Made by a program: the position numbers and the translations under genes
Notes under the pieces: model-generated
Database searches by the model: none
What the model saw: only the letters and a program-made list of their open reading frames with translations
Told to the model about the DNA's origin: nothing
Origin: Thermodesulfobacteriota bacterium
Lineage (GTDB): Bacteria > Desulfobacterota > Desulfarculia > JACQYL01
NCBI GenBank assembly: GCA_963675595.2
Contig: CAXXLZ010000001.1
Span: 1,408,001-1,472,000, forward strand
DNA: 64,000 nt
Reading direction: 5' to 3'
Part shown: positions 1-64,000 of the stretch, piece after piece
Numbering within the stretch: the stretch's first letter is position 1
Layout: each line of letters begins with the position of its first letter

Positions 1-2
1 CG

Positions 3-281
3 GTCATCCGCTGTGTGGCCCGCCTTTTTGTCTGCGGCGATGCCCTCTACTCGCGGAGGGCCAGAGAAAACCTCCAGCGGCTGGGGGAGACGCTTCATCA
101 CGTTGAATTCGAGGTGGAGGTCATCGATGTTAACGAGACCCCCCAGCTGGCCCTGGACCAGGGGATTTTCGTCAATCCCGCCCTTCAGGTGCTCGAACCT
201 GCGCCGGGAACGCTGATTTACGGAGACTTGAGCGATTTTCAGGCATTGGCCGCTATATTCCCGAAAGGTGATGACCAATGA
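3..281 (+). CDS. kaiB: KaiB-family (circadian clock KaiB-like) thioredoxin-fold protein, probably 5'-truncated by the window edge
   Basis: RLFVCG..S.RA.ENL...EVEVIDV.E.PQLA...IFVNPAL...P....IYGDLSD matches the KaiB pattern. The frame is open to the window start. The stop overlaps the next ATG (ATGA). Confidence 0.85.
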   Translation, partial: VIRCVARLFVCGDALYSRRARENLQRLGETLHHVEFEVEVIDVNETPQLALDQGIFVNPALQVLEPAPGTLIYGDLSDFQALAAIFPKGDDQ

Positions 282-3200
282 GCGCCTCGAAATCACCGCC
301 TTACGATGAGTTGAAGCGGCGCATGGAGGCTGCGGAATCGGCGCTGAAGGCCATCCGGGAGGGCCGCGTGGACACCATTTTGGGCGAACGCGAGACCCTG
401 GTGGTTCGCCTGGCCGAAGCTGAGGCCAGGGAAGCGCATCTGAAGCAGGTGCTATTGGCCATCCGTAACGTCAACCAACTCATCGTGGCAGAGGACGACC
501 CGCAGCGCCTGATCGAGCAGGCTTGTGTGAATCTGACGGAAACAATGGGGTATCACAACGCCTGGATCGCCCTGCTGGGCGGCAAAGCGGGTCTGGGGCT
601 GGGGCTGGGGACGGAAGGGCCGGTGGCGACTGCAGCGGCTGCTGGGTTCGACGTTGGGTTCGAGACCCTGCGCGAGCGCCTCGAGCGCGGGGAATTCCCG
701 GAATGCATGAAGCGTGCAATGGAAAACGAGGACACGCTTGTGAAGGACGATCCCATGGTGGATTGTCCCGACTGCCCCCTGCACGCCCAATACGGCGGCC
801 GCGCCGGTTTGGTCCGCCGCCTGGACGCGGGCGGCGTGACCTACGGCATCCTGACGGCCTCCGTTCCCGCCGCCTACGCCCGAAACGCCGAAGAACAGGA
901 ACTCTTCAACGAAGTGGCCGGCGATCTGGCCTTTGCCCTCTACAAGATCGCAGCGGCGCGAAAATTGGAGGAAAACCGCCAACATCTTTCTTTCGTCATC
1001 GAAGGGTCGGGCGTGGGAACCTGGGAATGGAACGTCCGGACCAATGAAACCCTCTTCAACGAGCAATGGGCGACCATGCTCGGATACACCATCGAGGAAC
1101 TGACGCCTTACGACTACGGGACCTGGGAACGCCTGGTCCACCCGGAAGACCTCGAGCGGGCGCGCCAAGCTCTGGCGGATTGCGTTGAGGGCAGGACGAC
1201 CGACTACAACTGCGAATTCCGCATGAAGCACAAGGACGGCCGTTGGGTCTGGATTCTCGACCGAGGGCGCATCATGACCCGCGACGATGCGGGCAAGGCG
1301 CTATCCATGTTCGGCACGCATACCGACATCACTGATCTCAAACAGACTGAAGAGGCGCTCAAACGACAGCACACCATGCTGGCCCGGACGGAGGCTATAG
1401 CTCATGTGGGCAGCTGGGAGTGGGATATCGCCGAGGACCGTGTGCGTTGGTCAGATGAGCTGTTCCGGATATTCGGACGCAACCCCGACACTGAGGCCCC
1501 GTCATTCGCCCAACATTTGGAAATCTATTTGCCAGAGGATATGGAGCGCCTAAAGGAGGCGGTTGAACACTGCGTATCCCAGGGGACGTCCTATGAACTA
1601 GAGCTCAGGGCCATTCGATCCGACGGTGAAATCCGGCACTGCTTCGCGAGGGGGCAGGCGGAAACCGATGAGACCGGCCGGGTCGTCAGACTCGCAGGCT
1701 CCTTGCAGGACCTCACGGAACAAAAAAAACAGCACGAACGTATTTCCCTACTCGTCCGCATGCTCGACGAGGCCCCCGCTTCGATCACGATTCACGACGT
1801 CGAGGGGGGCTTTCTTTACGCCAACCGTGAGACTTTTTCGCTCCATGGGTACGATGAAGACGAATTCATGTCCATCAACCTTCATGAGCTGGACGTTCCC
1901 GAGAGCGAGGCTCTGCTGGAAGAACGCTTCCGGCTGATTTTCGAAAAAGGAGAGGCGTCTTTCGAGGTTAATCATTATCGCAAGGACGGGACCGCATTTC
2001 CACTTCAGGTACTTGCAAAGCAGGTTCAATGGGAGGACCGCCCAGCGGTGTTGAGCATCGCCACCGACATTTCAGATCGCAAGCGCATGGAGAGGCGGCA
2101 TCAGGTTCTGGCCGACATCATCAAACGCAGCCGGGACTTCATTGGTGTTGCCGACTTTCGTAAGGAGGCGTTTTTCGTGAATCCCGCCGGCCGGGAAATG
2201 GTCGGGCTCGACGGGGACGAAGAAGTCGCCGGAACAAAGATCGAGGATTATTTTCTCAAGGAGGATATCGCTTTCGTCAATAATGTCATTATCCCAACCG
2301 TGGTGCAGGAGGGGCGATGGGCGGGCGAGTTCCGGTTCCGTCATTTCAAAACCGGAAAATCGGTTCCGGTTCTTTACGATCTCTTTCGCTCTGAGGACCC
2401 TTCAACCGGAGAAATGATCAATTACGCCACTGTTACGCGCGACATCACCGAACGCAAGCGGACCGAAGACGCCCTGAAGTTCGCCAACACGAAACTCTCC
2501 ATTGCCATGCAGGCCGCAGGACAGGGTCTTTGGGAGTGGAGTCTCAGCACGGATACCGTCCATTTTGATGATGCGGCCCTGGAAATGCTAGGCTATCGGC
2601 GTGAGGATATCCAGGGGCCTATGGAAACCGGTAAATGGTGGATCAGCCAAGCACATCCCGATGACAAAGCATACATGGAGGAACGGTTCGACCGTTATCT
2701 TTCGGGCAAGGAAAAGGAATACCATGTCGAATTCCGCCTCAAAGACAAGGACGGCGGCTACCTATGGGTGGAATCGTCAGCAAGAGTGATTTCGAAGGAC
2801 CCTGCCGGGAACCCCGAGGTTGTGGTGGGTATCCACCAGGATATATCCAAAAGGAAAAGGATCGAGCAGAATCTGATCCAATCGGAAAAGAATTACCGGG
2901 ATATTTTTGACAACAGCAGCGACTGCATCTTCATCCATGACGCCACCACCGGCGCCATCGTGGATGTCAACCGAACCACATGCGAGACCTTTGGTTATTC
3001 GGTCGAGGAAATAAAGCACCTCGAGGTGGGAGACTTCAGCCTGAACCGGCCGCCTTACACCAGCGCCGAGGCAGTGGAGTGGATCAAAAAGGCCCACAAG
3101 GAAGGCCCGCAGCGCTTTGAATGGCTTGCCAAAGACCGTATGGGACGGCTGATCTGGTTCGAAAACAACCTTCTGAACGCCCAAATCGGTGGAAAAGACA

Positions 3201-5980
3201 GGATTCTGGTTTTTGGCAGCAATATTGACGACCGGAAACAGATCGAGCGGGAACTTCGCAGAAGTGAGGAACATTTTCGATTTATCGTGGATCATTCGTA
3301 TGACCTGATATGGACACTGATGGTAGATGGCGTGTTCTCCTATGTTTCCCCTTCATGGAAAACAAGACTCGGCTATCAACCGTCGGATGTCATGGGCGAG
3401 GCGTTTCAACAGTTTGTCCATCCCGATGATATTGCCGGGTGCGAAGAGTATATGTGGAAGGTTCTTGATGCACATAGCGCCTTAACCGGATATCAGTACC
3501 GAGCCAGGCATGCCGACGGGTCGTGGAGATGGCATGAAGCTGTTATGACGCCCACTTATGCCGAAGACGATTCGTTCCTCTCTTTCGTCGGCGTCTCAAG
3601 AGATATTACCGACCGTAAGCGACTGGAAGAGGTCTTGCGCGAGAGCGAGCAGCGGCTTCAAGCCGTGTTCAACGCCGTGGACAGCGTCCCGATTCAGGGA
3701 TACGACAAGGATCGGCGGGTTGTCTTCTGGAATCCCGCCAGCGAGAAGCTTTATGGCTATATCCATGACGAAGCCGTTGGCCGGCCTTTGGAGGAACTAA
3801 TCATTCCCGAGGAGTCTCGGGAATCGGTAGTGGAAGCGATCCGGCAGTGGCACGATCACGACATTCCCATCCCCGCGGGCGAGATCGAGCTTCTTAACAA
3901 GAATTGCGAGCGGCTTCAGGTCCACTCCAACCACATCATGATCACCAACCATCGCGGCGACAAGGAAATGTTCTGCATCGACGTGGACCTGACCGACATC
4001 CGACGGATCGAACAGAGCATGGCCTCCTTGTCGGCGGTTGTCGAGAACAGTGACAATATCGTGGTCGTCAAGGATTTGGATCTTCGCGTCGTCGCGACGA
4101 ACCCGGCCTTCGCGAAAGCCGCCGGCCACCCCACGGTCGATACGATGATCGGAAAGACGGACGCCGAAATTTTCGGCGTCACGCCCGACACCGAGCCGAT
4201 TCGCTCCTACATGGAAGATGAACGTCGCGCTCAGACCCTGCCGCCGGGCGAGTACATCCTGCGCGAGGAACCGGTTGTGACCCCTGACGGCGGGGTGCGT
4301 ACGGTTCTGACCAAAAAGTATCCGATCTATGACCGATCGGGGAACTTGATTGGAACAGGCAACATCTCCACCGACATCACCGAGCGCAAGCAGGCTGAAG
4401 AACGGCAGAAAAATCTAGCGACCGAACTCGAAGAGATCCTTGATTCTTTGCCTGATGCAGTGGTGTATGCCGATACGGATCGCCGAATCAAGAAGGTGAA
4501 TCCTTCGTTTACGCGCATTTTCGGATATAACCGTGATGAGATTCTTGGAAAGAAGACTCGAATTATTTACCGCAATGATGAGGAATACCTTGAGCAAGGT
4601 CGTAAGCGGTACAATCCGAAAGCCCCGCAAATGTGGGAACCATATGAATTCTATCATGTTCGAAAGGACGGGACCGAATTTATCAGTGAAACTGTCGGAA
4701 CACCGGTCCACAACTCACAAGGGGAAGTTGTCGGCCTGCTCGGACTCGTACGGGACATCACGGAGAAAAAACAAAGTGAATCAGAGAATGAAAAGCTGCA
4801 GGCCCAACTCCGTCAGGCTCAGAAAATGGAGTCGGTGGGTCGACTGGCCGGCGGCGTTGCCCACGATTTCAACAACATGCTGGGCGTAATCCTGGGCTCC
4901 GCGGAAATGGCGTTGGATGATACGAGTCCTTATGATCCGCAGTATGCAAGCCTGAAGGAAATCTACAAGGCGGCTCGGCGTTCTTCGGATCTTACCAGGC
5001 AACTCCTTGCCTTCGCTCGAAAGCAGACGATTTCTCCAGAAATCCTGGACTTGAACAAGACCGTGGAAGCTATGCTCAAAATGCTCAGGCGACTCATCGG
5101 CGAAGACATCGACCTCTCCTGGATGCCGGGAAGCCCCTTATGGAAGGTCAAAATGGATCCTTCCCAAATTGATCAAATACTGGCCAATCTATGCGTCAAT
5201 GCAAAAGATGCCATTGCGGGGACGGGCCGGGTCACCATCGAGACCGTGAATGTTACCTTGGACGAGGCACAATGTGCGGAGCAAGTCGGCTTCTTGCCCG
5301 GCGAATATGTCCTCTTGGCTTTGAGCGATAACGGTTGCGGAATGGATTCCGAGACGATGTCACACTTGTTCGAGCCTTTTTTCACCACCAAAGCGGTCGG
5401 CCATGGCACTGGGCTTGGCTTAGCCACGATCTACGGCATCGTCAAACAGAATGGGGGGTTCATCTACGTCGAAAGCGAGCCGGGCAGAGGAACAACATTT
5501 TCCATTTATTTTCCGAGACACGTGTATAAGGTGGAAGCCTTCTCCCGTGCCGAAACCAAGACTTCGGCGGAACTCGGCAGCGAAACCATTCTATTGGTGG
5601 AGGATGAAGAAGCCATGTTGAACATGGCGAAGACCATGCTGGAACGGCTGGGATACCGCGTCTTGGCCTGCGGAACGCCCGTCGAAGCGGAGCGATTGAC
5701 GCTGGAACACGGCGGCGAAATCCATCTGCTCATGACCGATGTGATCATGCCGGAAATGAACGGCAGGGAACTGGCCGAAAGGCTCATATCTCGATATCCG
5801 AACATGAGAAGCCTTTTTACATCCGGTTACACGGCGGATGTCATCGGTCGCCATGGAGTGCTTAACGAGGGCGTGCACTTCATACAGAAGCCGTTCTCCA
5901 AGAAGGACTTGGCGGCCAAGGTTCGGGAAGCCCTTTCGACAATACCTCGTCTTGGTCCAAGAGACTACCAAGGGGGCTGA
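278..5980 (+). CDS. Hybrid sensor histidine kinase: GAF, ~10 PAS/PAC, HisKA, HATPase, C-terminal receiver
   Basis: 1900 aa ORF with repeated PAS motifs (RHKDG, DITERK), H-box [16 protein letters not shown]-box FFTTK..G.GTGLGL, and a receiver (LLVEDE..LLMTDVIMP..FIQKPF). Confidence 0.95.
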   Translation: MSASKSPPYDELKRRMEAAESALKAIREGRVDTILGERETLVVRLAEAEAREAHLKQVLLAIRNVNQLIVAEDDPQRLIEQACVNLTETMGYHNAWIALLGGKAGLGLGLGTEGPVATAAAAGFDVGFETLRERLERGEFPECMKRAMENEDTLVKDDPMVDCPDCPLHAQYGGRAGLVRRLDAGGVTYGILTASVPAAYARNAEEQELFNEVAGDLAFALYKIAAARKLEENRQHLSFVIEGSGVGTWEWNVRTNETLFNEQWATMLGYTIEELTPYDYGTWERLVHPEDLERARQALADCVEGRTTDYNCEFRMKHKDGRWVWILDRGRIMTRDDAGKALSMFGTHTDITDLKQTEEALKRQHTMLARTEAIAHVGSWEWDIAEDRVRWSDELFRIFGRNPDTEAPSFAQHLEIYLPEDMERLKEAVEHCVSQGTSYELELRAIRSDGEIRHCFARGQAETDETGRVVRLAGSLQDLTEQKKQHERISLLVRMLDEAPASITIHDVEGGFLYANRETFSLHGYDEDEFMSINLHELDVPESEALLEERFRLIFEKGEASFEVNHYRKDGTAFPLQVLAKQVQWEDRPAVLSIATDISDRKRMERRHQVLADIIKRSRDFIGVADFRKEAFFVNPAGREMVGLDGDEEVAGTKIEDYFLKEDIAFVNNVIIPTVVQEGRWAGEFRFRHFKTGKSVPVLYDLFRSEDPSTGEMINYATVTRDITERKRTEDALKFANTKLSIAMQAAGQGLWEWSLSTDTVHFDDAALEMLGYRREDIQGPMETGKWWISQAHPDDKAYMEERFDRYLSGKEKEYHVEFRLKDKDGGYLWVESSARVISKDPAGNPEVVVGIHQDISKRKRIEQNLIQSEKNYRDIFDNSSDCIFIHDATTGAIVDVNRTTCETFGYSVEEIKHLEVGDFSLNRPPYTSAEAVEWIKKAHKEGPQRFEWLAKDRMGRLIWFENNLLNAQIGGKDRILVFGSNIDDRKQIERELRRSEEHFRFIVDHSYDLIWTLMVDGVFSYVSPSWKTRLGYQPSDVMGEAFQQFVHPDDIAGCEEYMWKVLDAHSALTGYQYRARHADGSWRWHEAVMTPTYAEDDSFLSFVGVSRDITDRKRLEEVLRESEQRLQAVFNAVDSVPIQGYDKDRRVVFWNPASEKLYGYIHDEAVGRPLEELIIPEESRESVVEAIRQWHDHDIPIPAGEIELLNKNCERLQVHSNHIMITNHRGDKEMFCIDVDLTDIRRIEQSMASLSAVVENSDNIVVVKDLDLRVVATNPAFAKAAGHPTVDTMIGKTDAEIFGVTPDTEPIRSYMEDERRAQTLPPGEYILREEPVVTPDGGVRTVLTKKYPIYDRSGNLIGTGNISTDITERKQAEERQKNLATELEEILDSLPDAVVYADTDRRIKKVNPSFTRIFGYNRDEILGKKTRIIYRNDEEYLEQGRKRYNPKAPQMWEPYEFYHVRKDGTEFISETVGTPVHNSQGEVVGLLGLVRDITEKKQSESENEKLQAQLRQAQKMESVGRLAGGVAHDFNNMLGVILGSAEMALDDTSPYDPQYASLKEIYKAARRSSDLTRQLLAFARKQTISPEILDLNKTVEAMLKMLRRLIGEDIDLSWMPGSPLWKVKMDPSQIDQILANLCVNAKDAIAGTGRVTIETVNVTLDEAQCAEQVGFLPGEYVLLALSDNGCGMDSETMSHLFEPFFTTKAVGHGTGLGLATIYGIVKQNGGFIYVESEPGRGTTFSIYFPRHVYKVEAFSRAETKTSAELGSETILLVEDEEAMLNMAKTMLERLGYRVLACGTPVEAERLTLEHGGEIHLLMTDVIMPEMNGRELAERLISRYPNMRSLFTSGYTADVIGRHGVLNEGVHFIQKPFSKKDLAAKVREALSTIPRLGPRDYQGG

Positions 5981-6033
5981 GCTGAGTCGGAAGTTATTGG
6001 ATATCAGGCTCAAGCTCAAATATCCGGATCACT

Positions 6034-9000
6034 TTGCACAACAAGATACACCCGCATTTTCCGGAATTCATGGTGATCGATATGTCCGACCGGAACGTTC
6101 AAACCGTATTCGTGGTCAACGACGATCATGTTCAGCTTTCCATATTGGAAGCGCTGATACGAAAGGCGGGTCATGAGCCGCGTGTTTTCAGCTCTGCGGA
6201 ACAGGCTTTGAATGCCGTGGATCCGCTGCAGCCTCCTTCACTCGTTGTGACCGATTTACATATGCCGGGTATCGACGGTTGGCAACTTTGCAGACTGATG
6301 CGTTCACCCGAATATGCTTTTTTGATGAACGTTCCCATCATCGTAGTATCGGCGACCTTTTATGGTGACGAACCCGAACGGATTGCCGCGGACCTCGGAG
6401 TCGCCGCTTTTTTCACGTCTCCGGTGGATGGCGATGATTTCGTTCGGCAGGTGAGGGCCGTTCTGGAGGTAAGGCACAGCCTTATTCCTTCACGCGTCCT
6501 GATCGTCGAAGATGCACGGACCTTGTCCGGAATGATTGAGAAAGCCTTCACCGAAGAAGAGTATCAAGTCCACAAGGCATTTACGATAGAAGCCGCCAAG
6601 GAAGCCTTATCCACGGCCTTGTACGATTTGGCCGTGATCGACCATGATCTGGCCGACGGCAAGGGCGATAACCTGCTGGAACTGCTGAAAGCACAACAAC
6701 CTGATTGCGTCTGTTTGATGATGACAGGCGACTCGAATCCGCAAAGGGCGATTGATTGGATGAAACGAGGCGCCGCGGCTTACCTTCGCAAGCCTTTCGA
6801 TCCCGATCATCTTATCGAATTATGCCGGCGGGCACGACGTGAACGCACACTGCTCCGGACCCAGAACTTGCTTGAAATTCGGACGCACGAACTGAAGGAA
6901 AGCAGGCACCAATTTCAACAAATCTTTGAAGGCAGTCGGGACGGATTTGTCATCGTTGATGAACAACAGCGAATCACAAACGCGAACCGCGCCTTTTGCC
7001 GAATGTTGGGCTACTCCCTTGAGGAGTTACGGGCCATGGCCGGTTTTCAAAAGATCACCCCGTCACGCTGGCACCAATGGGAAGATGAGGAAATCTGGAA
7101 TAAACGCTTGCTGCAAGAGGGTTATTCGGGAGTTTACGAAAAGGAGTACATACGCAAAGATGGTTCAATATTTCCCGTGGAGCTCCAAGCCTACACGGTT
7201 TTGGATGAAAACGGCAAGATATCCTATCTATGGGGGGTCGCACGAGACATCTCTGAGCACAAACAGGCGGATGCATCCCTGCGTCGAAGTCAATCCCGCT
7301 ACCAATCCCTGACCGAGAATTTTCCCAACGGCGCGATTTTTCTATTTGACGAAGACTTTCGCTACCTCTTGGTAGGAGGCGAAAGCCTGCGCAAAGCCGG
7401 GCTTTCGAGTGAGGAGCTTGTGGGCAGAACGGTAAAGGAAGTTTTTCCCGACTTATGGAGCACAATACGTCCCCACGCTCAGGCGGCCTTGCGCGGAGAA
7501 AAGAGTTATTACGAAGTCGAGTATAAAGGTCGTATCTATTCGAATCAGGCGTTGCCCATCAAGGATCCTTCCACTAGCTTTCGCCAAGCCCTCGTTCTCA
7601 CGCAGGATATCACAGAACGCAAACGGATTGAGGAGGCGTTGTCCAAAAGCGAGGAAAAGTACCGCGTCCTGGTAGAGAACGCAGGAGAGGCCATCTTCGT
7701 CGCTCAAAACGGGAGGCTGAAGTTTCACAACAGCAGGACCGAGACGATGATCGGTTTCAGCAAGGACGAACTGACATCCAAACCTTTCATTGACTTCATA
7801 CATCCCGAAGACCGTTCACTCGTGCTGAATCGACACATGAAAAGACTGCAGGGAGAGATCGATGAGCCCTCCAAGTACAGCTTCAGGATCGTGCACCGTT
7901 CAGGGAAGACACTCTGGGTTGAGCTAAAGGTGGTCCTCATCGAATGGTTCGGAGAACGGGCCACGCTGAATTTCTTGTCCGATATCACCGATCGGAAACG
8001 GGCTGAAGGAGCGCTGCTCGCCAGTGAAATCCGTTTCCGTGATCTGGCAAGACAAGCACCTTTCAGCATTCAGGTACTCGATCTTAGCGGCAAGACACTG
8101 CAGGTCAACGATGAGTGGAACCGACTGTGGGGAATAAGTCTTGCCGATATCGCACATTACAACATCTTTGAAGACCGGCAGCTCCTGGAAAACGGGGTTA
8201 TAGAGCACGTCAAAAGGGCGTTTTGTGGCGAGAACGTGATCATTCCGCCGATGGAATATTCAGCTGAGAAAACCGTTGGAAAGGGACAAAGTAGGTGGGT
8301 TCAGGCACGTGCCTTTCCGGTTCGGGACGAGTTGGGCAATATCCGAGAGGTCACCCTGATACATGAAGATATTGGCGAGCGCAAGCGTGCCGAGGAGGCA
8401 CTCAAACAAAGCGAAGCAAAATATCGCGCCCTTGTTGAAAACAGCACCGACATCATATGGACTTACGATCTCGCTTCAAAGAAATATACTTTTGCAGCCG
8501 GCGCCCTCGAATCCACATTAGGATATTCGCCTAACGAGGCCTCCGGCATGAGCCTCGACGATCTGTTCGACTCAGACACCAAGAAGAGGATTTCCGCCGA
8601 ATTCCAGAAAATTTTGGAAAGTAACGGACAAGACAAAAAGATCAAGATCGAAGCAACACATCGCCACAAGAACGGCGGTTACGTCCCACTCGAGATATTC
8701 GCTTCTTTGGTGCGTGACGACAAAGAAAGACCTGTCGCTTTCAGTGGAGTTTCCCGCGACATCACGGAGCGTCTCCAAAACGAAAAGGCGCTGCGCGAAA
8801 GCGAAGAGCGATTCCGAATGCTCCTGAACGACGTATCCATGGTATCCGTCCAAGGCTACGCACCGGACGGAACGACGCTATATTGGAATGAGGGTTCACG
8901 GATTCTATACGGATATACTTCGGACGAAGCGCTCGGTTCCAACCTGTTGGACCTGATCATCCCTCCTGAAATGCGAGATGAAGTAGCCACAGCGATTCGT

Positions 9001-10338
9001 CAAATGGCCGAAACAGGACGACCTATTCCCCCTTCCGAATTGGAACTAATGCGAAAAGACGGCACCCGTGTTCAGGTTTTTTCTTCTCATTGCATACTTA
9101 AGCGATCCGGGCGGCCCCAAGAGCTCTATTGCGTCGACGTAAACCTAAGCGCCATCAAACAGGCCGAGGTGGAACGGGAAAGAATGCGGGAGCAGCTGCT
9201 TCAGGCTCAGAAAATGGAGTCGGTGGGTCGACTGGCCGGGGGCGTAGCCCACGATTTCAACAACATGCTGGGCGTTATTCTTGGCCACGTGGAATTGGCC
9301 CTGCAACAATCGGTGCCGGATGACCCGCTCTTCACCCCTCTGCAGGAAATCCAAAAAGCCGCGCGGCGATCCGCAGACCTGACTGGACAACTCCTAGCCT
9401 TCGCCCGGAAGCAGCCGGTAAGACCCAAGAACCTTGACCTGAACATTACAGTGTCAGGCATGCTTACGATGCTCCACAGGCTGATCGGAGAGAATATTCA
9501 GCTTGTATGGAGGCCCGAAGGTGATCTATGGCAAGTCAGGATGGATCCAGCGCAATTGGACCAGATTCTAGTGAATCTATGTGTCAATGCCCGCGATGCC
9601 ATTGGAGAATGTGGCAAAATAGCCATACAAACACGGAACGTCTCTTTGAACAAAGTAGAGAGTGGCATGCCTCCGGAATTTGTTCCCGGCTGCTATGTGC
9701 TCCTCACCGTATCCGATGACGGATGCGGTATGGACAAAAACACATTGGACAAGCTCTTCGAGCCTTTCTTTACCACCAAGGGAGTCGGCAAAGGAACCGG
9801 TTTGGGCTTGGCTACAGTGTACGGTATTGTCCGCCAGAATAACGGGTTTGTGAACGTCGACAGCAAACTTGGGCAGGGAACGACTTTCAGCGTTTATTTA
9901 CCTCGGCATGACAAGGCACCGGATTCCAAACCACTTGAAGCTACCGCCAGCCCATCGGTAGTCGTCCTAGAAACGATTCTGGTGGTAGAGGATGAGCCGA
10001 TGATCCTCAATATTACCAAAACAATGCTTGAGCGGTTGGGATATAAGGTTTTGGCCGCTGGTAATCCCCGCGAAGCAATTCGCATAGCCGATGAGCATGA
10101 CGAAGAAATTCATCTGCTCATGACCGACGTCATCATGCCGGAAATGAACGGCAAGGAACTGGCGGAACGTGTGAGGTCTCGGTATCCCAAAATCGGAATA
10201 CTGTTCACTTCCGGATACACGGCCGATGTCATCGCAGATCACGGGGTTTTAAGCGAAGGTATCCACTTCATTCAGAAGCCTTTTTCACAGAACGATTTGG
10301 CAACCAAAGCAAAAAAAGCCCTGGATGGCAGACGGTGA
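6034..10338 (+). CDS. Hybrid histidine kinase REC-REC-PAS(n)-HisKA-HATPase-REC (true start may be ~6082)
   Basis: Two N-terminal receivers (VVTDLHMP, AVIDHDL), multiple PAS domains, H-box AHDFNNML, and a C-terminal receiver. Confidence 0.95.
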   Translation: MHNKIHPHFPEFMVIDMSDRNVQTVFVVNDDHVQLSILEALIRKAGHEPRVFSSAEQALNAVDPLQPPSLVVTDLHMPGIDGWQLCRLMRSPEYAFLMNVPIIVVSATFYGDEPERIAADLGVAAFFTSPVDGDDFVRQVRAVLEVRHSLIPSRVLIVEDARTLSGMIEKAFTEEEYQVHKAFTIEAAKEALSTALYDLAVIDHDLADGKGDNLLELLKAQQPDCVCLMMTGDSNPQRAIDWMKRGAAAYLRKPFDPDHLIELCRRARRERTLLRTQNLLEIRTHELKESRHQFQQIFEGSRDGFVIVDEQQRITNANRAFCRMLGYSLEELRAMAGFQKITPSRWHQWEDEEIWNKRLLQEGYSGVYEKEYIRKDGSIFPVELQAYTVLDENGKISYLWGVARDISEHKQADASLRRSQSRYQSLTENFPNGAIFLFDEDFRYLLVGGESLRKAGLSSEELVGRTVKEVFPDLWSTIRPHAQAALRGEKSYYEVEYKGRIYSNQALPIKDPSTSFRQALVLTQDITERKRIEEALSKSEEKYRVLVENAGEAIFVAQNGRLKFHNSRTETMIGFSKDELTSKPFIDFIHPEDRSLVLNRHMKRLQGEIDEPSKYSFRIVHRSGKTLWVELKVVLIEWFGERATLNFLSDITDRKRAEGALLASEIRFRDLARQAPFSIQVLDLSGKTLQVNDEWNRLWGISLADIAHYNIFEDRQLLENGVIEHVKRAFCGENVIIPPMEYSAEKTVGKGQSRWVQARAFPVRDELGNIREVTLIHEDIGERKRAEEALKQSEAKYRALVENSTDIIWTYDLASKKYTFAAGALESTLGYSPNEASGMSLDDLFDSDTKKRISAEFQKILESNGQDKKIKIEATHRHKNGGYVPLEIFASLVRDDKERPVAFSGVSRDITERLQNEKALRESEERFRMLLNDVSMVSVQGYAPDGTTLYWNEGSRILYGYTSDEALGSNLLDLIIPPEMRDEVATAIRQMAETGRPIPPSELELMRKDGTRVQVFSSHCILKRSGRPQELYCVDVNLSAIKQAEVERERMREQLLQAQKMESVGRLAGGVAHDFNNMLGVILGHVELALQQSVPDDPLFTPLQEIQKAARRSADLTGQLLAFARKQPVRPKNLDLNITVSGMLTMLHRLIGENIQLVWRPEGDLWQVRMDPAQLDQILVNLCVNARDAIGECGKIAIQTRNVSLNKVESGMPPEFVPGCYVLLTVSDDGCGMDKNTLDKLFEPFFTTKGVGKGTGLGLATVYGIVRQNNGFVNVDSKLGQGTTFSVYLPRHDKAPDSKPLEATASPSVVVLETILVVEDEPMILNITKTMLERLGYKVLAAGNPREAIRIADEHDEEIHLLMTDVIMPEMNGKELAERVRSRYPKIGILFTSGYTADVIADHGVLSEGIHFIQKPFSQNDLATKAKKALDGRR

Positions 10339-10355
10339 GAACGCAATCTTAACCG

Positions 10356-10775
10356 TCAGAAGAAACCAAACAACCCCCGGTCCTTCTTCTCCTGCATCAC
10401 GCCTTTACGCTCTCTGGCCGACGCCGCAATGCCGGCGAGCTTCTCCAATGACTTCGCGAACCTGCTCGAAAAGACCCAGCCTTCCCGATAACCGTGCCGC
10501 TTATTGAAGCGAGAGACGTGGTCAATCAGCCCCATACGCCGCATCTTACTTCGGACGGTTTCGAGGATTCTCGATGAAAAACTGTATTTATTGCATAACG
10601 GCTGAAGGGTGCTCAAGAATTCATGCTTAGCATACTTGAGTTCGATGAAGATTGCGAGAAAAACTCGCTGATGGTTCTTGTTGGCTGGGAATAGGATAGC
10701 CGCGAGTTCATCCAGGTCCCGAGTCCTCGCGATCTTGTTATGGCTGAGTTCGATTTTGGTGCTGACGGTTGCCAT
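10356..10775 (-). CDS. Hypothetical basic protein, possible winged helix
   Basis: The ATG at 10775 overlaps the upstream TGA (GAGGTGATG). The segment ILETVRSKMRRMGLI...GWVFS is wHTH-like. Confidence 0.6.
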   Translation of the reverse strand: MATVSTKIELSHNKIARTRDLDELAAILFPANKNHQRVFLAIFIELKYAKHEFLSTLQPLCNKYSFSSRILETVRSKMRRMGLIDHVSRFNKRHGYREGWVFSSRFAKSLEKLAGIAASARERKGVMQEKKDRGLFGFF

Positions 10776-11143
10776 CACCTCGTATGCCGGCACCGGCCGA
10801 TGGCCGGCTTACCGTAACCATTCTCTTTCAGGGCTTCCTTCCGCAGTTCGACTCGTTGTTTCGCGATTTCGAGAGCCATGCCCCTAAGCTCAGTGCCAAA
10901 GGTATTTTCAACCCAATAAATCGCCTCATAGGCCGAGACGTACTTGTCACCAAAGAGCCTTTGAAACCGCCACCTGATTCCCTGGCGGGTGAGCCCAAAG
11001 GTATTCTCGATCTTGTCGCCGTAATTTCTGCGCAATACGAACCGCTTCAGGCCGTCCTCCTTCAGTTCAATCTTGAGGTCTCTATCGTCGATCAACATCT
11101 TGAGCTTTTCAATGAACTCCTTGTCCTTTTCAGTCAATTTCAT
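10775..11143 (-). CDS. Hypothetical protein, possible HTH (FGLTRQGIRWRF)
   Basis: ORF overlapping both neighbours in a three-gene operon. Confidence 0.6.
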   Translation of the reverse strand: MKLTEKDKEFIEKLKMLIDDRDLKIELKEDGLKRFVLRRNYGDKIENTFGLTRQGIRWRFQRLFGDKYVSAYEAIYWVENTFGTELRGMALEIAKQRVELRKEALKENGYGKPAIGRCRHTR

Positions 11144-11945
11144 TATAGGGCGGCTCGATTTCGATATCCGAGCCGTATTGTGTGACCCGCACTTCCCCAT
11201 CCTGAAGCAGGAAAATCAGAGCCATAAATCGCATCGCCCGATCTCTCCGGGCATTATCGATCAGGAGATCAATCCTGGAAAACAGGATTTGTTGACACCT
11301 GTGAACCGAATCCAGGATATGGCGTCTGTACCGGGACAGCCCAGGAAGATTCCCAGTCAGGGAGAACTCCTCGCCCCAAACTCCCGCGTCAAAACCCATG
11401 AAACCCGACAATGCTTCAGTAAACCCAGGCAAACGATCAAGCCGTGGTTCCTCCAGTAACGCCAACCCGCCCGACCGCTCTTCTCGACGGGCGAGCCTCA
11501 TCATCTCTCTTCGCCTTCTTGCCTTGGCTCTCGATTCAGCCATCCGTTGCCGGAAATAGGCTCGGTCGAAGACCCGTTCATCGAACAAGAACCGGGACGG
11601 CACGGTCTTCCCACAGGAAGCGCACGCATAATGAAGACTCCGCCTGACCAGCTTTGCTCCGCAGCAGCCGCTCCTTTGAAACACCACTGTGGGGTCGAGT
11701 TCATGGCCGCTCGGACAAACGGCCAGACCTGCCTCCAGCATCCGAAGTTTTTCACCGCATAGAGGACACAAATGATTCGCCAGCATAACGTCGTAGTAGT
11801 AGTCTCGGGCCGCAGCCTTGTATTGAGCAACGCCGAAAACAAACTCCCCGATAATCCGGCCGACGGCCGCCTCCGGCTCTTCCAAGTCAGAGACCATCGC
11901 TGAGTGTTCGCCAGACTGAGCCGGTTCCGGTGTTCCGCATTCCAT
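11130..11945 (-). CDS. Zn-ribbon protein with ScpA/kleisin-like C-terminal winged helix
   Basis: Cys clusters CPLC, CPSGH, SGCC and CASC. The C-terminus RFMALIFLLQDGEVRVTQYGSDIEI resembles the ScpA FLALLEL..G.V.V.Q...gdI motif. Confidence 0.55.
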   Translation of the reverse strand: MECGTPEPAQSGEHSAMVSDLEEPEAAVGRIIGEFVFGVAQYKAAARDYYYDVMLANHLCPLCGEKLRMLEAGLAVCPSGHELDPTVVFQRSGCCGAKLVRRSLHYACASCGKTVPSRFLFDERVFDRAYFRQRMAESRAKARRRREMMRLARREERSGGLALLEEPRLDRLPGFTEALSGFMGFDAGVWGEEFSLTGNLPGLSRYRRHILDSVHRCQQILFSRIDLLIDNARRDRAMRFMALIFLLQDGEVRVTQYGSDIEIEPPYNEID

Positions 11946-11968
11946 ATTTATTGGGAAGCAGAGCTTTC

Positions 11969-12016
11969 TTATAAACATTTCTCTCCCACGCCGCAGAATT
12001 CGGAAAAGTTTATATA
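11969..12016. promoter_or_regulatory. Divergent BRE/TATA-like promoter pair
   Basis: Minus strand GAAATGTTTATAA (11981-11969) lies ~25 nt before ATG 11945. Plus strand GAAAAGTTTATATA (12003-12016) precedes GAGGTGA and ATG 12051. Confidence 0.5.
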
Positions 12017-12050
12017 CACCAGGGCCTTACCAAGTCCCGAGGTGATACCG

Positions 12051-12194
12051 ATGCCAAGACCCTATAAGTGCCCATATTGCGGCGCAACCCAAAGCCACTG
12101 GAAAGGATACAGGCCCCTTGTCCAGGGAAAAGTCCGGCTCCGGATGTGCACCAAGTGCCACCGGAAGTTCACGACTCGAGTTAAGATCGAATAA
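12051..12194 (+). CDS. Small Zn-ribbon protein (47 aa, InsA-like pattern)
   Basis: MPRPYKCPYCG...KGYR...RLRMCTKCHRKFT, with SD GAGGTGA at 12039-12045. Confidence 0.6.
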   Translation: MPRPYKCPYCGATQSHWKGYRPLVQGKVRLRMCTKCHRKFTTRVKIE

Positions 12195-12209
12195 CCACCG
12201 GACGGACCG

Positions 12210-13484
12210 TCAATGAAAACCGCCGAACGGCCCGGCACCAAATCCTTCTCTCGATAAGAACCGGTTGAGGGTTTCCTTGGGGAGCGACCTCGATATTTCT
12301 CTTGTCTGGCCGTACCTGCCGCGTGATATCAGCCGAGCGTTGATCAGCCCATAAAGGTCAAGGGAACCAATGATGTCCGAGAACCTCCGTTGCGTGAGCG
12401 GCCTGACCCGTTCCAACTCGCAGAAATTAGCGTATCGATCATAGGCTTCGCCCGTAGTGACCCGTTTCGAAGTCTTGGCCAGAAGATCGTAGCAGGAAAG
12501 AAGCGCAAGTTTTTGCTGAGGAGCGAGCGCCCGAACCATCTCTTCGGTCTTGTCCATCTCCAATCTGTGCTCAGCCATATCCACGATTTCTTCGGACAGC
12601 CTGCCGCCGGTTTCCTGCGCCACCTTGGCCGACTTTGATAGAAGCTCCACCGCCTTTCTCGCATCACCGGTGTCCCGCGACGCCAATGCCGCGATCTTTC
12701 GAACAGCAGCCACGTCCACCTTTGACTTGTCCAATGCCTTTTCCACTCGAAGATTCAGAATTTCTATCAAATCCAAGGCGTTATAGGGTTCAAAGAGCAT
12801 GTCCGTCTTCTTGAGAACACTCAGAATCCGCGGGTCCAGCATCTTGTCCCAGTTCAGTTTGTTCGTGACCATGATAAGAACCAACCGGCAGGGAATCTTT
12901 CTCGGAAGGGTCTTTCCGAGGAAGGTAATAAACTCGTCCGCATTGGGCTTGATGTTATCCGCCTCATCAATCAGGAGGCACAAGAAACCCTGGAACCGGT
13001 TCAGCTCTTCGATGATTCGTTCCTGCATCTGATCAATGGGAATGCCTTTCCTGTAGGTGCGAATCGAGTCATTGAGTGCTCTTGCAAGTTCATTCAACGC
13101 TCCGAAAGAGGACCTGGGCGAGGTCAAGTCCACGTATCTGTACTGAAACCCGATCGACTGAGTCCGGCAATATTCCTGGAAAGTTGAAAGCACGTGAATG
13201 AGGGAAACCGTTTTCCCTGAACCCGTAGGCCCGAAGACCAGCAAAGAACTCGGATGATCGCCGTCCAGGATGGGAGTCAGATGACAGACGATGCGTTTCA
13301 GCTGCTCTTCCCGGATATTCCGATCAAAAATCTCCTTCAGAACCGAAGTCCGCTCTTCTTCAGGCAACTTCTCGTCGTCCAGATAGTTGGGGTTCAAAAT
13401 AAGGCGATGATTCTTCTGTGAGTCATGCAATGTGCGGATGAATTGCAAGGAAGCTTCGGAATGATCTCCACCGGACATTTTCAA
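12210..13484 (-). CDS. cdc6: Orc1/Cdc6-family (archaeal-type) replication initiator AAA+ ATPase
   Basis: Walker A GPTGSGKT, Walker B LLIDEAD, LDPRILS, F.PYNA.DL.EIL..R, sensor-II GDARKAVELL, and a C-terminal wHTH TTGEAY..Y...C......LTQRRFSDII.SL..YGLI.....SRGRYGQTREI. Confidence 0.92.
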   Translation of the reverse strand: MKMSGGDHSEASLQFIRTLHDSQKNHRLILNPNYLDDEKLPEEERTSVLKEIFDRNIREEQLKRIVCHLTPILDGDHPSSLLVFGPTGSGKTVSLIHVLSTFQEYCRTQSIGFQYRYVDLTSPRSSFGALNELARALNDSIRTYRKGIPIDQMQERIIEELNRFQGFLCLLIDEADNIKPNADEFITFLGKTLPRKIPCRLVLIMVTNKLNWDKMLDPRILSVLKKTDMLFEPYNALDLIEILNLRVEKALDKSKVDVAAVRKIAALASRDTGDARKAVELLSKSAKVAQETGGRLSEEIVDMAEHRLEMDKTEEMVRALAPQQKLALLSCYDLLAKTSKRVTTGEAYDRYANFCELERVRPLTQRRFSDIIGSLDLYGLINARLISRGRYGQTREISRSLPKETLNRFLSREGFGAGPFGGFH

Positions 13485-13505
13485 GCGATTCTTCTACAGG
13501 ACATC

Positions 13506-13520
13506 TATAAATAGTTTTCG
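13506..13520 (-). promoter_or_regulatory. BRE/TATA-like promoter of cdc6
   Basis: CGAAAACTATTTATA lies ~24-30 nt upstream of the TTG (13484) / ATG (13478) start. Confidence 0.45.
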
Positions 13521-13568
13521 GTAATAAGCCCTGTCGTTACTTGAAAGCGAACCGGATTTTAAGTGTGG

Positions 13569-13950
13569 GAAAGTTTCCGGTGGAACTTTCAGTTTCAGTT
13601 TTTAGTGATGTTTTCTTTTCCTTATTATTATTTATTTCTATATAGAAACTATATAATATAATATAATATAATATAATATAAAAGCCGCCAAAATATAGAA
13701 ACATTTTTAAAATAGATCACTTCAAAGTGGCAACAAAGAAACAAACATAACACACCCAACAAAACGGTTTCAAGTTTTCCACGCGACATTTACACACACT
13801 CTAAAAGCTGATTTTGGATCACTATTGAGTGACAACGTGGAGGCCATGACGTCCCTAAAAGACCTCGATCAACGACGGTATTTCAAGAAAACCCGAAACA
13901 ATCGGCCATTCGACAGTACAAGAGTAACGTTTCCACCGGAAGTTTACTCG
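13569..13950. other. Putative archaeal-type replication origin: ORB-like box, AT-rich DUE, inverted ORB-like box
   Basis: GTTCCACCGGAAAC on the minus strand (13586-13573) and TTTCCACCGGAAGT on the plus strand (13930-13943) flank an extremely AT-rich tract, immediately upstream of cdc6. Confidence 0.7.
13651..13680. repeat. (ATATA)6 tandem repeat within the AT-rich DUE
   Basis: Direct reading: atataatataatataatataatataatata. Confidence 0.95.
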
Positions 13951-14011
13951 GGTTCCCGAAGCCGGTTGACGTCAATCCATCCATTCCTCCGAGAAAATTC
14001 CCGAAACCAAC

Positions 14012-14515
14012 CTACATCTCATCCCAGTCGATATACTGAGGCGGACTTTCCCCCACCCTTTCGACGATCTTGGGATATTTTTCTCCCGGAGCCTCTTCTC
14101 CGATCTCGATCACCCGGATTTCGTGCCACCAATCGTCTCCGAAATCGAACCAATAGAAGAAGTGATCGCCCTCTTTCAGGTTCAGAGAGCCGATCTTGGT
14201 TCTTGAAACGTCTCCTGCAGGCGGAGGAGTTCCCAACGGATATTCCTTCATTTCGAAAGGAAGCACATACCTCTCCGCCTCGGGATCCTGCGGTATTTTG
14301 GAGAGCTGAAACTCGTAGAGGTGCTCGTCTTCACGATCAAAGGCTCTGAAGATCGCCCGGTGAAGCTGCCCCAGGGTATGCTTGCCTCGAACTTGAATGA
14401 CACGGAATACCGCCGGGTTCTTTGCGATGAAGGTCTTGCTCATGGGTCCGTTTGCAATGGAGACCTTTAAAGCGTACAGATTTTCCGCCCGCTTTCCTCC
14501 GGAACTCGTCGCCAT
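14012..14515 (-). CDS. Plasmid pRiA4b ORF-3 family protein
   Basis: R.I.V....TL.QLH.AI..AF....EHLYEF and F.Y.FDFGDDW.H.I...YP.IVER.GE.PPQY signatures. Confidence 0.85.
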   Translation of the reverse strand: MATSSGGKRAENLYALKVSIANGPMSKTFIAKNPAVFRVIQVRGKHTLGQLHRAIFRAFDREDEHLYEFQLSKIPQDPEAERYVLPFEMKEYPLGTPPPAGDVSRTKIGSLNLKEGDHFFYWFDFGDDWWHEIRVIEIGEEAPGEKYPKIVERVGESPPQYIDWDEM

Positions 14516-14615
14516 TCACTTCCTCCTTGGTGATCCGAACATCAAAAAACTTATAAAGGAATGAACTTACCGGTATCCAACGGAATCGGCAAGAACCGAT
14601 TCGGAGGTGCACACC

Positions 14616-15059
14616 ATGGCAATGGAAACAAATTCGGCCACATCCGGCACACCATCAAGCGGCTGTCCCACTTGGGACGGAATGGGCATATCCGGCGATC
14701 TGCCGCCCTTTTTCAAGCCCACCGAAGACATGAAACGAAACGGCTTCGAAGTGATCTTTCTGTCCGACGGTCCCAGGAGAGAGACCGAGAACAACTTCGA
14801 CAAGAACTCGAAAGACCTCTGGTTCGATATCTCCTACCAGGACAAGGAAATGACCTGGACCATCAGCCAGATCAGCCTGCTTTCCGAACTGAAGAAGCAT
14901 TCACCGCTGAAGGAGAAGATCCTCAGGATACGCCTTGTTCCGGTGACCGAAGAATTCAGGAAAAAGCGGCCGAAGTACAGAGGCAGTGAGCGATACCAGG
15001 TTGAAGAAATCCGAGAAAACCGATTCGACAAGATCGACGTGGAAGAACTGACGGTATAG
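14616..15059 (+). CDS. Hypothetical protein, possibly an OB-fold ssDNA-binding protein
   Basis: GGAGGTG SD, upstream AAAAAACTTATAAA motif, beta-rich aromatic pattern and acidic tail. The function is inferred only. Confidence 0.55.
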   Translation: MAMETNSATSGTPSSGCPTWDGMGISGDLPPFFKPTEDMKRNGFEVIFLSDGPRRETENNFDKNSKDLWFDISYQDKEMTWTISQISLLSELKKHSPLKEKILRIRLVPVTEEFRKKRPKYRGSERYQVEEIRENRFDKIDVEELTV

Positions 15060-15198
15060 ATATTCTTTCTTCTTTTTGTTTCAGCCGATCGGAGATAAGA
15101 CGTGCGAAACAGACTCAAGTAATGGACGGAAGGAAAGACGGTCTGAACCGCCGACAGAACGAAAGCAGGCTGTAATCTCAGGGGACTTTATCTGAAGC

Positions 15199-15918
15199 TC
15201 AGCCCAAGGTCGTGAGACCATGGAGGATCGCGTATTTGGTCAACTGGGACATTCGCCTGGTTTTCAGCTTCTTCACAATATTCCTGCGGTGATTTTCCAC
15301 CGTATTCACGCTGACACAGAGTATGGCCGCCATCTCCGCACTGGTCTTCCCCTCGGTCATACCCTGGAGAACTTCCTTTTCTCTCGAGGTCAACGAAGGA
15401 AACGACCGGTGTCCGTTTCCATTGCCTAGCGCAAGCGCTTGAAACGCCTCAGTCATCGTTTCAGCGGATTTGCGGCAGAGATACATTCGGCCTTCGAGCA
15501 CCGAACGGACAGCCGCGACCAGCTCATGCAATCCGCTTTGACTGAGCACATACGCCATGGCCCCGGCAACGAGCATCTTGAACATGGGGTCCCATTCCGA
15601 ATCCGGCGCGAGTCCAACCACCCGGGTTTTTCGAAAACGATGCGTGATTTGACGCGCGGTCTCGATACCGTTCAAACCCTTCATGGAAGTGTTCACGATC
15701 ACCACGTCCGAGGGCGCGCTGGACAGCAGTTTAAGTGCTTCATGCCCGTCCAAAGCTTCACCCGAAACCTCAAGATCAGGAACAGAGCCCATCGCATGCC
15801 GCAAACCATCGAGAACCAGCCTTTGATTATCCACCAAAAAGATTCGCTTCTCGAACCACTCAACCGCTTCACCCTCTTCGGTTCGCTCCACGATCGCCCC
15901 CCGCAACAGACGATACAC
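15199..15918 (-). CDS. NarL/LuxR-family response regulator with degenerate receiver
   Basis: C-terminal LTSREKEVLQ...EGKTSAEMA..L.VS.NTVENHRRNIVKKL HTH. The receiver lacks the phosphoacceptor Asp. Confidence 0.9.
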   Translation of the reverse strand: MYRLLRGAIVERTEEGEAVEWFEKRIFLVDNQRLVLDGLRHAMGSVPDLEVSGEALDGHEALKLLSSAPSDVVIVNTSMKGLNGIETARQITHRFRKTRVVGLAPDSEWDPMFKMLVAGAMAYVLSQSGLHELVAAVRSVLEGRMYLCRKSAETMTEAFQALALGNGNGHRSFPSLTSREKEVLQGMTEGKTSAEMAAILCVSVNTVENHRRNIVKKLKTRRMSQLTKYAILHGLTTLG

Positions 15919-16365
15919 TTCAGGATTAGATGCTCTGAAAACGAAAACCGGATCTCACGATAGAAAAATGTCAAATTTCTGAGCTTGAATGATATAAAAC
16001 TCTGAGACCTTGAACAATCGTAATAATCATGATTTTTCATCATGGATTTCATGATTTCAATCTGTGGAAATCGCTAGACGAACTAATGGATTTTATGATT
16101 CAGCGCAGAAAGAAATGAAGGAACGAAAAACTATGGAAGGCTTATTCAATTGATATTATTGCATCTTATTCTTGAGCTGCGTCCGACGACCATCCCCCCG
16201 AAAACATCAGCAGCAGGTCGGCTCCCTTTTCAGTGGCCACGGCAGGTCGCCGTTTGACTCTTCACCTACGCAACCGCATCAAACATGCGGCAAACGTGGA
16301 AAGCAATCTCACATCCGCCGCTTTGGAACCCTTCGGAAGCGGCAGGCAGGAACTCCTTCGGCACC

Positions 16366-16965
16366 TCATTTTACTTCTTTTTGGGAAAGCCTGATCGTTC
16401 GAGTAACCGTCTCATGGGTATCATGGGAGATTCTTCCGTCGGCAAGCATCTCGTCCGCAAGGTCTTGTGCAGAGGCAAGATCAAGACGCCCGTCTTCAAG
16501 CCGATCCCGAAGCTCGTCCTTCATTTCCATGGCCTTTCCATCACGTCGTTTCAATATCTGATGATCCTCGGAAAGATCGATCAGCTGATCCATCGAAAGG
16601 CCCACGGAATCCAGATCTTCTTCGAACTGCTCTCTTCCCTTCTCGGAGAGATAGCGATGAAATTTGTCTTCCCATTCCGGCTGTGAGATGAATCCTTTGT
16701 CGTAAAGGTCATCGTACACTTCGAACTTCCGATCGGCGGTCAGCTCCTCGGCGTCCACAGGCTCTTCCGGATCAGTTTCGAAGGACAACAACTCCTTCCC
16801 CGCCTCCATGAACCAATCCATGAGGCCCTCCGATTTCGGATCCTCCTCAACAGAATCACAATCGAATTCCTCTTCCCCTCGTTCCCAATCCTTTCTCACG
16901 GCAAACCTCCCTTTTCCAATAGAAGTGCTCGGAAAGAAATTTTCGTGTTTTGATTTTTTTCCCAC
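16366..16965 (-). CDS. Hypothetical acidic protein (start uncertain)
   Basis: 199 aa ORF, highly D/E-rich, no recognised motif. Confidence 0.5.
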   Translation of the reverse strand: MGKKSKHENFFPSTSIGKGRFAVRKDWERGEEEFDCDSVEEDPKSEGLMDWFMEAGKELLSFETDPEEPVDAEELTADRKFEVYDDLYDKGFISQPEWEDKFHRYLSEKGREQFEEDLDSVGLSMDQLIDLSEDHQILKRRDGKAMEMKDELRDRLEDGRLDLASAQDLADEMLADGRISHDTHETVTRTIRLSQKEVK

Positions 16966-17036
16966 ACGTTTTCGATCGAGGGATCACTGGAGGAGTAAGG
17001 CAGGACGAAAACCACCCCAAACAAAAGGAGAAAGCC

Positions 17037-17288
17037 ATGAGATTTTCACGTCACCCCTTCACAGGAACGCTTCAGGTGAACTTCGGGCTTCCGCTTAGAA
17101 GAGACCATTTCAACCTGATTCACGATGTCAACGGAACAACCGTCGGCAGAATCGACCCCTGCGGCTTGGTCAAGGATCGCCTCGACAGAACCGTGGGGCA
17201 CTACGACATTTTCAAAACTGAGGATTACTGCCCCTGCTGCGGGAAGCTGTCGAAGCTTTGCCGGTGTCATGGCCACGACATGAGATAG
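17037..17288 (+). CDS. Small hypothetical protein with C-terminal Cys cluster
   Basis: AAGGAG SD, YCPCCGKLSKLCRC, followed by a hairpin. Confidence 0.5.
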   Translation: MRFSRHPFTGTLQVNFGLPLRRDHFNLIHDVNGTTVGRIDPCGLVKDRLDRTVGHYDIFKTEDYCPCCGKLSKLCRCHGHDMR

Positions 17289-17301
17289 CCGTTTCCTGAT
17301 T

Positions 17302-17319
17302 GAGCCCCTTCGGGGGCTC
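17302..17319 (+). terminator. GC hairpin, probable terminator
   Basis: GAGCCCC-TTCG-GGGGCTC directly after the ORF stop. Confidence 0.6.
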
Positions 17320-17750
17320 ATCTTCATTTCCTTCCAGCCAAAATTCCCACAAGCCCTGTCGCGGAATAGCTTCGCTTTCGAGACGTCTCGTATCGGGTGC
17401 CCTGTCCTTGTTAATCGAGCCGTACCTGAAGAAACCGGTCGGTCGTCCACCGCAAAATGGTCAAGGTGTATAACGACAAAAGCGACGTTGAAAAAAGGTG
17501 GCATCCGCGGGATATTGGGGGTGCTCAGGAAAACTTCGAACCTTCAAGCCAACACAAGCCTGCCGACTGCCGTCATAAAGGCCCCGCAGAGCCCCTGTTT
17601 GAGAAAGATGCCGCATAATATCGGAGGACCCAAGCTGAAGCTTTTCGTAATGGCTTACAAACCCATCGCTATAGTCAATGACACTGATGATATACTGACA
17701 AAGTCGTATAACCTTTTTTCATCGGATAGGTAGCATTAAGGAGAATAAAA

Positions 17751-18638
17751 GTGTCCCTATTCACCATACTCAATAATATAGTCAATCACCCTTTTAACAA
17801 ATACAATAAGGCTGCGGCGATAGCCAGATTTGTAGGTTGGCAAATCGGCAGCAGATTAGTTCCAGGTGACGTTATTTTTGAATGGGTAAATAATTCCAAA
17901 CTTGTGGCCAGAACAGGTGAAATTGTTGTTACCGGTAATATTTACTGTGGTCTTCTTGAATTTCAAGATATGGGTTTCTTGCTTCACGTTTTGAGAGAAA
18001 GAGATATTTTTGTTGATATTGGAGCTAATGTTGGAGCCTACACTATTCTGGCAAGTGCAGCTATTGGTGCAAGCGCATATTGCTTTGAACCAGTCCCATC
18101 AACATTCCGTAGGCTAATGACAAATATTAGGCTAAACGCATTAGATAACAAAGTTATTTCATTAAATATGGCACTTGGAAATGCAAGAAAACAATTGCTA
18201 TTTTCTTCAGATGAAAGTGGCACCAGCCATGTCTTGGCAGATAATGAGAAAACTAAGAACGAAATTACTGTAAATTGTTCCACTCTTGATGATGAGCTGA
18301 AGGGTGACCCATTTCTAATAAAGATTGATGTGGAAGGATATGAAACTCCAGTACTGGAAGGTGCACAACATTCACTTAAGAATCCCAATCTTTGTGGAGT
18401 GATTATTGAATTGAACGATTCAGGACAAAGATACGGTTTTGATGAACAAATTATATTGCAAATGATGTTTGATCATGGATTTAAAACCTATTCATATTGT
18501 CCTTTTGAAAGAAAGCTAAGAATTTTGGGAGGTAAGAACGAATATGAAGGAAATACAATTTTTGTAAAGAATATCGATCGCGTCCTAAATAGAATCAATA
18601 AAGCTCCAAAGTTTGCTGTTCATGGGGTGTCAATATAG
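17751..18638 (+). CDS. FkbM-family SAM-dependent methyltransferase
   Basis: FVDIGANVGAYT, FEPVP.TF..L..NI.LN, TLDD and IKIDVEGYE motifs. The DNA is strongly AT-rich. Confidence 0.92.
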   Translation: MSLFTILNNIVNHPFNKYNKAAAIARFVGWQIGSRLVPGDVIFEWVNNSKLVARTGEIVVTGNIYCGLLEFQDMGFLLHVLRERDIFVDIGANVGAYTILASAAIGASAYCFEPVPSTFRRLMTNIRLNALDNKVISLNMALGNARKQLLFSSDESGTSHVLADNEKTKNEITVNCSTLDDELKGDPFLIKIDVEGYETPVLEGAQHSLKNPNLCGVIIELNDSGQRYGFDEQIILQMMFDHGFKTYSYCPFERKLRILGGKNEYEGNTIFVKNIDRVLNRINKAPKFAVHGVSI

Positions 18639-19025
18639 GTGGATGCATAATCAAATTCGCTCTACCAGGACTTTAAGGCTTTACGAAGAGGGCAGTGCTC
18701 AACTTTAAATCGTGCCGCCCGGTAATTACGGGACGTCGACCATTCCTCCTCCGACGACAATTAGAATTCCTGAAGGTCTCCAACGTCGTTCGCAGGCCGG
18801 CGTTCTGCTCGATCCGCTCGGTTCAAGGAATTCCGCTCCGAACTCGGCCCGCACCAGAACAAATGGCCGTTACCTCGCTCCCGTTCCCGCCACCAGTCCG
18901 AAAGGGTCTCATCTTCCTCAAAAGGATGCGTAATCCGAAGTTCCTGTTTCATGGCCACCATTACGGCACGGTGGTATTTAAACCTGTCGAAAAGGGCTCA
19001 CGAAGAGCCCTCTTTTAACCTACAC

Positions 19026-19901
19026 TCAATCCAGAACGATCTTTCGCCGCGGCTGGTACATCAGTTCCCGCACTTGGTCATGCACGGAAGCCATCGCTTC
19101 CCGAATCCGGTTCTTGAGATAACCGCTTTCGCGAATGGACTCAGGCGACCTTCCGTCGAGCACCGACTCCGCCTGCTGCACGAGTTCCGCCAAGCCATTG
19201 TCGTCGAACACGTTTCGTTGTTTGAAGTGTTCGAAGAACTCATAGAAGTTCGTCACCGTCGATCCCTTGAACTTCTTGGCTTCGCCGTCCGGCCCAAGAC
19301 TGAACCGCTCGCAGATATGCCCGACAAGATCGGCGAACTCCTCTCGAAGACTATGCACGGCAAGCTCCCTGGCTTCTTCCATGGTTTGGATGAATTTTCG
19401 CTTTTCGCGCTCATACACTTCCGGCGCCAGGAGACCGAACCTGCCGTTGGGGACATCAAGAGCCACAAACCGCCACTCGAATGAAAACCGCCTATGAATA
19501 TCCACGGGGTAGTCCTGCTCATTGAACAGGTCACCGAGGTACGCAATGGCCGAGTCCCTGAGCGCCGGGTATCGTGAGGCAAAATCGTTCACGAGGTAGC
19601 CGAACTCAGATTGAAGCTCCCGCAACTTCGTGTCCACTTCGGTGATCAAGTCTTTCGGCACGAACATCATGCCGTGGATGGGAAAGGGCAGACTGACCGA
19701 TGTGAGGTAGAGCCGTGAATTGCCGGCCAATTTTGCGATGGGTTTCAGGCTTTCCGGATCCACGAGCTTTTTCGTTGCATGAAGCCACTCGTGGTTGCTG
19801 GTCATTTGAGCGAGTTTTCCCTGATCGATCTTTCTTCTCGCTCCCCACATGCTGATGGAGAGTTGCACCAGGCATCCTTTTTCGAAAATGTTTTCCATCA
19901 C
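19026..19901 (-). CDS. DUF3150-like protein
   Basis: 291 aa with LSISMWGARRK...ATKKLVDP...LPF...FVP and YP...RFSFEW pattern. Its context next to DUF1257/DUF2997/AAA genes fits. Confidence 0.6.
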   Translation of the reverse strand: MMENIFEKGCLVQLSISMWGARRKIDQGKLAQMTSNHEWLHATKKLVDPESLKPIAKLAGNSRLYLTSVSLPFPIHGMMFVPKDLITEVDTKLRELQSEFGYLVNDFASRYPALRDSAIAYLGDLFNEQDYPVDIHRRFSFEWRFVALDVPNGRFGLLAPEVYEREKRKFIQTMEEARELAVHSLREEFADLVGHICERFSLGPDGEAKKFKGSTVTNFYEFFEHFKQRNVFDDNGLAELVQQAESVLDGRSPESIRESGYLKNRIREAMASVHDQVRELMYQPRRKIVLD

Positions 19902-20006
19902 CGTCTCCTTTCAGAGAAAAGAAAACCCCGATCTCCGAGTAACGGAAACCGGGGCATGCGTTGATTTATGGAAGTTATTTGGATACCGCCCGAGAGTTCT
20001 ATGCCG

Positions 20007-20405
20007 TCAGACTCCCGACATCCAGGCTTGCAGAGGACGTCCGCCTACCAACTCGACGAATTCAATGTCCAGAACCTCTTTCGCTGTAATGGCATAGCCC
20101 CACCGAAGATTGTCCTCACCTATAAACAGGAGATACGTCCTTGCATCCGGGTCGATGAGCTTTTGAATAAACAAGACGATTTCCCGCTCGTACGAGTGCT
20201 TTCCGTTGTAATCATCGGACTCGATGTAAATCCATTGTTTGCCGTCCTCAGACCGAAGCACGAAGTCATAGCCCAAATCTTCCGTTTTCAAAGGCGCATC
20301 CAAATGGTCACTAAAGGTTTCCTGAAAAACTCTCTCGATGTCCGAGCCGGCTTTGCACCAGGTTCTGAGCCGGTGCTCTCCTTCCAACGTTGAATAATAT
20401 CCCAT
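20007..20405 (-). CDS. Hypothetical protein
   Basis: GGAGGAG SD, co-directional within the operon. Confidence 0.65.
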   Translation of the reverse strand: MGYYSTLEGEHRLRTWCKAGSDIERVFQETFSDHLDAPLKTEDLGYDFVLRSEDGKQWIYIESDDYNGKHSYEREIVLFIQKLIDPDARTYLLFIGEDNLRWGYAITAKEVLDIEFVELVGGRPLQAWMSGV

Positions 20406-20423
20406 GGTTCTCCCTCCTCCTGC

Positions 20424-20624
20424 CTACCCGCAAAGCGGCAGGTATTTTTTGACTGCCACTTCCTCTTCCACGTAATAGGCCGGTGTAAGTTCCCGCAAAG
20501 TTTCCGCTCCGAGAACCTCTTTCAGAAATTTCGATTCCTCGATACAGGCTTTGCCCTTGAACCCTCTTGTTTCGAGCTTGATCTCTCCATCCATGGATAC
20601 TTCCACAATGATTTCTTTCATCAC
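20424..20624 (-). CDS. DUF2997 family protein
   Basis: I.VEVS.DGEIKLETRGFKGKAC......L..LG........PAYY. Confidence 0.8.
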   Translation of the reverse strand: MMKEIIVEVSMDGEIKLETRGFKGKACIEESKFLKEVLGAETLRELTPAYYVEEEVAVKKYLPLCG

Positions 20625-20630
20625 AGCCTC

Positions 20631-21002
20631 CTACATCCGGACGTGGAGCCGGATTGCATTTTCGGTTTTCTTTTCGATCACCGTGTAGCCTTTACGCCGA
20701 GCTTCGGTCCGGGTCTTCTCCACCGCATAGGCCTGCTTCAAGAGTCCTCCGTTTACGCCGATGGCTCTTTCCACGTTGGGGTCGTAGAAGTCGCACTGAA
20801 GCTGGTACCTGCCGTGCATCCTCTGAACGCCGATTTCATAATCCGCGCCGGGCAATCGAATGGCATGCTCGCACGCTGCATTGTTTCCGTACCACCGGAA
20901 CTCTTTCCTGCCTTCGAGAAACACCAGGCCCAGCCGATTACACGCAGACTTCAGGACAGCGAGGTCCTTTACTTCGAGTTCGATTTTGACGATATGACTC
21001 AT
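20631..21002 (-). CDS. DUF1257 (Ycf35-like) family protein
   Basis: MSH...I.LEVKDL..LKSAC..LG...YEIG....G.Y.L..D...LKQAYA. Confidence 0.8.
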   Translation of the reverse strand: MSHIVKIELEVKDLAVLKSACNRLGLVFLEGRKEFRWYGNNAACEHAIRLPGADYEIGVQRMHGRYQLQCDFYDPNVERAIGVNGGLLKQAYAVEKTRTEARRKGYTVIEKKTENAIRLHVRM

Positions 21003-21481
21003 CGTATCCTCCGAATCGTTCTGACGGGTTCTTCGTCGCTTCTGCTCGCTCTCTTCGCCCGAGTCTCAGCCCAATCCCGGAGCGCTGAGAGCTGCTCCTT
21101 CATGGTTTTCGAAAGCGGAACAATGGCTTCACGAGCGTTTCCTAGGCCATCGAACAGCGAATCCTTGGCCAGCTGCTCGATCTCAGCGCCTGTCCATTCA
21201 GTGAGTTCAGCAGCATACTCGGAGGGTATTTCCGAACCGTATCGTTGATTCATGATCTCGATAATGGCTTCGCGCTCGTTTTTGTTCGGGATATCCACGA
21301 AAAAAAGGGCATCAAACCTCCCCGATCGCAGAAACTCAGGCGGAAGCCCCGAGATATCGTTGGCGGTTGCCATGACCAGAATCGGACTGGTAGTCTCTTG
21401 GAGCCAGAGGAGCAGATGCCCGAACATGGACGAGGTGGTACCGCCGTCCGTCATCCCCGAACTTTTCACCCCGGACAGCAC
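20999..21481 (-). CDS. Ycf46-like AAA ATPase, exon 2 (after group II intron)
   Basis: VLSGVKSSGMTDGGTTSSMFG.LL.WLQE..ATANDIS.LPPEFLRSGRFD..FFVD.P, which continues exon 1 in frame. Confidence 0.9.
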   Translation of the reverse strand: MLSGVKSSGMTDGGTTSSMFGHLLLWLQETTSPILVMATANDISGLPPEFLRSGRFDALFFVDIPNKNEREAIIEIMNQRYGSEIPSEYAAELTEWTGAEIEQLAKDSLFDGLGNAREAIVPLSKTMKEQLSALRDWAETRAKRASRSDEEPVRTIRRIR

Positions 21482-24042
21482 GTAGGGTAGGCAGCGGCCC
21501 TCCTGCAGAAGCAGGCTAAGCCGCCACCCCCCTCCGAACCGTACGTGCGGCTTTCACCGCATACGGCTCTCTACTTACACTTACCTGGAAATCTCAGGTC
21601 AGGCAGAGTCCCGTCATGGAGTTGCCGATGGCAGTGAACGCACAAGACCAGGGTTTTCCGATTGCGTTCACGCATCAGCTCTTTCCATGGTTCGTTGCCA
21701 TCAGCAACGGCACTCATACTCCCGGCGTGGTGCACCTCAAAGTAGCCGCCTGCACGCCCGCAGAACTCGCATTTCTGAGCCCTCAAACGAGAAAGGATAT
21801 CAGAGTACGTGGCCCGATACTTCTTTGTATTGGGTACACTGTCGAGATTCTGCAACAGGGAAGAGCGGTAAAATTTGAGGTCCTTCAACCTGAAGAGCCG
21901 AGTGGTGCGTAATTTCCCATGGTACCATTCGGTAATAGCGTATTCCCCCGGTTCAACCTTCAGACGCCTCCTCACTGTTCTCTTGCTGCAGCGGTGTTTT
22001 CGGGCAAATGTTCTCGTCAAACTTCGGAACCAGACGGACTGCAGTTTCTGCAATGCCCGAACTGCCCCTTGAGCGAGAACATAGTAATTGGCAAAGCCCC
22101 TCAACTCCGCGTTGTAAATCGTGAGGATTTGTGTATCCATTAGGTTGACCAAGTTAAGTCGGGGCATGACTTCAAAGTTCTCATAGTTGCCATATCCGTT
22201 CTTCTTGCAGAACGCCGCCATCTTATCGCTTGGGACTTTAAGCTGGATTCGACCAGCCCCAAGCCTCCTGGTCGTGTAGGTCCCGCCAAGTTTTACCTTG
22301 ACCGATTTTCCCACCGGGTAGGTTGTGATGTCATACCCGAGGAAGCGCGTTTCCTCAGTACAATGACGGAGGCCTGATTTCTCTTCGGAGATCTGCAGGC
22401 GCAAATGTTCTTGGACAAAACCACGAACAGTCTGCATGACCTGCCTGCAATCCTCCTTGGAGCCGATCATGCCGATGAGAAAATCATCGGCGTACCGGAT
22501 ATACATCAGTCTCTTGTAACCTTCGTCATGGAAATCCAAGGAAGGGACTAAACGTCGCATCCTGCAATGTTCCCGAAGTTCGGCTTCTATTTCTTTGAGC
22601 TTTTCGGTCTCCCCAGCCTGCTGAGCCCGGGCGAACCTTATCCTTTGACGACGGACCAGATACTGATAGCGGAGATACTCTTCGTTCCGGCGTCTTCGCT
22701 TTCCCTTGTTGAATTCCTGAACCAGACTTTCCATGAACTCGTCGAGCTCATGAAGGTAAATATTGGCTAGGATCGGGGAAATAATTCCACCTTGAGGAGT
22801 TCCACTATACGTGGCATGGTATTTCCAATCATCAATATAGCCGGCCTTAAGCATGGCCTTGATGAGATTGATGAAACGCCTGTCGTCAATCCGTTTCTCC
22901 AACAGTCTTATCAACACCTTATGGTCGATATTGTCGAAGAAACCCCGGATATCCATGTCGATGATCCACTTAACGCCGGTCCAGTATTTCTGAAGATACC
23001 GCAAAGCGGTATGACACGATCTTTCCGGACGAAATCCATGCGAGCGATCAGAAAAGATCGGCTCGTAGATTCGTTCCAGAATCGCTCGTGTCACTTCCTG
23101 GATCAGCTTGTCATCTCCGGAAGGTATGCCCAAGGGTCGCAACTTACCGTTGGCCTTGGGGATGTAAACGCGTTTTGATGGTTTGAACTTGTAACGACCG
23201 TCTTTGAGCAGCTTAATAATGTTCTTTGCCCGCTCATCGGAAAAGCCGTCCAGGGTCACGCCGTCCACGCCCTTCGTCATAGCACCTTTGTTTGAATAGA
23301 TATTGGCGTAGGCGTCTTCCCATAAAGTCGGGTTTTCCATGAGCCGAAATAGGCCGTTAACACGTTTCCCCTGCTTGGAGAGTTTTCCAAGAGCGTTCAA
23401 CCTCTTGATGGTCGTAGCGGACAGCATCAGCACATCCTCCTTTCAGAGTGTTGAACACGTTGCATAAGCTGTCTTCCTTCCCCCGGATAGAGGACCCTTC
23501 GTCGATGTCGCCACCGACTTATAGCCATATCCGTATCCCGCAATTGCGAGATCTGCAGAACCCATTACAGGCCCACCTTGGGTACTATGAAGACTCCGTC
23601 GCCATACAGGTCCGAGCCGTGTGCTCGTGACCAGCTTAGGCGATCCCGCATTTACGCCAGATCAAAGATTCGCCGTGGTTAGGTCTCCCGTTCGTCCCTT
23701 TTATCCTTCTCGTCGAAGGCATGCCGGACAGACGGAATATGCAGGTCGAAAAGTGGGCCTACATACAGTCCGGACTGGCGTTTCAGCTACTTTCACCAGT
23801 GCCCGAGCTACGGCCATGAGGACTGGGGTTCAAGCAGTTTAGCCTTGACCATACACGGCTTACGCTGACATCATCGTTGGTCGTAGCTACCTTCTTTGAT
23901 GCCTTTTCCCAACATGCTGCACTCCCCCCTCCCTTTCGGGACAAGGACCATTGCTGGTCAGAGATAAGTTGGGTGCGTACAGGATATTTCCGTAATCTTG
24001 GTGACTTCCGTCACACTCCTATCTGGCGCCAATACGGCGCAC
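21482..24042 (-). mobile_element. Group II intron (2561 nt, IIA/ML-like)
   Basis: 5' end GTGCG at 24042. Domain V GAGCCGTATGCGGTGAAAGCCGCACGTACGGTTC at 21569-21536. 3' end ...CCCTAC at 21482. Removal restores the host reading frame. Confidence 0.93.
21571..23433 (-). CDS. ltrA: Group II intron reverse transcriptase/maturase with HNH endonuclease
   Basis: RPLGIP, SHGFRP, GTPQGGIISPILANIYLH, YIRYADDF, FLGY, and a C-terminal CEFCG..EVHH..LCVHCH. Confidence 0.95.
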   Translation of the reverse strand: MLMLSATTIKRLNALGKLSKQGKRVNGLFRLMENPTLWEDAYANIYSNKGAMTKGVDGVTLDGFSDERAKNIIKLLKDGRYKFKPSKRVYIPKANGKLRPLGIPSGDDKLIQEVTRAILERIYEPIFSDRSHGFRPERSCHTALRYLQKYWTGVKWIIDMDIRGFFDNIDHKVLIRLLEKRIDDRRFINLIKAMLKAGYIDDWKYHATYSGTPQGGIISPILANIYLHELDEFMESLVQEFNKGKRRRRNEEYLRYQYLVRRQRIRFARAQQAGETEKLKEIEAELREHCRMRRLVPSLDFHDEGYKRLMYIRYADDFLIGMIGSKEDCRQVMQTVRGFVQEHLRLQISEEKSGLRHCTEETRFLGYDITTYPVGKSVKVKLGGTYTTRRLGAGRIQLKVPSDKMAAFCKKNGYGNYENFEVMPRLNLVNLMDTQILTIYNAELRGFANYYVLAQGAVRALQKLQSVWFRSLTRTFARKHRCSKRTVRRRLKVEPGEYAITEWYHGKLRTTRLFRLKDLKFYRSSLLQNLDSVPNTKKYRATYSDILSRLRAQKCEFCGRAGGYFEVHHAGSMSAVADGNEPWKELMRERNRKTLVLCVHCHRQLHDGTLPDLRFPGKCK

Positions 24043-24966
24043 CTTTTCCGTCTCATCGATCCATATGACCGCTTTTCCGAAAGCATCAATCGTTGCAGTA
24101 GCTTGCCTCATTTTTCGTTCGCTCTCTCCGACGAGAGAACCTTTCAAAGCGGACAAATCCAACCGGATGAGCGGCCATCCGAGGATCGAGGCCGCTGCCT
24201 TGCAGGAGAGCGATTTCCCGCAGCCCGGCACCCCGACCAAAAGCAAGGCTTTAGGTCTTGGCAGATGCTCATTGCCGGGCTCGAAGGCTTTCTTTCGGTT
24301 ATTGATGTACTCCTTCAGGAGATCGAGGCCTCCGACTTCTTCGATGGGCACCGGCGGCCAGAACTCCATCAGTCCCGTGCGTTTGATCATCTGCTTTTTC
24401 TGCTCGGTAACGATCTCCCTGCAGAACCGTTTTCGTTCCACCAAGGACCGGGCAAACGCGGTCTCAGCCTCGAACTCGGTAAGTCCCAGGGCAGATTCGA
24501 CAGCCTCCGCATCGGCTTCGATCCCGACGCTCTCCCCAAGCTCTTCCTGAATCCGTCGAAGTTCCTCAAGCCCCGGAAGTTCAAAGTCCAGCATGGTGAA
24601 GTACTTTTCCAATTCCGCCGGCAGGCTCACCTGAGGCCCCACCAAGACCAGACAACACCCTTGGCCTTTCCAGGAGGGCAGGCTGTTCTGGATTTCCTGG
24701 ATGATTTCCACGGAACCCAGGAAGTGATGAAAATTGTGCACGAAGAGCACGGTGTCCTCTTTTCCCGAGAGCCATTTGAGACTGCTCAAAGGATCGGTGG
24801 AATCGTCGTTTCGCATGCCGGACTGCAAATCCACGATGCCGCGTTGACAGTCCCAGGAAAATGTCCTCCATCCTTCGGGTCGAATGGAGCCGACCGCTCG
24901 ATCCGGTTCGAGGGTGATGATGTAAAGCGCCGGATACCCGGCTTTGAGATAACTCGAAATGTCCAT
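24043..24966 (-). CDS. Ycf46-like AAA ATPase, exon 1
   Basis: Start MDISSYLKAGYP with GGAG SD, VGGLDLLKEY, Walker A GVPGCGKS, and Walker B IWIDETEK ending at the intron 5' splice site. Confidence 0.9.
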
Positions 24967-25086
24967 ATCGTTCTCCTTCCGTTCGGAAACAGAAAAGGCC
25001 GCTTCCAGCTCACGGCCGGAAACAGCCCACAAAAAAAGCGGCCGAAGCCGCCGCCATCCATGCTCTTTGATTCTTTTCTTCTTTGT

Positions 25087-25380
25087 TTAGTAGAGATACT
25101 CCTCAACGAGTTTGTAGGGAAATTGCTCCACTTCCGCTTCTTCGTTGAACTGCTCGAGCCTGTCTCTGCCGGCCACCGGCTCCTCCACCGGAACAGCCCT
25201 GCAAAGGATCAAATGCCCGCCGAATCTTTGTCGCAAGACCCCGAGTTCCGAAACCGCCTCGACCGGGTCTCGGAATCCAACCGGGTCATCCTGACCCACC
25301 ACCATGGGCCCCAGCGGATGCCGTGGGTTGATGATGATGTAGACCGGAGCCTCGTTCTCGTTGATCCCGACTGACCGCAC
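25087..25380 (-). CDS. Hypothetical protein
   Basis: AAGGAG SD, co-directional ORF. Confidence 0.55.
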   Translation of the reverse strand: MRSVGINENEAPVYIIINPRHPLGPMVVGQDDPVGFRDPVEAVSELGVLRQRFGGHLILCRAVPVEEPVAGRDRLEQFNEEAEVEQFPYKLVEEYLY

Positions 25381-25456
25381 AACCGTTCTCCTTTCTTAAG
25401 AAACAAAAAAACCGCCCTAAGACGGCTACTGATTTATTCCCGGACAAGAAGTTCAA

Positions 25457-25774
25457 TCAGACCCGGAGTCGAATCTTATCCACCTCCTTGACCTTCTTGG
25501 GCTCCCAGTAGAGGTCGCGATCCACTTCGAATCCCGGCCTGACCTTCAAAGCCCGAAGTTCGCTGAATGAGATATAGCCCCACTCAGCCATTTCCGGGTC
25601 ACCCAGGATCGCATAACCCCAGAACAGGTCTTCTCCGTCGTATTCCACGACGTACCAGTCAAAGGCTCCAAGGAAAAAATGCAGCCTGACCAGCTTCTCT
25701 TCGATGGGCGTTCCCTCGGTCTCATAGAGCCTCGGAAGCCTGTCCAATTCCTCTTTCGTCGGTATGTTCCACAT
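25457..25774 (-). CDS. DUF2958 family protein
   Basis: LP.LYETE...FFLG.FDWYVVEYD..DLFWG......EWGYISFSEL...VDRDLYW.PK. Confidence 0.8.
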   Translation of the reverse strand: MWNIPTKEELDRLPRLYETEGTPIEEKLVRLHFFLGAFDWYVVEYDGEDLFWGYAILGDPEMAEWGYISFSELRALKVRPGFEVDRDLYWEPKKVKEVDKIRLRV

Positions 25775-25910
25775 GGTAAATCACCTCCCGCTTTTCCAAT
25801 TCTCCGCCGCAGAATACGCAGCGGCACTGATCGAGATAGGGAAACTCCCTTCCTTCGATGAAAACTTGAAGGAAGTACTCACTGCCGCAAAACCGGCACT
25901 GAACCCGCAT
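25722..25910 (-). CDS. Small Zn-finger hypothetical protein
   Basis: AGGAGG SD, CRFC...CVFC. It overlaps the start of the DUF2958 gene. Confidence 0.4.
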   Translation of the reverse strand: MRVQCRFCGSEYFLQVFIEGREFPYLDQCRCVFCGGELEKREVIYHVEHTDERGIGQASEAL

Positions 25911-25920
25911 GACGCTCCTC

Positions 25921-26202
25921 CTAAAACAAGCTCGTGTGATGTCCGCAGTAGGGGCAAAACCTGTCGCCGAAGTCGTTGTAATCGAGCCCCAAAAAGAGCC
26001 ACTCGATTCGGTAGATGTTTCCGCAGCGTCCGCAAGTTGCCGGCTCGGGTCGATCCCTGCAGGGCTTCCGGAGCATCTTCTTCCGGTTGAAACAACTGCG
26101 GCCGCAGCTCTCGCAAATTTCCCATTCATCGAACACCTGAAGGATTCCGTTGCACTCCGGGCACTGCTTCTCTTCAACATTTGCGTAAAGCGCATGATCC
26201 AT
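25921..26202 (-). CDS. Cys-rich Zn-finger hypothetical protein
   Basis: Four CxxC pairs (CPEC, CESC, CGRC, CPYC) and an AGGAGG SD. Confidence 0.6.
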   Translation of the reverse strand: MDHALYANVEEKQCPECNGILQVFDEWEICESCGRSCFNRKKMLRKPCRDRPEPATCGRCGNIYRIEWLFLGLDYNDFGDRFCPYCGHHTSLF

Positions 26203-26282
26203 TTCTTCCTCCTGAAACAAAAAAAGGCCTGGAACCATTGGTTCCCGCCTCGTTAGGTCGAAACTTTCCACCTGCCGAATGA

Positions 26283-26738
26283 TCAATGAGTCTTGATGAC
26301 GCCCCGCTCAGACAGACTTTCAAAGCGGCCTTCATCGCCCACGACCACATGATCCACCACCCCGACATCGAAGAGTTCGGCACAACGGGTGAGTTTCTCG
26401 GTGATCGCGATATCTTCTGCGCTGGGTTCCGGGCATCCGCTGGGATGATTATGGATGAACGCCATCTTATCGGAATTACTCAGGAAAACCGCCTTGAATA
26501 TTTCCCGTACGGATAGAATGGTCTGGCTCAAGGTTCCCACGCTTACCAGATGGATGCAGTTCACGTAGTTCTTGACGTTCAGGCACACCAGAAGAAACAT
26601 CTCCCGGTCCGCGTTTCCCATGAACTTCAGGCCGAGTTCAGCCAAGTCCTGCGGCCCTCGGATGGGCTTCTTCCCATAGGGGATCGAGCCGTCCCGAACC
26701 ATTTTGACGCTCACGATATCGATTCTTTCCTTCATCAT
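26283..26738 (-). CDS. radC: RadC-like JAB-domain protein
   Basis: E.F..V.LN.KN, REIFK, HNHPSG.PEPS.ED..IT..L and VVDHVVV. Confidence 0.92.
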   Translation of the reverse strand: MMKERIDIVSVKMVRDGSIPYGKKPIRGPQDLAELGLKFMGNADREMFLLVCLNVKNYVNCIHLVSVGTLSQTILSVREIFKAVFLSNSDKMAFIHNHPSGCPEPSAEDIAITEKLTRCAELFDVGVVDHVVVGDEGRFESLSERGVIKTH

Positions 26739-26810
26739 AGAAACCTCCCTGGAAAACCCTTGATTGGGGCTGTCCACAAAGCTCGGACAGCCCGTGAGGT
26801 CGATGTTGCC

Positions 26811-27068
26811 CTAAAACGGAATTTCGTCTCCGGCCTGACCCATCGACTTGATGCCGAAGTCCAGGAATGCCTGCCTGAACAATTCAGAGGCGGTCGGGAG
26901 ATCACCCGCCCGAAGGTTGGGTGAGGTCTTCCAGTTGCCCTCCGAATCCTTGAACACGCGTTGCAGACTGAAGGTATGGTAGTTTCCTTTTGCGCCGTCG
27001 TTTTCCCAGACACTAACGACGACTCCGTTTGCCCGATACTTCCTCACCGGTTTGTTGCTCTCGCTCAT
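26811..27068 (-). CDS. Small putative ssDNA-binding protein (PC4/whirly-like pattern)
   Basis: KPV..YR...V.VSVWEN.......FSLQRVFKD..GNWK.S..L...DL and an SSB-like C-terminal DEIPF tail. Confidence 0.55.
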   Translation of the reverse strand: MSESNKPVRKYRANGVVVSVWENDGAKGNYHTFSLQRVFKDSEGNWKTSPNLRAGDLPTASELFRQAFLDFGIKSMGQAGDEIPF

Positions 27069-27387
27069 GATTTCTCCTTTTCTTTTTTGTGGGGCCAATA
27101 ACAATCTATGGACATCCAAAGCCGAACATAGGGAACCTATGGCCGGTTACCAGCATCCATCAGCTGCGCATACTCTTCAGTTCATTTATGATCGCGCTGA
27201 TTTCCGATTCACTTGAAACCGAGTAAATATCAATAACCTTATACTCTGGGAAATATACGAGTATTATGGATGAAGCGTCCTTCGTGAAAATCCTCAACGA
27301 CCAAATCCGTTTTTTGTTTACCCTGTTAAATTGTACACGAGTTTAAACCCTATTTCTGACAATTGCTTCGAAAACCCTATAAACTTG

Positions 27388-27750
27388 TCATAGGAATTGC
27401 GGAAACAATCGAGTTCTAGATACATGATAAGCCCTCTCCATTTCTTTAAGCTCGTCAAGTATTCTCCAAGTGGCCGTATCATCGCCTATGGATCGAAGGC
27501 ACAAAATGTTCTTCTTCGGCCAGTAATAAAGCACAATTGAACTGATTGAATTGTCGCTCTGCTTGAAGTACCTTACCCAGCAATCAAGCCCACGGGTCTT
27601 GCCTCTGTTGTCATACTTGACCTTGAAAGAAAGGTATCTTAATTCCTCAGTAACCTTGTTGAATCTGTCCTCGTCATTTAGAAAACAATTCAAATCCATA
27701 ACATCCTCCTCTAACAGCCGCTCCATCCGCAGCGGATGCACAGCGGACAT
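27388..27750 (-). CDS. Hypothetical protein (AT-rich; start probably ~27699)
   Basis: 120 aa ORF with GAGGAGG before MDLNCF. Confidence 0.5.
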   Translation of the reverse strand: MSAVHPLRMERLLEEDVMDLNCFLNDEDRFNKVTEELRYLSFKVKYDNRGKTRGLDCWVRYFKQSDNSISSIVLYYWPKKNILCLRSIGDDTATWRILDELKEMERAYHVSRTRLFPQFL

Positions 27751-27914
27751 CCTCCGTCGCGGTAAAGAATTTCACCGCAGTCCGGACATCGCTCGACCCT
27801 TCTCGGACTCGGTTTGTTCGGTTGCTTGACTTCCGAGGTAACGAACGGCCTTTTTGACGGTTTCTTGGTGATCATCGAATTCATCCAACAGCTCCTTTCT
27901 CTTGAGTAACTCAT
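27711..27914 (-). CDS. Small Zn-ribbon protein
   Basis: C-terminal CPDCG..L...GGCPLCIRCGWSGC. Confidence 0.5.
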   Translation of the reverse strand: MSYSRERSCWMNSMITKKPSKRPFVTSEVKQPNKPSPRRVERCPDCGEILYRDGGCPLCIRCGWSGC

Positions 27915-28071
27915 TGGTCTTGAAGATTTCCTTTGCTTCGAGATGCAGTCCGATCAGTCCCAGTAAAAGCTCCGCCCCGAATTGATGGGACGGCTGAACC
28001 GACTGCGCCGCTTCCCGCCACTCGCGTCTCAGGCTCCGGAGGCCCCGACGCAACTTGGACGACGCACCCAA
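27772..28071 (-). CDS. Hypothetical protein
   Basis: GAGGTGA SD before TTG. It overlaps the Zn-ribbon ORF, so one of the two may be spurious. Confidence 0.35.
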   Translation of the reverse strand: MGASSKLRRGLRSLRREWREAAQSVQPSHQFGAELLLGLIGLHLEAKEIFKTNELLKRKELLDEFDDHQETVKKAVRYLGSQATEQTESEKGRAMSGLR

Positions 28072-28285
28072 GATTCACCTCGTCTCTTTGGCTAGAGTGT
28101 TTGTTGTCGTAGGAATGTGTGATTGAAGCTCTCGCTAAAACGAATGGGATACGGGCCGTCTTCAGGGACGGCGCGCCTTAAACGGTGGGTACAGGCTTCA
28201 CCCGACAAAATCGCTATTGGTGTTCCGGGGAAACCCGCATTGGTGACACGGATCGTCAAGCGCCTGGCCCTGCAAAGGTGTTCGC

Positions 28286-36569: not shown

Positions 36570-39500
36570 TCAAGTAGAAGCGGCAAGAGCCTCTCTGACC
36601 TTTGTCGCAAGATTGCTAATCGAGAAGGGCTTCTGAATGAAATGTACCCCCTCGTCCAACACACCGTGATGAGCGATGACGTCGGCTGTATAACCTGAGA
36701 TAAAGAGTGTTCGCACGCTTGGATACATGGTGAATATCCGTTCCGACAATTCTCGCCCGTTCATTTCCGGCATGATCACGTCGGTAATGAGCAGGTCGAT
36801 CCTGCCGTTGTAATTTTTTGCTATTTGTATGGCCGACTCGGGAGTCGAAGCTGAAAGAACGGAGTAACCCAAACGTGTAAGCATTATCTTTGTCAAATCG
36901 AGTATCGCCGGTTCATCCTCCACCAACAAGATCGTATCACTGCCCCGAACAACGTGCTCCACCGATTTGAGACCATCGAATGGCTTGATTTCGTCAATCT
37001 GCCTTGGCAAGTATATTTTGAATGTCGTACCCGATCCAGGCTCACTGTATACGTTGACGAAGCCTCGATTCTGTTTGACTATGCCGTAGACCGTCGCCAA
37101 ACCCAGTCCAGTACCTTCTCCAGGTGCTTTGGTGGTAAAAAAAGGCTCAAATAGATTATTCAGGGTTTCCTTGTCCATCCCGTACCCGTTATCGCTCACG
37201 GCCAGAACGACGAAGTCTCCAGGCAACACATCCGGGTTTTCAAAGTGGCATTGGTCATTGAATGCCATGTTCCCCGTTTCGATTATGACCTCACCTGCGC
37301 CGGAAATGGCATCACGCGCATTGACACACAGGTTGGCCAGAATCTGGTCTACTTGGGAGGGATCCAGTTTGACGTGCCACAAGTTATCGCCCGGCAGCCA
37401 CGATAGTCTGATATCCTCCCCGATGAGTCGTCTCAGCATCTTGAGGGTTCCTTCCACCGTCGCATTCAGGTCGAGAACTCTCGGTGTGATGGGCTGCTGA
37501 CGGGCAAAGGCAAGGAGCTGACGAGTGAGATCTGCGGAGCGCCTTGCGGCTTTCGCAACCTCCATCAGGTGACCTGAGAGCGGCTCGGATGCATCCATGT
37601 TGCCCAAAGCCAGTTCGGTGTGACCCAATATGACGCCCAGCATGTTGTTGAAATCGTGGGCCACGCCCCCGGCCAAACGACCAATTGACTCCATCTTGTG
37701 TGCCTGTGTCAGTTGCGCTTGCAACCTTTCCCTCTCCCGTTCTCCCAGTTTGCGATTTGTGATGTCCGAATCCGTACCGACCATTCGGTATGCCCTTCCA
37801 TTCGTATCACGTATCGCCGAACCGCGAGCAAGAAAATATCGAATACTTCCGTCTTTACAGGTCATTTTGTGTTCCGCGAAGAGCTCCGGAGTATCCCCCC
37901 TAATAGCCTCACGTACTGATTGTAAAACTCCTTCGACATCATCTGGATGAATATGTTTGGCCCAATCTTGTATGTGATTTCGAATCTCGTGATCTTCGTA
38001 CCCCAATAGCTGTTTAAGTATCGGGTCAATGTACATATCACCAGTACTCATATTCCAATCCCAAACTCCCACCCTACCTGCTTTTGTAGTTAGGCGATAT
38101 CGCGATTCCCTTTCTTTAAGGTCTGCCATCATGTCTTCATGCTCGAGAACGATGGCAGCCCTTGCGGCAAAGCTTCTAAGTACATCCAAGGCGGGTGTCT
38201 GCTTATGCATGTCATTATTACTCATGACTGCGAAAATACCTATGACATTATCATGGGAATTTCGGAGAGTTGTGCCCCAATAACTATTGATATTTAAGCC
38301 AACAAGCATTGAATTGTCAGGAAACAGATTTTTAACGTTGCTGGGATAAAAACATGTCCCCTGTAGCATCAAATGCTGGCAGGGCCCTCCTTCCAAAGAA
38401 TAGCTAAAATTGTCCACAAAGCCATCGACTGAATAAGCAACTTTTGTATCGGCTTTACAGGAATTTATAGGATTTATTCGAGCAATCAATGCCATGCGGG
38501 CCTTCATCAGGTCTGCCGCTTCCCTTACCATGACTCGGCAGATGGCGTCTCCTGAACGGTCTCCACACTCTGCCAGAACCTGTAGAGCTTTTTCTATTCG
38601 GCGTCTCTCCGAGATGTCATTGATGCTCGAAAGTACGCAGACTTCGTTATCGATGTTAATGGTTTGAGCTGAGAACAACCCTGTAATAACTTCACCATCC
38701 TTCCTTCGGAAGAGAAACTCCTCACCACTGACGATCTCTCCTTTGGAAAGGGCCGACACTACTCTATTTCGGTCATTCTCGTTGACCCATAATCGAAGTC
38801 CGATTGACGAATCTGAGATCGCCTCTTCTCGAGAAAACCCACTGACCGCCGAAAACGCATCATTCACGTCAATGAATCTACCATCTTCGGCACGCGTGAC
38901 AGTGACGATGTAGGGCGAGGTCTGAAAAGCCTTGGAGAACTTTTCCTCGCTTAAGCGTAGCGTATCCCCGGACTCAATCTTATGAAGGCCGAAACTCAGA
39001 TCACGCGAAAGCTCTTCAAACAAAGCTTTCTCCTCGGCATCCGAGGCCAGACTCTCAGGTATGGACACGGCCAGAGTCCCATAAATTTTTCCGCCATGAT
39101 CGAGCCTGCACACTAGTACGGAACGTCCGATAAATTGTGCAGAGGCAAAATGACCCGGAAGCTTAGGAGGCCTTTTGAGCACCAAAGCTCGGTCATGTTC
39201 CAGCGCTCGTTTCAGATAGTCCGGCACATCTCCCTTTTCGAGCCGAACCCTCGCGTTCCCCGTCTCTACATCAAAGTAAGAACAAGCCGAAGTCACCGAC
39301 CGGCCGTCTGCATCCAATAGTACAATCCAAACATTGTGGTAGCCCAATACCATGTCTGTCAGTCTTGCACAGGTTTTCCGGATCAGCTCCAGCGAATCTA
39401 CTTCTTGAACAATGAGTTGGTTCACACTGCGTATGGCCATCAGCACCCGCTCGAGGTGAGCCTTTCGTTCTTCGGCCCGTTTTCGATCTGTTATATCGGT

Positions 39501-40037
39501 AACAGTCAGCAGCAGGGTGCGAGGTTGATCGCCCACCGAGATGCTTGCGTGGTCGGCTGTCCTGGCCTGCAATTGGACCCAAAGAGATTGATCACCGGAA
39601 AGAAGCTCTACCTCGGCATGTTTTCCCAAAGGTTTCTTGAAAAGCGCCTTATATCGTGCCCGGAAAGGTCCTCGGTCCGCCTCCCCCACAAAAGCAACGA
39701 AAGCTCGTCCTTTCACCTTGGCCATGGGGCGTTGGACCATTTCCAGGAAAGTGCGGTTGGCCTCCAATATTCGATTGGTATGGTCAAGAACCACGTATCC
39801 CACGGGAGCAAAGTGGAAAAGATCATGGAACTTGTCCAGCGACTCTCTAAGAGCCTCCTGGGTGCACCGGAGCTCTTCATTTTGAATTTCAAGTTCGGAC
39901 TGATACACCCTCAGTTCCTGAAGCAGCCTTTCGCTGCTTTCATGATGTCGTTCGGTACGGCACGGAGGTTCCGCCACCTCACTCGCCTCAATTCGTTCCT
40001 CAAGGCTCTCTTCCTCTCGACGTTCATCTTTTTTCAT
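36570..40037 (-). CDS. Hybrid histidine kinase PAS-GAF-PAS-GAF-PAS-HisKA-HATPase-REC
   Basis: N-terminal [28 protein letters not shown]-box AHDFNNML and a C-terminal receiver. Confidence 0.95.
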
Positions 40038-40472
40038 GCCGTTCCCTTCAAGAACCCAACGAAAGCCTTCTTTCCCCGTTCGTGTTCACAGGGTCAAAGG
40101 GAGAACGCTCTTACCGCCGGACCCCCGGTACTAAATTCCCGCCTGTAGGTGACGAAGCCGAAAGAGGGAGCTTCTTTGCCGATTCAGGGGATGTAAGTAA
40201 CGATGGAAATCAGCGAGGAAACCTGTTTTCCCTCAGCCTTTCCGCCGAAGGCGGTGACGCCTGCTTGAACCGTTTCAAGGGGGGTGCACGGGGGGAGCTT
40301 CTTCAAAAGTTCCCCCGTGAACGATTACCTTTCTCCGGTCCGCCATATGCTGCACCGTCATCACGCATGCTTTTCATCCCCTAAACGAACCATGAGATTG
40401 ATTCCAACGTCATTCCCAGTAAGAGCCCATATTGCCGCCTCGCTTGTTCCGGCAACCCGTTAAAAAACTAAG

Positions 40473-42134
40473 CTAAACCCGAAAGCGTCCGACCATATTG
40501 CCCAGATCTTCGGACAGCCGATATAATTCTTTGGCGCTGTCATCCACCCGCCGGCTGCTTTCCGTGATGCCGGACGCAGTCCGGCTGACCTGGATGATGT
40601 CTTCAGCAATTCGTCCCGATGCCGCCGAGCCCTGGACCACGTGCTGGTTCACTTCGTCGATGCCCGCTGCAGCCTGGTTGGCGTTCTTCGCGATATTGCG
40701 AGTCGTCGCCGACTGCTCTTCAACAGCCTCGGCAATTCCCGATACAATATGGTTGATTTCCTCGACAACCTTGGAAATTTCGCCCATACCACTCACCGTG
40801 TCGTCGGTTACAAGCTGAACCTGTGCGATACGGGTCTTGATTTCGTCGGTAGCCTCAGCCGTCTGCCTTGCCAGTTTCTTAATCTCGGTCGCAACCACCG
40901 CAAACCCTTTGCCCGCTTCGCCGGCTCTGGCAGCTTCTATAGTGGCGTTCAGCGCCAGGAGTTTGACCTGCTCGGAGATATCGGTAATGGTCTCCACGAC
41001 TTCACCAATGGAATCGGCGGACTTTCCCAGTTCTCGTACACCCTCCGAAAGGCTCCGAGCGCGATCAACCGCCCCGGTCGTGAAAACACGTGCCTTTTCC
41101 GTTCTTTCTGCGATCCCGCCGATGGTTGCCGCCATCTGATCCGCAGCGGAACTCACCATGCCCACACCGCCTGAAGCCTGCAACATAGACGCCGCAACCG
41201 AGTTCATGTTCGCGCTCATCTCCGTGGCGTTGCCCGCAAGCATATCGGATTTGTCCGCCACGAGTTCGGCCTCTGCCGACATTTCCTCCGATATGGCGGA
41301 AAGAGCCTTTGACGCAGTGTTGAGCAAGTCGGAGCCTTTCGAAATCTTTCTCATTTCACACCGCATGGTTTCAGAGAGCGAATTGACGGAAAGAGACAGG
41401 CGGCCCATTTCGTCATCGCTGCGAACATCGCACCGTGCCGTCAAATCACCCTGCGCCAAGGAGCTCATGGCTTTTTCGATCCATTCTACCGGACGCGAGA
41501 TGGAGAAATAATTGATTATGGACAAACACACCACGATCGGAATCACGGCGAGCGTGAGCCACAGTCCGAACTGGGCTCTGCGTTGCGACATCATCGCAGT
41601 TTTCTCCAACGCAGACTCCAGCTCCTCGGTCGCCGCCTTTTGCATTTCCGAAACCAAATTCAGGTATTCATCCTTCTTCTTTCGGAAGACTCCCGTTGCC
41701 TCAGCTATCCGGGCAAAATCCTGATCGATGGTCAGGTCAACGAGAGCGGTTCCGACTCCCAATACCTCATCCGTCATCCCGGAAGCCGTCCGGCAAAGTT
41801 CCTGGAACCGTTCGTCCTGTGACTTCTCCCCCGCTTCCAACAGCTTCTTCTTGAGTTCTTGGGCCAAATCCCGGGCTGTTGCCATCCCGGCGTCCGTGGC
41901 GGCCAACGCACTCGATTCGATATGATTGACGATGGAGCGGGCGGTTGATGCGGCCTTCTCGGAAATCATTGCCAGGACGAATTTGACTTCCTTCACACTC
42001 GTCACCACCTCCACGTTTTTCTTCAACGCCGTGTATCCACTGATGGAAAGGATCAGAAGCGCCAGCAAACAAGTGCCGGATGCTATGAGCAGTTTCCATC
42101 GTATTGAAAGTTTCTTCAACATCCCGCCCCCCAT
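40473..42134 (-). CDS. Methyl-accepting chemotaxis protein (2 TM, HAMP)
   Basis: [37 protein letters not shown] and HAMP GDLT...DEMG. Confidence 0.95.
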
Positions 42135-42190
42135 AAGAATCTTCCATCCGCAGCCGATTACCCCATACCCCGACGTAGGGAAACATGAAG

Positions 42191-42212
42191 GCCGCCGGGA
42201 GGTCCCGGCGGC
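42191..42212 (-). terminator. Inverted repeat after the rhodanese stop
   Basis: GCCGCCGGGA-GG-TCCCGGCGGC. Confidence 0.5.
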
Positions 42213-42218
42213 CGCGGT

Positions 42219-42944
42219 CTACTTCTCCAAAGCGAAACCTCGAGTCATCCAGGCCATCAGGCCGCCCTGCAAGCGTTCGACGTCTTCGTACCCTTTGGTC
42301 TTGAGAAAGCGTCCGGCGACCAGCACCTGCTTCCCGGCATGATCCACAACGATGATCTTCCTTCCTTTCGGAATTTCGGAAAACCGGTCGGATAGATGCT
42401 CCAGTGGGATTCGATAACTGCCTTTAATGCAACCCATGCCATACAAGGACGGTGTCCGAACATCCAATATGATCGCTTTGTCCAAAAGGCCTTTCACCTC
42501 ATCCGCCCCAAGGGATGAAACCTCCAAACCCGGCAATGCATGTTGTGTGTCTAGGGAAAAGCCCGCCTTGACCCAACCGGGTATGCCTTCCTTGAAAGTC
42601 ATGACTCTTGTGTACCCCCTCTTGGCCGCCAGACCGGCGGCTTCTTTGTACATCACTCATTTGGGCCCTAAACAGTAGGTGATGATCGGCACATTCAAAT
42701 CCGAAGGCAATCGATCGCTGCTCGAGATCGTTTCGAGTGGAACATTTATGGATCCGGGAATATGCCCCTCGTTAAATTCAAGATCACTTAACGGATTCAG
42801 TATGAAGACTTTCTCCCCGGCGTCCATCTTGCTTTTTAGCTCCTTGGCCGTCAGGTCCGGAAAATCCGACGATAAAACCAAGCCGGATTTTAGCGTAAAG
42901 GCCGCAATAAATAGCATACAATATAGTAAAGTCTTGCTTCGCAT
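42219..42944 (-). CDS. Exported tandem rhodanese-domain selenoprotein (UGA at 42657-42659 read as Sec)
   Basis: Two in-frame ORFs are separated by a single TGA in YCLGPK-U-VMY, and a SECIS-like hairpin follows. There is a signal peptide and GHIPGS / EGIPGW / GGLMAW rhodanese motifs. Confidence 0.82.
42625..42641 (-). promoter_or_regulatory. Bacterial SECIS-like stem-loop
   Basis: GCCGCC-GGTCT-GGCGGC begins 15 nt after the TGA. The GGUCU loop resembles the E. coli fdhF SECIS apical region. Confidence 0.72.
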
Positions 42945-43111
42945 TAATATGCCTCCAAAAAGGAACATAACATCAAATGACACACAACCAAGCGAACCAT
43001 ATCACAAGATATGTCCAATGTAGCATATTCCGTCTATATCACCTCCCCCGCTCTTATAGGATATTGTGTCGCTTGTTGAGTAGAGTCCAAAGATAATAAA
43101 ATACTGAAATT

Positions 43112-46100
43112 TCAGTGTCCATCGGTCAACGCCTCCCTCACCTTTGCCGCCAGTCTTTTTGCCGAAAAGGGTTTCTCAATGAAATGCATCCCGGTTTCCA
43201 AAACCCCGTGTCGGGCAATCACATCCGCCGTATAACCTGAAGAGAACAGGACGTTCAGTCGTGAATATCGTGATAGGAGACGCTCCGCCAGTTGTTTTCC
43301 GTTCATTTCCGGCATGATCAGGTCGGTCATGAGCAAGTCTATCCCGCCCGCATGTTCGTCCGCCAATTGCAGGGCCTTCTTTGGGGAGTTCGCTTCCATC
43401 ACCCGATATCCCAGTCTTTCAAGAAGCCTCTTGGTCACCGTGCGTACGGCTTCCTCATCTTCCACCAAGAGGATGCTCTCCCACCCCCCCGGCACGGATT
43501 TCATCTCTGCTGTTTCTCGAGTCGATCCTTCTTCTCCCAAGTATCTCGGGAGATGGATATTGAATGTCGTTCCTTTGCCCGGTTCGCTTAGAACATCAAT
43601 GAAGCCCCCGTTCTGTTTGACGATTCCGTCCACCGTGGCCAAGCCGAGGCCCGTGCCTTCCCCTACCCCTTTGGTGGTGAAGAACGGTTCGAAGAGATTA
43701 CCGACCGTTTTTTCATCCATGCCGCAGCCGTCGTCGATTACGGCGATCATCACGCAATCGCCGCGTATCGAGCCTTCACGGCATGCGTCCTGTTGATCGC
43801 CAAAGGCGACATTCTTCGTCTCTATGACGATGCTACCCGTTCCCGAAATGGCGTCCCGCGCGTTGACACACAGATTGGCGAGCATTTGATGGATCTGGGA
43901 AGGGTCGATTTTGACGGACCACAAACCACCACCCGGGAGCCAGACCATCTCGATGTCCTCACCGATCAGACGCCGCAGCATTCTGAGCATGTCCTCCATG
44001 ATCTCGTTCAGATTCAGCACCTTGGGGCTCACAATCTGTTTTCGTGCAAAGGTCAGAAGCTGCTGTGTCAGATCCGCGGACCGTTTGGCCGCCTTTTGGA
44101 TTTCTAGGAGGTCGGAATAGATTGGTTGGGGCGGACTTGTCTCGTCCATAGCCATTTCAGTGTGTCCCAGGATCACTCCCAGCATGTTGTTGAAGTCGTG
44201 GGCCACACCGCCGGCCAGTCGACCCACCGACTCCATTTTCTGAGCCTGGGCCAACTGGACCCGCAACCTTTCCCGATCCGCTTCGGCCTTCTTGAGTTCG
44301 GTAACGTCTTCCGAGACTCCTTCAATCCAACCTTTGCTCGGCACGAGTCTGGCGGAATTGCGCATCCAGAAAGTCGAACCATCTTTTCTCTTGAAACGCG
44401 CCTCATAATCTCGGACTTCGCCGTGGGCCTTCAAAAGCCGAAGCATCCTCACACGATCTTTGGCGTCGACATATTGATCGGCGATGCCGAAAGGTTCGGC
44501 GAGCAACGAATCCCTGTCCGGATATCCCAGAAATGCGGCTTGCGCGTTGTTTGCCTCCAGCAGCATCCCTGATTCCATCTCCAACCTGAAAAGACCGATC
44601 TGAGAATTGATAAAGATGTTTCTGTAGGTTTCCTCAGCGGTCCGGAGCGCCTCTTCCATTTGTTTGCGCTCCGTCACATCGACCATGACCGTCAAGAAAT
44701 ACCGCCGCCTCTGAGCATCAACGACCTCACCCGAAAAGAGACCCTCCAATATCTTCCCGTCTTTGCGCCTCACCTGCAGCTCAAAGCCGCTGATTCGTCC
44801 TTCATGTTCAAGTTTCTCCGCTATCACCGCCTGTTGCCGCGAGTCCGGAAACAACCCGAGTTCCGCGGAACTCCTGCCGATGACCTCCGAAACATCATAC
44901 CCGAGGGTCTTGAGGAACGCGTCGTTGACATCCACAAAACGACGATCCGGTGAGCTGGAGAGCGCCATTGAGGCGGGGTTGTGCCGAAACAGGCTTTCGA
45001 ACCGCTGTTGCGCTTCCCGTTCCGCGGTCAGGTCCTTGCTGATGCCGAAGACACAGTCCCGCTCATTCCACTTGCCGAGCCACGCACGGGTCTCGACCGC
45101 AAAGATCGCACCGCCCTTGGCGACTATGGGCAGGGGACAAGTATCCCGTTCGCCTCGCAGCATGGCTGCGAATATCCTCTCCGCCTCCCCTCGCACCTCT
45201 CTCGGATGAAGGTCCGGAATGTGCATGGCGATCAGTTCTTCCGAACGGTAACCCAGCTTCTTCTCGACCGCGGAATTGCAGTATAATATCCGCCCTTCCG
45301 GAGTCGCCACCATGACCATGTCGGTCATGGTCTCGAAAAAAGTGCGGAAGTTGGTCTCGCTTTCCTTTAATCTGCTTTCCGTCCGCTTGAGCTCGGTGAT
45401 GTCCGTAGTGGTGCCGAAAGCCACCACATGGCCGTTCGGCTGTCTGCGGGCGGATCCGTGGGAACGCACCCACACTGGGGCGCCGTCGGCTCTGCACAGC
45501 CGGTACTCGACACTCTCATGCTGCTTGAGCGACGCCAGCCCGGATTCCAGCGTGTCTTTGACCGCCGGAATATCCTCCGGATGCACGTGGGAAAGGAATG
45601 CATCCGGACCGCACCCCACCGTTCCCTCGGGCAGTCCCAAAATCCGGTCCAATGCCGTGGAAATGTAGCTGCCGACAAATTGACCGCATTCATCCACTTC
45701 GTAGCGCCAAACGATGTCGGAGATATTGGAAATGAGCTCTTGATATCGGGCCTTGCTAGCTCTGAGCCCCTCCTCGGCCTCTCGTCTCGCGGTGATGTCG
45801 ATACCCGTGGCCAGAATTCGGTCCACTCCTCCGATGTTCACCGGGACCAGTCGAACCTGCTCCCAGAAGGCTTCACCGGTCCTTTTGCGATTGAGCCATT
45901 CGAACTGCTGAGGTCCTTCCAGAGCCGTCTTCCGAATCCAACCCAAAGCCTCTTCGGCGGAGTAGGGAGGCTCAGCCCAGAAATCATTCGCCTTGAGCTC
46001 CTCGATGGATGAAAACCCGTAGCTGGATACGGCCGTCGGATTGGCCTCGATGATTTCGCCGGTATTCTTATCGTGAATGATGATGGAGACCGGTGATTCC

Positions 46101-47482
46101 ATGAACAATGATTCGAATTGTCGTTCCTTGTCTCGTCGGGCTTCGTCCGCACGCTTGAGTTCAGTGATGTCCATGTGCGTCCCGCACATGCGCACGGGAT
46201 TCCCTTGCGCATCCCGCTCGATCACCCGGCCTTTGTCCAGCACCCAAACCCAGTCGCCGGATTTGTGGAGCAGGCGTTGTTCCGCCTCATAGGCATTTGT
46301 GAGGCCGTCCAAATGGAACTGCAGGGCAGCCATCACACGGGGCCTGTCTTCCGGATGGATCAGGGCCTCCCAGGCCCGTACATGGGGCTCGATCTCCTCC
46401 GGCGAATAACCCAGCATTTCCGCCCATCGCTCGTTGACGATCACCGCCCCGGTAGGAACGTGCCAGTCCCACGTACCGAGGTTTGCTCCCGCAACGACCA
46501 GTCTCAAGCGTTCCTCGCTTAGCCGGAGTTCCCGAGTCCGTTCTTCCAGTCGATCCTGAACCCCAAGGAGGGACCTCTCCCTCCGAGCTTTTGCGCAAAT
46601 CTCTATGAGATACTCCGGATCGAAAGGCTTTCTCAAGAAAGCGGCGGCGCCGCGTTTCATCCAGTCCAGGGCCAATCTCGGGTCCGGATCCGCGGTCATC
46701 ATGACACATACGCAGTCCGGCCGTTCCTTTCGGAACAGATCCAGCAACCGCCCTCCGTTTCCGTCGGGCAGGCGGTAGTCGATGACGGCCACGTCGAAGC
46801 TTGACCGATGGAAAGCCTCTGCCGCCTCTTCCACCGTCCCAACCGCTTCAGGCTGATAACCGCTCTCTTCAAACGTTTCCTTGAGCATAGCAGCCAAGGC
46901 TTCGCCGTCCTCGATGATCAGAACACGGAGGCGTTCCCGGATGCTTGCGCCGCGTAGAAGGCTCCGGATCTTCCCGATGAATCGAACGCCGTCCAACTGC
47001 GAAGACAGGAAACCGTCGGCGCCCAGATCGGCTGCGATCAGTTCAGCCTCCTCGCCCCCATAAGTCGCGGATACCACCAGGATGGGTATCCGGTTGAATG
47101 CGGCATAGTCGGGAGAACGCAGCAGGCGGCAAAGCCGCCATCCGTCGATGCCCGGCATATGAAGATCGGTCACGATGAGGGCCGGCATTGCGTCGGAATC
47201 ACCGTTCGATTCTCGCTCCCATGCGGTCATGGCGGCCAGGGCGACCTCCGCACCGGAGAACAGGCGGGTCTCCAGACCCGCCTTGCGCAACAACACGGAA
47301 ATCAGGTTCAGCTGTGTGGCATCGTCATTGACCACGACTGCAAATGCGTTTTGGGGCATGCGCCCTTCCTCATTCATGAGTTCTTCTTTCGGCTCCTTTC
47401 TTGTTTCGGGGAAACCCGTGGCAACAAACTCCCTCCCATTTTCCCGTGACTCCGTAATCATTATGTTAATTCCATCGGTCAT
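43112..47482 (-). CDS. Hybrid histidine kinase REC-REC-PAS(n)-HisKA-HATPase-REC (paralog of 6034..10338; start uncertain)
   Basis: Same VVNDD..QL / TDLHMPGIDGW.LCRL.RSP.YA N-terminus, H-box and C-terminal receiver. Confidence 0.95.
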   Translation of the reverse strand: MTDGINIMITESRENGREFVATGFPETRKEPKEELMNEEGRMPQNAFAVVVNDDATQLNLISVLLRKAGLETRLFSGAEVALAAMTAWERESNGDSDAMPALIVTDLHMPGIDGWRLCRLLRSPDYAAFNRIPILVVSATYGGEEAELIAADLGADGFLSSQLDGVRFIGKIRSLLRGASIRERLRVLIIEDGEALAAMLKETFEESGYQPEAVGTVEEAAEAFHRSSFDVAVIDYRLPDGNGGRLLDLFRKERPDCVCVMMTADPDPRLALDWMKRGAAAFLRKPFDPEYLIEICAKARRERSLLGVQDRLEERTRELRLSEERLRLVVAGANLGTWDWHVPTGAVIVNERWAEMLGYSPEEIEPHVRAWEALIHPEDRPRVMAALQFHLDGLTNAYEAEQRLLHKSGDWVWVLDKGRVIERDAQGNPVRMCGTHMDITELKRADEARRDKERQFESLFMESPVSIIIHDKNTGEIIEANPTAVSSYGFSSIEELKANDFWAEPPYSAEEALGWIRKTALEGPQQFEWLNRKRTGEAFWEQVRLVPVNIGGVDRILATGIDITARREAEEGLRASKARYQELISNISDIVWRYEVDECGQFVGSYISTALDRILGLPEGTVGCGPDAFLSHVHPEDIPAVKDTLESGLASLKQHESVEYRLCRADGAPVWVRSHGSARRQPNGHVVAFGTTTDITELKRTESRLKESETNFRTFFETMTDMVMVATPEGRILYCNSAVEKKLGYRSEELIAMHIPDLHPREVRGEAERIFAAMLRGERDTCPLPIVAKGGAIFAVETRAWLGKWNERDCVFGISKDLTAEREAQQRFESLFRHNPASMALSSSPDRRFVDVNDAFLKTLGYDVSEVIGRSSAELGLFPDSRQQAVIAEKLEHEGRISGFELQVRRKDGKILEGLFSGEVVDAQRRRYFLTVMVDVTERKQMEEALRTAEETYRNIFINSQIGLFRLEMESGMLLEANNAQAAFLGYPDRDSLLAEPFGIADQYVDAKDRVRMLRLLKAHGEVRDYEARFKRKDGSTFWMRNSARLVPSKGWIEGVSEDVTELKKAEADRERLRVQLAQAQKMESVGRLAGGVAHDFNNMLGVILGHTEMAMDETSPPQPIYSDLLEIQKAAKRSADLTQQLLTFARKQIVSPKVLNLNEIMEDMLRMLRRLIGEDIEMVWLPGGGLWSVKIDPSQIHQMLANLCVNARDAISGTGSIVIETKNVAFGDQQDACREGSIRGDCVMIAVIDDGCGMDEKTVGNLFEPFFTTKGVGEGTGLGLATVDGIVKQNGGFIDVLSEPGKGTTFNIHLPRYLGEEGSTRETAEMKSVPGGWESILLVEDEEAVRTVTKRLLERLGYRVMEANSPKKALQLADEHAGGIDLLMTDLIMPEMNGKQLAERLLSRYSRLNVLFSSGYTADVIARHGVLETGMHFIEKPFSAKRLAAKVREALTDGH

Positions 47483-47677
47483 GGCTCACTGACTGCCAAC
47501 ACAACCGCTCTCATGGATATGGAGAAATCTTGACGCACGATACCGTTGCCGATCCGAGATTCGACGGACACTGCAATCGATTTTCCGTTTCGCGGGTGGA
47601 ACAGCGGGTAGATCGGCGTCAAACATGTGCCGTCATGTCTTCGGCGACGAGGTCTTACTCATTACCTACCGGCTTCA

Positions 47678-48073
47678 TCACCGGATCAAACCCAACTTTC
47701 TCAATTCTTAGAGGAAACGGCTTTTATCAACAGGTTTCACCAGGTAACTATCGCAAAGACCGCCATAGGCCTCGCTTACGGACCTGAAGTCATCCAAAGC
47801 CGTTGTCATGACAATCTTGGCACCATTGGATGAAAGTATGCCTCTAGCTTCCTCGTCCGCGCGAATTTCCTTCAGCGCTCTTTGCCCGTCCATCTTGGGC
47901 ATCATAATGTCCAGACAAACCAAATCGTAAGGCTCTCCCGCCTCCATGGCCGGACGAAATGCCCGGCCCCCTTCCTCTCCGTTGACCGCAATATGCACCG
48001 TGCCGAAACCCTTCAGAAATTCCTGCAGAATCACACGGCTGATGAAATCGTCCTCCACGATCAATGTCTTCAC
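47678..48073 (-). pseudogene. CheY-like single-domain receiver with probable premature TAA at 47708-47710
   Basis: LIVEDD, LVCLDIMMP, MTTA and YLVKP. The frame continues past TAA as ELRKLGLIR to a TGA at 47678. Confidence 0.65.
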
Positions 48074-50007
48074 AATTCATCCTCATGGTGACTCATTTGT
48101 ATATCCGTTGCATCCTCCATGGCCGCCTTCAAGCTTTCGAATTGCTTCTCGAGTTCGGGTAGGAGCCCCTCCACCTCGTCCAGGTTGCCCAGTTTAGCGG
48201 CTCGCTCCATTTGGAAAGCCGTTGCACGGACTTGCTCTCCGCCCACGCCGGCGGAGGCCCCCTTGATGCTGTGGGCAAGTCGCTCGCATTCCGAATGATC
48301 ACCACGCTCGAGTGAGGACTCAAGAGAACCGATCAGTGTGGGCATGTCGTTAAGGTATACCTCCACAATCGTATTCAAGATATCTTCGTCGTCCAGTAGG
48401 CGTCTCAACAGGTTCTTTCGGTCAAAGACCACATCGGATGGTCTAATCCTGTCTTTCTCGTTTTCCTTTTCCGGTGCCTTCTTTTCCATTGCGAGCCACT
48501 TGCCGAGTTTTTCCGCCAACTCGCGGCCGTTGATCGGTTTGGCAAGGTAGTCATCCATCCCCGCTTTCAGGCATTTCTCGCGATCGCCTTTCAAGGCGTG
48601 CGCCGTCATGGCAATAATGGGCACCTTATGATTGAGAACCGCGGAGCGAGGATTTCGAATGCGGCGTGCGGCTTCCAACCCGTCCATCACAGGCATCTGC
48701 ACGTCCATCAGGACCAGATCGTACGCGGTCCTTCCCAATGCCTGGAGGGCGTCGGCTCCATTCGCGGCCGTGTCGGCTTGAATCCCCAGCTTTCCAAGCA
48801 TGGCCAAGGCCACTTGCTGATTGGTGACGTTGTCTTCGGCAAGTAATACGCGCTTGTTCGCAAAGGCGGACATGGGGGGCGTTTCGATGTTGGAGCTCAA
48901 CAAGGGCTCTGGAGATTTCAACATCGCATCAGCATGACGACCCGCAAGAGCCCTCGAAAGCACTCCAATAAGTTCCTGATGACGCATCGGCTTGGTCAGG
49001 CACGCCGTAACCCCTATTTCCGCCAAGCTGGGACCGTCGAGCCGAATCCCCAAAGATGTGAGCATCACCATGGGAGTTCCGGAAATATTCCGGTCCCCTT
49101 TGACGGCTCTAGCCAAATCCTCACCATCCATGCCCGGCATCTGCATGTCGATTACCGCGAGCCGGAAAGGATCTCCCTCGCCCGCCGCGTGCAACAACCG
49201 CTCGATGGCCGTCGGACCGTCTTCGGCTTCCTGCGGACGCATCCCCCAAAAGGAAAGCCGTTTGGACAGCACTTCCCTGTTGGTCGCATTGTCGTCCACG
49301 ATCAACACCCGTACGTTCCGGAGATTCTTCGTTGAGTCCGATTCCAAACGCTCCTTGGCCGTCTGTTTGCCCAGACGAACGGTGAATTGAAACTCGGACC
49401 CTTGGCCTTCCCGGCTGTTGACTTCGATCCCGCCGCCCATCATTTCGGTCAGCTGTCTCGATATGGCCAAACCCAGACCGGTGCCGCCGAATCGCCGGGT
49501 GGTGGAGGCGTCCACTTGGCTGAACTTGTTGAACAGCAGCCCAAGCTTGTCTTCCGGAATACCGATGCCCGTATCTCGAACGGAAAAGCGCAATACGACC
49601 TCGTCATCGCTTCCAGTTTCCACGGAAACCATGACGGCCACTTCCCCGGAATGGGTGAACTTCACCGCGTTACCGGCCAAATTAACCAAGATCTGTCGGA
49701 GACGTCCCGGGTCACCCCGCAGCAACAAGGGTACTTGAGGATCGGCGCTGCATATCCATTCCAGTCCCTTCTCGTGAGCGCGCAACGCCATAGTAGCGGA
49801 GAAATCCTCCAGCAGATTCTCCAAACTGAAATCCAGTACCTCCAGTTCCAGTTTTCCCGCCTCGATCTTGGAGAAATCCAGGATGTCGTTGATGATGGCG
49901 AGAAGGGATTCGCCGCTGGAACGTACGGTCTCGGCATATCGACGCTGTTCCTCCGACAGGTCGGTATCCAGAAGAAGGTCCGTCATACCAATGACCCCGT
50001 TCATGGG

Positions 50008-51392
50008 CATAAGCGCTAACTTAAGCCTTTTGTTTTGGTGAGGTTTATGGTACCGTTGCCGCCAAAGGAGGTGGCAATGGAGCGTCTCGTTTTTTCCGAG
50101 GAAATGGAAGACTGGGAAGTTCTCCAGGGTTTTCTTCCCGATGGCTGGCAATCCAAAGCAAGGGAACTTGGTGCCGTTGTCAGATACCGTAAGTTCGTGG
50201 ACGCCGAAGGTCTGTTGCGAACGCTTCTGATCCATCTGGCGGAAGGTTGCTCACTTCGGCTGACGGCGGCCAAAGCCAGGTTCGGCAACATTACGTCGAT
50301 TTCCGACGTAGCTCTCCTAAAACGACTGAATAAATGCGGAGAGTGGTTTCGGTGGATGGCCTTAGGGGTCATGGAGAAATGGTTTCGAAAGCTGCCCGCC
50401 GTTGTTTTTGGAGAGAATTCACGCATCAGGTTGATCGATGCCTCCACCATTCAAGAACCTGGAAGTACCGGAACGACTTGGAGGGTCCATTATTCCATAC
50501 AATTGCCTTCGCTGCGCTGCGACGAAGTCTATGTAACAGACCCCAAGATCGGAGAATCCTTCACCAATTTCAAAGTCCATGGCGGTGAACTTCTTGTAGC
50601 GGATAGAGCCTATTGCACACCAAGAGGAATTCACCATGTCATAGACAACGGCGGCGACGTCCTGGTTCGAATGAAACACCGTGTCGCCATGGTGGACAAG
50701 CAAGGGGAACGATTCCAATTACTCCCTCATCTAAGGACGTTACGTGTAAATAAGCTTGGCGACTGGGATGCATTCGTTCCATTTGAACAACGCTTGGTTG
50801 CAGGTAGAATCTGTGCCATCAAGAAGAGCAAAGACGCCACTGAAAAAGCTCGTAAAGCGATAGAAAAAGAGGCGAGGAAAAAAGGTCGCCAAGTTACTCC
50901 GGACACCCTCGAAGCGGCGGCCTACATATTTGTTTTCACAACATTGGGCCGTGAAATCTCGCCCTCTCAGGTCCTCGAGATGTACCGAGGTCGATGGCAA
51001 ATTGAACTCGCTTTCAAGCGTCTAAAGTCCATTCTCGGTTTAGGCCATCTTAGAAAGACCGACATCGAAGGAGCCAAGGCCTGGATCCATGGGAAACTAC
51101 TGGTGGCTTTCTTAGTGGAGGCCATGATCGCCGCAGGCGAATCTTTTTTTCCCTGGGGATACCCACTCCAAAAAGAACCACCGTAGAAATCGATGCTTCT
51201 GGAGAGAGACCATGTTTATGTTACACCTGCTGAAACAAGCCGTGAACCCTAAACTCGGCTTGGCCGAATGCATTGCCGGCTGGGATAACATATCTTTTTA
51301 TTTGCGAGAACCGCCAAGGAAACGAGCACTTCAGCGGCTGATTCCTCAGACGGAAAGAAGCATAGCAAACAATGCTTAAGTTAGCGCTTATG
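50008..51392 (+). mobile_element. IS4-family insertion sequence (1385 bp)
   Basis: 19-bp perfect TIR CATAAGCGCTAACTTAAGC, with 11-bp TSD CCGTTCATGGG at 49997-50007 and 51393-51403. Confidence 0.95.
50035..51186 (+). CDS. IS4-family DDE transposase
   Basis: LIDAS, VADRAY and the YREK motif YRGRWQIELAFKRLKS. Confidence 0.93.
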   Translation: MVRFMVPLPPKEVAMERLVFSEEMEDWEVLQGFLPDGWQSKARELGAVVRYRKFVDAEGLLRTLLIHLAEGCSLRLTAAKARFGNITSISDVALLKRLNKCGEWFRWMALGVMEKWFRKLPAVVFGENSRIRLIDASTIQEPGSTGTTWRVHYSIQLPSLRCDEVYVTDPKIGESFTNFKVHGGELLVADRAYCTPRGIHHVIDNGGDVLVRMKHRVAMVDKQGERFQLLPHLRTLRVNKLGDWDAFVPFEQRLVAGRICAIKKSKDATEKARKAIEKEARKKGRQVTPDTLEAAAYIFVFTTLGREISPSQVLEMYRGRWQIELAFKRLKSILGLGHLRKTDIEGAKAWIHGKLLVAFLVEAMIAAGESFFPWGYPLQKEPP

Positions 51393-54300
51393 CCGTTCAT
51401 GGGGGTACGGATTTCATGGCTCATGTTGGCCAGAAATTCGCTCTTGGCGATATTGGCCATTTCGGCCTGAAGGGCCATTTCATTGGCGCGGGCGGTGGCT
51501 TCTTCCAGTTGTCGATTGGATTCCAGCAGTTCTTCTTCGGCCCGTTTACGCTCCGTGATATCACGCCCCGTGGACTGGAATTCAACCACCCGTTCACCCT
51601 CGTCGATAATGACCGTGTCCGTCCACTCCTGCCACATACGGGTACCATCCTGCCGAAAGGACTCATGCACGTATACATGGGTGGGATTCCCACCGTGTAG
51701 CTTGGCGAGAGCCTTGAGAATCGGTGCATGGTCCTCGGTCGGCACGAATTGCAGAAACTTCCGCCCCACCAATTCGTCGGGCCGCCGCTCGAAACACCGG
51801 GCATAGGCTTCGTTCACAAAGGTCAGCGTGGTATCCGGGAGGAAGCGACAGATCATCTCCTTCTGGGTTTCCACTACAGAGGCCAGCATTTGCTCGTTCA
51901 CCATCAGAGCTTCCTCGGCAGCCTTGCGGTCGGTGATGTCCCGGGCGACCGCGTAGATCGTTGTTCCAATCGGCTTGGAGCGCCATTCGATCCAACGATA
52001 GGAGCCGTCATTTCGGCGATAGCGGTTCTCGAATTTTTGCACCTCTTCCTGGTTCACCAGTCGGCTTATGGCGCCGAGAGTGTCTTCCATATCGTCGGGG
52101 TGGACATAATCCAGGAAAACGGTCCCCTCAAGTTCCTCAACGGAGTAACCGAGCACAAGCTCCCATTCCGGGTTCAGCCGAATGAAACGGCCCTTGGTAT
52201 CGGCAATGCACAACAAGTCCAGGCTCGAATTGAAATAGCGGTCCAATTCGTCCTTTTGGGCCTGCAATTCGTCCCGCGTCCGTTTGCGCTCCGTAACATC
52301 GCGCAAGACCCCTACCGCATGCCACCCGTCGGACTGCTTCATGGCCGAGAGGGACAGTTCCACGGGCACTTCTCCGCCGTCCTTGAGCCGCGCCTGCAGA
52401 TCCACAATCTTTCCCACGTCAGGGCCTTCACCCGTCTCACGGAAACGGGCGAATCCTTCCCGATGCCTGGAACGATAACGTTCCGGCATTAGAAGATCGT
52501 GCAGGTCGGCGCCCATAGCCTCATCCCGACCGTATCCGAAAATACGCTCCGCCGCCGGGTTCCAGAACGAGATGTTCCCATCGGGGCTCATCATCACGAT
52601 CGCGTCCTGGGCCGCTTCCGTGATGGCCCTCATTCGAGTTTCACCGGCCCTCAACTCCTCCTCAACTCTTTTTCGCTCCGTAATATCCGAAATCACACCG
52701 ACAATGCCGGTGACCTTGCCTGCATCGTCCGAGATTGCAGCCTTATGGAAGATTACATCCTTGGCAAATCCTTGCTTGCTTATGATTCTTGTCTCATAGT
52801 GCTGCCTTCCTCCCGCTGCCAGCAGCTCTTTATCTCTTCTAAAATATTCATCGGCAAAGTTGGATGGATACAGGTCATAGACTGTTTTGCCTAATATTTC
52901 CTTAAGGTCTCTACCCAAAAACTCCTCAAATACCTTGTTGCAACCCGTATACAGGCCGTCGGAGTCCTTGTAGAACACTGGGCTGGAAATGGTTTGCAGT
53001 AAGGTATCTCTGAATTTCAGCTCCCTGTACAACGCTTCATGCGCACGTTTACGTTCGGTTACGTCAATGGAAATGCCGACAAATCTATGAACACTCCCGT
53101 CCTCGCCGATGATCGGTGAAAGGAGCACCCAAAAACTAATCATGCTCAGATCGAGCTTGAGGAATTCCGCCTCGAAGGAATTTTTTTCACCCTGGAGCAC
53201 CTTGGTCACGGCATCCTGAACAACGGGCCTGGATGAATCGGGCCAAACCTCCGAGAATCGAATCCCGATAATTTCTCTCTCGGATCGGCCGGTGGCTTTC
53301 AGACCGGAGGCATTGATGGACAGGTACCGCCCCTCTTCATCAAACAGGCTCACGCTGTTGGGAGAACTCTCCACCAATATTCGAAATCGTTCCTCGCTTC
53401 CTCTTAGCTCGCAGGTACGTTCCGCGACTAGACGCTCAAGGCTCCTGCGATGATTCAGGACCAAGCCGACCAAAGACCCCAGCGCCAAAGAGAGCAGGAA
53501 CCCCACGGAAGCCACCGTCCATCCGGCTCTTTCACGATTCAGGCGGAGGAATTTTTCTCCGGGAGAGACGGTTACGGCAAGAACTTTGCCAAAGGTGAAG
53601 ATGGGAAGCAGTTTTGCGTTCGTCTCGACTGAAGAGGTGTCAGCGCTGCCTGCACAGTGGAGAACTTCCGTCCCGGCGTCCTTCCGCAGGAGGCAGATAT
53701 TCATGGCCACGGAGTCATCCGGCGCCGCACTTTTCAGCAGAGTCTCCAACTGCAAAACGGCAAGGACGAATCCTGTCAGCCTTTCGGGCGCCGACTTGCC
53801 GAAAACCGGCTGGAACACCAGCATTGCTTGTGGGCCGGCGGATTCCTGAACCAAGGTGATAGGGGCCGTGGCGGTGGCCAAACCGGTCCCGGCCGACTCT
53901 TCCAGGGCGGCTTTCCGCAGTGGTTCCGACCCAAGGTCGTAGCCCACCGCCGCGTCGTTGCCGACCATTGGGTGGACCCACAGAACCGGGTAGTAACGTT
54001 CTCTATTGGTTGCCGGAACCCGCATACCCAGGTCGTCCCTTTGCCAAATTTCGAACCCCGACAAACCCGCCGAACGAGCCCGCTTCTCAAAACCGTCCCT
54101 ATCCTCTGCCGGCACCTCCGGAATCCATTCCCAAGCCCTTACCGAGGCATCCTTGGTGAGATAGGAAGCATACTCCCCAAACTCCTTGAGGTTCACGATG
54201 CTGCTGGCCGAATAGAAGTGCGCCAAACCTTCGAGTTCCCTGTCCCGCAGGTTCCGAAGGTTTTCGGCAATGATCCCCACGCGCCCGGATGCCAATTGCG

Positions 54301-55446
54301 CAAAAGCCTTGTCTCTTTCACGGACTTCCTGTCCATGAATCAATCGGGCGACAAAAATCGTCAGCACCAATCCCACCGCCACAATGGCCGCAGCCTCGAT
54401 GTGCCGCATCCGGTTCGACGGCTGTAAATCATCCCGAGATCTGCGCAACCGCAGATTCCAGGCCGCCATAAGGATTGCGACCAGTACCCCGGTGAGCAAC
54501 AACGGAGAAACCGCAGCCTTGAACAAGCTGCGGTTCCACTCGCCTGCATCGAAATCCATGGCAAGCACGGCGGTCACGGAGTTGGTGAACCTGTCCGGAA
54601 GCGGTGCGGCGCCGCTGACGAAGCGGCCCCATTGGTCTTCATACGGCCCGGCCGCAGTGGGAGCTTTCGTATCGAATACACGGGAGAACTCCTGAGGCGC
54701 ATCCTGGTAGACCATGCCTGCGGGTGCCTCATCCTCGTCCCCGACCGGTACGTCGTCCACGAAAAAGAAGAGCTCCCCGTTGGCCTTACGCCCTATAAGA
54801 TAGACAAAACGGCATCCCGGCAGGGATGCTCGAAGCACGCCAAATTGCTCCTTCAGCCGGAGATAATAGGGATTGGAAACATCCGACTCGGTGCCCGAGA
54901 GCTTGGCGATCTGCTCGATGTTCAATGCCCCGGCCACGAACCGGGTGCGCTCGACCAATTCATCTCGCATCTCCCGATCCGCCTGCGCCACCACCCACCA
55001 CGTCAAAGAAGCACCGGTGGAGACGGTGATTACAAGCAGCAATGCGAACAGCCAAGCATTGCGCTCGGACTGGGGAAGTTCTGTCGGTCCGGACCCGTTC
55101 ATGCGAAATCAACCTCTTGACGAGTTCGCAAAATCACTTTTGGCTCATGAGGAACCCAATGAAAGCATTAGGTTAAGCACGACAAAACAGGCCTTTTGGT
55201 TTTTTTGCGGAACCGTCAATCTCTTGAGATGATACCTTCTTTGGCAGCCTCGTAGATAGCTGTCGATGATTTATTTCGATTCAGTGAGCCGGCTGTTGCG
55301 ATAGGCGAAAAGCAAGCATTCAACCATAGGCCATAGATTGGTAACGGCTTTAATTATTATCTGTTGGAAATAGATATCCTCCAATTTTTAACAGGCTTCA
55401 AATAATCTCAAAAAACGTATTTATCTGAATGACTATTAGAGATATC

Positions 55447-55647
55447 TTATCTATTAAATATGGTCCCAATCGGAAGCATGTCGTCAGATGGTGGTTTTCC
55501 ATGTTTAGCTCGATACTCTTTTCTTTTACACTCGTCTTGCTTGGGTCCTTTGCAGTACTTGGCAATCAAACCCTTGCACGCGGCTTCGTGTGAATTCATG
55601 TATTTATTGAAGAAACCACACTTTGGCAACAATTCACATTCCTTCAT
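55447..55647 (-). CDS. Small Cys-rich hypothetical protein
   Basis: C.....C.FF...YC.G....CKR.......P...LP.G pattern in an AT-rich context. Confidence 0.65.
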   Translation of the reverse strand: MKECELLPKCGFFNKYMNSHEAACKGLIAKYCKGPKQDECKRKEYRAKHGKPPSDDMLPIGTIFNR

Positions 55648-55770
55648 ATCTTATTCCTATCTGTACTAAATTAGTTTGTTACAAATAAATAGTAGTTTTG
55701 ACAAAAAATATTCTTTATTAGACAATAAACAAAGGACAACCCATTATAGCATGGGGTTCATCCAAAATAG

Positions 55771-55806
55771 GAAGGCGTGGTGACAGCATAGCGACACCAC
55801 GCCTTC
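55771..55806. repeat. 12-bp inverted repeat (possible terminator/regulatory hairpin)
   Basis: GAAGGCGTGGTG-N12-CACCACGCCTTC. Confidence 0.6.
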
Positions 55807-58800
55807 ATTCGATTATCATGGTATCCCAGGTTTTCTTTCATTGGTTTCTATCCGAAATCCGGGTGCCATAACAGACCATTGTGCGTTAGCCCGAAGTGGG
55901 CAATACCTGAGGCATACGATCCTTATTCTATCCCAAATTCGATTGGAAAAAGCGATGTAGGGCTCTTGAAAACAGTCGATACGCCGATGAAATGATAGGG
56001 GAATTGACTTAGGGTTTTTCTGGAAAGAAGAGATGTGAGTTCATTTCAGGATATTGCCTATTGGTTTGGTGTGGATTCGTTCCCTTGTGTCTGACGAGAT
56101 CCGAGACGCTCAATAGACGGTTGAGCGCCGCGGATCACACGCGGTTGAAACCGACGAGCCGATGACTCGGTTCGGTTTGTCGTGTTTTCTTTGCTACGGA
56201 CTTCCGACATGCGGCAATGAGACTCTGAGAGGAATCCAGACCCTCCAGAGCAGTGCAACTCAGGCTTCCTGATCCAAAACCGCCCGCACCTTCTCCAGCA
56301 ACCCGAGCATTTGAAAAGGCTTGCTGATAAAGGCGGACGCCCCGCTTTCCAGGGTCTTTTTGAGTTGAGCATCAATGGAATAACCGCTTGAAATCATGAT
56401 TTTTACTGCCGAATCAAGTCGCAACAGTTCTTTGAGACACCTGTGCCCTCCCATACCGGGCATGCCAAGGTCCAAGATGACCAAACTGATCTCATCGGAT
56501 CTTGCGGAATAGACCTCCAAGGCTTCCTCACCGCTGGAAGCGCTTAGGACCGAATATCCAAATCGACCGAGAATTTGGGAGATCACATCCCTCACGGATT
56601 TGTCATCATCAACCAGGAGAATTGTCTCCGTTCCCTCCATGCGTATCGGGATGTCGGGGCTTCGATCCGTAGGGGGGTCAAACTCCTCATTAGCGGGGAA
56701 GAAGACCCTGAAGATCGTTCCATGCCCGACCTCACTACGGCAATCTATGTGGCCGCCGTGGTTTTTCACGATGCCGTATACCGAAGCCAACCCGAGACCG
56801 GTTCCCTTGCCGATTTCTTTGGTGGTGAAAAACGGTTCAAAGATGTGTTCGATGGTCTCTTGATCCATGCCTAGGCCTGTGTCGGAAACGGTTAGAAGAA
56901 CGTAATTTCCGGGGTTCACACCGGCATGGCTGTTGGGCTTCTCCTCTTCAACAACCGTATTTTCAGTTCTGATTACCAGCCTTCCACCGTCAGGCATAGC
57001 ATCGGCTGCATTCGTTCCAAGATTCAATATGATTTGCTTGATTTGCGAAGAATCAGCAATAATAGGCCAAAGTCCCCTTCCAAAATTCACCTCGATACTG
57101 ATCATCTTTGGTATGGTTCGCTGCAGCATATTCACACATTGTTCTATTTCCATATTAATATCGATGGGTTTCTTTTCTGTTTCAGCTTTTCGACTGAATA
57201 AAAGTAATTTCCTTACGAGGTCAATAGCGCTTTCGCATGCTCTTTCGATACCATGCAGATTTGAAAAAACCGGGCTATGTTCCCCTATTTCCATGAACAT
57301 GAGCTCCGTATAGCCCGAAATTACTTGGAGTGTGTTGTTGAAGTCATGGGCGATACCCCCTGCCATTACGCCGATGGACTCCATCTTTTGTGATTGGCGA
57401 AGTTGCTTCTCCAATTCAGCTTTTTCCTTCTCAATTCGTCGACGTTCCGTGATATCACGGCCCACCCCACTAATGAATGGATATTTTCCTTCCTGTTCCA
57501 CAAGGATGTTTCGATACTCGACCAAATGCTCTTCCTTATTTATGTCCTCAAATATGACTACACCATCCGATCTCCTATGTTCGTTCAATTCTTTCATATA
57601 TTCTTCTCGGAATAATGATCGAGTTCTGGGTGATATGAAATCACTAACTTGGCGACCGATCATTTTTTCCTCTGAGTATCCGAGGAGCTTGGTTACTTCG
57701 GGATTAACCTTGAGCAAGCGCCCTCTGAGGTCGTGAACTATGATCAGATCGTTGATATTCTCGAATAGAACCCGATAGCGATTTTCCGATTCTCTTAGCG
57801 ACTCTTCCGCCATTCTGCGAACAACGGTCTCCCAGGCAAAATCCGCGAGTTGCTGAACCGTTTCAAGATCGTTTTGGTCGTAGTCGGTCTTTTTGTTGCC
57901 GACACCGAGGACCGCCACGAGCTGGTCTCCTCGAATGACAGGGACGACAAGTTCTCGATCGATCGGTGGATGCCCTTCGGGGAGTCCTTTCTTATGATGC
58001 AGACTTGGATAATTGTTGTGAATCACGGGCCTGCGCTCACGTACACAGTCAACCCAGACACCGGCTTTGGAGATGGGGTAATGGAGTCCGACGAGTTCCG
58101 CGCAGTCTCTTCTATTCAGCGTATTCGTCGACCATGCCTGGAGTGAAAGCGTTTCTTGATCACTCTCCACGAAGTGATAAAATCCGATATCGCTCTTAGT
58201 GAGCACTTCGGCTTCATCCAGGAATTTTTCGAGCAATTCCTTGATGGAGTGGTTGGCGGAAAACTCAACAAGCCTCAATTGTGCCGCCTGAACCCGCTCT
58301 TTGCGCTTGCGATCCCCAATGTTTCGGGCGGTATGAACGGCGCCGACGACTTGACCATCGGAATCAAGGAGTGGAGAGACCGAGATCAGAAAGTCTCCGC
58401 CCAGACCTTCTTCGAATATTTCAGCTGTCTGCTCCCGACCCTCAATCAGCAACCTTGAGTGTGGACAAAACCAGGGAGGTTCCGCGGTCCCATGCACAAC
58501 GGTGTAACAGTTCAGCCCTACCACCCCTTGTGGTGTAACTCCCAATGCATCGGCCATTGCTTGGTTGGCCCGAACGATTTTGTGTTGTTTGTCCAGGACG
58601 ATCATGGGATCCGATACGGCATTGAAAGTCCGCTCCCATTCCTCTTTTGCCCGGATAATTTCGTTTTCCGCCCGCTTGCGTTCGGTGATGTCAATGAGCG
58701 TGCTCAACATGCCGGTCACCTTCCCGTCGGAATCGGTGAGCGGTCTGGAATTGTTCAACACGGTTATGATCCCGCCGTCCTTACGTTTCAATTGATGTTC

Positions 58801-59175
58801 GTAATTCACCAACCGTTCTCCCTCAAGAAGCCGGCTGTGAGCGGGCAGCACAGATTTCGGATCCGCATCCACATCCGGAATACTCATGTTGAGCAGCTCT
58901 TTCAGGGAATAGCCAAGCAAATCAAGTCCCGCTTGATTCGAGTCGAGAAATCGCTTCTCGGTATCAAATGCATAAACAGCCGCGACGGAATCGTTGAATA
59001 TCCCACGATACTTTTCTTCACTCTCCTTCAGCGCCCTCTCGACGCGCTTGCGCTCGGTAACGTCGAGAATGATTGAGACGAAAAGGGGAATGTCGCCCTC
59101 TATCAGTTGTAGATGCACCTCCACGGGATACCGCGACCCATCCTTACGGCGGTGAACTGTATTGAAAACAATCTT

Positions 59176-61051
59176 GATGAGTTCGTAAAAACCTCTCCGT
59201 AAAGGTATCTAGTTGAAAATATGAATAAAAATGGCATTTATGGGTTGACCTTTCTTTTGGGTCCTGTATGATAAGTATCTGACTTGATTAATAATATGGT
59301 CCTTAGGGGGGTTGTTTTGTTTCGGCCTAAGAGAACGCAAAAGACCATTTTCGACCACGATATTTGCCTTCCCGCAGACAGGATCGAGGCGTTGGAGAAG
59401 ACGTGGGCCGGTCCGTTCCGGCGCCTGGTGCTTCCCATGATCGATGAGGAGTCTTTCCGGCCTTTCTACTGTGAGGACAACGGCAGGCCCAACAGACCCG
59501 TGGCCATCCTTGTCGGAGCGTGTGTTTTGAAGGAAATGAACAGCCTGACCGATGCGGAAGTCTTGGGCGCTCTGGACTTCGATCTGCGTTGGCAATATGC
59601 CTTCAACATCAACGCCTTTGAATCTCACGTCTGCCAGAAGACCCTGCACAATTTCCGGACCTTGATTACCGACAACAAGCAAGCGCGGAGCCTCTTTACC
59701 GGAATCACGGACGCCATCATCGAGACGGCGGCCCTTAGCACGGACAAACAGCGGTTGGACTCCACACAGATCACTTCCAACATGGCTCATCTGAGCCGTC
59801 TGGGGCTCTTTACGCGCACCATCGAGGCGTTCTTGAAACGGCTCCATAAGAAACATCCCAAGTTGTATGAGAAACTGCCCCGACTTTACGACAAGGCCTA
59901 CTTGAAGCGCGCAGGCTATTTTGCCGATGCAAAATCATCGCGGGCCAAGCGTCGTCTGGACAAGTCCGCCCGCCATCTCGCCGACCTGGTGGACCGCTTC
60001 CGAGGTCATCCGGAAATCAGCCGAATGAAAGAATACCGGCTGATGGCCCGACTACTGTCGGAGCAATGCCGTTTCACCGAGGGAGATCCCGACAAAACAG
60101 AACTCGAGAAGCCCAAGGAAATCCCTGCGGACTCCCTGCAGAATCCTTCGGATCCCGACGCCACCTATGGGCGCAAGGGCAAAGGATATAAGGCTTCCCT
60201 CACGGAGACCTGCGTGAAGGAAAATCCCTTCCAGGTGATCACCGATGTGGACGTGGCCCCTTCCTATGACAGCGACCAGAAAGACGTGATGCCCGTTATC
60301 GAACGCCTGGAGGAAACGGGCCGCAAACCCGAAGAGTTGTTCGCCGACGCAGGCTACGGCAGCGGCGAGAACATCCTTCAAGCTCACGAGCACGGAGTCG
60401 AGCTTACCGCTCCGGTGACTTGCGGAAAAGCGCCGGATCTCAATAAGATGCAGTTGAGTGACTTTGAAACGAACGAGGACTGCACCCAGGTCGTTTACTG
60501 TATCCGGGGGCACGCGCCACTTGAATGCAAGATCGTTGACCGCGGCAAAGCGGTGGAAGCCGTGTTTTCCCGCGAGCACTGTCTCCTATGCGAATTTCTC
60601 CCCATCTGTCCGGTAAAACGGATCAAGGGCGGAAATTATCGACTGAAGTACAAGCGCAAGGACATGGCGACCTCCAAGCGCAGACTACAGCAGGAAAGCC
60701 ATGATTTCAAAGAACGCTACAAAATCCGGTCCGGCATCGAGGCCACCATCTCCGAAGCGGATCGGGTCACGGGATTGAAACGATCGTGGACCCGAGGCAA
60801 AAAACGGGTCACCTTATCTGTTTTCATGAAGGCCCTGGCCATCAACATCAAGAGGTTCGTCCAGAGCCGCCTTGATAAGGCCAAGAAGGCCCTTTCCAAC
60901 TCGATAGAGGGAGGCAGCAACGATAATTTCCGTCGTCTTTGTAGCCTATGTCACGATGACAGTAACCTTGGCAGTGTTGCAATGGCCGCTTGAACTTCCA
61001 ATGCTCCAAAAAACAGCCCTGTTCGTAAAGGGGGGTTCTTACGACGGCATC
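59176..61051 (+). mobile_element. Insertion sequence (1876 bp), IS1182/IS5-like
   Basis: Imperfect TIRs GATGAGTTCGTAAAAACC / GATGCCGTCGTAAGAACC, with 6-bp TSD AATCTT at 59170-59175 and 61052-61057. Confidence 0.9.
59317..60993 (+). CDS. DDE transposase (IS1182/IS5-like)
   Basis: NGRP, RLDST, SLQNPSDPDATY..K..GYK, LFADAGY and YK.RSGIEAT.SE. Confidence 0.9.
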   Translation: MFRPKRTQKTIFDHDICLPADRIEALEKTWAGPFRRLVLPMIDEESFRPFYCEDNGRPNRPVAILVGACVLKEMNSLTDAEVLGALDFDLRWQYAFNINAFESHVCQKTLHNFRTLITDNKQARSLFTGITDAIIETAALSTDKQRLDSTQITSNMAHLSRLGLFTRTIEAFLKRLHKKHPKLYEKLPRLYDKAYLKRAGYFADAKSSRAKRRLDKSARHLADLVDRFRGHPEISRMKEYRLMARLLSEQCRFTEGDPDKTELEKPKEIPADSLQNPSDPDATYGRKGKGYKASLTETCVKENPFQVITDVDVAPSYDSDQKDVMPVIERLEETGRKPEELFADAGYGSGENILQAHEHGVELTAPVTCGKAPDLNKMQLSDFETNEDCTQVVYCIRGHAPLECKIVDRGKAVEAVFSREHCLLCEFLPICPVKRIKGGNYRLKYKRKDMATSKRRLQQESHDFKERYKIRSGIEATISEADRVTGLKRSWTRGKKRVTLSVFMKALAINIKRFVQSRLDKAKKALSNSIEGGSNDNFRRLCSLCHDDSNLGSVAMAA

Positions 61052-63545
61052 AATCTTCTCTTTATCTCTTGTTCTCAGGGGTTCAATCTGTTCATCGAGT
61101 AATTCAGCGGTCAACTCCGGCTTCAAGTCCAAGGGGGTGAGGCTGCGCAACTCCTCCATTGAATAGCCCAGGTTCTCCCGTGCTCCTCGATTGACATCGG
61201 TGAAATGGAGTGTATGAGCGTCAAATATGTAGATTTCATTGAGGGAATTCTCAAGAACGCGACTGAAGCGTGTGGCCCGCTCTTCCGCTCTTTTCCGCTC
61301 GGTGATGTCCTGGTTGACGCCATAGGTCTCTATGGTGCGGCCTTGACTGTCTTTGACGATGAAGAAACGCACCGTGATGTGGCCGACCTCTCCATCGGCG
61401 TAAAGTATCCGATGCTCGATCCGGCGACTGTATCTGGAATCGCCGGCCTGGATGGCCGCCCGGACCTCCTCGCCCACGATGTGAGCATCGTCCGGATGGC
61501 AGAAACGTCTCGCGTACTCGGCCGAGGACATCCGATACCCACCGACCTTTTCGGCCGTCGTTCTGAATATCCGGTAGAAATTATCGTTGAACGTGAAAGT
61601 GTCTCGGGCCACATCGTAATGCCAGTGCCCGGCGGCGGCCATTCTCATTGCTTTGGCAAGCTGATCCTCACTCTGCCGCAGCGCCTCTTCCATACGCTTG
61701 CGTTCGGTGATATCCCTGCCCAGGATAATGAGGCCTTTTCGGGCTCCGTCCTCCTCGAATAGGGGCACTTTGATGACATCGAACACCCGTTGTGAACCAT
61801 CATCTGGTTGGGCGATGATTTCTTCACTGCGAGAGATGCTTCCTTCCCGCCAAGCCTTATCGTCGGTTTCGCGACTGACCAAGAACGCTTCGCGATGAGC
61901 GGGATCTACCATCTCCGCCAGCTCGACATCGGTCTTACCCTGATAAGCGACCTCGGTAAGTGATAGTGATCTCAATGCAGCGGCGTTAGCCTCCATCCAG
62001 CGTCCCTGTCCATCTTTGAAGGCAACGCAGTCCGGGCAGGCATTGACCAAAGTTTGCAACCGCTGCTCGTTTTCTCCAAGGGTCTTTTCCGCCTGTTTCA
62101 GTTGTGAAATGTCGACAAACGTTTCCACTAGGCAGGAACGATCATTCAGCATTGCCGTGGTTACTGTTTTGATTACCGGAACCTGGGTGCCGTCGGCCTT
62201 CAACAGCACCCGTTCGGCGTTCTCGACTTGTTGGCCCTGATCGAGGATCGGGCAGGCCTGCCCAAAGGCGGGACAGATGAATCGGTGGCACGAGTTACCG
62301 ACAATCTGATCCCGGGGTAGGTCGATCAGCTCGGCGGCGGTAGGATTGGCATCAACAATCTTGCGGGTCCGAGCATCGATAACCAAGATTCCCGCAGGAA
62401 CATGGTCAAACAAAGTGGAAAGGTATGTTTGGCTTTCTTCGAGCGCCGCCTCCGTCTTTTTCTGTTCGGAGATGTCGACCATATAGCCGATCAGCTCCAC
62501 CGGCCGGTCCTTTTCGTCTTTTCTGACGCTGACAATGTCCCTGAGCCACACCGTTTCGTTTTCAGGGGTCAGGCAACGATATTCGAAGTCGTGATCTTTT
62601 CCCTTTGATGTAGAGCCGAGGCAGAACTCAACCGCGGTTCGGCGATCATCGGGGTGAATGCGATTCGCCCAGGAATCCAAATCCGTCCAGGAATCCTGTG
62701 GATACCCGAGGATTGTCTCCACCTGCTTACCGATGAAGGTGAACCGATTGTCACGGCAATCAAATCTCCAAGGGATGGCATTGACGTTTTCCACCAGCGT
62801 TCTGAAGTTGGCCTCACTTTCTTCAAACAGCCTCTCTCTTTGTCTGGACTCGGTGATGTCCCGGGTTATGGTCAGGACCATGGACTCATCGCCTAAATTG
62901 GCCCCACAAGCGGTTACCTCAGCGTCATAGATTGTGCCGTCCTTGCGGCGATGACGTGTTTCGAAGGTCCTTTGCGTTTGCTCAAGATCCGCAAAATCGG
63001 AGCGGATTTCCGCCTCGGTCATCAATGCCTCAAAGTCCCATGTATGGAGGCCGAGAACCTCTTCAGCGCCATATCCCAGCATTTGTGAAAAACTCTTGTT
63101 GGCCTGACGCACCCTGTGGTTCTGATCGATAACAGCTATGCCGTCGAGACTTGCGTCCATGAGCGTTCTTTGGTGCAGCAGCTGCTCATGCAGCACCTTG
63201 TTCTCATTCCGGCACACGGATTCGGCTTTCTCCAATTCGAGAATCCGCTTTTCCAATTCTTCGTAGGTCGGCTTCTCAGACACAGGGACCTCCGCCGGAA
63301 TCTGCTCGATGAGCAAGATACCCGTTTGGTCGGAACTGTAACGTCATGGACTTACCACACCCGCAGCTGTGGCCTGCCCCATCGAGTGGACCGCACGAGG
63401 AGTCAAAACCCTCAGAAAGCCGGCGGGAACGGTCGGTGTGCGGAAAGCGGCCCAATGCAGACATTACAAAACGATCGCCCAAGATACTGATAACCCGCTC
63501 CGCTTCGGTCCGGTTTTCACCGCCCGATGGGGGCGAGGCAGGCCC

Positions 63546-64000
63546 CTAGAAATCCTCCAGGTCATCCTCTTTCGGGAGAATCAACTCCACGGGTTTAGCC
63601 TCTTCCCTTCTATCCCGCCTTTCCGGGCGTCGGCCCGCGGCTATCGGCAGGAGATTGTGCTGTCTTCCTGCATGAGCGCCGTTTTCCGGCTCTCGGTGAA
63701 GCCCGGCTTTCTCGGGGCCTTCGACCAGGCTCATGAGTTCAGCTACGGAGACCTTGGTGGTTCGGCATTGAGCATGCATTTCCTCTGCGGCCCCGGCCGA
63801 CCGCTCGGCGCCGGCCACGTTGGCCTGGATCACCCTGTCCAACCGGCTCACACCGACGCTGATCTGTTCGATCCCTGTGGACTGCTCCTCGCTGGTCACG
63901 GCAATCTCCGAAACAAGATCGGCCGCCTTCTCGGCCGACTCGGCTACTTGCCCAAAGGCATCCCGAGTCCGATTTACCTGCCCGGCCCCCTGGTTGATCC
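63546..64000 (-). CDS. Methyl-accepting chemotaxis protein, C-terminal fragment (continues beyond the window)
   Basis: SEEQSTGIEQIS..V..LDRV.Q.N.A.AE.SA.AAEEM and a C-terminal LEDF pentapeptide-like end. Confidence 0.88.
   Translation of the reverse strand, partial: INQGAGQVNRTRDAFGQVAESAEKAADLVSEIAVTSEEQSTGIEQISVGVSRLDRVIQANVAGAERSAGAAEEMHAQCRTTKVSVAELMSLVEGPEKAGLHREPENGAHAGRQHNLLPIAAGRRPERRDRREEAKPVELILPKEDDLEDF

What the first reader, a model, noticed from the sequence alone, without database searches (positions are those of the whole stretch)
12210..13950. Archaeal-type Orc1/Cdc6 initiator with an adjacent ORB-DUE-ORB origin inside a bacterial genome
Seen: an intact Cdc6/Orc1 ORF (Walker A/B, GDAR sensor II, wHTH with SRGRYGQT wing). 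Directly upstream is an extremely AT-rich tract with (ATATA)6. It is flanked by GTTCCACCGGAAAC (minus, 13586-13573) and TTTCCACCGGAAGT (plus, 13930-13943) in inverted orientation, each inside a longer imperfect palindrome. A third partial TCCACCGGA lies at the cdc6 start (13467-13475). Established: archaeal oriC sits next to orc1/cdc6 and consists of inverted ORB boxes (core approx. GTTCCAGTGGAAAC) around a DUE, whereas bacteria normally use DnaA. Inference: this is a complete archaeal-style replication-initiation module used by a mobile element in a bacterium. The canonical ORB G-string is missing, and no MCM, PCNA or archaeal primase is visible in the window.
Basis: partly seen in the sequence, partly recalled or inferred. 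Interest (0 to 1): 0.92.

Follow-up and report, generated by a model that had tools for sequence, protein, structure and literature searches.

The report
Archaeal-type Orc1 origin module in bacteria
A sulfate-reducer-type bacterium carries four copies of a mobile element whose Orc1/Cdc6 gene sits beside an archaeal-style set of inverted binding boxes around an AT-rich tract, a layout kept in many related bacterial elements, which suggests a replication origin that would have to work without the archaeal helicase.

Summary
Window 12210-13478 (-) encodes an intact 422-aa Orc1/Cdc6 (TIGR02928 253.9 bits against a cut-off of 181.3). Its best solved relatives are the archaeal initiators Orc1-1 of S. 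solfataricus and ORC1 of A. pernix, E about 1e-51.

Upstream lie four TCCAC-NN-GA boxes. One, on the minus strand, faces two on the plus strand across the most AT-rich 100 bp of the window. A fourth overlaps the start codon.

The genome is bacterial: bacterial 16S, dnaA at the GC-skew minimum, and no MCM. The gene lies at the edge of a roughly 26-kb element present four times in the genome.

The cis layout of inverted box, AT tract and box is kept upstream of homologues that are 57-87% identical. It was found in 41 of 55 non-redundant metagenomic loci, against about 0.02 expected in shuffles. The two boxes of a locus co-vary.

The closest families are named Thermodesulfobacteriota and Planctomycetota, and they form one clade in a quick tree.

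Best reading (0.6): the origin and initiator of an integrated plasmid-like element, acting with an unidentified helicase. Replication itself is not shown. The main rival is an autoregulated switch.

I found no paper on this in five literature searches.

The parts
12210..13478 (-). orc1/cdc6 gene, 422 aa (P0001)
   Evidence: TIGR02928 253.9 bits (cut-off 181.3), Cdc6_C 86.1 bits, Cdc6_lid 43.8 bits. PDB 2qby_A scores 2.8e-51 and 2v1u_A 5.3e-51.
13467..13483 (+). ORB-like box overlapping the start codon (TCCACCGGACATTTTCA)
   Evidence: Repeat family D1 and inverted pair I1 with 13569-13584. A box at or near the start is seen in 35 of 55 related loci.
13569..13590 (-). Proximal ORB-like box GTTCCACCGGAAAC (13573-13586) inside a 22-nt imperfect palindrome
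   Evidence: It is kept in all four genomic copies with a variable central dinucleotide. A gene-oriented box at -175..-80 is present in 46 of 55 loci.
13587..13777 (.). AT-rich tract (23% GC), the candidate unwinding element. It holds the palindrome TTTCTATATAGAAA (13635-13648) and (ATATA)6 (13651-13680).
   Evidence: It is the lowest-GC part of the window. The palindrome core recurs in 18 of 55 loci and in L022 and L026. The repeat number differs between genomic copies.
13778..13794 (+). Inner distal ORB-like box TCCACGCGACATTTACA, inverted relative to the proximal box
   Evidence: family D1. It is conserved in copies A, B and D. A distal inverted box at -400..-200 is present in 49 of 55 loci.
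13930..13948 (+). Outer distal box TTTCCACCGGAAGTTTACT
   Evidence: It is the exact inverted partner of 13575-13585 and is conserved in copies A, B and D.
12051..12194 (+). 47-aa zinc-ribbon ORF, convergent with orc1
   Evidence: 52-70% identical in 16 of the 17 non-redundant related loci that have it (48% in the 17th), always just 3' of orc1 on the opposite strand. Weak Zn_ribbon_NrdR match of 25.5 bits.
11130..11978 (-). Conserved partner protein (P0272). It has two zinc ribbons, a long helix and a C-terminal winged helix. The likely start is at 11897.
   Evidence: 17 related loci at 41-49% identity. AF2 model with pLDDT 77.8. The best folds are kleisin C-terminal winged helices, E 4e-3, below the tool's confidence line. 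No Pfam family.
10775..11200 (-). Conserved partner protein (P0273), about 122 aa from the internal Met
   Evidence: 16 related loci at 58-69% identity in the same order. No Pfam family.
10356..10793 (-). Conserved partner protein (P0274), the last gene of the element's left end
   Evidence: 19 related loci, 15 of them at 59-69% identity. No Pfam family.
10348..36500 (.). Repeated element of about 26 kb, four copies in the genome, that carries the module
   Evidence: blastn of the window against the genome. The copies are at C2:0.90, 1.65 and 4.27 Mb with 88-98% identity. The left limit is 10348-10368. The shared right limit is 36125, with 36496 for copies A and B.

Best explanation
The orc1/cdc6 gene and the 530-bp region upstream of it are the initiator and cognate origin of a plasmid-like mobile element that now lies integrated, in four copies, in a bacterial chromosome.

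Proposed mechanism. Orc1 binds the TTCC-N3-GGAA-type boxes through its winged helix. The proximal box (13573-13586) and the distal boxes (13778, 13932) face each other across the 23%-GC tract. ATP-bound Orc1 deforms and opens that tract, and a replicative helicase is then loaded. The box over the start codon, together with the proximal box, brackets the gene's own promoter region and probably gives autoregulation.

Because neither the element nor the genome has an MCM, the helicase must be the host's DnaB-type enzyme or an unrecognised one. The four small conserved genes 3' of orc1 (a zinc ribbon, a zinc-ribbon plus winged-helix protein, and two others) are the candidates for that adaptor step.

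Shown: the protein family, the architecture, its conservation and co-variation, the bacterial host, and the multicopy element. Inferred: binding, unwinding, helicase loading, and replication outside the chromosome.
For: Protein. TIGR02928 scores 253.9 bits against a cut-off of 181.3, with Cdc6_C and the Cdc6 lid also matched. The best solved relatives are origin-binding initiators: Orc1-1 (2qby_A) at 2.8e-51 and A. pernix ORC1 (2v1u_A) at 5.3e-51, against 2.5e-31 for Orc1-3. The wing motif RGRYG.T.EI is identical to that of 2qby_A.

Architecture. Inverted boxes flank the lowest-GC stretch of the window, directly upstream of orc1. This is the layout that passages of PMC3528665 give for archaeal origins. 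The box core fits the 'TTCC' and 'GAA' motifs that passages of PMC1904270 call perfectly conserved in ORB and mini-ORB. It matches that paper's 13-mer TTCCAGTGGAACT at 9 of the first 11 positions.

Conservation. The layout is present in L022, L023, L026 and L029, whose proteins are 62-64% identical. Of the 80 metagenomic loci, 65 have at least 400 bp upstream and 55 of those are non-redundant. Among the 55, 46 have the proximal box, 49 the distal inverted box and 41 both, against 0.02 expected from block shuffles. The 60-bp GC minimum (2-37% GC) lies between the two box zones in nearly all of the 65 loci.

Co-variation. The boxes of a locus change together (TTCCACAGGAAA class against TTCCATCGGAAA class). 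The residue that best separates the classes is wing position 391: K in 16 of 16 against N, S or Y in 27 of 27. Positions 396, 386 and 367 follow.

Mobile element. There are four copies. Each other genome that has the gene holds 2-4 copies. Neighbours in related loci include Replic_Relax (6 of 140 ORFs) and ParA-like genes (2 of 140).

Host origin. The host uses an ordinary origin: the cumulative GC skew minimum at C2:3.05 Mb lies beside a dnaA gene.
Against: No experiment or read evidence shows replication. Contigs of four runs gave no joints and no circular junction, and contig depth cannot be used as a measure.

No helicase, primase or polymerase travels with the module. MCM was not found in the genome beyond weak AAA+ noise (best 35.6 bits). 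No MCM or DnaB family is among the 25 commonest families of 140 neighbouring ORFs.

No integrase or relaxase was recognised in the window copy.

No relative was found on a bacterial plasmid among the 30 listed of 418 PLSDB records (all listed are archaeal, at most 29.5% identity). None was found in IMG/VR. None of the 80 metagenomic loci has terminal repeats that would mark a circle.

Boxes upstream of a DNA-binding protein's own gene are also what an autoregulated repressor would show.

The link between box class and wing residues is confounded by shared ancestry.
Confidence: 0.6

Rival explanations
1. The Orc1/Cdc6 protein is a transcriptional switch of the element rather than an initiator. 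It would be autoregulated and perhaps responsive to DNA damage. The boxes would be its operators and the AT-rich tract its promoter region.
For: There are precedents among Orc1/Cdc6 homologues. By their abstracts (listing), Orc1-2 is described as a non-initiator DNA-damage regulator (PMC9738581), and a three-gene module of virus SNJ2 controls its lysogeny switch (PMC10123103); that an Orc1/Cdc6-like protein is part of that module is recalled, the record's annotation says only 'Orc1/Cdc6 superfamily protein'. The start-codon box and the proximal box form a 16-nt inverted pair around the 86-bp promoter and 5' region. Sigma-70-like hexamers fall inside the AT tract. No helicase accompanies the gene.
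Against: Outside the orc1 upstream region there is only one perfect 12-mer in the element, and it lies inside a coding region. So there is no sign of a regulon. The protein is far closer to the origin-binding Orc1-1 and A. pernix ORC1 than to the other solved paralogues. A conserved tract of 100-200 bp at 5-25% GC, with inverted flanking sites and a variable microsatellite, is more than an operator needs.
Confidence: 0.22
2. The module is a partition or DNA-maintenance system. Orc1 would bind centromere-like boxes and act with the winged-helix partner, which is kleisin-like or resembles a centromere-binding protein.
For: The C-terminal domain of P0272 gives its best fold matches to the ScpA and Scc1 C-terminal winged helices and to the pNOB8 centromere-binding protein AspA (E 4e-3 to 2e-2). 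The ESM Atlas gives SMC_ScpA leads at 0.78 and 0.75.
Against: All these matches are below the tools' confidence lines, and the winged helix is a very common fold. No SMC-type or ParA-type ATPase is part of the conserved five-gene core. The AT-rich centre has no role in known centromeres.
Confidence: 0.08
3. The locus is an assembly chimera or contamination from an archaeon, or a decaying relic without function.
For: The family is otherwise archaeal. TIGR02928 passes its cut-off in only 3 of 14 control genomes.
Against: There are four intact copies with 98-99% identical proteins, while their flanks are 88-98% identical. Bacterial sensor kinases lie on both sides. Contigs from two studies cross the left junction with no differences. 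Hundreds of intact relatives carry bacterial names. The non-coding layout is conserved.
Confidence: 0.02

Closest known systems
Archaeal oriC1-type origins next to orc1-1/cdc6 (Sulfolobus oriC1, Pyrococcus oriC, Aeropyrum pernix ORB sites)
   Same: The initiator belongs to the same family and is closest to Orc1-1 and ORC1. The origin lies directly upstream of the gene. Inverted boxes with a TTCC...GAA core lie around an AT-rich tract.
   Different: The host is a bacterium with a DnaA origin. No MCM was found. The boxes read TTCCA(C/T)NGGAAA, with a C-run 4-5 nt downstream on the same strand instead of a G-string. The module sits on a multicopy mobile element.
orc/cdc6-associated origins of haloarchaeal plasmids and minichromosomes
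   Same: A mobile replicon carries its own Orc1/Cdc6 with adjacent inverted ORBs (PMC3528665 passages). 418 PLSDB records hold a homologue, mostly haloarchaeal.
   Different: Identity to the listed homologues is at most 29.5%. Those hosts supply MCM, whereas here the host replisome is bacterial.
Bacterial plasmid Rep/iteron origins
   Same: In function the picture is the same: an element-encoded initiator with a winged helix, repeated binding sites beside an AT-rich tract, probable autoregulation, and dependence on a host helicase. Passages of the preprint 10.1101/2024.09.03.610885 note a proposed kinship between the Rep WH1 domain and the Orc1/Cdc6 winged helix.
   Different: The initiator here is a full AAA+ Orc1/Cdc6, not a Rep protein. 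The sites are inverted pairs rather than direct iterons.
Non-initiator Orc1/Cdc6 regulators (Sulfolobus Orc1-2; the SNJ2 virus protein annotated as Orc1/Cdc6 superfamily)
   Same: The domain architecture is the same. One example is carried by a mobile element (abstracts; SNJ2 is the only hit in the phage collection).
   Different: SNJ2 identity is 23%. No regulon-like spread of boxes is seen here.

Membership tests
Orc1/Cdc6 initiator family (TIGR02928; Pfam Cdc6_C) | Whole-protein HMM score above the curated cut-off | tested here: met
   TIGR02928 scores 253.9 bits against 181.3. The equivalog models NF001625, NF001623 and NF001626 stay below their cut-offs (244.7 against 501, and lower), so the protein is not an orthologue of a named archaeal subtype.
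Orc1/Cdc6 initiator family (TIGR02928; Pfam Cdc6_C) | AAA+ core with Walker A and B, sensor II and a lid domain | tested here: met
   GPTGSGKT, LLIDEAD and GDAR were read in P0001. They are invariant in 28 relatives. Cdc6_lid scores 43.8 bits.
Orc1/Cdc6 initiator family (TIGR02928; Pfam Cdc6_C) | C-terminal winged helix with a DNA-contacting wing | tested here: met
   Cdc6_C scores 86.1 bits over residues 314-403. The wing RGRYG.T.EI aligns identically with 2qby_A.
Orc1/Cdc6 initiator family (TIGR02928; Pfam Cdc6_C) | Initiator-specific motif inserted in the AAA+ fold | not tested
   Inferred only, from the gap-poor alignment to 2qby_A over residues 56-408.
Archaeal orc1-adjacent ORB origin | Position directly next to the orc1/cdc6 gene | tested here: met
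   The boxes lie 95-470 bp upstream of the start. The position is the same in related loci.
Archaeal orc1-adjacent ORB origin | At least two inverted ORB repeats around an AT-rich unwinding element | tested here: met
   for the window. 41 of 55 loci have both boxes, against 0.02 expected.
Archaeal orc1-adjacent ORB origin | ORB core with the conserved TTCC and GAA motifs | tested here: met
   TTCCACCGGAA compared with the motifs and the 13-mer quoted in PMC1904270.
Archaeal orc1-adjacent ORB origin | G-string at the end of the ORB | tested here: not met
   It is absent; a C-run follows instead. Passages of PMC3528665 call the G-string halophile-specific, so it is not a general requirement.
Archaeal orc1-adjacent ORB origin | An MCM helicase for the initiator to load | tested here: not met
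   PF00493 in the whole genome gives only weak partial AAA+ matches, the best at 35.6 bits over 121 of 224 positions. All 14 control genomes also score over the cut-off, so the model is unspecific at this level. None was seen near related loci.
Archaeal orc1-adjacent ORB origin | Binding by the cognate Orc1 and origin firing | not testable with these tools
   This needs EMSA or footprinting and a replication assay.
Integrative plasmid-like element / ICE | Discrete repeated unit with host flanks that differ between copies | tested here: met
   Four copies, each with different flanks.
Integrative plasmid-like element / ICE | Integrase or recombinase, att repeats, relaxase or transfer genes | tested here: inconclusive
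   No such family was found in the window copy. No direct repeat of 9 nt or more links the two ends. Replic_Relax occurs in 6 of 140 ORFs next to related loci. The ORFs were hand-picked from ORF lists, so small or divergent genes may have been missed.
Integrative plasmid-like element / ICE | Excised circular form | tested here: inconclusive
   Only assembled contigs of runs were available. No joints were seen, which proves nothing.

The most novel reading that the evidence does not exclude
A large, so far undescribed lineage of bacterial mobile elements in Thermodesulfobacteriota, with sister clades in Planctomycetota, replicates from an Orc1/ORB origin without MCM. An archaeal/eukaryotic-type initiator would then hand a melted origin to a bacterial-type helicase and replisome, through the conserved zinc-ribbon and winged-helix partner proteins. 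This would be a natural hybrid of the two non-homologous cellular replication systems.
Probability: 0.35. Interest if true: 0.9.

Novelty: new variant of a known kind. Interest (0 to 1): 0.8.

Why it matters
Bacterial replication initiation (DnaA and DnaB) and archaeal/eukaryotic initiation (Orc1/Cdc6 and MCM) use machineries that are treated as separate. This element looks as if it runs the archaeal front end in a bacterial cell that has no MCM.

If it replicates, it shows how an Orc1-type initiator can be coupled to a bacterial helicase. It would also name candidate adaptor proteins, the four conserved partner genes. That would give a tractable system for studying how initiators and helicase loaders can be exchanged in evolution, and it would provide a new replicon type for genetics in sulfate-reducing and planctomycete bacteria.

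The family is large: 780 proteins at E <= 1e-10 among the 8000 candidates scored in one search, and 2953 at E <= 1e-20 for the sister clade. It is rare among species representatives: 2 of 400 other genomes of the phylum. That pattern suggests an overlooked mobile-element lineage of anoxic sediments.

If it is only a regulator, it is still a conserved example of a bacterial element that has recruited an Orc1/Cdc6 protein together with its DNA sites.

Tried and rejected
Circular form or extra copy number from public runs. Only assembled contigs were served. They gave no joints, and their depth cannot be read as copy number. 'No joint' is not evidence against excision.

Terminal repeats on the 80 metagenomic loci. 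None was found, but most loci are only parts of contigs.

att-like repeats between the two ends of the element. No direct repeat of 9 nt or more was found. A 12-nt inverted match lies outside the shared limits.

Integrase, relaxase or helicase in the window copy. Pfam and PHROGs scans of about 50 ORFs recognised none of these. They did find PRiA4_ORF3, a LuxR response regulator, an FkbM methyltransferase, DUF3150, DUF2958, RadC, a HerA-like ATPase, a PD-(D/E)XK nuclease, an AAA ATPase split by an intron, and a TPR protein. Beyond the different right end of copy D lie IS transposases and a RecD2-like helicase fragment. I could not tie these to the module.

Phage origin. No relative was found in IMG/VR. 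Only the archaeal virus SNJ2 was found in the phage collection.

Bacterial plasmids. All 30 listed PLSDB hits are archaeal. The other 388 records were not inspected.

Role as a chromosomal origin. This was rejected. The skew minimum lies at dnaA (C2:3.05 Mb) and the maximum at C1:1.23 Mb. At 40-110 kb resolution there is no clear inflection at the orc1 copies.

Regulon idea. No box cluster occurs elsewhere in the window.

Function of partner P0272. There is no Pfam family and no PDB sequence match. The fold matches are weak.

Donor lineage. The 102 other representatives in the tree carry no names, so 'archaeal' for them is an assumption. The tree is FastTree with a midpoint root.

Literature. 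Searches found no paper on bacterial Orc1/Cdc6 origins. The four exact phrases 'bacterial Orc1', 'bacterial Cdc6', 'Orc1 in bacteria' and 'Cdc6 in bacteria' had no occurrence in any of the 25 listed of 51 papers. Subscription journals and supplements were not visible.
Full report
THE OBSERVATION

The ORF on the minus strand, 12210-13484, has its likely ATG at 13478 and gives a 422-aa protein. It scores 253.9 bits on TIGR02928, the orc1/cdc6 family replication initiation protein, whose cut-off is 181.3. It also scores 86.1 bits on Cdc6_C and 43.8 bits on the Cdc6 lid.

Against solved structures the best matches are S. solfataricus Orc1-1 (2qby_A, 2.8e-51, residues 56-408) and A. pernix ORC1 (2v1u_A, 5.3e-51). 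Orc1-3 follows at 2.5e-31, and eukaryotic Cdc6 and Orc1 at 1e-11 and weaker. The wing RGRYG.T.EI is identical to that of 2qby_A.

One search adds a fourth, 13778-13794 (+), which is the inner right-hand box. The order on the plus strand is therefore:
- a box (+) over the start codon, 13467-13483;
- a box (-) at 13573-13586, inside a 22-nt palindrome;
- an AT tract, 13587-13777, with 23% GC;
- boxes (+) at 13778 and 13932.

The tract holds the perfect palindrome TTTCTATATAGAAA (13635-13648) and (ATATA)6 (13651-13680). It is the lowest-GC part of the whole window. The 11-mer with up to one mismatch occurs 8 times against 2.03 expected, and 0 of 100 shuffles reach 8.

THE HOST IS A BACTERIUM AND THE LOCUS IS NOT A CHIMERA

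The genome has 6.79 Mb in 3 contigs and is 98% complete. It has a bacterial SSU rRNA (1630 bits) and two dnaA-type genes (397.5 and 327.3 bits). Its cumulative GC skew has its minimum at C2:3.05 Mb, beside the second dnaA, and its maximum at C1:1.23 Mb. So the chromosome has an ordinary bacterial origin and the three contigs look like parts of one replicon.

The MCM model finds only weak partial AAA+ matches, the best at 35.6 bits.

The element is flanked by hybrid PAS/histidine-kinase/receiver genes and a chemotaxis receptor. Contigs of public runs from two studies cross the left host-element junction without a difference: X1 record 1 covers 9800-10397 and X3 record 17 covers 9800-11615. One of these studies may be the source of the assembly.

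A MULTICOPY ELEMENT

TIGR02928 finds four genes in the genome. blastn shows that each lies at the left edge of a unit of about 26 kb, window 10348/10368 to 36125. Copies A and B share sequence up to 36496, and copies C and D continue differently. The units are 88-98% identical, and the flanks of all four copies are unrelated. The four proteins are 98-100% identical.

In copy C a 1553-bp IS, which has about 17 copies in the genome at 99.9% identity, sits in the AT tract flanked by a short duplication. Behind it the palindrome and a distal box TTCCACAAGAAATCTTCCCAC resume.

The central two bases of the proximal box differ among copies (CG, GA, TA), and the (TATAA)n number differs too.

The genes recognised in the window copy are typical plasmid or ICE cargo: PRiA4_ORF3, DUF3150, DUF2958, RadC, a methyltransferase, a LuxR regulator, a HerA-like ATPase with a PD-(D/E)XK nuclease, and an AAA ATPase split by a group II intron. 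No integrase, relaxase or helicase was recognised.

THE CIS LAYOUT IS CONSERVED WITH THE GENE

In a Desulfarculia genome (L022, L023) and in genome G027 (L026, L029), whose proteins are 62-64% identical, the upstream region reads: inverted box, AT tract with TTTCTATAT(A/C)G(A/C)AATAAATAATA, then TCTCCAC-NN-GAAAC followed by a C-run.

A metagenome scan returned 80 loci with proteins 57-87% identical. Of these, 65 have at least 400 bp upstream, and 55 of those are non-redundant. I used a fixed-position pattern, TTCCA...GAAA, with up to 1 mismatch. Of the 55 loci:
- 46 have a gene-oriented box at -175..-80;
- 49 have an inverted box at -400..-200;
- 41 have both, against 0.02 expected from block shuffles;
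- 35 have a further box at the start.

The 60-bp GC minimum (2-37%) falls at about -170 to -260, between the two box zones, in nearly all of the 65 loci; in L072 it lies at -72 and in L057 at -296. Fourteen of the 55 loci lack one or both boxes under this pattern, and L111 has none.

Within a locus the boxes change together. There is a TTCCAC(A/C)GGAAA class (28 loci) and a TTCCATCGGAAA class (17 loci), and 9 loci are mixed. One of the 55 loci, L111, has no box and was not classed. The protein column that best separates the two classes is wing residue 391: K in 16 of 16, against N, S or Y in 27 of 27. Positions 396, 386 and 367 of the winged helix are among the next. The classes are probably clades, so this is suggestive and not independent evidence.

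COMPARISON WITH ARCHAEAL ORIGINS

[quoted passage not shown] They also state that the G-string is halophile-specific.

[quoted passage not shown] The window's TTCCACCGGAA matches that 13-mer at 9 of its first 11 positions with the same spacing.

A CONSERVED GENE CORE WITHOUT A HELICASE

Four genes follow the 3' end of orc1 in the same order:
- a 47-aa zinc ribbon on the opposite strand;
- P0272;
- P0273;
- P0274.

They are found in 16 to 19 non-redundant related loci. None has a Pfam family.

The model of P0272 (pLDDT 77.8, pTM 0.36) shows an N-terminal helix, a zinc-ribbon region, a long helix and a confident C-terminal winged helix. Foldseek finds nothing at E <= 0.001. The top rows are the kleisin C-terminal winged helices of ScpA (5h66_C, E 4e-3, TM 0.80 on the target) and Scc1. 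The ESM Atlas gives weak ScpA/Rad21 leads. I treat this as a lead only.

I also ran a Pfam census of 140 ORFs of at least 175 aa around 28 long loci. It gives Replic_Relax in 6, PD-(D/E)XK in 4 and ParA-type in 2. No MCM or DnaB is among the 25 commonest families.

DISTRIBUTION AND RELATIVES

The gene is rare among species representatives: 2 of 40 relatives and 2 of 400 other genomes of the phylum. Each carrier holds 2 or 4 copies.

It is common in metagenomes: 780 proteins at E <= 1e-10 among the 8000 candidates scored. The source names given are Thermodesulfobacteriota, delta proteobacterium NaphS2 and Desulfarculia.

In the 50%-identity library the nearest clusters are 55, 48, 42 and 41% identical, and the rest are 35% and below. 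The 42% cluster is again Thermodesulfobacteriota/Syntrophales. The 35% cluster is Planctomycetota/Phycisphaerae.

In a FastTree of 124 rows the three named bacterial groups plus six unnamed representatives form one clade (21 rows at SH-like 99, 22 rows at 98), apart from 102 unnamed representatives. The names of those 102 could not be fetched, so 'a single bacterial clade within an archaeal family' is plausible but not shown.

HOW IT MOST LIKELY WORKS

My best reading, at 0.6, is an initiator-origin pair of an integrative plasmid-like element. Orc1 would bind the inverted boxes, open the AT tract, and recruit a helicase that is not MCM. It would also repress its own promoter through the start-codon and proximal boxes.

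The main rival, at 0.22, is an autoregulated switch protein, as described for other non-initiator Orc1/Cdc6 homologues (abstracts in the listing). Against that rival, the boxes cluster only here and the protein is closest to origin-binding Orc1-1.

Nothing here shows replication. The read data available were contigs only and gave no junctions.

NOVELTY

Databases already label such bacterial proteins Cdc6/Cdc18 or orc1/cdc6 family. Five literature searches found no paper that treats a bacterial Orc1/Cdc6 or its origin.

I rate the finding a new variant of a known kind: the known archaeal Orc1/ORB module, placed in a bacterial mobile-element lineage that lacks MCM.

Noticed in passing
window 21478-24042; exons about 20999-21481 and 24019-25032 (-): A group II intron splits an AAA ATPase gene of the element. 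The evidence is Rfam RF00029 at 21482-21571 (73.4 bits) and an RT/maturase/HNH ORF at 21571-23433. The ATPase matches PF00004 in both pieces and phrog_8638. In copy B the blastn pieces overlap as if the intron were present twice in tandem.
   Followed up: partly
G000 C2:1653243-1654795 (copy C of the element): A 1553-bp IS with about 17 near-identical copies in the genome is inserted exactly in the AT-rich tract of one of the four orc1 modules, flanked by a short duplication. The orc1 gene beside it is still intact.
   Followed up: yes
window 50005-51394 and 59170-61054: Two IS-like repeats are present at 99.8-100% identity in many copies across the three contigs: at least 15 and at least 20 blastn hits respectively.
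   Followed up: no
G000 C2:1987820-1989127 and C2:3059236-3060525: There are two full-length dnaA-type genes. The GC-skew minimum (C2:3.05 Mb) lies beside the lower-scoring one (327.3 bits, below the 343.9 cut-off), not beside the 397.5-bit one.
   Followed up: partly
window 11130-11978 (-), P0272: This conserved partner of orc1 has two zinc ribbons and a C-terminal winged helix. Its best, weak fold matches are the kleisin (ScpA/Scc1) C-terminal domains. An ESM Atlas cluster at 0.94 is mostly from Planctomycetota, so the partner may travel with orc1 in that phylum as well.
   Followed up: partly
window 28286-31029 (-): A HerA-like ATPase (DUF87, 658 aa) is translationally coupled to a PD-(D/E)XK/Dna2-like nuclease (256 aa). 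The pair recurs next to orc1 in 5 of the 80 metagenomic loci.
   Followed up: no
proteins P0129, P0418, P0490, P0509 (not in the window): A separate, large Orc1/Cdc6 clade carries Planctomycetota/Phycisphaerae names and groups with the Thermodesulfobacteriota clades in the quick tree. Its genomic context and upstream DNA were not examined.
   Followed up: no
window 278-10338 and 36570-47482: Very long hybrid sensor kinases with many PAS domains flank the element. They share 70-83% identical segments with paralogues elsewhere in the genome, for example at C2:3.12-3.15 Mb.
   Followed up: no
L116 (G000 C2:926800-938800): Beyond the different right end of copies C and D lie a nucleoside 2-deoxyribosyltransferase gene, a Mutator-family transposase, the N-terminal half of a RecD2-like helicase, a DDE transposase and an IS3-type integrase. 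The helicase may belong to that variant of the element.
   Followed up: partly
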